Assembly (NCBI GenBank): GCA_024679065.1
Contig: JAGIQG010000032.1
Location: 13,392,001 to 13,456,000, forward strand
Origin: Sphyrna mokarran
Taxonomy: Eukaryota
Length of the DNA stretch: 64,000 nucleotides
Direction of reading: 5' to 3'
Below the pieces are notes generated by a model. It saw only the letters and a list, made by a program, of their open reading frames with translations. It was not told the DNA's origin and made no database searches. Numbering within the stretch: position 1 is the first letter of the stretch; every line of letters starts with the position of its first letter. Positions 1 to 64,000 of the stretch are shown here, in pieces. A program made the translations under genes and the position numbers.

Positions 1-1189
1 CTTAATGGAGAGATATCAGGACAACTTATCAAACAACAAAATTTGTATTTAACAGACAAAGACAGTCAGTAAATTAATCTAGATAATTCTTGCTTCTAAC
101 CATACTATGGATGTGGACAGCTTGAGACACCTCTTCAGTTTTATTTCCCTGTGTTTTCTTGTATTCTTGATCCTGTTCAGGTGAATTACTTTATCCTTTG
201 CAGCCAAAGGTCTTGCTGTGTGCTAATGTTGCCATTGTGCTTTGTCCTTATTATTTAGTTAGTCACAGACAAATATCTCAGGGTCATAAACTGAACAGGA
301 TACCTTCAACATCTAAACAGTTCATCATTGACTTTTTCCTGTACAAACATTTACAAACTTAATAACCCTTACACACTCATTTAGTTATATCTCAAAAGTC
401 CATTGGCCAATATATTTCAAAGCATATCCTTGATCACAATTGGTAACTTATTTTTGGATATCTGTCCTACTTTTCTTCCCCTTTCCACATTATGGTGTCC
501 ACTTTTACTTCAGTCTCAGAGATCAAAAGTCCTAAGTGTATATTTAGAATTAACTCTTCATCTACCAGCAGTTTATATGAAATACGCATAAAAAGAATTT
601 ATAGCATAACGTATAGAAAGTACAAAAAAAACCTACAATAACTCACAGTCAATCAGGCTGTCTTGCATACACTTAATGTGGAATGTAGGTTATTTTTCAA
701 GTCAGGGAATATAGTCTTCAAATTCCAATTTCCAAGCTGAAAAATTACCTTTCTTACTGACCCCATCCTACCAAACTCTCATGATTTAGATAATGAATAA
801 ACAACTTATACTTCAGTTTTACTTGTTGTTTGTGATTATTTCTCCAAATAAAATGGAACTGACAATCCAAATAATACAATAAATATAACAAAAGTTATGT
901 GTTTATGTAGATAAAATAAGTTCCAATTGAAGAACTTTTGAATTAAATCATTTTAAGAATAATGCATCAGTTGCTGCAAAAAAAATCAGTGGAGGGAAAA
1001 AAGTCAGCACAAGTCTTCTAATTTGATAAAAGGCTTGTGAACTACAAGTGTCAATAGACCATGATGATCTAAAATATTGACAAGTTAAATTGACTAAGAA
1101 GTTCATTGCAGACCGTGGTGAAAAAACAGACAGTATCAAGTTGGCTGCCTATTCTATGTGGCACCTGATACTTTATTACATAGACAACA

Positions 1190-1530
1190 ATGGTAGTGAG
1201 GTAGTGGTATTGTCAATGCACAAATACTTTTGAGAACCAGGGTAATGCTTTGATAGCTTGGCCATCCCATTATGGCAGATAGTTCCAATCTCACTGCAGC
1301 AAATTCAATAATTCAAGTCAATTGTTGTATAGAACCATCTGATTCATGATTCCCTTCAGGGAAAGAAATCTGCTGCCAGGCCTAGTCTGGCCTATATGTG
1401 ACTCCAGATCCACAGCAATACAGTCTGAAATAACCAAGCAAGCCATGCAGTTGTTTCAAATCACTAAACAGAATGAAACCCAATAGACCACCTGGCATTG
1501 ACCAGAAATGACAATGGCAAACTCAACTGC
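1190..1530 (+). mobile_element. tRNA-head + Meta-domain element continuing into LINE 5' region (degenerate)
   Basis: A-box-like GAGGTAGTGG near 1198; Meta-like core CAGGGAAAGAAATCTGC..GTCTGGCCTATATGTGACTCCAGATCCACAGCAAT; then GACCACCTGGCATTGACC..GGCAAAC, the same linker seen in the 20695 and 31216 copies. Confidence 0.65.
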
Positions 1531-1812
1531 CCCTAAGTTTTGATGCATCCCTCAGCATGTAGTCCTACATCTTGGAAAGTACCAGGCTGAAACTCTTGAT
1601 CATCAGTGGCTCTTTGCACTAGAAGTCCAGTAGGTTTAAAGAGGCTTTCACTGACTTGATCAATTAATACTTATATTGGTGTGAATCCCTGGAAACAGTT
1701 CATTGAGCAGAGTCTGACATTACAGGGATGTTTGGGATGCACCTTAATAAAATCCACTGCATCGCTATCCAGACCTACGTTGCAAACACATGATCCAGAA
1801 GATTGTAACCCA

Positions 1813-2075
1813 TTTTTTTTGCCCAAAATATAAATTTATTCTTTTTTAAAACTGCATTCCATAGTAGTTCAAATTAGGTATTACTCAACGTGCAATAGAG
1901 TTCTTTTCATTCCATATAGCCTATGGCATGTGCCGCAATGCAATTTCACTAAGATGTGATATTTGCAATCTCTATGACATGAGGGATTTTAGACAATTTC
2001 CCTCAGTATATTGTAGCAGGTACCTTAGACAATGTCCTTTTGGTGGTAAACTAAGATTTCAACATATGGCAGCTG
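1813..2075 (-). mobile_element. L1/Tx1-like LINE 3' end fragment
   Basis: On the minus strand it ends GAATAAATTTATATTTTGGGCAAAAAAAA; a related 3' end lies at ~33420-33570. Confidence 0.4.
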
Positions 2076-2084
2076 AATCGGAAT

Positions 2085-2570
2085 ACTGGAATATCCTCCC
2101 TAAACCTCTTCACCTCACTAATTCACTAACTCCCTAAAGGGTAGCACAGTGTTTAGCTGCCTCTCAGCACCAGGGACCTGGGTTCGATTCCTGGCTTGGT
2201 CACTATCTATATGGAGTTTGCATGTTTTTCCTGTATCCACGTGGGTTTCCTCCGGGTGCTCCAGTTTCCTTCCACAGTCGGAAAGACGTGCTGGTTAAGT
2301 GCATTGGCCATGCTAAACTCTCCCTCAGTGTAGGAGAATTTCACAGTAAATTCATTGCAGAGTTAATGTAAGCTTACTTGTTACACTAATAAATTCCTTT
2401 TAAATTTACATTTTTAATTCTTGCACCTCCTTTCAGTTCTTCAATTTTGATCAAGCTTATGAAGTACTATTCTAATATTTTTTAATGTGACTTCATCAAA
2501 TATTGTCTAATAATGCTCCTGTGAGCATTTTTACTGTTTTTAAGTTGTTGCATAATGCAAATTGTTGTTG
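2085..2570 (+). mobile_element. L2 LINE 3' end, interrupted by a V-SINE
   Basis: CTGGAATATCCTCCCTAAACCTCT before the SINE; TGATCAAGCTT..ATAATGCTCCTGTGAGC..AATGCAAATTGTTGTTG L2-type tail after it. Confidence 0.55.
2138..2408 (+). mobile_element. V-SINE (HE1-related), 'Rex-type' tail
   Basis: B-box GGTTCGATTCC; V-domain TGGAGTTTGCATGTT..GTGGGTTTCCTCCGGGTGCTCCAGTTTCC; tail TACTTGTTACACTAATAAA. Confidence 0.85.
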
Positions 2571-2955
2571 AGTGAGTTATTGTGTCGGCTCTCTATTGTA
2601 GTTGTGCATTCACCCTGGTCAAACTGCCTTTAAAAATAATTTAATAACCCCTAACCCAAGTTACTCTTTCACAGATTCCAGGAACTGAGTGGCCTAGTCC
2701 AGTTTCTATACATCTCACCTCCTTTCCCAAATATTGTTCAGCTCCTAAGGAGAATGTGTGATGTGTGGCATCTTTAAAAATCTCCCCCACGAATACCTCT
2801 GTGGTTGCTATTAGCAGTGTTTACCTAAGTCAACACCACACTTGGCATGTTGCAATAATGTGGGATAATCTCCTCTTTAGGCAACTTGGCTAAAGTTAGT
2901 AAATTCACGTCTCAGAGAAATGTGAGTATAAATGATAGATTGGAACTACTCTACC

Positions 2956-3252
2956 GGCACGGTGGCACAACATTCAGCACAGCTGCCTCACACACTAGGG
3001 ACCTGGGTTTGATTCTTGGCTTGAGTCACTGTCTATGTGGAGTTTGCACATTCTCTCTGTGTCTATGTGGGTTTCCTCAGGGTGCTCCAGTTTCCTCCAC
3101 AGTCTAAAGATGTGCAGGTTAGGTTGACTGGCCCTTCACGTCAAGAGATTAATAGGGTTGATAGGTCAGGCTGTGGGGATAGCACCTGGATGGGATTGTG
3201 GTCAGAGCAGAATGGAGGCCAAATGGCCTCCTGCACTGTTGGGATTCTATGA
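2956..3252 (+). mobile_element. V-SINE HE1-like, CR1-type tail
   Basis: GGCACGGTGGCACA head, B-box, V-domain, tail GGCCAAATGGCCTCCTGCACTGTTGGGATTCTATGA. Confidence 0.85.
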
Positions 3253-3829
3253 ATTATATGCTTTAAAACTCATTTAAATAAATGTGATCAAAATAGGAAT
3301 TTAATTAATTCTTGAATTCAACAGATTGAATTATCACTTCAATCTGATTAAGTATTTTTCCAGAAATTAATAAACTTGCTGAGATGACTGACACATGTGG
3401 AAAGGCATCATTTGACATGAAACAAAACAGAAATGGATTCAAAAATTTAGCTTATGTGGCACCATACTGTGAACAAAAGGATTGCAGGGTGCTTCATGAA
3501 ATCTTGTGTGTCAATGTAGAAAACTGCAGAAGCTGGCTAACAGCTTCAAAGGCTTACACAATGCCGAAACTGGCACTTAGACAGTAGCTTCAATTATAAA
3601 CCCATGGCTTATAAAAACCTGTGACAAGATTTTGTGACCCAAGTTGTGGATATGCCACTGATTATTAGTAATATTGAGAAATCGATACTATATATTTTTG
3701 AAATGTAGCCTATATAGATGCTAGACTTGCACTTAAGTTGATGAATTTAGAATATCATTTGACGGTTATGGGACTGCAGATCACCCTAGGATGCATTCTA
3801 ACATGCTCCTGGCCTGACCCTCTAATCTG

Positions 3830-4195
3830 TCCTTAATTTGACTTTCCTCTCTCCAGTAATAATTTCCCATGTCTTCCCTCCACTATTAGTTTTCCAAACT
3901 CTTCTCTTCAGTGCCAATCTTCTTCCTCTTTTCAGAGCTAATCCAGCATTCTCTCTTCCCAGTCCAAGTCTATCAGTTTTCTCCCTCCACTGCTGCCTTG
4001 AACCCTCTGTTTGCAGTGCCTGTCTTCCATTCTCCTCTCTTCAATGCTAATCTTATCTTCCTCCACAGTGCACATCTTGCCTTTTTCCCTCATGGTAGCT
4101 TTTTACACTTCTCCATCCAGTGCAAGTCTTCCACTCTTTCTTTTAAAGACTTCCCTCCAATGCTGGTGTTCCACTCCACAGGTTCCCGTTCTTTG
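3830..4195. repeat. Degenerate pyrimidine-rich minisatellite-like tract
   Basis: Recurring CAGTGC/CAATGC followed by CT-rich spacers roughly every 20-30 bp. Confidence 0.45.
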
Positions 4196-5254
4196 AACAT
4201 ATGAATATTTTTAAAATCAAATGTAGCTTTAAATAACTCTCCTCATTGGCAAGTCATTTTGCTTGAAGTGAAAAGGTTTATTTTATTTCTGGGGATGAAA
4301 TTAAACAATTTAATTTCTGGTTTTCTTGTCCCTGTTTGCATTAGCACATGAAACAACATGCATTAAAATCAAATTTTCTGGTCTCTCAGAAGTGATGTGG
4401 GTCCTTCCAACAGTATCGGAAATTTAATTTTCATCCAGTTTAGTGCTGCTTTGTGTGCTGTGCATGAAACTACTGAAGAGTGAGAGATGAGCTTTTTAAA
4501 TAATTAATCTTTGAACTGGAAATCAGTATGTCCCTCCAGCAAGGCAGCATTTCACAAGGATGGTGATTCAAACTTAGCTGGCATTATAAGTTTATTGGAA
4601 AGAGGTGAGTTTGAGAAAGGTAAATGGGGTCATTATGATCCCCATGGAGACTGATAACTTTTACAAACTGATTTACAGGAACTGCACAAGATTTCAAGTT
4701 TTCAGATTTTTAACAAATAAACTAAAAGCAGCATTGACCAAACATCACTTAATAGGCAACTAATACTTGAAACTTTAGAAATGATGATCTTTATTAATAT
4801 TTTAACTCAACCAATGACTTCATGCCACATTTTTGGCAAATTTTCAAACCAATTACCAACAGTAAAGCCCATTCTGGCAATTTCTCCTTAACTTCAGTAG
4901 AGCATATTTTCAGATTCTTTAATAGCCATGAGATGCATCTCTTTGGCCAGCGCCTATCCTCCCTCAATTCTGCCTGATAGCTTGCTGAAAACTTTCAGCT
5001 TTCTCCATTCTGCTGGCCACACCAGCTGTAGACCTTGAAACTTGCACTATTTCTCTCTCTTTCTCTTCCTGCCCAAAAACTCAGAGATCAAGGGCAGAAT
5101 TCTCAGGCTGCACTCGCCTCAAAATCAGAGAATCTGGCCTGAGATCAAAAGACCTTTGCATGGCCCACCTCTGCCCACTACAATTCCCGTGCCCGAATGT
5201 AAACCCAGCTGCATTTGCCTTTATTTTCCGTGTGAAATACACCAAGTACATTTT

Positions 5255-5600
5255 AATAAAAGTCTATTCATTTGTGGAATGTGGGCATCAGTGACTGGGC
5301 TAGCATCTATTGCTCATCCCTAATTGCATGAACTGAGTGGCTTGCCAGGGCATTTAAGTGTCAACCACACAACTATGGTCTGGAGTTACATGTAGGTCAG
5401 ACCAGGTAAGGGTGGCAGATTTGTATCCTTAAAGGACACTAATGAACCAGAAGGCTTTTGTTTATGACAATTGACAATGGTTTTACAGTCATCATTCAAT
5501 TTTTAATTCCAAATTTTATTAAATTGAATTTAAATTTCAGCATTAATCATGGTGGGGTTCAAACCTGAGTTACCCTGGGTCTCTGGATGACTGGTCTAGT
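5255..5600 (-). mobile_element. Meta-domain SINE (head + Meta core + LINE-derived tail)
   Basis: Minus strand reads ..CTGCCACCCTTACCTGGTCTGACCTACATGTAACTCCAGACC..GCAAGCCACTCAGTTC..GCAATTAGGGATGAGCAATAGATGCTAGCC..GAAT. Confidence 0.75.
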
Positions 5601-7050
5601 TATAAATAGCCTCTGATCTGAGCCTCCCTGTCATGAAGCCACATTGTTGTGAGGCAGAACTCAGCAAATTACATAACAGTCTTCATTCCTCCATTTTATC
5701 TTGAAGTAAAGAGACAGCCCAAAATAATTATATAAAACTTTTTTATTCATAGAAGACATCAAAAGATAGAACAACAATTATATTGTAACTTAAGCTACAG
5801 TTAAAATATAATGGGATCTAGATCAAGAGGAGCTGATCTAACCCATATAGTACTAATTTTTGGGTGGCTTCCTAAAATCTTGCAAAGTTGGTCAACTATT
5901 TCAAGATCTTTCACCTGCCTTTGTTTGAATCTGCAATCTATGTTACTGTTTAGTCTTATTACCTTCTCCACCTTCAGCCTTTATATTGGTTCCAATATGC
6001 TTTTTCCAAGCAGGCCTCCTGTGACTTTGGCTCCAATTCATCAGGCTTTCAGCAATATACCCCATTACCTCAAGGAAGCCGGGATGGCACTAATCACAAA
6101 GGTAAGAACAGATATGGCAACAACTAGTTCCTTTCAAAGATGAAATCTAAACAAGAACAGTTAACTTGATATAAGAGAATGACATAGTTAAAATAAAGAC
6201 AAAATAGTTTTCTTTGCTACAAAATTATCTGTAATTTTTTCCATCGCTAATGTTTTCACTCTCTTTTTAGCTCTGTATTTCTGGAGCTGTTGCATTTGTA
6301 GATATATTGCAATGACTGACTTGGAGTAATCTATACGTCAATTCTCTTATTAGTTTTAATTGGCAATGACCTTCTATTGTCTATAGCTAGTTTGTCATGA
6401 TTAATTTTGATGCATACAGTCTCACTGAGAAGAATATAATATAGTCATTAACACTGAAATACTTGACTAATAGCAATATTTTCTGTGCCATAAAGGTGTG
6501 TGACGTTTTTTAAATTGAAATTATTTATCAATTGTAATTGAGATTTTGTAGAATGCTTTTCTCTGCAGTAGTTATTGTGAATAATGGATGTTCTGAAGAT
6601 TTATATAACTCTGTGTTCAAACACATTACCTAGGCTGTTCTGGATTTTTTTACCATTGCCCCATCTCAAACATGTCGATGGCGTTAAAACGTAAGCGTAT
6701 ATGCTTCGTATATGGAGTTGTGGAGCTGAAACTGTTAGATTATGCAGTGTTGACTCACTAATCAATAATATAGAATGCTATGTCCCCTCTAGGGTAGGGG
6801 CAAAAAAAATTGCGTGGCCTGTTCCAAATGCAATTTCACGGTGGGACACGCATGCATACAATTAAATTCTGTCCATAAAGTCACAAAGAAGACAATAAAG
6901 GAGGCAAGGGCCAACAAGCAGTCTTCTAAAACTGCACATCTTAACTCAACATAACAGTGGAACGGTGTATTGGGAGGTTAGCTTCTATCATCTGGTGCAG
7001 TAGGAATTGGAACCAACACCAGGACAAACACAGCTGTTCCTGCAGCTGTG

Positions 7051-7280
7051 AAAGTTCACTCCTTCAATGTTCAGCTCATCTATGTCTTCACACATCTCCC
7101 CATATCACCCTCCTCCCAGCCCCATCTTTAATCCAAATTAGAGGGGTAAGGCTGAATCCTTGGCTATAGTAGTATCTTCGTAATAACTGCTGTCAGGGCA
7201 CCAGGTTCTGCTGGTTGGTGCCAATATGAGAGCCACATTCAAATCTGAGCAGTCATTCAGCAAACTATAGGCATCTGAGA
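7051..7280 (+). pseudogene. PIF/Harbinger DDE transposase relic
   Basis: 7051-7080 translates KVHSFNVQLI (cf. the Harbinger motif KGFHSLNVQLVCD); 7222-7275 translates QYESHIQI*AVIQQTIGI (cf. YNxSHxxTRAVIEQTIGLLK), with the stop consistent with CGA>TGA decay. Confidence 0.65.
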
Positions 7281-7327
7281 TTGATCCAGTCAATTGGTAC
7301 ATTTAGTATTGAATTAATCTTATTGGT

Positions 7328-7640
7328 CATAGAATCATAGCTGTTTACATCATGGAAACAGGCCCTTCGGCCCAACTTATCCAAGCCGCCCTTTTTTTTG
7401 AATCCCTAAGCTAGTCCCAATTGCCTGCATTTAGCCCATATCCCTCTAAATCCATCTTACTCATGTAACTGTCTAAACACTTTTTAAAAGACAAAATTGT
7501 ACCCGCCTCTACTACTACCTCTGGCAGCTTGTTCCAGACACTCACCGCCCTCTGTGTGAAAAAATTGCCCTCTGGATCCTTTTGTATCTCCCCTCTCACC
7601 TTAAACCTATGCCATTTGTTTTAGACTCCCCTACCTTTGG
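7328..7640 (-). mobile_element. CR1 (HER1-like) LINE 3' fragment
   Basis: ORF 7411-7599 contains FFTQRAVSVWNKLPEVVVEAGTILSFKK; GGCCGAAGGGCC stem-loop and GATTCTATGA tail. Confidence 0.9.
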
Positions 7641-7774
7641 TTTGCTACATAGTAGATAACAATACCATTTAGAAGCCTTGCAGTGGCCACACAAGTAAGA
7701 AACCTAAGAAGAATGGGATGGGATGACTGGAAAGACCAGGCCAAACTATATGTGTGTGAGAGTTGCCCTTTCAT

Positions 7775-7845
7775 CAGGGAAGTGATGAAGGGACAACATT
7801 TCAAAAGCTCATGCTATCAAATAAACCTGTTGGACTTTAACCTTT
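7775..7845 (+). mobile_element. Penelope-like pLTR fragment with decayed hammerhead-like motif
   Basis: TGATGAAGG..CAAAAGCTC..AAATAAACCTGTTGGACTTTAACCT; shares sequence with the arms of the 10072 and 24028 hairpin elements. Confidence 0.5.
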
Positions 7846-7942
7846 AACATATTAATGTCTGTAATATCTGACTCTCAACTATTTTTTTCAGTTAATTCAG
7901 ACAGAGTTTGTTTATAATTATTTGATTATTTTTAAACAAAGT

Positions 7943-8562
7943 TTTTTTAATTCATTCCTGGGACATGGGTATCATTGGCTGGCCAGCATTTATTGTCCAT
8001 CCATAGTTGCCCTTGAGAAGTTGGTGTTGAGCTGCCTTCTTGAATCGCTGTGGTCAATGTTCTGTGGGTTTACTTACAAAGCCATTAGGAAGGGAATTCT
8101 AAGATTTTGACCCAGCGACTGCGAAGGAACGGTAATATATTTCCAAGTCAGGATGATAAGTGGCTTGGAGAGAAATTTGCAGTGGTGTTCTCATGTATTT
8201 GCTGCCCTTGTCCTTCTAGGTGGAAGTGGTCATGGATTTGCAAGATACTGTCTAATGATCTGTGGTGAATTACTTGTAGGTAGTACACACTGCTGCTACT
8301 GAGTGTCAGGGTGGAAGGAGTGGATGTTTGTAGAAGTGGTGCCAGTCAAGTGGGCTGCTTTGTCCTGGATGGTGTCAAGCTTCTTGAGTCTTGTTGGAGC
8401 TGCACCCATGCAGGCAAGTTGGGAGTACTCCATCACACTCTTGACTTGTGCCTTGTAGATGGTGGATAGGCTTTGGGGAGTCAGGAGGTGAGTTACTTGC
8501 TGCGGTATTCCTTGTCTCTGACCTTTGTTCTTGTAGTCACTGTTTTTATATGGTGAATCCAG
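7943..8562 (-). mobile_element. Old CR1-group LINE 3' portion (family whose tail matches the Meta-SINE)
   Basis: Minus strand encodes IYKAQVKSVMEYSQLACMGAAPTRLKKLDTIQDKAA; ends AAGGGCAACTATGGATGGACAATAAATGCTGGCC..GAATTAAAAAAA. Confidence 0.85.
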
Positions 8563-8964
8563 TGCATGTCATATCCTTTTTTCATCTGAATGTTTTCCAC
8601 TAATCTGTGTTCTTGGGACTGCAAATGTAGTTTGCTACAATCTTTTAGCATCAGTCATAACGTAAAGCCATTTGCTGTTCAGGTCACCTGAATGTTTTTC
8701 GAAATACTAGACTCCTTTGTTTACGATAAAATTGAATGACAGCATTTAGCAAGCATCAATTGCAAATATAAAACTAAAGAAGGAGATTTAGTAACATTCG
8801 CACTGTCAAAGATATTTGATGTCTTCTAATACAAGTATATTAAAGTCTCTAAAGGTTGTTTCTCTTAAATATTTGTGATGCTGGTTAGAGGAGAATATTG
8901 TGAGGACCTCAGTTTTGGGAAAAACAAACTGGTGCATTAGTTGAAGCTTGATGAAGCCAGCTAT

Positions 8965-9066
8965 AAACTCTGATGAAGACTCATCCAGACTCAAAACATT
9001 AGCTCTCTTCTCTCTCCACAGATACTGTCAGACCTACTGAGATTTTCCAGCATTTTCTGGTTTTGT
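8965..9066 (+). mobile_element. Penelope-like pLTR fragment with decayed minimal hammerhead ribozyme
   Basis: CTGATGA (8970-8976)..GACTC-AAAAC-ATT-AGCTC, followed by CTCTCCACAGATACTGTCAGACCTACTGAGATTTTCCAGCATTTTCTG. Confidence 0.6.
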
Positions 9067-10071
9067 GACTTACTTTAATCAAATTTATTGGACATTGTCC
9101 ATAAAGCTTTTGGAGGCTCAAAATGTTGTTTTATATAGCCAGGAATCCTGGAAGATGCCTTTGTGCGTCACTGACCTTTCTATTACAACATGTACTTAGT
9201 CTTTTGTTGTACTCAGTTGTCATGCCACATGACAAAAACAACCACTGTTGTCTTTAGAACACTGTTATGGTGGACGTTGACAGACTGCAGAGAGCTATAA
9301 CCAATATATAAAACAAGAATTTTGCTGGAGCATATTACGATACTGTAGTAGATTTTCGGGATTCTTATCAGTTCATAAATGGTTTGAAGAATGCTTTTAC
9401 AATTTATGCCACCAAGCTCCTGAGATTAAATTAGAGGATTTTTAAAACACTCCAATATTGGCGTTAGTTTATCCGTAGTGATCTAATAAAGCTCATGAAT
9501 AGATGTATTCAAAAACGTATTGAATCAATTCCTGATTCAATCGATAGATAGGGGTTTGAGGTAGCAAAAAGCTGCAAAATTGTAAAATACTGCTCCTAAG
9601 TTCAGACCCTGGATAATAGAACAAGCTGGATCAACTGTGAATATTTTTCATTAAAATGTCTCAGTTGATTAATTACTGTTGTTTAAAATTTTCTGTTGTT
9701 AAAGCTTTCTGTTTTAACATAATTTTTAATCGGACTAATTAACTTAAAATAATTAATGCTTATTTTTGTTTATCGGAAAATAGTCTAAATGCAAATTGTA
9801 TAGTGTAAACAAATTTGACATTTTTTTTACACTTTCCTACTGGCCCCCACAAGAAAACGTAGTCTTTTGTTGTACTCAGTTGAGACAACTTCTTTTTTGT
9901 CTCTATGTTGTAAGCCCTGCTTTTAAAAATTTGTAAATCAGCCATTGCAACCTGAGAAGTTAAATGATTTTATTTATCTTATAGGCTTATCATCCCATAA
10001 TGAAAAAATGTCCCAGATTTTTCAAGGACCACGCCAAGTGAATCTCAAAGCACTGACTTCCCTGGGAATTG

Positions 10072-10213
10072 GTGTAGAGATGCCGGTGCTGGACTGGGAT
10101 AAACACAGTAAGAAGTCTCACAATACCAGGCTTAAGTCCAACTAGTAATAGTAATTACTATTAAATAAACTGGTTGGACTTAAACCTGGTGTCATGAGAC
10201 TTCTTACTGTGTT
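10072..10213. mobile_element. Foldback mini-element from Penelope pLTR end
   Basis: Inverted arms 10102-10145 / 10170-10213; imperfect flanking duplication CTTCCCTGGGAATTG / CTTCATTGGAATTG. Confidence 0.7.
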
Positions 10214-10264
10214 CTTCATTGGAATTGCCAAGGAAGTCTCAGTTTCCAATGGGCCAATTCCCCT

Positions 10265-10860
10265 GCTCCTCAGGAATGTACACGATCAGCCAAGGCAAGG
10301 GTTTTTAGAGTGTGTTCAAGAAATTTTTCTATAGCTGTATGTTTCCAGTCAAGTGAGAAAGGAGACAGTGCTAGACCGGGTGTTTGGGAATGAAGTGGGC
10401 CAAGTGTATCAAGTATCACTAAGACAATATTTAGGATAATTGTATCATAACATTTAGGATGGCTATGGAGAAGGACAAGGAACAAGTAAGAATAAAGAAC
10501 TCGGAGAAAACCAACTTCAGTAGAGTAAGAATGGATCTAGAATGATGAATTATAATCAAGGTTGGCAGGCAAAATAGTAACTGAATAATGGCAGCCTTTA
10601 AAGAATAGATAGTTTGGGCCTAGTCATGTATATTCCCTCAAAGGGAAAAGATACAAAAAATAAATCCAGAACTCCCTGGATCTCAAAAAAGAAAACAATT
10701 AAGATGAAGAAGAAAAGTACACTTATGATAGATGTTATACTGGATTATAAATCAAGGCTGAACTTAGAAGATTCAATGGGGAAACAAAGAAATAGTATGG
10801 AAAAAAAAACTGGTAGTTAACATCAAAGGGAATAGCAAAGTCTTCTATAGGGGAAAGAGT
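10265..10860 (+). mobile_element. Degenerate CR1 ORF2 fragment (endonuclease C-terminus to linker)
   Basis: Translates GQGFLECVQEIFL*LYVSSQVRKETVLDRVFGNEVGQV; later TPWISK and NIKGNSKVFY motifs. Confidence 0.75.
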
Positions 10861-10862
10861 AT

Positions 10863-12210
10863 TGTTAAGGCGCAATGCTTCAGAACAAAATGAATGGCTG
10901 CTTGGGCAAATGAGGGTTAATTAAGGGAATTGTTGGGATCCACTCCAGGTGAGTTTCTCCAAGTTGTTGATCCGGGTGTGATGTCTCAATTTGTCACTGT
11001 CTAGATGGAATACCCCCAAACTATTACAGCCCGGGTGAGGAGGGACACACTGGCACAATGTCTTTATTTGGCCCCCACTATTGGTTGCAACAAGGTTGAA
11101 TATAAAAAGAATCCCTTTTCGCAGAGAGCCTTTAGTTCTGTTTTAAAATAAGCCAATTTATCCAGGTTTTCTTGAGTTAGAAGTAGTGAGTTTATTAATT
11201 GCTAGATGCAAGAAAAGTTTTTTTAAAGTTTAAAGTCGAAGTTTGAAGTTTATTTATTAGCGCCACAAGTAGATTTACATTAACACTGTAATGAAGTTAC
11301 TGTGAAAATCCTTTAATCACCATACTCCAGTGCCTATTCGGGTATGCTGAAGGAGAATTTAGCATGACCAGTGCACCAAACCAGCACACCTTTCAGACTG
11401 TGGGAGGAAACCAGAGTTCCCAAGCCAGGAGTTGAACCCAGGTTGCTGAATAAGAAGATCCAAACATTTTTAAAGATGCACATGTTTCTTTTGTTTTTTG
11501 GTGAATTTGTCTCTTGTTGATTGAGATGGCATATTCAGATTTCTAAAAGTCAAAGGCAAATTGCAAAGCTTTGTGTTTGCAGTGATATCTGGGTGTATGT
11601 AACTTTTATTTCTTGCGACCTGCTTTGAAGCTTGCTCATGAAACCTTTCCTGTTATTTTCAATGGACTCCTAAGCAGCAGTGTTCATCTTTTAATTGCAC
11701 CTTTTCTCAGAAAGGAAAATGGTCCTTTTTTCCTGAGATCACAAATAATTCTTTAGTCCTCTTTTTTGCGTATCTTTTATTAGCTGACCTCACATCTGAA
11801 AATTAATACTTATCCACAAAACAAAAAGTGGAAGAAACTCAGAGGCACTGATACCTGCTGCTTTATTGATTCTAGATTCATGTTATTTGAGCTTGTGAAA
11901 TTGAGCCTATGTTAGTTTGTAGGTTAATGGATTTTTCTAGTTGTTCATCTCTCACGTGTCAGGTCCATTCACACCTGGTTCGCAGTGGCCAGCCTGTACT
12001 TTAATAGCATTAGTTCTCAAGATCTCACTTACTTGATTGTGGTGGTTTATTTATGCTGTACATCCAGTTGTGATAACAATTTCAGTTGCAATTTGTTAAG
12101 GTGATAACTAAAATTTGTATTTTTTATTCCCTCTGACATTGCTCACTTGATCGTACCCTGTACAGTCACTTGTAAAAAGGAATATTGTGTGTCTGTTAAC
12201 ACATTCCCCC
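10863..12210 (-). mobile_element. Candidate LTR with adjacent polypurine tract (contains a V-SINE)
   Basis: Termini TGTTAA (10863) and TTAACA (12196-12201); the minus strand has PPT-like GGGGGAATG directly before TG; minus-strand AATAAA near 11065 and 11192. Confidence 0.45.
11224..11450 (-). mobile_element. V-SINE, 'Rex-type' tail, internally deleted
   Basis: Minus strand: CCTGGGTTCAACTCCTGGCTTGGG..GGTTTCCTCCCACAGTCTGAAAGG..TACTTGTGGCGCTAATAAATAAACTT. Confidence 0.8.
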
Positions 12211-12429
12211 AAAATTGTAATTTGATGTATTTTAGTCAAATTGGCTGCTGCAGGAATTACACTTATAGTAAACAAAATTACCCCTTGGATAAATAATTAT
12301 TAAAACTATCTGACTGAGTGGGCGAGAGGGGGCATGTGATATAAGTGCTGGAATGGCTATATTTTAGTGAGCACTAGCACTACTTGTTTTTAATCTTTTT
12401 ATTTTATGTTGATGCACAATCATTTGATC

Positions 12430-12580
12430 CAGATGTGTATAATATATATAGTCAAGCTCGATATAGAGGGATATTGGCCAAATGTGGACAAATGGAACTA
12501 GTTTTGTGGTGAAAAGTGGACAGCATGGATAAGTTGTTGCCATGCTGTAAACCTCTGTGAATTAATGACTATGACTCTAA
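12430..12580 (+). mobile_element. CR1 3' terminal fragment
   Basis: ATAGAGGGATATTGGCCAAATGTGGACAAATGGAACTAG..CATGCTGTAAAC; related to the 7328-7640 copy. Confidence 0.6.
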
Positions 12581-12832
12581 AATATCCTGATTACATTTTG
12601 GTCAGGAAAATCCTGGTTTGATTGAGGTAGTTGGAGATGGTTGGTGACAGGGATCAGTTTGCAGTCACAGTTTCACATTTACAGTGAGTGGGCCTACACT
12701 TCAGTAACACTATAGACATCAAGATGATGGCTGTCATTGTGAGTGAAGTTGTGGACGATACTCTCAACTCCCCAGCACAAACTATTGGTGGTCACATTGA
12801 TGAACTGCAAGATAGCCTAAAGATGAAGCACA

Positions 12833-13358
12833 GTAGCTGACATGCCAAATTTCCTTAGTCTTCTGAGAAAGTAGAGGTGTTGGTGGGCTTTCTTAACTGT
12901 AGTGTTGCATGGGGGAAGCAGGACAGGTTATTGGTGATATGGACACCTAAAAACATGAAGCTCTCAACCCTTTTTACTTTGTCCTTGTTGATGCAGACAG
13001 GGGCATGTTCTCTTCTATGCTTCCTGAAATCAATGACAATCTCCTTTGTTTTGTTGACACTGAGGGAGAGATTATTGTCACTGTACCAGATTCTCTATCT
13101 CATTCCTGTACTCTGTCTCACCATTGTTTGAGATCTGACAGTGGTATCGTCAGCAAACTTGAAACGTGTTGGAGGGAAATTTAGCAACATAATCATGGAT
13201 GTATAATGAGTATAGTAGGGGGCTGAGGACACAGCCTTGTGGGACATCAGTGTTGAGAATGATCATGGAGGAAGTGTTGTTCCCTATCCTTACTGATAGT
13301 GGTCTTTGGATTAGAACGTTCAGGATCCAGTTGCAGAGGGAGGAACTGAGGACCAGGC
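12833..13358 (-). mobile_element. Rex1/Babar-type LINE RT fragment
   Basis: ORF 13150-13377: [49 protein letters not shown], then frameshifted FADDT; same family as 46276-47335. Confidence 0.85.
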
Positions 13359-13359
13359 C

Positions 13360-13895
13360 AGCTGGAGTATTGCACACAGTTTTGGTTTTCTTACTTAAAA
13401 AAGGATATACTTGCTATCGAGGGAGTACAGCAAAGGTTCATCAGACTAATTTCTGAAATGGCAGGATATTATATGGGGAAAGATTAGGTTGACTGAGGCT
13501 ATATTTACTTACTTGAGTTTAGAAAAATGAGAGAGGATCTAATTAAAAGGTATAAAATTCTGACATGGCCAGACTGACTGGATGCAGGGATGTTTTTTCT
13601 TCTAACAGGTGGGTATAGAACAAGGAGCCCGAATCTGAGGATACAGGGTAGGCCATTCAGGATTGAGATGAGGAGAAATGTCTTCACTCAGAAGTTTGTG
13701 AACTTGTGGAATTCTCTACCACAGAAGGCTGTGGAGCCTAATTCACTGAATATATTTAAGAATGATTTAGGTTTCTAATCTCGAAAGGTTTTGAAGAATG
13801 TGGAGAGAATGTGCACATATGATGTTAAGATAGAATTACGGAGCAGGCTCGAAGGGCTAAATGGCCTATTCCCGCTCCTATTTTCTATGTTTCTA
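13360..13895 (+). mobile_element. CR1 LINE 3' fragment (degenerate)
   Basis: [37 protein letters not shown]; tail GGGCTAAATGGCC..TTCTATGTTTCTAT. Confidence 0.85.
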
Positions 13896-13930
13896 TTTGC
13901 TTTGAAGATGGGAAAATACCATAACAGTAA

Positions 13931-14092
13931 AATCATAGAATCCCTACCATGCAGAAGGAAACCATTCAGCCCATCGAGCCTGCACTGACAACAATTCCAC
14001 CCCGGCCCTATTCACTACATATTTACCCTACTAATCCCCTAACATTGGGATCAATTTAGCATGGCTAATCAATCTAACCCACACATCTTTGA
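13931..14092 (-). mobile_element. V-SINE HE1-like 3' half, CR1-type tail
   Basis: ATCATAGAATCCCTAC..CAATTTAGCATGGCTAATCAATCTAACC..CACATCTTTG. Confidence 0.8.
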
Positions 14093-17000
14093 ACATCATG
14101 ATGTCCAAACAATACAGCATGATGTATTAGTTTTAATATGTTTTAAGTAAACACAATCCGTTTGAGTGAGACAAAAGAATAAGTCCATCTGCAGGATGGA
14201 ACGTGTGAGCAAAGGTGAAGCTGTTGAATGTAAAGATATTTAGAACAATAATAAATCTAGTTGGTCTCTCTTTATCATTTGATGCTGCATTATTCAGATC
14301 CTCAATTACAAAGTAAAATAAAATTGAATTTATCCAGCGAGCAATGGAGCAATCTAGACCAACCAGTGCTAAATTAAGTGATGCAAACAGAAATAGCAAT
14401 TTAGCAACAATAATCCAGATGTCAAATAGGAATAGACAGACTGGAGGAATTTTGAAAGATGATATAATTGCTGTGTTAAAGATTCGAAAGCAATGAGATA
14501 ATGGGGATTATGACAAATGATTTTGCCTTTCCAGGCAAAATCGTAGAACCAGACAACACACCTGTATTTAACCGAGGAGAGGGCGGTGAGTGGGGATGGT
14601 TGGGGGGGCTAGAATCAGGAAAAGAAAGGGCAAGCCCTCATTATATGACAGTAGCTGCCATTTTCTGGTATTTGAAGGTCCAGCCTTTTAACAAATGAGT
14701 ATGTGTTTATGAATGAGTAATTAAATGAGCGAATGAGTGAATGGGGAGGTGGGCTAGATGGATGGACAGGTTAGTTGGTGGTCAATGGAGTCAGGTTGTC
14801 GGAGAGGTGATCAGAAAGTGTGGGGTTGGGGCAGGAATGGTGGTGGTAGGAAAGGTACAGTGATTGGAGAGGTCTGTTGTGGAATTGTCTAATTGCTAGC
14901 CCAGGTTTGAGATTGTATAATATTATTATCTAGGAATAATTGAATATCTGTCCCAAATTGGTGACTCTAGCTAAGAGTTGGAAACATTTGCACAGGGTCC
15001 CCGGCAGCAGGAAATTTCTGATCAGAACTTTCAACTCCTCAGAGAATTCCTGTATATGTCTGCACATTAAGATTAATGTTATATGAATAGCATTGAAAAC
15101 AAAGTTTTATTTTTTTGGAGCATCTGAGAGCAACTGCTGCTTATGGCTTTTCTGCCTCCATCTGCATCACTATCTCTCTCCCATTGGGAGGGTACCTGGT
15201 CTGAGATAGTTTAAATTCAAGGACCAAATCCCTATGCTAATTTCAAATGGTTGGGGTCAATGCATCCACTTCACTTGTGCTGTTGCTAACAAAATTGATG
15301 TGACCACCCTACTGGTATATCTAGCCTGTCAATTTTAGCAGTAGAATTACTACCTGATGCATGGAAGAAAACACAACCGATATGTAAACATAATCTGGTC
15401 TTCCATTTTTTTTAAATGCGAGATTCTAAGACAGTAAAAAGTTTACTCAAATGACTAAATGCTTCAGGTTGTTAATTACATCTTCAGTTCTGTTTATTCA
15501 CAAGGTTCTTTTTGGTGCCACATTCTGGCTGTCCTCTACAATCTCCCTGTACTTTCCCTTTGATAATTTTATTGATATGCTCCTTGTATCTCTGGTTACA
15601 GGTTTGCTAGAGTGATATCAATACACAGGTGGGCTCATAAAGTGAATAACATGAATAGTTGTTTGACCTAAATCTCTTTTCAACAACTAAGGAAGCTAGG
15701 TAGTTACGTGCACGGCACTGCTGCCTAGATATCAGCATGTCAGCATACAAAAGACCATAGAACAGCACGTATAAATCTGGCAACCAAATAATTTATTATT
15801 CAATGAGCCCTGAAATAAACTTTCTGCCGAGACCATAGCCATTTTGAACACAATTCTCAAGTGAATTCAGTAATATAAAGCTCTGGTTGTTTTGCAGTTG
15901 GTTAAACAAAATAGAGAAGTGCAGTAGATCTGCAAAATAACTGACAGTTCAGTCGGTTTTTTTTTGTTTTGAAGCTGCTCTGGTCTGGAAAGTATCAGAA
16001 CGCATACGCAATTTGCGTTTAACCTCGATCATTACAACGAGTAACATCCCCTGATCATATTAATAGTATGTCAAGCCATCAGAATAAGCAGAAATAATTT
16101 GTGGCACAGTTGAGATTAAGAAAGAAAAAGTAATATTGGCAACTAACATTCACCCTGCTGGATGGAATTTGATCAAGGCTATGAGGTTGCTTATAATGAA
16201 AGTCATTTCTTGAACACATCAATTCAGTCAATGAAATGTCACCAGTCAGATAGCAAGATATATCAGCCAGAATGCCACTAGAAAGGTCTTAGATATAGAA
16301 TGAATTTTTAAGAAGTAACTATTGAGGATCAGTCTATATAGGCTCTAAATATCAATATCTTTTTAATACATTCCTTATTTTGATATAGGTGAACACGTTT
16401 GGTCAAATGGACCAGACTATAGCTTTCCTTGTCATTATTAAGGTTTGAATGTTGTATGCTGTTGGGAGAAGTGGAAAAGCACACTTCAAAAACATTTTAA
16501 TCCACTCGTATATTTTGGTTTGATACCACATATGTAACTGATCACCTGATATTAATTTGATGCGACTGTTAAAATTCAATCTTTCTCTTAACAATTTTAA
16601 CTTATGCTTACAGCAGAAAGGCACTTTATGTAACACTGGCATTTCCAGTGACCTGAAGTCTGCTAACTTATACAAAATGTGAATGGGATAGTGTGCCACA
16701 GGTCTAACAACTATACTTTTACCACAGCCTTCAGCATCATTAAGTTCTCCTATACATGTGGCAAGGTAATAAATGTCATAACATCTGACTGTGTCACTCA
16801 GAGCAAAATTCAGTCAAATTTACTTACAAGATAATTGCAGAAAAGCAGAAAAACCCATGAAAAGAATTAGAACCCAGTATATGACTGACTTCATCAACTG
16901 TTTCAAAGGAATGAAAGGGCGCTGAATCTTTCGAAGCTCCTTGTAATGAAATGCTATATGGTAAAGGCCTCCTTTTCTAACATGGCAACAAGCTATCAAA

Positions 17001-17444
17001 AAAGAGATCTAAAATCTCTACAGGAAAATCCTGTCAGATCTTACAGAACTTTCTGAGATATCCAAAGCCAGACTTCTCTGACCAAAACAAAGAAGTTCTT
17101 TATTCTTAGTCAAGCAATCCGTATGTTAGTTATTTTGACAAGTTGAGGCTTTTTTGTTCATCCTTTGATTTCAAGTAAGACAGCCAGAATAGAGCACCCC
17201 AGTTCCTGCAGTAAGTCCCATGGTAACTAATGAGAATGATTTTTATCTGGGAATGAGTAGGTTCTTGATACACTAGGTTTGGATCCTGATTTTTTTCAGT
17301 TGATGTTTGCTCTGCTGGCATCAGTGATGGGATAGGCCTAACAGTAGGAATTGGAATACAATTTTTTCCCCTTGCTTCTTATCTTGACCAAATTGTTTCC
17401 ATTTTTGGGTATCTATTTTGCACTGTTTTAGAGTCAATCTAAAC

Positions 17445-18270
17445 TAAAGGCAAAATATTGCAGATGCTGGCATCCAAAACAACAATAGAAAATATTGGAA
17501 AATCTAAGCAGGTTTGGCATAATCTGGAGGGAGAGAAAACAGAGTTAACATTTTGAGTCGTTTTTCTCTTCAGAACTAATGTGAGAAAAATATGTTGGAG
17601 TATATACTGTATAAGACAGAGCGCAACAGAATAGAAGATTAGTGGGAAATGGGTAAGATTGCAATAAAGATGTAACAAAACCTAATAACAAGTGACTGAT
17701 GGCTTGGTAAGAGAGGAGGAGGGAAGGTTTTTGGAAAAGATGTTTGGGATATCCAAAAAAAAGATGGGGGAGAAAGATCACAATCTGAAATTGTTGAACT
17801 TAACGTTGAGTCCTGAGAGTTGTAATGTGCCTAATTAAGAGATGAGGTACGATGCTCTGGTTTGTGTTGGCTTCACTGGAACTTTGCAGTAGTTAAAGTA
17901 CAGACAGGTCAGCATGAATATAAAATGCTGAGGAGAAATAGCAAGCACAGGGAGGTTGGGGTCATGCTTGCAGGCTAAGCAAAGGTATTCTGTAAAGTGA
18001 TCATCCAGTGACCTACATGCATTACCCCAAGCTTTCTGTTGCATGCCATCTGTTAGTTGTTCTTAAGTCCTGCTACATTTTAGTTGTAATCTTTTTCAGC
18101 TCTAACTAATTGCTGACTTCTACTGCATTCCACCCCCTCTTGTATGGTATATAATTCAACACATTTCCTTTCTCATTAGCTCTGAATATGAGTCACATTA
18201 GCTTAAGTGTTCCCTACCAATACTGCTAGACTTGCTGGGTTTTTCCAGCATTGTTTTTGTTTTTATTTCA
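17445..18270 (-). mobile_element. Penelope-like element: GIY-YIG C-terminus + pLTR, with inverted pLTR copy
   Basis: Minus strand: RSLDDHFTEYLCLACKHDPNLPV..LIS*LGTLQLSGLNVKFNNFR (PLE endonuclease end); pLTR at 17445-17780 (minus) and a partial inverted copy at ~18040-18270 (plus). Confidence 0.75.
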
Positions 18271-18414
18271 GTTTTTATATTTTTTTGCTCTCCACTATAA
18301 AATAGCTTCCTTGCTATCAATACTCATTAAAAGATTAGCTTATTCTAATTTTTTCATCAGGCATTCGTGCCATGTGAACCAATCCATATAATCTTCTGAG
18401 TAGGATAGTTTTCA

Positions 18415-18600
18415 GGTATTTATCCTTGAAACATCCCAAAAACAGATTGTTTGTTTGTTTTTGGGTCATTTGCTGTGTCCAATTGGCTGACATTCTTCCC
18501 ATGTTATAAACAGCAAGTATACTTCAAAAGTCCTTCATTTGGGTTATAATGTGCAAGAGGATATCCTGTGGTTGAGAGAAGAAAGTCTATTTATTTTTCT
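18415..18600 (+). mobile_element. DeuSINE 3' fragment
   Basis: TTGCTGTGTCCAATTGGCTG..ATACTTCAAAAGTCCTTCATT..ATATCCTGTGGTTGAGA. Confidence 0.55.
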
Positions 18601-19072
18601 TTTTAAGTTCATTGTGTCAGCTTACTCAAGTGGGTCAGGTGTTAGTTGCAGTCTCCTGGCTATTAGCTGTGTCATTTACTACTGACATGTGTCTACAAAT
18701 TAAATTATTCCTAGAGTAATGTGAAATGGCACTTTTGCTTGTCTTGAACTTGAACAAAACATAGAACCTTCCAAACAAACTGGCACTGATTACTTTTTGA
18801 TCAGGGTGTAGCACTACAAATGATGGCTAGCTATTTACCTCCCCGCAGAACTAAACTATCTCTTGATAAATGTGTCTGTTGTTTTTCTTCCCTGACACCA
18901 AGAAGAAAACAGTTCAATCTTGTCAATTTAAAGCATGTTGTTCGATCATTCTAACATCATACAAAATATTCCTGTTGAGGTATGGCAGAGCTTTGCTTCT
19001 TTCACGTTGACTTTAATGTCCTGTTGGGATATTCAATAATGGTGTCCATTTTGAAAGCAAAATTGCCAACTG

Positions 19073-20446
19073 TGCACGGATTCTCCTGGCACAGTGTGTA
19101 CGATGATGACTTGGAGAATCAGGAGTTGGTTGAAAAATGAGTTTTGCGCCGAGTGCCAAACGGGTGCATTGTAGTTAGCACTGTTGCCTCACAGCACCAG
19201 GAATCTGGGTTTGATTCCGGCTTTGGTCACTGAATGTGTGGAGTCTGCATGTTCAGCTCGTATCTGCATGGGTTTCCTCGAAATGCTCTGGTTTCTTCCC
19301 ATTATCCAAAAGATGTGCAGATTAGGTGCATTGACTGTGCTAAATTCTCCCTCACTGTACCCGAACAGGCACAGGAGTGTGGAGAGTTGGGAGTTTTCAC
19401 TGTCATTTCATTGTTATGTTACTGTAAGGCTACTTGTGATAATAATAAATAAATTTTAAGCTGTAACCTGTTGCAACCCTTCCAGATACACAGCCGACCC
19501 CAATTGTATTCCTGGACGGAGCTTACAAGATGCATATTAATGTTCAAATAACTTCCTTAGGATCTTATCAGTGTATTTGGAGGCCAGTTCAATGGCCACT
19601 TGAGATGCTCTCACCCCTCCAACCTGAAATAACATGGGCGTGAATTGGCAGAGGTCTTTTCAGAGACCTGGCAGACTGAGCACCAAAAAGACCAAAGAGA
19701 TCAGTTGCCGTTTGAAAGTTATACTGGGATGTGGGGGGGGGTCTCACTAAGCAGCTGTGGGTGGTGATGTCCATGCTGGTAGTTAGAGGGACCTTGGAGG
19801 TTCCTTATCCCCACGCCACAACCCCAGTACTTGGGAGTGACCTGGCTGAATGCCCTCATGCTGTGGGGGAAGAGTTAAGAGAATTGACTAAAATCCTGTT
19901 CTCAGGTAACTGACCTGTAATTATGTAGCTTAGCATCAATCGCATGTCTCACTTGCGATGTCTGCTTCCCCCACAGATAATGTTGTATGTCTTGTCCATC
20001 TGCGAGTCTGCATTAATCTCAAAGGGAATCCATAGGCACACTGGGCATATTTGACTCAGTGACCCTGACTTGTTGGCATACATTCATGAACTGCTCCTAC
20101 ACACTGGGGTTGCCAGGTGTATTTGGGATCTTGCCCTTTAAAGACTGACTGTGGTGCTTGTACAAATCCTCTCAATGCCTCTCAATCACAGCTGCGGAAC
20201 TAGTTAAGAAGAGGGTCAGCTGAGGAGAGTTAAGTGAATGAGCACGTCAACAAGTATCAGATGTATCAGTGGTCTGCCAGTCAACCCATGTAACATCGAT
20301 GAATTGCTCGTTGAGTCGATCACTCAAGGCCTCATTAAGGCTCTCTCCCTTCTGTCATTGCTTCGCAGCTGCTCAATCTGACCACCTCCAGCCTCTGGCC
20401 TTCCTGCTAGTGTGGCCGCTAAGTCCCAAATCGGAGAATGGGGCCT
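19073..20446. mobile_element. Non-autonomous DNA transposon (Harbinger-like), interrupted by V-SINE
   Basis: Imperfect termini GGATTCTCC..GGAGAATGGGGCC; interior is GC-richer than the flanks. Confidence 0.45.
19163..19459 (+). mobile_element. V-SINE, 'Rex-type' tail
   Basis: tRNA-like head, V-domain, tail GTAAGGCTACTTGTGATAATAATAAATAAA. Confidence 0.85.
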
Positions 20447-20694
20447 ATATGCGTGCATGCAAATTCCTCATCTCAGCATCATGTTTCTGTTGCAACTGTT
20501 CAACCATCTTAATTTCCTAGAACACTTGTGCAGAATTTATATTGAATAAAACCTACTACACCAATTGTTCAAAGGAATCAAGTGTCTGGACAAGGATGTG
20601 GAAGAATGGTATTGAGAAGAATTCTTCAACATATCTTTCTAGTTCCTGTATCCATACCTGTACTGTCATTCATCATATGAACAAAATTATTTAT

Positions 20695-21200
20695 TGGTAA
20701 CATGTCATGTTATTTTAATCATCGTGCAGAAGCCTGAACTAATGACCCAGCAACATGAGTTCAAATTTCACTGTTCCAGCTAGGGAATTTAAACTGAACT
20801 AATTGAATAAATCTAGGATAAAAAGATAGTTTGGAGACCATGAATTTAGCAGATTGTCATAAAAAACCTATCCGGATTACTAGGGAAAGCAAACTGCCAT
20901 CCTAATGCAATGTGGTCGGTATGTGATTCCAGATCCATAGCAATGGTTGACTTTTAATTGACCTTCGGAAAAAAGAATGCTAAATGGGAAAGAACACCTG
21001 GCATCGATCCAGGCTCCAAGTACGTCAAGGGTCCGGCAAAGACGTCCTCACTATCGTCTGGGAACTTGCACCAAGATTTGAAAAGCTGTTCCACATACTA
21101 ATCCAACAACAGCCTGATGTGCTTAAAGAATCAAACGTCCTAGATCCCTCCACCGCTATCCCTGGGTGGGACCTGTCCCTTGGGGACAGCTGTAAATATA
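20695..21200 (+). mobile_element. tRNA-head + Meta-domain fused to LINE endonuclease (APE) start
   Basis: B-box GAGTTCAAAT near 20757; Meta core 20881-20965; ORF 20984-21232 VWELAPRFEKLFHILIQQQPDVLKESNVLDPSTAIPGWDLS resembles the APE N-terminus (GLxxKLxEL..QQPDI..TES..IPGY). Confidence 0.7.
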
Positions 21201-21446
21201 CTGACCCTGAAACACATTCAGTCATACTATAATTGAGTCCTAATTCAACTCCCAATTCAACTGAAGACTAAAATTTTGGTTCATGCATCTGTAGCATTAA
21301 CCTGTAGTTCATTCTCAAATACACAAATTAAATGAAAGTGTCAAAACTTAATATAATTTTCTCCAAAACAAATTATTCCTGCTTCACTAGAGTCACCCAC
21401 AAGGGAGAAACCCTTTAATTGTATATCACAATGTTATTGATAAATA

Positions 21447-22076
21447 TAGGTTGAGTAGCCTTTATCCACAAATCCAAAAACCAAATATATCCGAAAACCC
21501 CACATTTTTTTTAAAACCACATAGCCATTTAGTACAGGAAGTAACCCAGGCTGACCTGACCAGCGCTCATATGAACATTATCAACTGCACCGGACCTTTA
21601 TTGTTCAGTGTTACATCTTGCTTTTCTAGCCATGTTATTTAGTTCAGACCGTAACTGGCCACTAGGTTTAGGGCATTGGAATGTAAGTAGGCCTAAGTCT
21701 ATGGGTGGCACAGTGGTTAGCGTTGCTGCCTCACAGCGCCCAGGGACCTGGGTTCGATTCCTGATTTGGATCAGTCTGTGTGGAGTCTGCACGTTTTCCT
21801 CACGTTTGTGTGAGTTTTCCCTGGGTGCTCCCGCAGTCCGAAAGACATGCTGGGTAGGTGCATTGGCGTGCTAAATTCTCCCTCAGTGTACCCAAACAGG
21901 TGCCAGAGTGTGGCAACTAGAGGATTTTCATAGTAACTTCGTTGCAGTATTAATGTAAGCCTACTTGTGACATTAATAAATAAACTTTAAACTATTTGTG
22001 GTATCCGAAAATCAAAATTATCTGAAATCCAAATGCAATCGGCCCCAGGGGTTTCAGATAAAGGATATTCGAACTG
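21447..22076. mobile_element. TcMar-Tigger (Tigger4/Zombi-like) MITE, interrupted by V-SINE
   Basis: TA | TAGGTTGAGTAGCCTTTATCC ... GATAAAGGATATTCGAACTG | TA; subterminal ATCCRAAA repeats. Confidence 0.7.
21703..21991 (+). mobile_element. V-SINE, 'Rex-type' tail, near full length
   Basis: A-box TGGCACAGTGG, B-box GGTTCGATTCC, V-domain, tail CTACTTGTGACATTAATAAATAAACTTTAAA; possible CTAT duplication at 21699 and 21992. Confidence 0.9.
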
Positions 22077-23777
22077 TATAGTAATCTGGCAGGGGAAATT
22101 AGTAACTTATGGGGAATTGTAAAGTATTTGCTTCAGCACAGTCTTCTCTTCTGTTGTATGTAATACTTAAAGTAAGTTTTCATTTTGAATTTATGTAGGT
22201 TTATAGGGAAAGATAATCATCTCCCTTTCATTTGAATGCTCTCATTATGAAAAATGACAGATCAGATTGCCATGGCTAATTCCAGATAAGGTTGTGTTTC
22301 TTGTCATAAAATGACAAATTTAACTCTGACCTTGAACAGTTATTTTAAATAAGTGAAAATAGCTGTTAAAATATACTGTAAGAGAAAATAACTTGAACAA
22401 ACATGATCCAGGTTTTAGAATACTGAAAGATATGGATAATATAAATACTGCTAATCTATGAATAATTGTCAAACCAAAAAACAGAAATACAAGGTTTCAA
22501 AATCTTAAATAAGAGTGTATTTGTGCTTTAATGCCGAAAACACACAAAAGGCATTATAACATTGGTGTATAAATTCATTCTTTTCATTTCTTTAAAATGA
22601 TAGAAATGTAGTTTGTTTTATATCTTGGTTTATTTTTATTTCCCTTTGGGGAATAGTGGCGAAATGTTGGCAGGATTAACAAATTGATTGTCAACCTGGT
22701 TGAACAATTCCAGGAGTGTGACTCAACACTGTGGCTTGGACTTAGAGGCAGTGGTGCTACCTACTAATAAATCATAAGACCTTCAATATAAAATAGTTCT
22801 GCTTCTTTTATGACTGCGGAAGTGCCAATTAGAATTGAATAATATAGATAGTTTATAATTTTACATCGATCTGTCAGATTAGCGTGACATTACCTTTTAT
22901 TTGGTTTAGGGAAGAGTGGGTGAGGAATGCAGGAAGTATCATCAAAGTTTTACTAGTTGGAGCTTTTTCATCTCGCGCTGAATCCAATAAAGTATAAATC
23001 TTTTATGATCTGCTGCAAGGAATGTGGAATCTGAGTGGGTTTCTCTCATTTCATACATTTTAATATCTTTGTGCACAGACAGTTACAGTAGTAGTAGTAT
23101 CCAAAGTCATCAGAGTGATGTCATGATAGGATTATATCTTAAACAATCAGAAAGCTGTATAGTAATGTGTGATTGTGAATAGATGTCTGGCTCATTTGCA
23201 GGCAACATATAGCATATATACTCAAATTGTTACTCTGAAACATAAAATCCATTTCTGTTTACAATCTGCTTGCCCTGAATGATATATTCTAAAATTCATA
23301 AGTGCTCAACAGATAACTTGAAAAAGTGTTTCTCAATGACCAAAAGAAAGAATCATGTGACAAGATTTTGGTTTTAAATTTTTTCTATAACAAACACATC
23401 AAAATCAACATTGACTAAACATTGGTTAGTAGGCAACTAATACACTGAATGTCATTCCCCATTAATTTCCAAATACAACCAAAAATGCCTTGCCACATTT
23501 TGACATTACACTGCACTCTTATGTTTGAAGTCCTAATCTCCTCTTCTATTCAGGCTTTAATAGGATTTCTTATCTCTGTCCCACCAAGGGAAATCTTTCA
23601 ATTAAACAAAATCCTCTTTGCTCAATATTCTGTGCATATTTGATTGGACTTCTAGTAGAAAGGTACCCTCGGCTTTGTTTTTTTACTCTTCACAAGCTTC
23701 ATTTCTTTGAACAAGGGATCCATGCTCACCAGCACTCTGCTTGGTGGTTAACTGAAACAATCCTTTTTTCCCTAAGT

Positions 23778-24958
23778 GTGTTGGAATATCAAGTACATAA
23801 TTTGTATGTTTTAGAATATAACTTAGTTTTAGGAATTAAAGTATTAAATGTAAAATAAGTTAAAACACTGATTGAGAAATGGGTACATGACCCCTGAGGT
23901 AAATACAATTCAAATCAACTTGAGTTAATTACAGTTAAAAGCTAACCTATTTTTTTATCTTACAAGATCAGAAGTAGAAGTGTAAAACTTAAATAATGGA
24001 TGATTAGCCCTAAGGTTGTTAATAGAGTAAGAAGTCTCACAACATCAGGTTTAAGTCCAAGTTGGACTTAAACCTGGTGTTGTAAGACTTCTTACTGTGT
24101 TTACCCCAGTCCAATGCCAGCATCTCTACACCGTTCTTAATGGAGCTAGAAGACCTTCCCTTACTTCACCAAACCATTTAAATTATTTATGTAGTTCCCA
24201 GATGAATGAAGTGAAATGCTAGCAACTCTGGGTGAGAGGGCCATAAAACTCCATTGGAGATGCATGACTTATGAGTCAAATCAACGAGTTACGTTAAAGG
24301 TAGAATTAGTTAATCTATATGGTTTTGGAACATTGCAAGTATGCCACCTTATCATGGAGATGGGTATCGGGATTCTTTTGTTTAATTTACCTGGATGTTT
24401 CACAGAAGGCAGTTCTAGTTTTAGTCTTATGTAGATCACAGCTCACTTAGAGATTGACAGGAAAGGAGATCCTAGCTTGAAGCTGCAGCAAGAAAACTAC
24501 AGTGACATACGTGGTGAAAACAGGCCATCAGATTAAAGAATGTAATGAAGCTTAAGGTTGAACTAAGAAGCTCACAGTCTTTGATTTTGAAAGAAAATTG
24601 GAGAGTAGCTTAGGATTCCCATGAAGTTTCACATTGAACATTAGCTGGAATACTGAAAAGAAATCAGAATTAATTTTGCAGGACTGTGATATACCTTTGC
24701 CACATGGAAACTGAATTAACCTTCAAGATTTCATACATTAAAGCAACCCTTGGGGAGAAGTAAATGTAAAACTGGATTCTTAGAATATGTAGTTATAGAC
24801 TGTAGTGCTAAATTGATTGCTTTCCTTATTTTTTGTTCATATGTAGAATAATGTTTTCATGTGTAAATATGAAATCTTGTGATGTAATTTCTTTCATATG
24901 ATCACTGGATGTTTGAACTCCTCTTTAAATCTTAGCTGTCTCTACAAAGATCATAACA
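23778..24958 (+). mobile_element. Possible solo-LTR-like repeat
   Basis: TG..CA ends (TGTT..GATCATAACA) and an LTR-like composition; no convincing TSD, left boundary uncertain. Confidence 0.3.
24028..24132. mobile_element. Foldback mini-element from Penelope pLTR end
   Basis: AGTAAGAAGTCTCACAACATCAGGTTTAAGTCCAA-G-TTGGACTTAAACCTGGTGTTGTAAGACTTCTTACT; 13-bp duplication GTTGTTAATAGAG / GTTCTTAATGGAG. Confidence 0.75.
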
Positions 24959-25297
24959 CTTGGGATAGCAGCACTTGTTGGGAGCCATCTTCGTCAAATC
25001 TCTGCCTGATGGACTCAGAGAGTTTGATCACCAAAAGACCAGTTGCCTCCTCTTTTTATATGCCATCTTATTATCAATAAGTTTTGACATAGGCCCCTGT
25101 CCCCTGGCAACCAGGCTATATGGTCTTGTTGCCAGAAAGATTTCATCAGCAATCACAATCCCCTCCCCAAAATGGCTAAAACTACTTTTACTTTGAATGA
25201 AATGAGACAGTTGAAAACATAGCCACTTATAAAGTCTAGTGAAAGAACACATCATCCCCTGTTGTGGTTTCTGTAAATGTTTTACTGTAATTTACAT

Positions 25298-25620
25298 TTT
25301 TCAAATGAGACGATTATTCAGGGCCCCATTAACCCTCTCACATGGATGTAAAAGATCCCCTGGCACAATTGCAAAGAAGAGTAGTTATTTCTCTTGTACT
25401 GGACAATATGTATCCTCTGTCAAAATCACGAAGAACAAATGATCTGATCATTATCATGTTGCTCTTCATGGGACATTGCTGTGTCCAAGTTGCTTACCTC
25501 ATCTCCTAACCATGACAACAGTGATGACATTTCAAAAAAATGTACTTCATTGGCTGTAAAATGCTTTGAAACATCCAGAGGTTATGAAACGCCTCACATA
25601 AATGCAAGTGTTTCTTCCTA
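25298..25620 (+). mobile_element. DeuSINE (SacSINE1/AmnSINE1-type) with L2-type tail
   Basis: TCAAATGAGACG..GGATGTAAAAGATCCCCTGGCAC..TGCTGTGTCCAAGTTG..GTACTTCATTGGCTGTAAA..ATAAATGCAAGT. Confidence 0.8.
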
Positions 25621-26448
25621 AAAAAAAATTCTTTTTCAAAGCCTTACAAATTGTGCGTTCTTAAGTGGTGCATCCATGCAATGTAGTATTCTTTTGCTTC
25701 ACTAGTAATTTTCAATGATTAAAAAGTTGGCAAAATAGTCTGATTAGACAAACTGCTCTTTTCATTCAGTCAAAAAAAGCAGTGTCCTGCACTGACATTG
25801 CAAGGTTAGATCAATAAAAGGTAGATTTTGTGTGAGCTTTAGTTATGCTATGACTAGTGCAAAACAATGCAATCTGTAGGAGATATCTTAATTTCCCTCA
25901 GTCCTTCCAAATTATGGAGTAAGTTATTCATATTGTTGGAGATCAATCATCTTAGCTCCAGGATGTCATTGCAGGGTTTCCTCAGGGAAGTGTTCTATGC
26001 CCCAATCATCTTCATCAATGAACTTCCTTCTATCATAAGGTTAGAAATGGAGATGTTCACAGATGACTATACAGTGTTCAGCATTGTTCATTCTTCAGAT
26101 ACTGAAGCAGTTCATGTCCAAATACAGCAAGACCTTGACAATATCCAGACTTAGGTTGGCAAATGGCAAGTAACATTTGCAGCACACAAGTGCCAGGCAA
26201 TGACCACCTCTAACAAAAGAATTTTGATCACTGCCCCTTGACATTCAATGGCATTAGTATCACTAAATGCTCCACAATCAACATCCTGAGATTACCATTG
26301 ATCAGAAAAACTCAATTGGTATAGCCATATAAATACTGTTTTACTCCTGACACTGCCCCTGCCCCCCCCAAAAAACCTGTCCACTATCTACAAGACAGAA
26401 GTCAGGAGTGACTAACTAACTCTCCACTTAGTTAGATGAGTAGAACTT

Positions 26449-27648
26449 AACATAGAACATAGAACACCACAGCACAAACAGGCCCTTCGGCCCACGAGTT
26501 GCGCCGATCACATCTACCAATCCACAGACCTATCCATAACCCCCTATCCTATTCTTTTCCATATACTCATCAGAAGTCTTTTAAAAGACCCCAGTGAGTT
26601 TGCCTCAACAACCTCCGACAGCAGTCGGTTCCATTTACTCACCACCCTCTGAGTGAAAAACCTACCCCTGACATCTCCTTTGTATTTGCTTCCCTGCCCC
26701 TTAAATCTGTGTCCTCTCATAGTGACCATTTCAGCTCGGGGAAATAGTCTCTGAGATTCCACCCTATCTATTCCTCTCAACATTTTATAAGCCTCTATCA
26801 GGTTGCCTCTCAACCTACGTCTCTCCAGTGAGAAGAGTCCCAGCTCCCTCAACCTATCTTCGTAAGGCCTGCCTCCCAATCCAGGCAGCATCCTTGTAAA
26901 TCTCCTCTGAACTCTCTCAATAGCCTCTACATCCTTCCTATAATGAGGCGACCAGAACTGCGCACAATATTCCAACCGGGGTCTGACAAGAGTCTTATAG
27001 AGCTGCATCATTACCTCCTGGTTCCTAAACTCTATTCCTCGATTAATGAAGGCCAGTACACTGTACGCCTTCTTGACCACTTCCTCCACCTGCGAGGCCA
27101 ATTTAAGAGTCCTATGGGCCCGGACCCCGAGATCCTTCTGTTCTACAACACAGCTAAGACTCCTACCCCTTATATTGTACTCCTTCATCCCATTATTCCT
27201 GCCAGAATGGACCACTACACATTTATCTGCGTTGAAGTCCATCTGCCACTTCTCCGCCCAGTCTTGCATCCTGTCTATGTCCCGCTGCAACTTTTGGCAT
27301 CCTTCCAGAACATCCACAACACCACCGATCTTTTCATCGTCGGCGAACTTGCTAACCCATCCCTCCACTTCCTCATCCAGGTCATTTATGAAAATGACAA
27401 ACAGCAGGGGTCCCAGAACAGATCCCTGGGGCACTCCTCTGGTTACCGACCTCCATTCAGAACAAGACCCATCCACAACCACTCTCTGCCTTCTGCCGGC
27501 AAGCCAGTTCTGGATCCATGAGGCCAAAGCCCTTTGGATCCCATGCCCTCTCACCTTCTCCAGAAGCCTTGCATGGGGGACCTTATCAAACGCCTTACTA
27601 AAGTCCATGTACACTATGTCCACCGCCCTTCGTCAATGTGTTCAGTCA
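26449..27648 (-). mobile_element. Young 5'-truncated CR1 (HER1-like) LINE, copy 1
   Basis: Intact RT frame, GGCCGAAGGGCC stem-loop, (GTTCTAT)n tail at 26449-26466; CpGs retained. Confidence 0.95.
26544..27623 (-). CDS. CR1 ORF2 reverse transcriptase, C-terminal 359 aa (truncated; the annotated start is not a real start)
   Basis: YMDFSKAFDKV, GVPQGSVLGPLLF, KFADD, LEYCAQFWSP, RRLRGNLI motifs. Confidence 0.9.
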   Translation of the reverse strand: MDIVYMDFSKAFDKVPHARLLEKVRGHGIQRALASWIQNWLAGRRQRVVVDGSCSEWRSVTRGVPQGSVLGPLLFVIFINDLDEEVEGWVSKFADDEKIGGVVDVLEGCQKLQRDIDRMQDWAEKWQMDFNADKCVVVHSGRNNGMKEYNIRGRSLSCVVEQKDLGVRAHRTLKLASQVEEVVKKAYSVLAFINRGIEFRNQEVMMQLYKTLVRPRLEYCAQFWSPHYRKDVEAIERVQRRFTRMLPGLGGRPYEDRLRELGLFSLERRRLRGNLIEAYKMLRGIDRVESQRLFPRAEMVTMRGHRFKGQGSKYKGDVRGRFFTQRVVSKWNRLLSEVVEANSLGSFKRLLMSIWKRIG

Positions 27649-28174
27649 TAGAACATAGAACATAGAACACTACAGCACAAACAGGCCCTTCGGCCCACAA
27701 GTTGTGCCGAACACATCAAAAACCTACCCAGCCATAGACCTATCTATAACCCCCAATCCCATTGGATCCCATATACTCATCCAGAAGTCTTTTAAAAGAC
27801 CCCAGCGAGTTCGCCTCGACCACCACCGACGGCAGCCGATTCCATTCACTCACCACCCTCTGAGTGAAAAACTTTCCCTAGCATCCCCTCTGTACTTGCT
27901 TCCCTGCACCTTAAATCTGTGCCCTCTCGTCGCGACCATTTCAGCCCTGGGAAATAGTCTCTGAGAGTCCACCCTATCTAATCCTCTCAACATCTTGTAA
28001 ACCTCTATCAGGTCGCCTCTCAACCTTCGTCTCTCCAGGGAGAACAGTCCCAGCTCCCTCAACCTGTCTTCATAAGGCATGCCTCCCAATCCAGGCAACA
28101 TCCTTGTAAATCTCCTCTGCACCCTTTCAATAGCTTCCACGTCCTTCCTATAGTGAGGCGACCAGAACTGCGCA
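27649..28174 (-). mobile_element. Young 5'-truncated CR1 LINE, copy 2, nested near the 5' end of copy 1
   Basis: Own (GTTCTAT)n tail at 27649-27668; ORF 27850-28140; flanked by CAGTCA at 27643-27648 and 28175-28180. Confidence 0.92.
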
Positions 28175-28795
28175 CAGTCACTTCAATAACACTCAAGAAG
28201 CTTGACATCATCGAGGAAAAATCAGCCTGCTTAATTGCTATGTCTTCCACAAACATTCCACCACTAATAGATAGTGGCAGCAGCGCATACCATATACAAG
28301 AAGCATTCATAAACTCACCAAAATTCCTTAGGCAGTGACTTCCAAACCCGCAGCCAGTACTACCTAGAAGGACAAGAGCAGCAGATACTCAGGATCACAC
28401 CACCCTAGAGGTTCCCCTCCAAGTCATTCTGACTTGGAAATATATTGCTGTTCATTCCTTGTCACTATGTCAAAATCCATCCCTCTCTAACAGCACTGTG
28501 GCTGTACTTACACTTGAGAGATTGCAATGGTTCACCACCATCCTCTGAAGGGCAATGAGGCACAGGCAATAATTACTGGCTGAGCCAACGACAACAGCCA
28601 CATCTTTAAAAGTGAATTTTAAAATATGTATGTTTACTTGAGTTGTAAAAGTAGCTTTAATGTGTGCAATCCGTACATATCTAATTCTTGTGTGGATCCC
28701 CTACTGTACTGATTACTCGGTCTCATCAAAACCACAGCATTGCAACACCATGTGACATTAAAGCTGCTGAACTGTCACGCCTTATAGTCAGAGAT

Positions 28796-29085
28796 ATCAT
28801 AGAATCCCTACAGTGCCTAAGGAAGCCATTCGGCTCATTGAGTTGCACCGACACCAATCCCACCCAGGGTCTATCCTTGCTTAGTTACCCTGCTGATCCC
28901 TGTAACCTATGGGACCCTAAGGGTTAACTTAGCATGTCCAATCAACCCAACCTGCATGTCTTTGGACTGTGTGAGGAAACCGGGGCACCCGAAAGAAACC
29001 ACTCAGAAACGGGGAAAATGTGCCAACTCCACACAGTGACCCAAACCGGAAATGGAACCCGATCCCTAACCACTGTGCCACCATA
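28796..29085 (-). mobile_element. V-SINE HE1-like, CR1-type tail
   Basis: Minus strand: TGGTGGCACAGTGGTTAG head, V-domain, tail CACTGTAGGGATTCTATGAT. Confidence 0.85.
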
Positions 29086-29519
29086 CTGCCATGATGATTG
29101 GTGCAAAATGCAGTGCTGGATAGGTCTAAAATATTGCTCAAGTTGCTGTTTTAGAAAGAAGGGAGCAACTTTGCAGGACCTTTGCTCATGGCCGGAATGA
29201 GTTTGATATGATTAATAAGCTTTAACACATTGTGCTTTCTTATTGAACCTGATTTCCCACCATTATTCATTGATCACAGCATAGATTGAGCCAGTAAAAG
29301 TTGTACTGTAGAACTTTTGGGGAACAATTATTATGAAGGAATTTCTTTATTCTGTGGGATTACTAAATCCGCGAATAAATTGAAAGTTTGAAAATTCAAT
29401 CAGGTCATACTTTTACAACGCAACCAGGAGTTCAGGTGTCTATTAGCAACTTAGCAAATGGTGTTTCCCATTATAGCAATAGAATGATGTAACGTAAAGC
29501 ACATTCTCTAATGTAGTGG

Positions 29520-29770
29520 TAGTCAAGTGGATGTTAAAAATCTAATGACACTGCTCAAAGAAGAACAGTAATTCTCTTGGCTTATCCAAGTGCCATCAAT
29601 CACTGTCACCAAAAAGAGAAATTAACTAGTCAGTCATCTCGTCACTTCCATGTTAGCCAACATAACCATGTCACTGCAGTTCCAAGTAATTCATTGTGAA
29701 ACACTTGACGACCTTTAAAGCAGTGATAATGTGTGGTGATTAAGTAATGATAAATGCACACTGGTTGTTT
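29520..29770 (+). mobile_element. Degenerate DeuSINE
   Basis: CAAGTGGATGTTAAAAATCTAATGACACTGCTCAAAGAAGAACAG..TCCAAGTAATTCATTGTGAAACAC..ATAAATGCA. Confidence 0.55.
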
Positions 29771-30477
29771 CTTTTTCTGCATTACTTACTTTAATGTAAC
29801 AGTGTTCGAGTTTCTCAGAAATAGCATTCTCTTCCTTCCGTTGCAAGGGTTTTTATGGTTTACCCTTTTTTCTGGCCACATATGTATTCCCCAGTTTTTT
29901 TTGCAATACATCAACCAACAGGATAACAAAGACTGGATCGCTGCGTATTTGGGCCGACTCTGAAAGACTTTAAAAATAGAGGACCCAACCCAGACGCAAA
30001 GCTCCCCACGCCATTTTCAGCTGTTTTGTTTGTGGAAGGAAGAGGTGGGGTATGAATCACATGAAACTCGCACAAAACAGGGTCATTTGAAATTTCTGCT
30101 AAGTTCAAACAGATCCTACAATGGTGATTGCAAGGGCTATGCTTTATAACGTGAAAGTCCCAAATTGATGGAGGAAACATAAACGGTCTTGACAGATGGA
30201 CGTCTATTAAGTCTCACGATCGAAGTTATTGAAAACCATAGCCGGTTCAACACAAAGCACAGAAGCTGCAGCTGCCAGTTTATAAAACAAATGTGTGTTT
30301 TTGGACTAGATTGATTGACAAGCCATCCCGTGTACCTTTGAAAAAAATACCATCACCATCTGTTCCTGCAATTTCAATAGTCTCTATTTTTAATACTTCC
30401 CAAGGTGAACTCATTATGAATGTTTGGCTGAGTTTCAGAATTTCCCAGTAACGGTTCACTATGGAGAGACACTGATT

Positions 30478-31216
30478 TATCAACTGAGGGAATAGCTAGG
30501 TGGTAACCAGCAGGATGTTTCCTCACTTATATTCAATCTGATACCATGAGACTTCATGGTGTCTGGTATCAATATTGAAGAGTCCCATGATGATCCCTTT
30601 CAACTGTATACCACTATACTGCCAACTCTGTTCATCTGCCTTGCTGGTGGCAAAGGACATACCCATGATTGGTGATGGTAGTCTCTGGGACATTATCTGT
30701 AACATACAATTCCGTGAATTTGATCATGTTAGCCATTTTCTTGACTAATCTATGAGACAGCTCTCCCAATTGTTAGCAAGGATGACTTTGCAAGGTTGAA
30801 AGGGTTCACAAAGTTTGCCGTTACCATTTCTGGCACTTAAGTGAATGCTGGGTGGCCTGTCTGGTTTCTTCCTTTTAGGCTTTGTAGCAGTTTGATAAAA
30901 CTAAGTTGCTCAGCCCTTTCAGAGGGCAGTTAGGAATCAACCACATCGCTGTACATCTAGAAACACATATAGGCCAGACCAAGTAAGGACTATAGATTGC
31001 ATTTCCTCAAGGACATTGGTGAACCAGATGGGTTTTTACAACAATTGACAATTGGTTTTGTAATTACCATTTAGACTAATGTTTAATTTTGGATTTATTA
31101 ATTAAATTTAAATTCCACCAGCTGCCCTAGTAGCTTTGGAACCCATATCCACAGAGAATTATCCTGGGCCTCTACTTACTAGTCCAGTGATATTACCACT
31201 ACACCATTTTGTCCCC
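30478..31216 (-). mobile_element. LINE 5' end: tRNA head + Meta domain + endonuclease N-terminus
   Basis: A-box TGGTGTAGTGG (31196-31206 minus), Meta core ~30920-31015, then LGELSHRLVKKMANMIKFTELYVTDNVPETTIT..GYVL and, after frameshifts, NIDTRHHEVSWYQI (APE domain). Confidence 0.8.
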
Positions 31217-33114
31217 ATGCTGTCTCTGATTACTGAGGTGCCTCAATCTCTTTGTTGCAATCCAAAAATCAGTTCCAGGAATGTTAAACAACTGATCCAA
31301 TGAAGATCCTTTTCTGAGCATGATTGAAGGGAAAAAAATGTATCCACAAATTTTAATCATAACAGTACTTACTGAATACTCATTGTTTATACACTTAGAA
31401 TACAGCAACGTAATTTTTAGTATCTTTATGCTAATTTTTGAGGTCCTTGTTTATTTAGCAGAACTAATCTTCTCTGAGCTCATCAGCACTAGCCTACAAA
31501 ACCCCAATAGTTTTGTGGCTTCAGTTCCATAATGCACATCTGGAAGGAATGTTGCATTTTTTTTAGGTGAAAAAAAATCTGCTCATTGCATGTGTGTAGT
31601 TTCATTATTTTTTTCAAGCCAAAGGTTTCCTGCAGTTATGGAAATTTCCAGTGAAAGGCAAAAGGGAAAAAGAAAAGCAGCTCCTTTCCTCAGTTTATCT
31701 ACAAACACAATACCGAAGCCATTGATTGATGATGACAAGTAAAAGTTCAATACCATCCCAGGAAAGCATGGAATTCTTTTTTTGGCACAAGTGTGTTAGA
31801 AATTATGATATGTCAGAACTTTTTTCATTACTCTCTGGTTTTCGAAATAGATTATTGCTGGAATGAAACAATACTCACATGTCATAATGATTAGCTTGGA
31901 AGTGACCCTCATATAGTTTAGACATCTGAATTCTATTCTAATGTTACCAACGTGTTTTCAGCCCTGCCAAAAGTTTGAGCAGGTCTATATTTCCTTTAGA
32001 ACATCAAACCGAAGAGATTTATCATGGAGATTTATCATGGGACAGACATCCAGATGGTCTGGGTATTTTAGCTGTTGGTCTGGTGTTGGCCTGATTGGAC
32101 CCATGTCATTGCCTAGTTAGAATCTAATACATCAGCTATTCTAGGGAACTGCTTGACTTTCTTTGAGTAATGTAGAAATATTAATGTCCTGGCAGATGTG
32201 GAATAGCTTGTCATTTTAAAGGAAAACCAAGCCATACCCAATTACCCTTAATTATGTTATAATTAGAGTATGATTTGTGTTATAAAAACTGCTGGCTCAG
32301 AGAAATATTTATTCTGATAAATCACATTTAATGTGTGTTAAAATAAAAACCTCTCACAAAATGTTAAAAAGAATAATAACAAAAAGAGGAACATAGGAGG
32401 AGCGATGCAGGATGAGAAGAATCACACCTAACACTACAGTGAAAGCAATAATACCCCTGATTTTGATAATTAAGTTGTCAACTGGAAATTATTTTTTGTT
32501 AATTAGTGTTAAACAACATGTATGGCTATGGCTGTCGTAGAATTTGTACATTCTAGTTTTGTATGTAAGGTATTACATCTCTCATCATTCTAATAAATAA
32601 GGACAACTCATTTCTATTTCAGGATTTGATTGGGTGATCAGTTTTGACATGCACTGTCACTACAAGATGATACAGTTCACTGAATCCAATTTTAACTGTT
32701 GATTTCAGGATACTGTGATTTCATTCTCTAACATCTTTGATTTTCGCAGAGCTGGTGACTAAAATAGCATAAAAACTGATGATTAACCTTTGCACCGGTA
32801 ACGAGACTAACTATTAAAAACGAAAATGTTTATTTCACAAAATGGATAGAACTTAGTAAATAAAATGCAGTTTGTCTTTCTGACGCCAGTCAAATGTTCA
32901 GAGCAGCTTTTAAAAAAAGCTATCCCAGAATTGCAAGTTAAGCGTATGAGGTGGTCTTTACTTTGTATCCAGACAAACTGTGAAGTGTAATTTTGGTGTG
33001 AAATTGTTTGATTCACATCTAATATTGCACTAGGTCAGTGCTAGTGTCATTGACTCCTGATGCATGGGTTTCATGCAACTTGCATTTACTGGGTTTTTCT
33101 AAAGCTAATTTCCA

Positions 33115-33340
33115 AGAGGATACAATCAAGCAGTGCAGAAAGGGGGCCAATTGGCCCATTGTGCATGTGCTGGCCCTTTGAAAAATCTATCCAATTCGTT
33201 CCAGTCATTTGCTATCTCCCTGTGGCCCTGCAAATATTTCCTTTTCTTGTAAATATCCCCTTTTCAAAATTACAATGATGCCTGTTAAATCCAGCACCCT
33301 TTCAGGCAGTGCATTCCACACCTGGTAAAAATGGGTCTTC
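33115..33340 (-). mobile_element. CR1 3' fragment (degenerate)
   Basis: Minus strand GTGTGGAATGCACTGCCTGAAAGGGTGCTGG (VWNALPERVL) and GGGCCAATTGGCC tail. Confidence 0.65.
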
Positions 33341-35649
33341 TCAGCAAACAACCTTGGTGAATTCTGTTAAGCTTGTTTATTAGCTGTGGCCAACTTTGTG
33401 ATAGTCACCTGTTGGGAATTCTTCTTCCCAAAAATATACTATATTCATAAAATTTATCAAGGTATTTTACATAATAGTTCGAATTTTACAATACACAAAA
33501 TGCAATATTGTTCCATTTATCTCAATACAGTAAGTAGCATTCTGAAATGCCTCACGAATACATGCAATTATAGTATTGGACAATGGTGTCACAAGCACAA
33601 GTCAGTGCGCAGCATGAGGAGTTTTTGGTTAAGTGGATGTTGGGCCCACCTCCAGGAAGTAGGTTCACACTGCAGAGTTAATAGTTAAAAAATTTCCCGC
33701 TGGTCCATTGATTTCCCTGGACCAGGAAGTTTTTAACCTTCATTTTTAATCATCCTAATGTTAGCAGAAAGCCAATGGTACAGTAAGCTCTGTGCTAATA
33801 TTAAATTGTAACTAGCATTTGGATCCTATAGAGCAAAGCTTTCTGCATGCGTGGAAGCACTCATACAGAAAGCTAACTCCTATTCCCTCAGCTGGAGACT
33901 AATGTGCATCACCAGTTGCCTTGGCTTTAGTTGGCCGATTTGCTACAGAACAAATTTTAAATTCACCTTTAATCTCAACGGCTGTTTCCAAATTTTTGTT
34001 GCTCTAAAAAGCTCCACATGACAAAAACTGCATTATCTCCCTTGTGACATTGCAGCTTTATTACATTGCCTTCATTTCTCAACTAGAAAATACAGTCATG
34101 CAGTTAAGTACATAATATACTGTGAGCTCTGCATCATGTACTACTATAATTAGCTTTGTCAGGTTCTAGCCTTACAACCTTTATGCAGATAATATGATAA
34201 TATGTCTTCATAACCAGATGACCTTACATGCACAATATTTCTCTCCTTATGAAGATTGCATGTCAATAAAGTAATTGACTCTCAGAAGCAGTGCCAAGTG
34301 AAGATACATGATTGGACTTTCAGAGCAGTGATGTACAATCATTATTATTCTCTGTGTCAGATATCTGCATGCAGGCTTCTGATGGTCATACAATGACAAG
34401 GCTGGGGGTTATGTATAGCGAGAGAAGAGAAAGGCTAGGAATGATATCTTCCAGTCAGATGATGCACCCCTCTGAGTGATCTTCCTTTTCCATCAATGTG
34501 ACATTAAATTTTGAGCTAACAGTTATTGGTGTTGATAGGCACACCCCATGCGGTGAGCCAAACATGGTTGTTTTGATCCCTTGTTCTTTTATTTCCATCC
34601 CTTTTCCCTGTTTTCTGTCACCATGTCATGTTAAATCATTGTTTAGTGGCAGAAGCAGGACCCTCAGGTATTGCGGTATCAAGCTTCCAGAGGCATTATA
34701 AAATGAATATAATAATGTGAACCGGAAAATAGCACAGACCACTTATCAGGCTGGAAAACATCTAATAAGTGTTGTTAGTGGTTTCTGTTGGGCACAAAAC
34801 CAGGCGTTCATCCTCCAGTCATGCAGGTGTGGATTATGCTGTCTGAGAGTCCAGTTATGGGCAACCTTGGCAGATTACTATTGATGTCTGTCACTTCATG
34901 GCTGTCAAGCTGCTTATCTGACTCGTGTTCAAAGAAGCAGAGTGTTCTGGGCCCATGCTACACTGTTGTGCATGAAAAGAAATCTATAAAACCTAGACAT
35001 TTGAGTCAAACAGTTGATGTAAATTCTGTTGCCCTTGGAGAATTTTGTTAATGAGTGTATCAAATTAATGGTTTTACTGGAGTGGCCCATTTTGAATGAG
35101 GAAGGTTTGAAAACACAACAAGGAGGAATACTATGTTGCTGCAATTTCTATCCTCAGGTTCAGAATAATTAACGCACATTACCAAACAAATTGAAAAAAG
35201 AACAAATATCAGTTTGCACCTTTATTTGTAAGGTAAAACTGCATGAGATTGTACTCTGTTGTGGTGATTATTAATGGTCAGTAAATATATTTTAAATTTG
35301 CAATTATATGTGCTTGGAGAAAGTTAATTTAGTTCTCTGTGGAATGATCAGGATTAAGTGCAGTGCATGAATTTTCTCTTTAGTTTACTTATTTTCTCAC
35401 CAGATGTTGACATTTTAATATATTATTATTGTTGCTTTATTATTGTGTCCATTGTCTCAGTATCATATACAAAGTTTATTATTACATTCAGCCATCACCT
35501 AATTAAAGTAAATATTAAAGTTGTACAGCTTCAAGTGCAATATTTGTTTTTTAAAAACTGCCTCTTCCAGATTTGAGCACAAAATATGGACTTATTTTAG
35601 CAATAAGTTGAAATATTAGAAGCAGTTTTTTTCAATCGCATTAAAGCAT

Positions 35650-35945
35650 AGTTCCATCTGCCTGGTTAAGTGAATATGAAAAATCTCATACAGCAATTAA
35701 GGATTTAGCAAGACATTTTCCTGACGTGTTATTGGCCATCATTTCTCCCTCAACCAATACTGGCATAAAATTCAAATGATGTGGTCAGTCATTCATTTGC
35801 TCTTTGTTTCTAAGTCTTACTATGTATTAATTGGCTCTGAACTTTGCTTATATTAATAAGAGTGAAGTTGATTGCATTTCAAAAGTACTGTATAGGATGT
35901 GACATGTTTTAGGATACCCTGAAAGTTTGGTAAGATGTTAATTAA
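35650..35945 (+). mobile_element. Degenerate DeuSINE
   Basis: GTGAATATGAAAAATCTCAT..TGGCCATCATTTCTCCCTCAACCAA..CATTTCAAAAGTACT..GGATACCCTGA. Confidence 0.55.
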
Positions 35946-37213
35946 TTTGTTATTTGACTTCATTCATTGATCTGAGTCTTGTGGTTCATTGGCTGGTCTA
36001 TCAATAATAATAAAGATTGACCCATTCTTGGCCAGTCTCTAGGACAAAGTTCCATTTTAAATGAGTATTTCACCTCAGGGAAGGATTCATATTTCCTGCT
36101 GTAGCTCACAAGACCACATTTTCTATTGGTTAAATAAATTAAGACCATATCTTCCTCTGCGGGCTAGTTTATAAAATATTGGATATGAGTATATAGTAAG
36201 ATCACTATAAAGCTGTAGATCTGTGCCTTGATTCTAGGATAACAAGAGTTTATTATAATTAACTCTGAAAAGTTTGCTTGTTAGACTCTTTGAAATGAGT
36301 AATAAGTCTGTCCAATAAAGTATTGAGAACAGCTAGACTTATGAGTTTTGTTAGTGAGTGTGTGAGGTAGGTAGCCTGCGTCCCTGCAATCACATGAGAA
36401 TAAATTTAGCAGGACTGTCTCTTATGAATGCACTCACTGATGAGATGGGATACAATTGTCCCTGTCCTTCTGGACTTGGAAAACTTTGGAAAGAAACCAG
36501 CCAGGATTCAATGGATAAAATTTAATTTGAATAGATAATCTGGATTCCATTCACTTGTGGAATTTGAGATGGAATTTGGCACAACGTTCCTTGAAAGAAT
36601 TGAACAGACTTGGTAAAATCCATGAATAAGTAGATTATTTGTTGCCTGAGGAGGGACCACACTTATAGATAGATAAATGGTCTTTTGTTATTAATTGTAA
36701 TTCAACCTTTTTAATGAAGGAAACACCAAGTGATATAATGCAGTGATATAACAACACATTTTACATGGAATACAAGGAAATGTTTCATATCCCCTGCATT
36801 GTGATTTTTTTCACCCTCAACTGATGTTTCAGGGAAAGTTAACAAGTGGATATTTCCTGGAAAGAAAGGGAAGGCCAGTTGTAGTGTAATGCAATATGTG
36901 TATGATTTTGTGTGCATTCCAATACCATTCATCCCACAGCAATGTTATTGATGCATTTACAGGTAAATTAAGTACTGCAGGAGAAAGGAATGGAGGAATA
37001 TGTTGACATGGTAAGGTGGTGTAAGATGAGAGGAAACATGGGAAATGAGAAACTGTCAGATGTTAATTCATGCCCTCTTTATTTGCATATCAAGAAACAG
37101 TTCAAGGACTGCACTTTGCTAGAGGAAATAGATGGTGAATGATGTCATAAAAAGACTTGAGACCAAAATGTTGAAGCATTTTGCTACCTTCCAACGCTGC
37201 AGAAAAAGTTAAC

Positions 37214-37631
37214 TTAGAACATAGAACATTACAGCGCAGAACAGGCACTTCGGCCTTCAATGTTGCACCGACCAATTAAGAAAAAGCAATGACCCTCTAA
37301 CCTAAACCATTCCCTTTTCATCCATAAACTTATCTACTAACCTCTTAAACGCCACCAAACTTGGCGCATCTACAACTGCAGCAGGCAGGGCATTCCATAC
37401 CCTTACCACCCTCTGGGTAAAGAACCTACCTCTGATATCCGTCCTATAACTACCACCCCTTAATTTAAAGCTATGTCCCCTCGTGCTAGCTTTCTCCATC
37501 CTAGGAAAAAGGCTATCACTGTCCACCCTATCTAAACCTCTAATCATCTTATATGTTTCAATAAGGTCTCCTCTTAGCCGCCTTCTTTCTAATGAAAACA
37601 ACTTCAAATCCCTCAGCCTCTTTCATAAGAC
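37214..37631 (-). mobile_element. Young CR1 LINE 3' fragment
   Basis: ORF 37302-37607 is nearly identical to the C-terminus of the 39188 copy; (GTTCTAT)n tail. Confidence 0.95.
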
Positions 37632-39187
37632 CCGCTTGGAGTTGTTTGCAGTGCATCAAATTCACCAGCGGGAAAAAGAAGATGGAGACATTTGCACCAA
37701 AGCTATTGAAACTTCACAAGCACAACATTGCAAATAGTTTAATAACTACATTCCCTCCAAATTATTTACTTTTTAATGTATTATAAAAGATTGAGTAATG
37801 AAGAGCTTTGATATTTTCAGTTTACAATATGTTTAAGTATTTATGTTTCCATTCTTAGCGCAGATTTGAAATTTTTGACTATAGTCATTTCTAAGATTTC
37901 CTTCTTCAACTTTCTCATGCAGAAGTTTTGAGAGTGCCACTTATTTTTCCAGTTAAGTTAACTCAAACTCGATGTTGATAAACACATTTTATGATTGCAT
38001 GATTATAATCTGGCCTAAATAATCACATCCATGTGCTTGATTAGCTGTGGCACACAGATAACAACTGTCTAAATCCAAATATTATATACACCTTAATTGT
38101 TCTGCTTGATCTAGAGTTTATTACAAATGCTTTACATTAAAGGTAATGCAATTTAGATTTGTTTACAGCAGAGATCTGAATAAAACCAGATTGCATTTAT
38201 TTACAACATTATGAACTGAGTTAAGCAGTGTTTAATGAATGAATCATATTGCAGCGGGAACCATTGTCAGTGCAGGAATGCATTTCACATTTAGTTCAAA
38301 ACGTTTAATAGTTGCAATCACATTGGTAAATAACTTACATTTATGCTTTAAAGTTCATGTGATTGAAATTTCAGGGAACAAAGTGATTAGAAACATCATA
38401 CATATTCTAATAGTCGGGGAATCAATGCACAATCATATGCAGTCATTTGACTTCTAGTTACAGATCACACATGGTTGAGTTGCTCACTATATCGAAAATA
38501 TTGCTGCATGAAAGAAAATGTTCTTCCTGGTTCTCCATTACTCTTGACTTGCTCCATTGATTTCCACCTATCCATATCTTGCTCAGTTTTCACTGCCATT
38601 TTTCTTCAGCCAAGGTTGCCACTTCTGGATATTCAGGGTTTCAGCTCCTCTGGCAGGGCGCTTTTGAATACTAAAAATAAAATGGTTAACATCTATTGCA
38701 ATCATATACAGAGGAGTGATTGTACAAACATGGTTCAGAAGTGTTTTATTAAATGAAATTAAACCCCTTAGATGTTTTTTAGTTACCTATAATGCCACTC
38801 CAAGATTGGTCACACGGTGGCTCGAATGAAGGCAAACAAGATAGGAAGTATCTTTTTCTTTTCTCCTGGAATATGATGTTAATATGTAGTTCATCAATTA
38901 CCCAATAGTCAAGATGGTTTATAACTTGTTGAAGTGATTCAGGTTTAAAATAACTGCACTTGAAGCTAGCCTTTGACTTTGTTAAAAACAGTGAAGATCA
39001 TACTTGATTATTTCCACTGCATTCCCTTCACATAAGCAATTCAATTTAATTCATAACACAGCACTTAAATCTGAACTCCTTACTGTTGATACATTGAACT
39101 GAAATCCTCAGCAATATCTGATCCAGTGAAAAGTAACAAACTTGTGTTAACGCACTAAACAGGGAGAGGATTAGTTGAAGGTAACAG

Positions 39188-40653
39188 TTGGATAAGTCCC
39201 CTGGGCCGGACGGGATTTACCCTAGGATTCTCTGGGAGGCAAGAGAGGAGATTGCAGAGCCTCTGGCTCTGATCTTCAGGTCGTCGTTGGTTACGGGTAT
39301 GGTTCCGGAAGACTGGAGGATAGCGAATGTGGTCCCATTGTTCAAGAAGGGGAAGAGAGACTTTCCAGGGAATTATAGGCCAGTGAGTCTTACTTCTGTT
39401 GTGGGCAAAGTATTGGAGAGAATTATTAGGGATAGGATTTATAGTTATTTAGAGAGTAATGAATTGATTGGAGATAGTCAGCATGGTTTTGTGAAGGGTA
39501 GGTCGTGCCTTACTAACCTCATTGAGTTTTTTGAAAAAGTGACTAAGGAGGTGGATGGGGGTAAGGCGGTTGATGTGGTATATATGGACTTTAGTAATGC
39601 GTTTGATAAGGTGGCCCATGGAAGACTTCTGCAGAAAATGCAGATGTATGGGATAGAGGGTGATTTAGCTAATTGGGTTAGGAATTGGCTAGCAGTTAGA
39701 AGACAGAGGGTGGTGGTTGATGGGAGATATTCATCTTGGAGTTCGGTGACAAGTGGTGTACCTCAGGGGTCTGTTTTGGGGCCCCTGCTGTTTGTAATTT
39801 TTATAAATGATCTGGATGAGGGTATTGAAGGATGGATTAGTAAATTTGCAGATGACACTAAAGTCGGTGGAGTGGTAGATAGTGAAGAGGGGTGTTATAG
39901 TTTGCAGAGGGACTTGGACAAGTTGCAGAGCTGGGCCGAGAGGTGGCAAATGGAGTTTAATGTGGAAAAGTGTGAGGTAATGCACTATGGCAGAAATAAT
40001 AAATGTGTAGAGTATAGGGCAAATGGTAGGATTCTTAGTAGTCTAGATGAACAGAGGGATCTTGGTGTGTATGTGCATAGATCCCTGAAAGTAGGCAGTC
40101 AGGTCGAGAAGGTTGTTAGGAAGGCATATGGAGTCTTGGCTTTTATTGGTAGAGGGATTGAATTTCGGAGCCGCAACGTCATGTTGCAACTGTACAAAAC
40201 TCTAGTGCGGCCGCACTTGGAGTATTGTGTGCAGTTCTGGTCCCCACATTATAAGAAAGATGTGGAGGCATTGGAGAGGGTACAGAGGAGGTTTACCAGG
40301 ATGTTGCCTGGTATGGAGGGCAGGTCTTATGAGGAGAGGCTGAGGGATTTGAGGTTGTTTTCGTTAGAAAGGAGGAGGCTAAGAGGGGACCTGATCGAAA
40401 CATATAAGATGATTAGAGGTTTAGATAGGGTGGACAGTGATAGCCTTTTTCCTAGGATGGAGAAAGCTAGCACGAGGGGACACAGCTTTAATTAAGGGGT
40501 GATAGTTATAGGACGGATATCAGAGGTAGGTTCTTTACCCAAAGGGTGGTTCGGGAGTGGAATGCCCTGCCTGCAGCAGTTGTAGATGCGCCAAGTTTGG
40601 TGGCGTTTAAGAGGTTAGTTGATAAGTATATGGAAGAGAAGGGAATGGTTTAG
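39188..40653 (+). CDS. CR1 ORF2 reverse transcriptase (5'-truncated; 1-bp deletion near 40491, natural stop 40651-40653)
   Basis: DKSPGPDG, NYRPVSLTS, QHGF..RSCLTNL, PQGSVLGP, FADD; AGCTTTAATTAAGG here versus AGCTTTAAATTAAGG in the 37214 copy shows the frameshift. Confidence 0.9.
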
Positions 40654-40752
40654 TTTGGAGGGGCATTGCTTTTTATATTGGTTGGCGCAACATCGAAGGC
40701 CGAAGGGCCTGTTCTGTGCTGTAATGTTCTATGTTCTATGTTCTATGTTCTA
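39190..40752 (+). mobile_element. Young 5'-truncated CR1 (HER1-like) LINE
   Basis: Full RT domain, GGCCGAAGGGCC stem-loop, (GTTCTAT)n tail at 40726-40752. Confidence 0.95.
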
Positions 40753-41034
40753 AGATTTCCAAATGCATGTTGTCATGGATTTGGACAAGAAGAGTGAGGT
40801 AAAGTGGAAATCTTTGAAGAAACAGTCCAGTTTTGTGAAAAGATTTTCCCCTCCTCTCGAGACTTGATCAGATAAAGCTCTGAAAGTCTCCAGTAGTTCA
40901 AAGAAGTGGCATTCTTTATCTTTGAATCTATACATTTCAGTGGATTATAGAAAACACCTATACCCAGATACAGGTGCACAACACAAACCTCAGCGACAAT
41001 TTCGTACAGCATGGTACTAAGTGATCTCATCATG

Positions 41035-41556
41035 AGCACTGTATGCAGTTTTGGTCTCTGTGTCTAAGGAAGGATAAACTTGTCTTGATGGCAGCAGATA
41101 TAGCCTTATTAGATATGTTCCTGGGATAAGAAGCTATTCTATAATGACAGGCAGATCAAATTGGGTAAATACCCACTGGAGTTTAGAAGAATGAGAGGTG
41201 ATCACATTGAAGTTGAAAATTCTGAAAGGGCCTGACAGGCTTAACACAAAGAGATTGTTTTCCCTGGAAAATCCACAACTCAAGGGAATGGACTCAGGGT
41301 GAAAGGTTTTTTTTTTAAGGACTGAGATGAGGAGAACTTCCTTCACTCTGTGGGTTGTGAATCTTAATAATTGTCTAACTCAGTATTTTGCACGTTCTCA
41401 TCTTGAGTATATTGTAGGCTGGGATAGATTGATTTTGAATCTTGGGAAATCAAGGAATAAAGGGAGCAGGGAAGGGAAAGTGGCATTACTGGTGACCTGT
41501 GACCAAATTTAATGACAGATCAGGCTCAAGGGGCTGCTCTTTCTCACTTGTTCTTA
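41035..41556 (+). mobile_element. Old CR1 3' fragment
   Basis: EHCMQFWS, FRRMRGDHIE, MRRTSFTLWVVNL motifs. Confidence 0.8.
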
Positions 41557-43607
41557 AGTTAACCTCATATATCATTGATAAAAGAGTAGATTGTGTAGAG
41601 AATGTTAGGAGTTTTTCTCCTAAGGTCAGGGAGGGAAAATCCAGAAAATGTTGGTGAATGGTGAACTGAGATGCCAAAGTCTCTCATCTCTGAGACTGAA
41701 ACCAGTAAGCAATTGAGAAGGGACCTACAACTGAGTTGAAGAAGCAGAAAAGATCATCAATAATATCATAACTATTGAGCCAACATCGACAGCACCTCCA
41801 ACAAGCAGTGCAATAGCAATAACATCATCAGCAGTTGATGCAATGTAAGCAACATCAAGCATGACTCAGAGATGACCAGAAGCAACCCGCACATCAATGC
41901 CATTGCAGAATGCCAACTCGCTACTGTGAACGATCGAAGCCAAATCGATGAGATGGAGGCACAACATCCTACCACCTAAGTGATACCATGAATAATGTTT
42001 TTTTCTCAAAAATAAAACTATAGAAGATCCTGAAGGAGTTCAAAAAGTCAGTTGTTAACCGATTTTTGGGGATGGAAAAAGAGCTATTGGTTGGAACACT
42101 GATATTGATATAGAAACTTATTTTTTCAAACAAAGAAAGATGCTATTTTGCTGTGTTGTCCCTGGAGGGTTGTGTGTAATAGTTAGTCTACTGATGTTTG
42201 CAACAACTGCTGCTTTACTGCGATCATGTGCTTAGTGGTGGTGTACCTATCTATTGGTCTACCAACCTGATGGAGAGTAGGAAGAAATAGACTCGATTAA
42301 GTTCCAGTATTTTGAGCCTGAATTGTGATTATCTCTTCAGTTATGAAAACCAGAAGACATAACACTTTATTCAGTGTGACAATGACAGTCTGCTGTGCGC
42401 TGAAAACTCAGCCTTTATATTTGCCTCGCATAGGCTAATACTCCTTCCATCCGTGCAATTATAAAATGTATTTATTTTGGGGCACTATTTGCAGATCTTC
42501 CTGTGGAAAAAATCTCAAAGTTTCAGTGAATCAAAACTCATCAGCTATTTGCATTTCCACTACTGGGCCCCACAATCAGAAATGATTTATTTGTTACTGT
42601 TCCATTTTGGACAACATTTTTGTGGTTTGTTTGCATTTCTGTCAAGACCTCGGATTTTTTTTGGCTTTGGCAAGAGGTTTGTGCATGGAGTACAGAACAG
42701 TGGATATATTTTGGAATAACTTTATAAATGTGAAGATGATGGATAGAGTAAAATTATTATTGTCAAATGCAGAGCATCAATTAACAAGATAATACGCCAA
42801 GTTGCCTCAAAAGTAAATACAGATAAAGAGTTTGGTGAACAAAAATGATTCATGCTGATTGTTAAATACAGAATGTCATGCTGATAGCCAAGCATTACAG
42901 GAGCTCTTCTGCAAGTTGGAAAGAGCTTATAACTCATCTGTGGCAAAGTTATGAAGTCTTTTTGACAAATAAAATAAGCTTTGCAGTTCACCCACATCAC
43001 TGGTGTAGTTTTCAAATTTTTTTTAATGAGAAGCACACTAAAAGTAGTCAAAGATCTTGGCCTTTGGGCATGTGCTTTTACACTTAGCCCTCCCTGACCC
43101 CCGACCATCATCCCTTGCTAACTGGATAGGGATACTTATACTGATAGCTTTCATGAGATGCGAAAAGATGAACAGGGATCCATCTGTGAGAAGCTGATAG
43201 ATTCTTTGCCACTTTGTTCCACTTCCCCTTGCAGCATTGACAAAAATGTGCTTCTGTTGCAGCCAGCCATTTGCATGGGCATGCACAGAACTAAAGCTGA
43301 CAAACGTGCTGTGAACTAAGCAGAAAAGTTGGTAAACATGCAGGCACCATCTCCTATTGGCATTATTTGGAGCGGGTGATAAAAGACATTTACAAACTTT
43401 ATCATTGCTACGGCAAGAAACATCAGAGTAGGCAGGTCAAATGGCTCGTTTCTTTGTGGATTATGTGGTCACATTCTATAATTGTAGGGTCGTGTTGCAC
43501 GCCAGTGATGCCCAGTTACTATTTAATGCCCATGATTCTGAACAAAAGGACCTCCTGATTTCAGCCATTCTATTATAAATATCAATAAAGAGGGTACGTC
43601 ATATATA

Positions 43608-44180
43608 GAAAGAAATGAAGTAACTCGGTATTTTATTGTACCTGTGATAATCAAAGGATGTCTCAGAGCACTTCATGGGCGAGTATGTATTGTTGCAGTG
43701 TAGTTATTGTTTTAATATAGGGAGCACACAATCCATACAAATTCATGTATAGCAAACTTCTAAAAACAAAATTAAATAAATGGCTAGATCATCTCACAGC
43801 ACTAGCGACCCAGGTTTGTGGGTCACTGACTGTGTGGAGTATGCACATTCTCCCCATATCTTCATGGGTTTCCTCCGGGTATTCAGGTTTCCTCCCAAAT
43901 ACCAAAGATGTGCAGGTTAGGGTGTTTGGCCATGCTAAATTGCCCCATAGTGTCAAGGTGACTAGCCACACAGTAAATGCATGGGGTTATGGGGATAAGG
44001 CTTGGGTGGAATTGTGCTTGATGCAGACTCAAAGGGCCAATTGGCCTCCATTTGCACTGTAGGATTCTATGATGTTGCTTGCGATTTAATTACAGGCTAG
44101 GACACTGGAAGAGCTCCCCTAATCTTTGAAAGATACCGGTTGACTGAGATCTCAGTTTAACATCACATCTGAAAGATAGT
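43608..44180 (-). mobile_element. DeuSINE split by V-SINE insertion
   Basis: Tail part at 43608-43792; Deu-domain part at 44075-44180 (GGACACTGGAAGAGCTCCCC..CTCAGTTTAACATCACATCTGAAAGA). Confidence 0.6.
43793..44072 (+). mobile_element. V-SINE HE1-like, CR1-type tail
   Basis: V-domain TGTGTGGAGTATGCACATTCTCCCC..; tail GGGCCAATTGGCC..GCACTGTAGGATTCTATGA. Confidence 0.85.
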
Positions 44181-45920
44181 AACTTGGTTCCATTGTTAGC
44201 TGTCAGGCTGACGTGACAATGTCTTTTATTGCTTGATTTGAATTCCAAGAGCTGAATTAAGCAAATCCTTTTTTTTCATATTTAGAACATTCATACTACC
44301 AATTGTCAGTATGCAATTTAACAAAAAAAAAATTTAATTGGCTCCTCTGCCCTCTTTAGAACTGGGATGTTCTTCTGTGATGTTGAATTTATCCACTCCT
44401 AATGCGATGAGATTGAGTTGGAAAATTTTACGTAGCAGATGCAGATTTACAGCTGATAAATTAGTATAATTAATGCATTTTCCAAAGCATTATTAAAGCT
44501 GAATTTTAGAACTACCATTAGCCTTGGCACTAGTGTAAGATTAATAGCAATTGTGGGTGATTATCCTTTTAGATTATTATTACAGAATATAAGGGATTGC
44601 ACCAACATGACCATTTTATTACCCCAAGCAAGAGTGTTTGCAGTCATGATTTTTGGATGAAATGTTGAAATACATCTAACAATAAACCCCCATAATGGCT
44701 GCACGCTGAACCCAGTGTGATGAAAGGGCTCAGAATGGATCATTATTCAATAGTGTTGAACTACTGCTGAGTTGTTTTTAATCATCACAAATGGAGTACA
44801 ATTCTATGCTTTAAAGTGTATGACATATTTCACTTCATACCTTACATGGCTTCGCCATACTTATTTGGAGATTAAAATTTTTGTAAGCCTATATTGGTTC
44901 CTCATGGTGCATTTGAGCTTGAGTTCTTTAGGAAGGCCAAAACAAAGTTAGACAGGGTCACAAAAAATCTTTTGGGAAAAAGAGCCTTGGAAAAAGAGAT
45001 GGACAGTGTTCAAACATTATTTTGGCTTAGATATTGCTACATATTTGTAACTGGAAAGGGATGTTGCAAATATCAGTTGTATTGAAAACAGAATTGACTA
45101 ATGCGTTCATGATGTTATGGTTAGATTCAGCATGTGGAGCTTTGACTATCAAGTCTCAAAGCTGAGTGTTTGTCATTTATTCTCTTAGCCACTCCTCACA
45201 TCCAGCTGGGATAATGTTCCATGGGTAATCGCCCAACTGCCATTTTCTTGTGTGATCCTGGATGTCAGTGGGCTAATAAACTGTGGAGTGAAATCTCACG
45301 TGTATGGTCTAAAAGGATTCACTGTCGAGATCAGAAATATAACTTTGTTTTTTTCCTTTCTATAGTCCAAAGTTGAGAGCCAGCTGTAAATCTTCCACGT
45401 TGACTGAATTGAGATTAGATAATTTAGTAAAGACCAGGGAACACATTTGGCATCTTGTTGTTGTGTTTATTTCACTGGCATGCTGTAAAATGTATTTACT
45501 CATTGAAGATGATAGAGATGAGTGGGAAAAAAAACAGCAAAATTCTGTTTCATTGATTTCAGCTTCAACAGATTGATGTCTTCCCGTAGCTTGGGTCACT
45601 CATTAAACAAAGTACAGAGGCTACTAAAAAGATTTGTAAGGGTCATGGTGTAGTCAATTCACTTCAGAGTATGGAGTAGCCTCAGCATCTGTTTTAAAAT
45701 CAAAGTCGATCTTCTAAGAGTCCTTGTGTGGCCAACGATAATGCATGGTTGTGAATGCTGTACTGTCAAGAAGACTGCTTAGGTTTGGATAAGAGCATTT
45801 GAAATGAAAAGACTCAAATCAATGTTGTGTGTGTTATGGATGGCCAGACAAACAAATGTGTGGGTTCTTAAAAAAGCTCTATCAAGAGAAGCTTGCTTGA
45901 TGCAGTGATACCAAGGAGGC

Positions 45921-46269
45921 TTTTTTAAAAATTCATTAGTTGGACATGGGTATCGCTGGCTGGCCAGCATTTATTGCCCATCCCTACTTGCCTGAGGGCA
46001 GTTGAGAGGCAACCACAGTACTGTGACTCTGGAGTCACATGTAAGTTAGACCAGATAAGGATGGCAAGCTTCCATCCCTAAAGGACATTAGTGAATCGAC
46101 AATCAACAATGGTTTCATGTTCATCAGTAGATCCTTAATTCCAGATTTTTTTTATTGAATTCAAATTCCACTATCTGCCATGGTGAGATTCAAATCTGTT
46201 TCCCCAGAGCATCACCTGACCTTCTAAATTAATTGCTTAGCGATAATACTACTAGGTCATCATCTCCCC
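45921..46269 (-). mobile_element. Meta-domain SINE, full length
   Basis: Head GGGGAGATGATGACCTAGTAG, Meta core, AACTGCCCTC joined directly to the tail AGGCAAGTAGGGATGGGCAATAAATGCTGGCCAGCCAGCG. Confidence 0.8.
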
Positions 46270-46275
46270 ATAATA

Positions 46276-47335
46276 TTGATTTGATTTATTACTGTCACAT
46301 GTATTAGCATACATTAAAAAGCATTGTTTCTTGCATGTGATATTGTTCATAGAGAAGGAAATGAGAGAGTGCAGAACATAGTGTTACAGTCATAGCTAAG
46401 CTGTAGAGAAAGATCAAGTTAATACAAGGTAAGCCCATTCAAAAGTCCAACGGCAACACGGAAGAAGCTGTTCTTGAATCAGTTGGCACATGCTCTCAGA
46501 CTTTTGTATCTTTTTCCTGACTGAAGAAGATGGAAGAGAGAATGTCTGAGGTGCTTGGGGTCCTTAATTATCCTGGCTGCTTTGTCAAGGCGGTGGGAAG
46601 TGTAGACAGAGTCAATGGAAGGAAGGCTGGTTTGCGTGATGGATTGGGCTACAGTCACAGTCTTTTGTAGTTTCTTGCTGTCTTGGGCAAAGCAGGAACC
46701 ATACCAAGCTGTGATACAACTGGAAAGAATGCTTTCTGTGGTGCATCTGTAAAAGTTGGTGAGAGTCATGTAGCTGACATGCAAAATTTCCTTAGTCTTC
46801 CAAGGAAGTAGAGGCATTGGTGGGCTTTCTTAACTATAGTGTCGACCAAGACACTATCTTTTGATGATCTGTTGACACAATTTGTTGATGATCTGGACAC
46901 TTAAAAACTTGAAGCTCTCAACCCTTCCTACTACATCCCTGTTGATGTAGTCAGGGTTGTGTTCTCCTTTAGGTTTCCTGAAGTCGATGACAATCTCCTT
47001 CGTTTTGTTGACAGTGAGGGAGAGATTATTGTCTTCGTATTAGTTCACCAGATTCTCTAATTCATTCTTATACTCCGCCTTATCATTGTTTGAGATCTGT
47101 TCCACTACGTTGGGGTCATCAGCAAACTTGAAAATTGAATTTGAGGGGAATTTGGCGTAGGTTAGAGGCGTATAAGGAATATAACAGTGGGCTGAGAGCA
47201 CAGCCTCATGGGACACCAGTGTTGAGGATGATCATGGAGGTGTTGTTGCCTATCCTTACTGATTGTGGTCTGTATGTTAGGAAGTTCAGGGTCCAGTCGC
47301 AGAAGGAGGACCCAAGACCCAGGCCACAGAGTTTG
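46276..47335 (-). mobile_element. Rex1/Babar-type LINE, RT to 3' end
   Basis: ORF 46479-46817 LTNFYRCTTESILSSCITAWYGSC..IIKDPKH..SGKRY; 3' end TACATGTGACAGTAATAAATCAAATCAA. Confidence 0.88.
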
Positions 47336-48614
47336 GAGACAGCTTCGTAGGAATAATGTTATTGAAGGCATAACATATTACATATTTTGGACGTGTGCAG
47401 TGAACAGGAAGCGGGTGGTTGGGAAAAGAGGTAGTGCAAGGCTAAACACTCTGAGAAAAATGCACAAGGAAGAGCCAAGGTGGTATGATAGATAATATTA
47501 GAAGATTGACTGCTCTCTCAATGGGACAGGCAGTTTGGACAGCAGAAAACATAAATCACTGGAGTTATATTGTTCATAATGAACCCTCAGAACAATGACT
47601 GGTGAAAGAAAAATGGACAGTAAAAACTTTAACAAAGTGGGAAGTTATCAATGAATTAATTTTTTAAAGCTTTTTTTTATACGCACCCTATAGCGTCTAT
47701 ACATTGTATAGTGGTAAATGGACATGAAAATGTCATAGTTTGGCATGGGGTATATGAGGGGACAAAGGGGAGGAGATAAATGGGGGGGGGTGGCATTGGT
47801 TGACATGGATGGTATAAAGATGACCTTTTGAACTTGCCTTTCAAAAAAGCTTCCTCGTGCAAATTATGGTTCCTGATATCTCTGAAGTGCCATAAACCAT
47901 GATTTTGAAAAGCTGGCTTGACTCCATGAAAATTGTGATGATTAGGGCGTGCCTATCTCCACAATGAAGCTGGCCAGGGAGGAAGGCTCACAACCTGAAA
48001 TAGCCCACATCCCTAAATGGCACATCACATAATTGGGAATCCTGAGAATGAGGTTGGGAATCCTGGAATCAGACCTACCATTATTTTTAAAGAGCAACTC
48101 ACAAAAATGCAGGCTTTGATGTAAGTACTGTGCCTATTTTCCAGGAATAAAACAGGAACCTAAACATTCAAAGTGGTGAAAGGTCAGTGAAGATTCTAGC
48201 ACAAAAATTCAGGGTCTATGCCTGAATTTAGATCTCTGCATGTTCAGGTGTTGGAAAACTCACAGATGATGGCAGTTTGTACAATGCATGCTTTGATTTG
48301 TAGTCTTGTGCACATAAGTGGGCAGCTAGTGGATACGTTTTAATTCTTTTTACTCATTTTACTCTGAGGCCAGGAGAAACAAGACATTGGTATTTGCGGC
48401 AAAAAGAACAGGCTCTTTATGAGCTGGTGTAATACACGTGAGTGAGGAGAGAAACTGGAGTGAGAGGGCTATTGTGCTGAGAGCAATTACAGATGCGTGG
48501 GGTTGACATTTGGGATGGACCAGATAAGGGTGAATGAGAACAAAGTGGGAAGAGCACACTGAAGTTCACATGTGGTTTTGGACGTACAAATGTACATTCT
48601 ACACTGTTGAATAA

Positions 48615-49190
48615 ATAGTAAACTGCAAAAAAAAAAGTTCTGCTAAATTGAGTAGGGCTTTGATGAGACCATACCTGGAGTACTGTTATCTCCAAATCTG
48701 AAATAGGATCTTTGTCTTAAAGGTGATGCAGCAAAACCTGGGATAAAAGAGTTTTCCTATTATGAGAGGTTGGGTACATTGGGCATATACTGTCTGAAAT
48801 TTAAAAGAATAAGAGGCTATCTCATTGAAATCTACAAGATACTGAAGAGGTTTGACAGGGTAGATACTGAGAGGTCATTCTCCCTGACCAGGGAATCTAG
48901 AACATGAAAAGTATAATCTCAGGATAAAGGGTCGACTAATTAGGACTGAGATGAAGAGAAACTTCTTGTTTTGAATCATTGGAATTCTCTACCCCAGAGG
49001 AATGTAGATGCTCTATCCTTGAGTATATTCAAAGCTGGGATAGATTTTTGATCTCTTCTGGATTCAAGGTGAAAGGAGAGTGGGCAGGAAAATGGAGTTG
49101 AGGCAGAACATCAGCTATGATTATGTGAAATGACAGAACAGGCATGAGGGGCCATATAGCCTACTCCTGTTCCTATTTTTTATGTTCTTA
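48615..49190 (+). mobile_element. Old CR1 3' fragment
   Basis: ALMRPYLEYC, KRIRGYLIEIYKILKRFDRVD, WNSLPQ; tail TTTTTATGTTCTTA. Confidence 0.85.
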
Positions 49191-51229
49191 AATTAAGGAT
49201 CATATTATCCTGTATAATGTAGCTTATACTTGCTGTTAATTTGAAACTGTGCCATTTTAGTTTAATTGTCATTGAGTGAACAGCAGGGGAGGTCATAGTT
49301 TAATTGTTATTTAAGCTGCAGGTTATAATCTTAGCTTATTTTTTAAGCTTTGATTTGTAAGGTCACCGAGACATTGGAGGCCTTTGCCAAATGGTACATT
49401 TGTTAATTGTTTTTAACATGATGTAGGAATTTGAGTGCGAGGCACAGGAAATGAGGGCCAATGTACTTCTCTTACAATATAAAATCTTTGGGGATTAATT
49501 GCAACGTGTTGCTCTTTTCAAGTCTTTTTATGGATCTAGTTTATCCCATGTGCTCCCCGGCTTCGGTTATCATCTTTGAGCTATGCCAGATGGATACCCT
49601 GGGTATTCACTGCTTTTATTTTGCTCCTAATGTTTGGAGAAACACCAGACTTCTTCTTGACATGCCCTCTTTTATCACAATTTTAGTTCAGGATTTAGCA
49701 TGTGATGAATCTCTGGAAGTAAATCTGTGTCCTAAGCTTTGCTGCCTTACCACCATGTCCTCCGTGCATGAGAGCATCATTCTGCGTGTGAAAGGTGCTT
49801 AGGTGAAAATTAATTAACTTAGGTACTGAAAATGGTTACCACGAGAGCATAATATGGCACCATACTTGCCTATAATAATTTATTATCTATTAACATACAC
49901 GCACAAACTTATATATACATCTCTCTCTATTAACATATACAAATAAACATAGCAAGCAGCATTTAAAAGTTTTTGAACATTTTATACAGTGATTATTAAA
50001 TGTTACTTTAGCCATAAAACTAAAGGCATTCCTGACAAAACTCATTACATGCCAAAACAAGCCTAGCATCTCTTTCACTGAGGGTGTAGATTTTCTTGTT
50101 GCAAACCAGACTTATCTATAAAGCTTTGAGATAGAGCCAAACAATTTATACACTGATAATGATGTGCCCATTGTAAATGATTTTGTCTATATCTAATATT
50201 TTCTTTCGCTGTTTCCTAAAACAAAGACTATTATCTAAAATCCAGGTTGTCACTAATATTTGTCAGTTACGTATGAAATCCCCTGTGATGGGTCACATGG
50301 GGCCATGTACCACAGCTAGGATTAAATCTGTGATTGGATCCACTTCTACAACTTAAATTACTGTTCTCTTATCTCAAGGTAACAGAGCGACTGTAGGCCT
50401 TGTCCCACTTTCTCCCAGATTGAATAAATGTCAGCAAAATTAATTTCATTGCCACTTAAATTAGCTCCTCAGTGTGATCTCCTGCTTCCCATCACTTTAT
50501 TTCCTTAAGAATTAAATTTCCTTTTTATGTATTTTATTTCAGAAGGGAAATTCCCAGAATTGCACATGCTATCAATAACCATTCCTCATTTCATGGAATT
50601 TACAAAGTCGAGAGCATGTTACAGAATGCAGTAATCTTTCACTTTAATAGTCCTTCACAGAGATAGCTAAAACTAATCTGATGTCTTGTTGCTTTTATTT
50701 TCTACATGCAGCCTCTGACTAGGAAAAAAAATACTTTCATTAAACAGTAAGCACATATCTGATTAGCTTTGCTATCAAGAGATCCTCACTTGTACTTAAT
50801 CTTCAACCTAATTTGAACAATCTTATATTATGCTTAATCATAGTCTTGCAATATCAGGCTCCCTAAGAGGGTCTCAAGTTTTTTTTTGCTGATTCATTCC
50901 TGAAAAAGAACAATTACCCAAACTTTGCAAATGTGCAACTCAACATCTCAGTGGCATGCTTTGAGTAAAGATTTGAGAGAGGATGCTTTATTGGACATTA
51001 AATCACAAGAATAGTGATTACTGTACAGACAATAGCAGATTACCTACAATTAAACATGCAGAAACAGGCATATGCATTGCCCAATTTAAAGTATATTAAA
51101 ATAACAAATTGTGTTAGGAAAAATGAAAGCACCAATCTGGTTGAACTTTACTTTCCCGTTTTTGTAGATGAGGGCAGAGTCCTTTATCTCATCATTAGAC
51201 GGAGCTTTTCCACTATAAAGTAGTAAATA

Positions 51230-51690
51230 CTGCAATGTTTCACAGAGAAGAAATGTACACAAAGCTATTCTGGAAGGATTTAAGGGGGATGGCATAGTAT
51301 TTAAGGAGGCATAAAGAAGGGATGCAAGCAACAAATTGTAGAGAGTACACCTGAGATGGCTGAAGGCTCTGCCATAGATGATGGAGTGAGAGATTGTGAG
51401 ATACACAAAAGGCCACAATCAGAAGATCGAAAAACATGGGCTATAATATAGTTTAGAGGAAATTGCAGAGGTTAGGATGGTGTGAGATACTGGATGAATT
51501 TTTAAATGAGGACAAGGATACTGAATTTTTTGTATTTGGAGATGAGAACACAGTGAAATAGTTGAAAATGAAATGAGAGATGACTGGGATAGGATGGCAT
51601 TTATGCAGCTTTTGCGTAAATTGATTTTAGTCTTAAAATTGTGGCTCAGAAACAAAGCACTGGAAATATTCAGTCTGAAGGTAATAGAAT
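51230..51690 (-). mobile_element. Old L2 LINE 3' portion
   Basis: Minus strand GRAFSHL (GGCAGAGCCTTCAGCCATCT), typical of the L2 ORF2 C-terminus; purine-rich plus strand. Confidence 0.55.
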
Positions 51691-52825
51691 ATCAAAAAAC
51701 ATATATAAGTGTAAGGGATAAACACTAGACATAAGTTGCGCAGCTGGAACTGGTGATTTTTAAGATCGCAATCTAAGCTATAGTCAAAGAACAATTGGGC
51801 TAATTTTAACCAAGCTCACTTAGAAAACCCAGGCAATTTGGTGGAACACTGCTGTTCCACCATCCTCAATAATATACTCCATTGCCTCCATTATATTCCT
51901 GTCTGCAAGGTTAAGTTAAAATTGCTCCCATTGAGTTTGTGCTCTGACTAGTTTGTTCTGAGTGAGCTGCAAGAAAGAAAGATGGAGTTAAGAAAGCAGT
52001 GCAAAGGGAAAAGGGAAAGTCCAGTTATTTAACTTGGGAAATGGAAGAAGCCAGGCAGAGAGCTTCTGGGAAGAAGGAATTCTAAAGAGATTGGTGGGAA
52101 GGGCATTAGATGGGTTAGGTGTGCACTCTTGGGCAGTATGGAGAAATTGGGAGAGGAAAGGAGCCAGATATACATGAATGCTGGAGGAACAAGAGCAGTA
52201 ACACAAGCTGGTGCCAATTCGTGGAACCTAAAAGAAAAAAAAAGTCTTGCATTAACCTGAGGAGAAAATAGGGCCAATTTTTTCTTTAGACACTGATCAG
52301 GGCTGAGCAACCTGTGAACAAATTTGAACCAATTTAAAATGTGCTGATCTCACTATGGAATATCTGAATTTGATGTATATAACTAAGGCCCTATGTTACG
52401 TAGCTGAGATTATCTTTTGTTTTTCTAAACAATTTGCTTCTTACAAAAGATATTTTATGACATGGAATACTGATAATTTATTTGCACAACACTGCACAAT
52501 CTTTGTGTTTTCATTTTTATTTGTTTCATCATTCATCGGCACTTGTTGCCACCAGTCATCACAATGCTGAAAGTGAATGAACACCTTTGTAGTAAAAGAT
52601 GTTCTTTACTTGCCTCAAGCTATGTGAAAGTGACACCAGAATGTCCTCCATGGCATCTCTTCCAGGTGTTCAGTCTCTTGTATCTCTGATCTCCCATTTA
52701 CCACTGGAGGATTATTAACACAAAGAAGAGTCATTATTGTGAACACTGCATTGAGACTGTGTTTTACTGAAACAACCTTCTCCAACAAATCTGCAGGACA
52801 GAAAAAGTACAGAAGAATATCAACA

Positions 52826-53060
52826 ATCATAGAATCTACAGTACAGAAGGAGGCTACTTGGCTCATCAAGCCTGCACCAACAACAATCCTACCCAGGTCC
52901 CATCCCCAAACCTCATATCTATTTACTCTCCAAATGCCCCTGACACTAGGGTCAATTTAGCATGGTCAATCAATCTAACCTACACGTCTTTGAACTGTGA
53001 GAGGAAACCAAAATCCACGCAGATACCGGGAGAATGTACAAACTCCACACAGACAGTTGC
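52826..53060 (-). mobile_element. V-SINE HE1-like, CR1-type tail, head missing
   Basis: ATCATAGAATC..CAATTTAGCATGGTCAATC..AAACTCCACACAGACAG. Confidence 0.85.
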
Positions 53061-54364
53061 CACAATATGATTCCTCTTAAGAGAACCCAATGTGCGGGTG
53101 GGGAAGAGATGAATTTCAGTGTGCCATCCATGCTCAGGTCAAAAAGCAACAATGTCACAAGCAGACAAGCTGATGTGTTGAATTTCACTTCCCATTTCTT
53201 TGGTAATTAGGCACAACTGAGGAACAGGTGGCAACAATCACCAGAATGGAGACTAATAGATTCATATTTGCTGCTGCCATCAACTGCAAGGGACCCTTAT
53301 ACCAATAGCCTGTCACCGTTCATTGACATAAAAACATCTTTACTGCATTCATTATTGTCCTTATACTTGGTTGTGGAGAAGAATAAACATATTCATCTCT
53401 GGATCTTAGAAGCTTTACAGGTCAGGTATAATCTAACACTTCATTGCTAATCTGTAATTAAAACCACTTCATATGGGTAAATTGGCAAGGAAAGTATACG
53501 TTGTTTTCTAACAGCTGCCATTCGGTGTAGTTAGAATCCTTAAGTAGCTCCTGTTGCTTTGTTTCAGATTTATAAAAACCGTGTGTCTTATCCCCTGGAG
53601 TTGATCTATAATACTTTTTATATTTGCCCGAAATTTCATCCCTAATGTTTCTTGACTGAAAACACATGGTAAACAGGTTCTGTTATTCAGCTGACACCAT
53701 TTTTATTTCAAATTTGGCATCTTCCAACTGACATGAATGACAACTGTGGCAGCAATCACCTCCTCAAATCTCTCCTCGATGTCTCTCCTGGCTTCTGGCA
53801 TCCTTTCTTTTTAAATTTCTATCAGATGAGCATACTTTCTTTGGCATGCATTGTTGAATCTTTTCATGTTAGTTTATCGCTCCAGCAGGAGCCTTTGCCC
53901 TGCATTGCTATTTATTTTGTTTGCGACAGTTTCTCTTTTTCAAATTTATGTAAAACCAGGCATAGATCTGTTAGATTTTTTTGTCGTTGCATTTTTTATT
54001 GCTTTGTTAGACATACGCAAGACTCCAAGCTTCCTCGGAAAGGGGGGCCCCGAGTGATGCTGATGAGGACACAATCGAGAGTCAGAAAATGGACAACTCT
54101 GAAAATTGTGTTGCCGTACCACCAGCTTTTCAACCAACGTAATGAATTTGGGCTGCGGTGAATGATTTAGTTCCTGCAGAAGGAACCTTTAGAGATTTAT
54201 CTTATGATAAGTTTAAACTAAAGACAATTATCCCAGCAAAGGAGAAATTTGAAAATGACTACATCATTTTATATGTTCCATTATTAGTGGTTTTTCCACA
54301 TTTGCAGCTGAGTAATTAATACAAAATTATATGAACGATAGAAATTAGGGGAGTAAGACGTGAG

Positions 54365-55195
54365 TGGTGGAATTTTCCACAAAGTGCACAGAGTGTGGTA
54401 GAGATAAGAAAAGCTGTGTAAATCTCATTGGTTTCACAGCTGCCTTTTTTAGTCTGATCAAACAGCACTGGGTAATTTCAAAATGTTGGCTCAGGATCAT
54501 AGTTTGGGAGAGGGATGAGGGGTCGGGGGGTGGGGTAGTGGGGTGGTAAGCCACAGCAAACCTGGAATTTGGAGATCGAAGGATGCCCTTTTTGATCTCA
54601 AAATAAAATAAAACCCCTCCCCATGGGCATCGGGGTTGCCTCCCCCACCCCACCCCACCTCACCCACAAAATCAGGACCCCCCTTGGACGTTGGGAACAC
54701 CCCACATTTAGACCCCCACCAACACTGGAAAACTGGGGTGCCCATCCCACATATATGAAAACTCCCAACAGGGTTAGGTTGCCCTGCTAAGGACAGTGCC
54801 AGGACACTTCTGCCACGTCCTGCACCACCTGGGTGCTATACTTACCTCTGCACTGCCAGCGTAGTCATCACAATTGTTAATTTTTAAAATCAGTAGTGAT
54901 TCCTACTGGTGTGATGTCAAACCAGTGCAAGTGGAGCATTTGATGCTCTTGCAAGCAATGGCGTTACACCTTTAATGATATTTCATTGGAGTCAATTCTG
55001 TGGAAACCAGTTTATGCCTGGGTATGAGTCTAATTACGTTGGCAATGAGCGAACAGAGAAGAGGGAAGATCTTAAACAGAGATCTTGCTGCCACAAATCC
55101 CATTCTGACCCTTCTGAGAGAGTTAGCGACCATAATGGGATTTGCACCAGTGGCAAAGGGGCCCTCAGGATCGCTCCCAAGATTGGCTCCCAGAA
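54365..55195. mobile_element. GC-rich non-autonomous DNA-transposon-like repeat
   Basis: Starts GGTGGAATTTTCC like other Harbinger-type ends in this window; G-run and C-run blocks inside; right end uncertain. Confidence 0.4.
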
Positions 55196-55479
55196 AGTAC
55201 CAAATCTGGTTGATGTATTCCTGGAGGATTCACCATATGATTGCTTGCTCCCAATTACCCTGCTTGGTCCTACAGCCATTTTATCAATCCCCAATGTCTT
55301 AATATCCAGATACTGTTGAGATGGTATAATGAATGTGCTCACTTGTGGTCTTTAACTATCATTACACATCTCGGGTGCAACAGTGCACTGTATTGACATG
55401 CCTATTATAGTGTTGTTCTGGTTGGTTAGCTTTGGAACTGACAGGTACAGAGGAGATTGCAATTTGTTAATTGTACTAA

Positions 55480-56310
55480 TACTAGGGACTAATGGCCTTC
55501 ATTAAGAAGGAGAAATATTGGTAAGTAGATATTATGCAAAATAATGTTGCATCCCTGAAATTTAGAAGCTTTAATGGCAATTTGGTTAAAGTTTTCAAGA
55601 TATTAAAGGGAACCAATGAAGTATTTAGAGGGAAGCTATTTCCATCGACTGAGGATAAGGGGGCCAGAGGAATAGCCTAAAAATGAGAACCAGTCCTTCC
55701 AGGTATGAAATTAAGAAACATTGCTACATATAAAGAATGATAGAAGCCTGGAAGTCCCAATGACAACTGATGGTAGATATCAGTGTTAGTTTGAAAACTG
55801 ACATGAGGTTGTTTTGTAAACCAAAGGTGTGTAGGATTTTGGGGCACAAGACCAGTATGAAGTTGGCTTGCAGATTTATCATGATCTTATTGAATTGCAC
55901 AATGGGCTTGAGGGACTAAATGGCCTCGTCCTGTTCCTCTGGTAGCTCGGATCATTTGTAAAAAGAAGCAGAAGGTAAATCGTGATAACTATTCCATTGT
56001 TAGAACACAAGAACATCAGAGGTAGAAGCAGAAGTAGAGCATTTGCTTTCTTGAACCAGCTCTGCCATTGATTATTGTTCATCCACTGCTTGAACTCTAC
56101 TTTCCCATCCACCCTTCATTTCCCTTGATTCGCTGAGAGACCAAAAATCTGTCTATCTCAGCCTTAAATATCTTCAGTGATAAGCATCCACAACATTCTG
56201 GATTACAGAAATCCCAAGGTCCACAACCCTTTGAGTGAAGAAATTTCTCCCTCAGTCCTAAATAGTTGTCCTCTTTTTTTAACTGTGTGCCCCTTTGGAC
56301 TGCAAGTCCC
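55480..56310. mobile_element. Two old CR1 3' fragments tail-to-tail (55480-55940 plus; ~56000-56310 minus)
   Basis: FRSFNGNLVKVFKILKG and GGGACTAAATGGCC tail on plus; EISSLKGLW and AGAACACAAGAACA tail on minus. Confidence 0.7.
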
Positions 56311-57044
56311 TAATGCTATATCAGTGTGTATTGAGGTCTTCAGTTGCACAGTCCTAATAGATCTCCATTCAAACGCTGTATTATTGCATGGAACCATAAT
56401 GCAATTCATGGACTAATTACATTTGCCTGAGACTGAGATGGAGTTGGTAAAAGTTTGCTAGATTGGGGAATGTTAAAAGCAGTTAAGACAGAACTTCCTT
56501 GTCCAGTGGTTTCCGATGTTCTTAAACTGACAGTCTGATATTGCTCATCATTACTTGGTGCAAGTACCAGATGTAGCACAAAATAATGTTCTTCTAGTGC
56601 AATTATTCATCTGGTAACCTCTGAACTGCTATTTCCCCAGTGTAATCATTTCAGATGGTAACCAAATCAATTTGCAATGTTCCAAACATATTTTTGGTCC
56701 AAGAAGTATTTGGTTCATCGCATGAATCTTGTAGTCTACAATTCTTTTGAAAACAAATACTTCCCAGTGATTTGCCAGCAGAAAATAGATAATGTGCATT
56801 TTAACAACTACTTTTAAATCAGAATGCACAAATCTTTCTTTTACTACCTTTCTTAAAGCCTTGGGACTCTGCAAAGGGTTGATAGTGAACTTTGCAGAAT
56901 CCTTCCCATGGATATTAAATATGTAATATATTGTTTCCTTTGCTATGTATGCACCATTACTAAGCCAGAAAAATAAAAACATGTGCATCAGAAAATAATT
57001 CATGCTGAACTTGAATCCGACACTAACAGTTGCCCTATATAAGG

Positions 57045-57140
57045 AAGAAAGAAGGACTTGCATTTATATCATGCCTTTCATAACCCCAGGACATTCCAAT
57101 GTGCTTTGTATCCAATTGAAATATTCTTGAAGTGTAGTCT
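57045..57140 (-). mobile_element. DeuSINE/L2-type tail fragment
   Basis: ACTTGCATTTATATCATGCCTTTCATAACCCCAGGACATTCCAATGTGCTTT..TGAAGTGTAGTC. Confidence 0.65.
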
Positions 57141-57707
57141 CTGACCCAGATTTTCAGCATGATGGAGAGTCTCATGGGGAAAATGGCGGAATAGGCCAAA
57201 ATTCTTAAAACGTGGCACTTCTCATTTTTGCAGAGCAGCAATGCATGCACGTTTTCTGAAGACAGTTGGCTATTATAAATCCTTAGCTGCCTCCAGCAAA
57301 GTGGGATTTTGGTAGACCAGGAGTGTGAAAACCTAAGTGTTCAGATTAAACTGGGTCAGAGTGGATCTGAACTTTGTGGATAGCCAGGGTACTATATTGG
57401 AGAGGTAAGGTACTCCTTTGAGTCTGATCCCAGGGCATCTTTGGGGATGTTAGGTGCCCTTTGGGGTCGGCTAGGGGCCCTTTGAATTGCTAATGGTAGA
57501 CATAAACATATGTAAAAAATGTACAAATTCATTACTTTCAAGTTCATCGGAACTGTCAATAGATTTACTACTAAGGTTAACAATCAAAACAGAAGCACCT
57601 GTCAAAGGGACCTGTCAAAAACAAAGGAAGCTGTCAATGTATTTACAAGACCTACCCTTCAAATCTTTGAAAAAAACAGAGAGTTAAAAAAATTGCTTGC
57701 TGTTGCC

Positions 57708-57798
57708 TTTGATAAACCAGTCTGGATTTATCAAACTAGTGATTAGCACTAGTCCAGCTTCTATTGCTGGACTAGTGCTAATGATTGATTTCACAATC
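57708..57798. repeat. Tandem hairpin cluster (perfect 17-bp inverted repeat)
   Basis: ATTAGCACTAGTCCAGC (57742-57758), 7-nt loop, GCTGGACTAGTGCTAAT (57766-57782); second hairpin at 57708-57735. Confidence 0.85.
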
Positions 57799-58332
57799 AT
57801 CCAAGATCATAGAAAGTGCCGCTATTTCACAATGTGATTAATAACCGCAAATGGTTAAAGACTCTTCATTATGGGACTATGAATTTGAGTGCTTGTTATT
57901 ATAAGGGATTATGCACTTGAGTGAAATATTTATTATTATCAGACTTTATTTCGTTAAATTTATTTAATGAATGTAGTAGATTAATTTTATGATTGTGTTT
58001 TCTCTCCAGTATATTGCGTTGGATTGGTATTAGGGTTGTAATGTATTGCTCTTCAATTTTTCTCTTGTTTAAGAGCCATACAATTTCAATACATTACTGA
58101 TGTTGACAAAAGCTAGAACCAAGATTTTCACTAGTATTATTAACTGATCTTGAAATATATCTTTTTAAACTTATGTATTTTTTATTTTTGTTGAGTGATA
58201 TTTAGTCGGGAATCTTGTAACACCTTTGGTTTTACATTTAGAAAAAATATGCTAATTGTGAACTAACCACCAAGACAGTCCTCATCCTGCACAGCAGGGT
58301 ACCCATCTCTTGGTTTGTCTGCCAAGAACATT

Positions 58333-59315
58333 GGGGTGAATTTTATCTTTTTCAATGGGATGCGGAAACCTAACTTGGAAGTGTGCAGTTTATCGATTCC
58401 CATCAACTCCCTTTGTAAATGCCAAATAAAATGTGGCGCAGTCTATTAGTGGGCACCTGCTGGGAAGCTGCCTAATTATAGCTGCATCCCAAACACAAAC
58501 CCTTCCTCTTCCCTTGCTCTCTTTCAAGCTTGCAGTTAGTACCATGGCCAGCTTTTAAATGCCACACCATAGAAAGCACTTGTGACTTGAGTTAATATAA
58601 TAAATAATATAGAGTTATTTTTGTTGCAGCTACATTCACATTGTCATTTGAATAGCACCTTGAAGTATGTTTATATGAGTAAAGGCTCAAAGAATTGGAT
58701 CTGCAGCCCAATACGTCATGCGGCAGTAGGGTAATGCCAAAGTCACGGCTAGAATGTGAAGTCTCCCTGCTCTTAGAATCTGTCTTTATTAATCATTTCG
58801 GAGGCTCAAAGACTCTTAGAAAATGGAGTTAAAGATCTTACAATCACTGCCACCTTCCCACACAGAATCTGTTGGTACATTCAACGGTGGATCCCAATGG
58901 CAGGCCTTGTTTTTACTGCCCTTGCGTCATTCAATCTTAGCTGGCTTTTTAGATCCGATATCTGAACAATCCTGTCGTAGGGTAAAATTGTACATGATCG
59001 GCTTGTTAAAGCTTTATAATTTCTTTTTAGAAAATGGGATCTGTACTGTCAGAGATTAGCCTGGTGACATTGGCAGGATTTTCCAGTCCTCCCCACTGTA
59101 TGTTTTCTGATAGTAGAGATAGTTCACCATGGCTCGGCCATCCCATTAGTAGGAAAAAAATCAGAGGGGATCAACTTCAGCTGGACTGGAAGATCCCACT
59201 GGCAGGATTGGCAAAAAATTCCCTATCATTGGGTGGTAATTTAATGTCATCACACTGGATTGTATGAAAGCACAGGGAGACTACACGCCCAATTTCCAAA
59301 CATAAAATTCACCCC
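58333..59315. mobile_element. PIF/Harbinger-type non-autonomous element with 3-bp TSD
   Basis: Perfect 14-bp TIR GGGGTGAATTTTAT / ATAAAATTCACCCC flanked by ATT (58330-58332 and 59316-59318); contains a smaller MITE at ~59072-59227. Confidence 0.75.
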
Positions 59316-59470
59316 ATTGTTTTCCAAATCTGCACTGCATTCTGTCCGTACATTAGAAACTATCACGACAAATGTCATTGGAATGGAGAATGTGCTTTTG
59401 ATCTAATCTCATTTTGAAAAGATAATTAATTTTTAAGTAATTAGTACTCAGTAAAGAATTGAAGGTATCA

Positions 59471-59590
59471 GCCAGAATTCTCTGACCTTGCCCAAGGTTG
59501 GGATTCTCCAGTCCTGCTGCAGTGAATGACATTTTGGCTGAATACAAATTCTCATTGACAACAGGGACACAAGATCAGAGAATTCTGGTC
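59471..59590. mobile_element. Short Harbinger-type MITE
   Basis: TIR CCAGAATTCTCTGA / TCAGAGAATTCTGG around a ~90-bp core. Confidence 0.65.
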
Positions 59591-62500
59591 ACCTGAATCT
59601 CAAAGATTTTAGCACATTCGTAACCACTGTGCCTGAAGCCGGCACTCGTGAAAGAAGCCCCCACCATTTTATTTGAAGATGGTTGTAAACATTGTGAAAA
59701 ATACCTTTTTCATGATGATGTGTGCCATTTTAACATACATTATCAGCAAGACGCAAGCAAAGCAAATTTCTCAAATTTCCCCATTATTATTCCATTTAAG
59801 CATTCCATGCTTATTCTAGATTTCATGATGCGGAACCCCCTCCCCGCCTTTCCATCCCCCATCACCATCCCCGGTTTACTTTCCATTAACCCCAACTACC
59901 ATTAGGCCCCACATCCAACTATCACCATGGTCTTTCCCCCATTGACTCATTCTACCAAATATATCCACCTAACATATCCAGACCTTAACTTTGCCTCTTT
60001 CCTGTTTGAATGCACCTGAGCGGATGCCAGTTGTTCAAGATTAATTGAAAACAATTAATACATATTGAAGCAACAACCCATTCCATTCTTGCAGATACTT
60101 TCAGAAACTATGAATTGAGTTACAAGCTCGAGGCCTTTAAAATAAAATGAAAATGGCCAGAACACATGCTACATTATAGATATTCAATGTGCAATTATTA
60201 GTCCATATTTATTTTATTCTTAGTTTATCTGATGGAATGCGATTTAGCTCTTACCATAATATTGGTTAGAGTGGCTGGGGGAGAAACTGGGGGGCCAGTG
60301 GCAGCAGGGGAGTATCACAACCCTTGAAGTAATTATAGACTACTTTTAAACAATGACATTGCTGTGGTCATTCAAAGTCCAGAGGCCACTGACTGTAATG
60401 AAAAATATGTCACTATTAGTGCTGTGGATGCATAATAGTATGTCAAACAGTCACTATATTCAGTAATTAATAGGTTTAAAGTGTGCAACCATTACAGATT
60501 TTTGTGAATAAATTGTAACTCAATATTGATTTTTTTTTTATTGATTAACCACCATTTCTTAGATTTTATGATGCAAATGACACAATCTCACTAGCTGTGT
60601 ATGTTTCAATAGATTTCACAATGTGGCAGGATTTCATCTGACTTGCATTCATAATATGGTGTTTCTGCATTTATGTCCTGCCACACTAGATTCTAAAAAA
60701 AAATTTGCATCCATATATGTGGCTATTTGAATAATTTATTACCAAAAACAAAACTGATTTCATTAAATGTTAATTTATTTGGCAAAATATGCCCAATTTT
60801 TTTGGAATAAGATTAAGAGTATTTGCTTTAATACATCTTGTTCCAAAAGGGAAACATGGCATGGAGTTTCATTCGAATACTTGTATCTATATCTTTCATG
60901 AAAATGTTGTCAAAACCTAAAGGAACATGGAACTACTGTTGTATTACTTGCAACAGCTGATTGTTGGCACAAATAATATTGATGAATAGTTTTGATACAA
61001 TCGTAGAATTGCCTTGACAAACAGAACTAAACACGAAAACATTCGATTCCAAAGTGGCAATGTACACACTTCTACAATACCTATGAATTAAACTAAAAAA
61101 AACTATAACATACTAATTTATTTTTAGCACAGAGGACCTGATTTACAGAATATAATCTTCATACTTAAACATTGCAAGGACAATTAATTTTAGACTGAGA
61201 ACAGTAACTCAGTAACATCAAATAATAAATATGTTTTGCCTCATTGCTACTGTTTATCTAAAAGAGCAAATCAATGCTTAAAAAATAAGCAGACTATCCA
61301 AGATTTCCTTTGTGAGACTGAGCACATGTTACTGATTAATATCATTGTGCTTCTAAAATCATTTTATATTGAGAGCACCCATTTAACATTGTAGATTAAT
61401 TGGTTACCTCAGCTTTAAAAATCCTTAAATTGTTCAGCTCCCAGTAACAAGCAATTTGTGTTGCTGTTTATTGTACAAGAAAAAGTACTGTTTCAGATTT
61501 TTTTGTATCTATTGCTCCTTTAATTAGTTGCTCTTTGGCAATGAATAACTCTGCACTGTAAATGGACAGGCCCCCGTGTCCTAATTTTATGCAGTGGAAC
61601 TGCCAAGATTTGCTTCCAAGCATCGCTACAATGAAAAATGGCATGCATTTTCTTGATAGTCCATGTGGTTGTAGAGTATAAATGGCTAATGAATTACAGA
61701 TGAACATTGACGCAAATTAATCTTTTTGATGTCCCTAGGTTATATGGCAGGCATTTAAAAGTTTAATCAATACACTAAAGTTGAAAACATGCAGGCACTG
61801 CAGTTGTTTGGATGTAATAAACATTAGAGGAAAACTGGAGACTTGTACTCAGTACATGTATCATAATGACAGGTATTTATGTTTAATGGACTAAATATTT
61901 TTTACTGGAAGAGAACAAATGTCAGTTTAACTTTGAAGGTTCTGGATTTAAGTTAGCAATACAGTCTCGGGGAGATGGCTGCCATATCAAATAGTCAGTA
62001 AGGAAGCAAAAATCTAAACAATATAATGACTAATTGGTTCTGCCTTTAGTTAGTTAACTTAATGAAGCAAAATTGCCTGAATTTTTGTTTTTGTATGTGA
62101 ATATTTTCTCCTTTCTCCACAATATACAACCTAAACTGATTATTTAATTTTGGTAACCTAGCTTTAACCTTTTCCACACTTTGTTGTAAGACATTTGTTA
62201 AATTTACCGTACCTTTTTCAAACAACTGCAGGGTGAATAGTAACTATGAAGTCTAATGTTGATGCAGACCGATAAACAGTATGGATGAGATATATCCAGT
62301 CTAAAATAGCGCCACACTATACACCCTATCTCTGCCTAACCCCATAATTCAGTGTTACGTGTTGTTATGGATGTCTGTGCTCTGTGAGTCTATCTTTTTC
62401 CTACAGGTATTATTTCAGCTCTTTCAGATAATAAGGAATGTTTAATTGCATTGTTAATTGATTTTTTTGCACTGCATTATTACAATGATTGATTGCTATG

Positions 62501-64000
62501 TTGATGGAAATGTTAAATGCAGCCCATGTAAAGTATCAGGGCAGTAAAGAGGGAGAGGCTTGCGGAGAACAGATAACCTTGATGTTAAGAGCTACATCCT
62601 TTGGATATGTCTTTCCTTGACATATTGATGGCTCTGGAATGGGAAAAGCTGATTGTATGCAGAATACAATCATTAAACCCACTTCAGTGCACTGTTGATT
62701 AATTTGTTTTTTCCTGAAGGTTCTAGTTAAACAGAAGGCCTCAGTAACCTCAAGAGCAGCAATATTTCAGTGGAAATTGTCTTAACTGATTTTCTCTTCT
62801 TCCTTTCACTCCTCCTCACCTCCTTTCCCCTGCAAAAAAAAATCTGTTTCCATCATCAGTACAGCAGAATAATCATTCGCCACCAGTAGCAAGTCTGAAG
62901 ACAGCACATGCCCACATCAAAGCAGAGCATGTCAATGTCATTCAAGGATGTGGAGATACACTCCCATTTTTAAACAAAGTATGACATATGAGGAACAAAG
63001 TGTTGATTGTTCCACTGCCAAATTGTACATAATGGAAACATTAGCTTCAAGATAACTTTTAATCTGTCAGACTAATGGGTTCTTAATGTGTATAGGGGTT
63101 TAAATGTATGCCAGCCATGTCTGTATAAGGTAATATACTTGCGGCCCGAGAGGATCTCGATGACTGTACGCTCGACACAATATGGTTTATTATTGTGTGT
63201 CAGTTCATCATTCTGTTCCCACGGACTTTGAGCTGCTTCTCAATTTTCCCGAAACAGATTATATGAAGAAGAGGCCTGAGATTTGCAGTTATAGATGCAC
63301 TGCTGCCTCTCGAGTATATTCTGATAAAGCTGTTCCTCGCCAGGATGAATAAGTTACACAGAGAGCTTGAGATACAAACTTTTTTCAGAGCGTGCATACG
63401 TGCCTATGTTTCACAGCCTACCGTTATACTGATTGTATGCCTGTTCCTTTATGCCGTGTCAGACATGTGGAAAAGAAAACTCGAATGTCAACTTTTCCAG
63501 ATCAGATCGCGGCCGATTAAATCTCCTCAGTGAACGTTAAGGGATGGAAATAGAAACTGACAGTCTTTACATTTGTAATAGGCATCATCTGTACCTAATT
63601 TTGGTTTGTTAAGTTGTAAGTTATCAAAGTTAACAAAAATAAATAGAATAAAAGCATAAAGGTTTCATATTAAAAAAATGCATTTATAGCACATTTCTCT
63701 TAGTGTCATTTTCAATTTACCCACTTGTGACATGTAACTAAACAAGTTGGCGCTGGCAGTGAGTACATCTTTGGTCTCTATCAATTATTAGTTATGACAT
63801 TTGCTAAAGAAACAGTTTATAGAGACAGTATCCCTTTTGTTGGAGTCAACAGCGTTTTTTAAAAAAAATCTCTAACCTACAAAAGCCTGTTCGTATTATT
63901 TCAGATTTTTGAAATTGGCGTTCTGAAGCATGAGATTTGTTACAAAATTCAAAAGTTAATGAAATAAACCTGCAGACCAACGTGTTACTGAGATCTTCCC

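Follow-up and report, generated by a model that had tools for sequence, protein, structure and literature searches.

An elasmobranch Zenon retrotransposon with a tRNA-like head, and SINEs that may derive from it by internal deletion

The window analysed here, a 64,000-nt stretch of the Sphyrna mokarran genome (GenBank assembly GCA_024679065.1, contig JAGIQG010000032.1, positions 13,392,001 to 13,456,000, forward strand), carries pieces of a LINE, identified below as Zenon, and of a SINE that has both ends in common with it. Positions with a plus sign are counted from the 5' end of the LINE. The pieces are as follows.

30454..31215, minus strand: 5' part of an old-subfamily Zenon (+1..785), with tRNA-like head, leader/core, 129-nt linker and APE start, broken off within the APE; assigned by sequence and old-subfamily markers
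31196..31206, minus strand: A box of the tRNA-like head; assigned by sequence, and matching the genome's own tRNA genes in their D-arm region
31133..31143, minus strand: B box, decayed; intact at about +72..82 in better-kept copies
30922..31120, minus strand: leader/core common to LINE and SINE; not the Meta domain
30454..30792, minus strand: decayed frame of the APE endonuclease, N-terminal part; Pfam gives Exo_endo_phos_2 for the natural copy L086
20715..21189, plus strand: second 5' fragment (+37..600), with head lacking the A box, core, linker and APE start
1192..1575, plus strand: third 5' fragment (+5..452), with head, core and linker, ending at the APE start
5265..5605, minus strand: SINE with longer head (breakpoint near +316) and old-subfamily markers at both ends, 5'-truncated
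45921..46268, minus strand: full-length SINE, in which the LINE's last ~70 nt follow the breakpoint at +289
7939..8563, minus strand: 5'-truncated LINE copy (+2657..3295), with ORF end, 3' UTR, GAAT repeats and A-run
25933..26441, plus strand: RT-region fragment (+2264..2814) of a 5'-truncated LINE copy
28181..28627, plus strand: continuation (+2819..3294) of the copy at 25933-26441, with inserted CR1 copies at 26441-28180 between them

The fragment at 31215-30454 (minus strand) is collinear with +1..785 of the element and 77% identical to it over 747 nt, and its A box lies at 31196-31206 on the minus strand, where the original prediction had placed it. A tRNA-like head with an A box had been claimed for five copies in the window; the head is present in all five, but the A box is recognisable in only three, because the copies at 5605 and 20715 start downstream of it. 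The passage from core through linker into the APE N-terminus, described for 30478-31216 and 20695-21200, was recovered with both quoted peptides in the translations, and the copy given as 1190-1530, said to break off after the linker, does end at the APE start. The copies given as 5255-5600 and 45921-46269 (here 5265-5605 and 45921-46268) join the core to the LINE tail, but at different breakpoints, and this tail is the LINE 3' end seen at 7939-8563 (minus) and 28181-28627 (plus). The pieces at 25933-26441 and 28181-28627 are a single 3' LINE fragment split by CR1 insertions. No complete LINE copy lies within the window. Since the three copies with head and linker all stop on reaching the APE or inside it, a link of head and tail in a single element could not be shown from the window itself. 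Three 5'-only fragments (1192-1575, 20715-21189 and 30454-31215) in 64 kb are odd, as a LINE normally loses its 5' end. ARAGORN called no tRNA in the 64-kb window. A second abundant tRNA-type SINE family, which we take to resemble the shark V-SINE HE1, is present at 2139-2394, 2961-3252, 11240-11416, 19162-19462, 21703-21993, 28796-29068, 43793-44079 and 52821-53057.

Across the 2.77-Gb genome of S. mokarran, the pieces make up an element of 3.3 kb that consists of a tRNA-like head bearing both an A and a B box, a 5' leader of ~430 nt, a single APE-RT frame and a 3' tail in common with the SINE. Nineteen of 29 genome loci chosen by linker and APE alone (four of the 19 being one segmental duplication) have the head or core at the expected upstream distance, and one more has it displaced. 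Among 20 loci chosen by the 3' end alone, two have the head upstream, at 3.2 kb and at 4.0 kb, and the 4.0-kb case holds a CR1 insertion. Head-to-tail copies were found at 12 of 60 loci and, with six from later sets, amount to 18 natural copies; as the full-length samples were selected for similarity and length, these counts are not genome-wide fractions. Some copies align as uninterrupted single stretches of 3.2 kb. Genome loci that were extended ended, as had been predicted, in the tail found at 7943 rather than in a different one, and the head-APE junction and linker are the same in dozens of copies instead of varying from copy to copy. At G000:C1548 (89.9-90.4 Mb), loci L009, L010, L015 and L025 have common flanks and go back to a single old Zenon insertion that segmental duplication has multiplied.

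The 5' start is sharp: it is G-rich and precedes the A box by 9 nt, and the SINEs start at the identical point. In a selected sample of 65 copies with an APE start, 28 begin at +1..+9, and the flanks are unrelated in the 18 viewed. Neither an ORF1 nor a 5' UTR precedes the head. The 3' ends consist of GAAT repeats followed by a short A-run (poly-A tail). TSDs enclosing head to tail, which would have been expected from the original prediction, do not rise above background: a score of at least 7 was reached by 1 of 18 LINE and 0 of 30 SINE copies, and by 2.0% and 0.5% of the controls. The 3' part of the element at L151 (G000:C971) holds at least six tandem repeats of a ~72-bp unit that comes from where the Zenon ORF ends.

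A column majority was taken from 30 copies, each 85-90% like it, and gives a single frame that spans +293 to +3228. The stops inside it are columns that mix TGA, CGA and CAA, as is typical of CpG decay, and what looked like a frameshift near +2207 was rejected as an alignment artefact in a G-run, where 10 copies are in frame and 9 are one base short. Pfam domains Exo_endo_phos_2 (APE) and RVT_1 (RT) were found on four of five natural fragments, with the APE starting near +430 from the 5' end. The element has no ORF1, and only a 36-codon upstream frame precedes the APE; this frame opens at the ATG at +348, which is kept in 32 of 39 copies (four commonest classes), and overlaps the APE start, and the older subfamily does not keep its stop. 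The majority has many upstream ATGs and no in-frame ATG ahead of the APE, and no canonical slippery site for a frameshift-type start was seen in it.

The older subfamily, which takes in the window's 30.5-kb copy and several of whose copies bear the head, differs from the main one (the pair being labelled A and B) by 38 silent versus 21 replacement codons, the changes falling 12/12/38 by codon position (third-position p=6e-6). As these head-bearing subfamilies differ mostly at silent sites, the headed element was under protein selection and hence autonomous, with its APE-RT under purifying selection. It is now dead; no young intact copy was present among the loci fetched, whose copies are 85-93% like the majority. 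The original prediction, a LINE that is autonomous, has a single ORF and bears a tRNA/Pol III-type head, is thus upheld by the head-to-tail copies, the single frame and the excess of silent changes.

As judged by comparison with published consensus sequences, the element is the known elasmobranch Zenon (Stuart et al. 2026, PMC13343379), which is reported there from five elasmobranchs as without ORF1, with a poly-A tail and more than 84% alike. The consensus rows CarCar_Zenon-1, RhiTyp_Zenon-1, ScyCan_Zenon-1, SquAca_Zenon-1/2/3 and HypSab_Zenon-1 (white shark, whale shark, catshark, three of dogfish, and stingray) were compared by eye over their first 400 nt, which are the head, core and linker described here, and the core motif is present in the CarCar and RhiTyp rows. 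The guess that the element might already be in repeat libraries was therefore right. The published consensus lengths are 2.9-3.3 kb, and of the S. mokarran subfamilies the younger looks like the RhiTyp row and the older ones like those of CarCar and SquAca. Since the Zenon lineage is reported in the same paper to be without ORF1 throughout, the missing ORF1 is unsurprising.

The head starts all seven elasmobranch Zenon rows and none of the three rows from hagfish (two) and coelacanth (one), which begin with unrelated sequence containing TTTT runs; by eye, no TTTT occurs in the first 400 nt of the seven elasmobranch rows. Both the A and the B box are kept in all five published elasmobranch species. 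L192, the nearest relative with a 5' region, has no A or B box and no T-run depletion. Given that these few outgroups, including hagfish, coelacanth and L192, are without it, the head looks like an elasmobranch acquisition. The text and searchable supplement of PMC13343379 contain no match to 'tRNA', and the paper is silent on Pol III, on T-runs and on any SINE derived from the element. Neither a Zenon with a tRNA head nor a coding LINE driven by Pol III was described in the open-access listings and passages covered, and the tRNA head and SINE link of elasmobranch Zenon seem to be unremarked in print.

The closest intact proteins are APE-RT proteins of 950-1020 aa with 41-47% identity, several on contigs of 3.2-3.8 kb, together with a brittle-star model. 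In an RT tree (FastTree, 167 segments), the element falls in a 36-tip clade of invertebrate-type APE-RT proteins (support 0.92) that excludes the genome's CR1; as the tree held no named Zenon protein, the name rests on the match to the published consensus. A canonical vertebrate CR1, marked by an esterase ORF1 or by grouping with elements that have one, was considered and rejected, given the missing ORF1 and an RT that falls outside the clade holding the CR1 copy L109 of the same genome. The latter (3577-6546, on the element's sense strand) has kept an open frame of 990 codons. The core motif had no exact match in viral, prokaryote and metagenome contigs, which says little on its range because these collections hold little animal DNA; the viral contigs contained no true relative, and a homologue search with one APE fragment gave no match. 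Zenon RT fragments occur inside NCBI/UniRef gene models of rays and sharks (P0001, P0006, P0018, P0032 and P0050), either by exonisation or by annotation error. Many prokaryote assemblies (clam symbionts and sponge-type bins; L271-L350) hold animal-type LINE contigs, probably as host contamination.

In the head, the A box is at +10 and the B box near +72 of the element, and the fold of the majority is a cloverleaf whose variable arm is long and whose acceptor stem is imperfect. ARAGORN called a tRNA in one of 40 natural heads at default and in three under relaxed settings, as compared with none of 200 shuffles, and Rfam found no tRNA in the head of copy L081. The heads align to the genome's own tRNA genes with z of about 4-7, the isotype not being fixed by the 19 label classes sampled, among which there was no long-arm Ser or Leu gene; older heads have an AGT anticodon loop. 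The folding z is -3.3 for the head and -1.4 to +1.5, which is not distinctive, for the core, and an alignment fold of 12 heads showed no compensatory pairs. Dense arrays of tRNA genes, mostly Lys-TTT, Thr-AGT and Val-TAC, lie at G000:C446 (0.05-0.36, 1.8-1.9 and 3.9-4.4 Mb).

Pol III in vertebrates terminates at runs of at least four T (cited in PMC4494074). With CpG decay allowed for, the 3,298 nt of the sense strand contain 14 A, 11 C, 8 G and no T runs of at least four letters; the one TTTT in the raw majority (+2039) is read as CpG decay. The absence of TTTT has P=0.009 against base shuffles, P=0.12 against a dinucleotide model and P=0.085 against synonymous shuffles, the two whole-element figures (base, dinucleotide) being from a majority version that differs by one base and seven CpG sites. 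In the ORF, there are 3 runs of TTT or longer versus 12.5 in synonymous shuffles, with none of 2000 as low, and Phe is encoded by TTT at 2 of 18 sites, as against 63 of 169 for the remaining NNY codons (p=0.035). The absence of TTTT alone is therefore weak, and the strong signal lies in TTT, itself no terminator. Natural copies have 0.88 TTTT/kb, and simulated decay from a TTTT-free master gave 0.82 +/- 0.50.

Among 123 control LINE frames of at least 600 aa, out of 160 loci, none is free of TTTT, and the lowest TTT ratio is 0.70, versus 0.24 in the element. The young CR1 of the same genome, also used as a control, has 2.4-3.5 TTTT/kb and no depletion; it is of canonical type, with copies 96-98% alike, and lies in the window at 26441-28180, 37211-37635 and 39565-40752. 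The older subfamily has no TTTT over 2,178 columns, which is not independent because its string was built on the main majority. Such depletion can occur elsewhere, as an unrelated LINE RT frame on a metagenome contig (L253, 345-2111; 589 aa, below the control cut) has 1 TTTT versus ~14 expected, with normal TTT runs and no known head, its contig ending before the element's 5' end; it may be a further LINE that avoids T-runs. L238 has 2 TTTT versus 8.5 expected, and Phe is also low, at 1.7-2.5%, in three relatives. The T-run signal fits transcription by Pol III and does not prove it.

That the 3.3-kb coding LINE was transcribed by Pol III is, on balance, slightly on the probable side, even with SINEs reported as only 100-700 bp long, limited by Pol III processivity (PMC10886601), which counts against an RNA of this length. 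It is possible, with a chance that is well short of even and by no means negligible, that the head is fixed in the LINE and the long RNA was made by Pol II, which would have started at a promoter in the leader or read through from host sequence, the cloverleaf being excised as a processing signal. The role of Pol III would then be confined to the SINE derivatives, and the poverty in T-runs would come, for example, from avoidance of signals for U-rich decay or pausing. PMC10886601 states that Pol II transcribes LINEs, and the 5' end of the LINE lies ~2 nt before the position of the mature tRNA 5' end (inferred from the A box at +10), as processing could give; the imperfect acceptor stem counts against this account. 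The lack of significance of the TTTT depletion alone under the stricter nulls and the depleted but headless L253 agree with Pol II; however, this account does not predict a run depletion that is T-only, sense-only and beyond all 123 controls, nor is it favoured by the conservation of both boxes in the five published species.

The SINE is a non-coding sequence of ~350 nt with A and B boxes, in which the last ~70 nt are the end of the LINE. An alignment of 30 SINE copies with 10 LINE heads showed that the first ~289 nt are common to both. The 52 head and tail joins, which include one false call (row L006) and are biased to the 45921 type, break at about five points from +262 to +316; several of these points fall on short shared letters, and no join has a SINE-only insert between head and tail. 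The same two joints were found in contigs of four other organisms. By head and tail markers of the LINE subfamilies, 33 of the 52 rows are AA, 4 BB, 3 AB and 2 BA (p=0.004), so that head and tail agree in 37 of 42 classifiable rows, with 10 unclassifiable; a caveat is that the marker used for the tail is a CpG site, which just 3 old LINE tails show. As the original prediction had proposed, the SINE looks like a 5'+3' deletion derivative, consisting of LINE parts only, with several breakpoints and with subfamily tracking at both ends, and repeated deletion from the LINE is the simplest reading of its origin and a likely one.

Descent in the other direction appears unlikely. An older tRNA-SINE with a Zenon tail would have given its head and body to the LINE, while the SINEs went on as a lineage of their own, the shorter ones arising from the longest, and recombination would have kept the resemblance. 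The head must indeed have come from a tRNA or a SINE, as other Zenons are without it, the shorter-head SINEs could derive from the +316 type, and the five rows with mixed markers and the slender basis of the tail marker agree with such a course. However, the aligned SINE variants lack any segment of their own and are joined at about five breakpoints, several with shared letters, and SINE head and tail follow the LINE subfamily. This alternative is compatible with transcription of the LINE by Pol III, because only who came first is changed.

Ingi elements with SINE-like 5' ends are said to have been reported. Short derivatives made of both ends of a LINE are known for lepidopteran Zenon (Wang et al. 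2019, PMC6740152), likewise a single-ORF CR1-group LINE of ~3.3 kb that yielded 5'+3' deletion derivatives, possibly several times. Of these, the moth Zenon SIDE Persaeus is also just the 5' and 3' ends of its partner LINE, but it is without tRNA homology or Pol III promoter, whereas the SINE described here has A and B boxes that would come from its LINE. SINEs of the Bov-tA and AfroSINE type (Kojima 2018, PMC5786205) also have parts from both LINE ends; there, a tRNA head was added to a deleted RTE or Vingi, while in the present case the autonomous LINE already bears the head and belongs to the CR1 group. As sources of bipartite derivatives, PMC5786205 gives only RTE, Ingi, Vingi and R2.

The core had been thought to resemble the Meta domain of MetaSINEs. 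This was rejected, as the core does not resemble, by eye, either the 66-bp Meta consensus (PMC7245038 supplement) or the bivalve MetaSINEs (PMC4824008), and the Meta hallmark 10-mer has no match with fewer than two mismatches in the full-length copy L081, where 7 two-mismatch matches compare with 6.5 by chance. Because the core is not the Meta domain, the suggested LINE-linked origin of the widespread MetaSINE core falls as well. MetaSINEs (Nishihara et al. 2016, PMC4824008) also join a head of tRNA origin to a conserved body, some with CR1 or Zenon tails, and their heads are most like tRNA-Thr, as would suit the AGT anticodon loop of the older heads; given the differing body and the missing 10-mer, it is nevertheless very improbable that the core is the Meta domain and this LINE its source. 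That the head and the APE lie together by accident, through SINEs inserted beside LINE fragments, can be dismissed despite the abundance of both repeats (10,531 and 14,759 first-look candidates), as it is refuted by the constant junction and linker, the uninterrupted 3.2-kb alignments and the same start in the consensus rows of five species (PMC13343379).

The reading to which we incline, with restrained confidence, is that of a dead autonomous single-ORF Zenon with a tRNA head, likely transcribed by Pol III from end to end, from which SINEs likely arose by repeated internal deletion. The ancestor of elasmobranch Zenon would have captured the head of a tRNA or tRNA-SINE by template switching, and the captured head would have replaced the Pol II promoter. 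Selection would then have purged TTTT terminators from the whole coding strand. As ATGs are numerous upstream and none ahead of the APE is in frame, translation of the uncapped RNA would have to start in a non-standard way, either cap-independently or by reinitiation. Template jumps or deletions at short microhomologies may have joined the promoter to the tail recognised by the RT, giving ready-to-go SINEs, and the tail common to LINE and SINE would serve target-primed insertion. In its fullest form, to which we would give about an even chance, elasmobranch Zenon would be an autonomous coding Pol III LINE, kept terminator-free by selection and translated without cap or in-frame AUG, and so in effect an autonomous SINE that spawns SINEs by one deletion. 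The TRIMp3 elements Cassandra, Helenus and Ajax (Kojima 2024, PMC10886601) are, like the element described here, non-SINE retrotransposons with a Pol III promoter derived from a small RNA, but they are short non-coding LTR elements of 311-1263 bp, whereas this one is a protein-coding non-LTR element of 3.3 kb.

In the textbook division, LINEs are coding and transcribed by Pol II, and SINEs are short, non-coding and transcribed by Pol III (PMC10886601). If the present reading is true, a coding LINE on a tRNA promoter would break this split between the polymerases, and elasmobranch Zenon would provide a test case for the maximum length of a Pol III transcript and for the translation of uncapped RNA. 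It would also provide a one-step route for the birth of a SINE, with promoter and tail from the same parent. Even if transcription by Pol III fails, the head and the link to the SINE would stand as unremarked features of an abundant family of sharks and rays.
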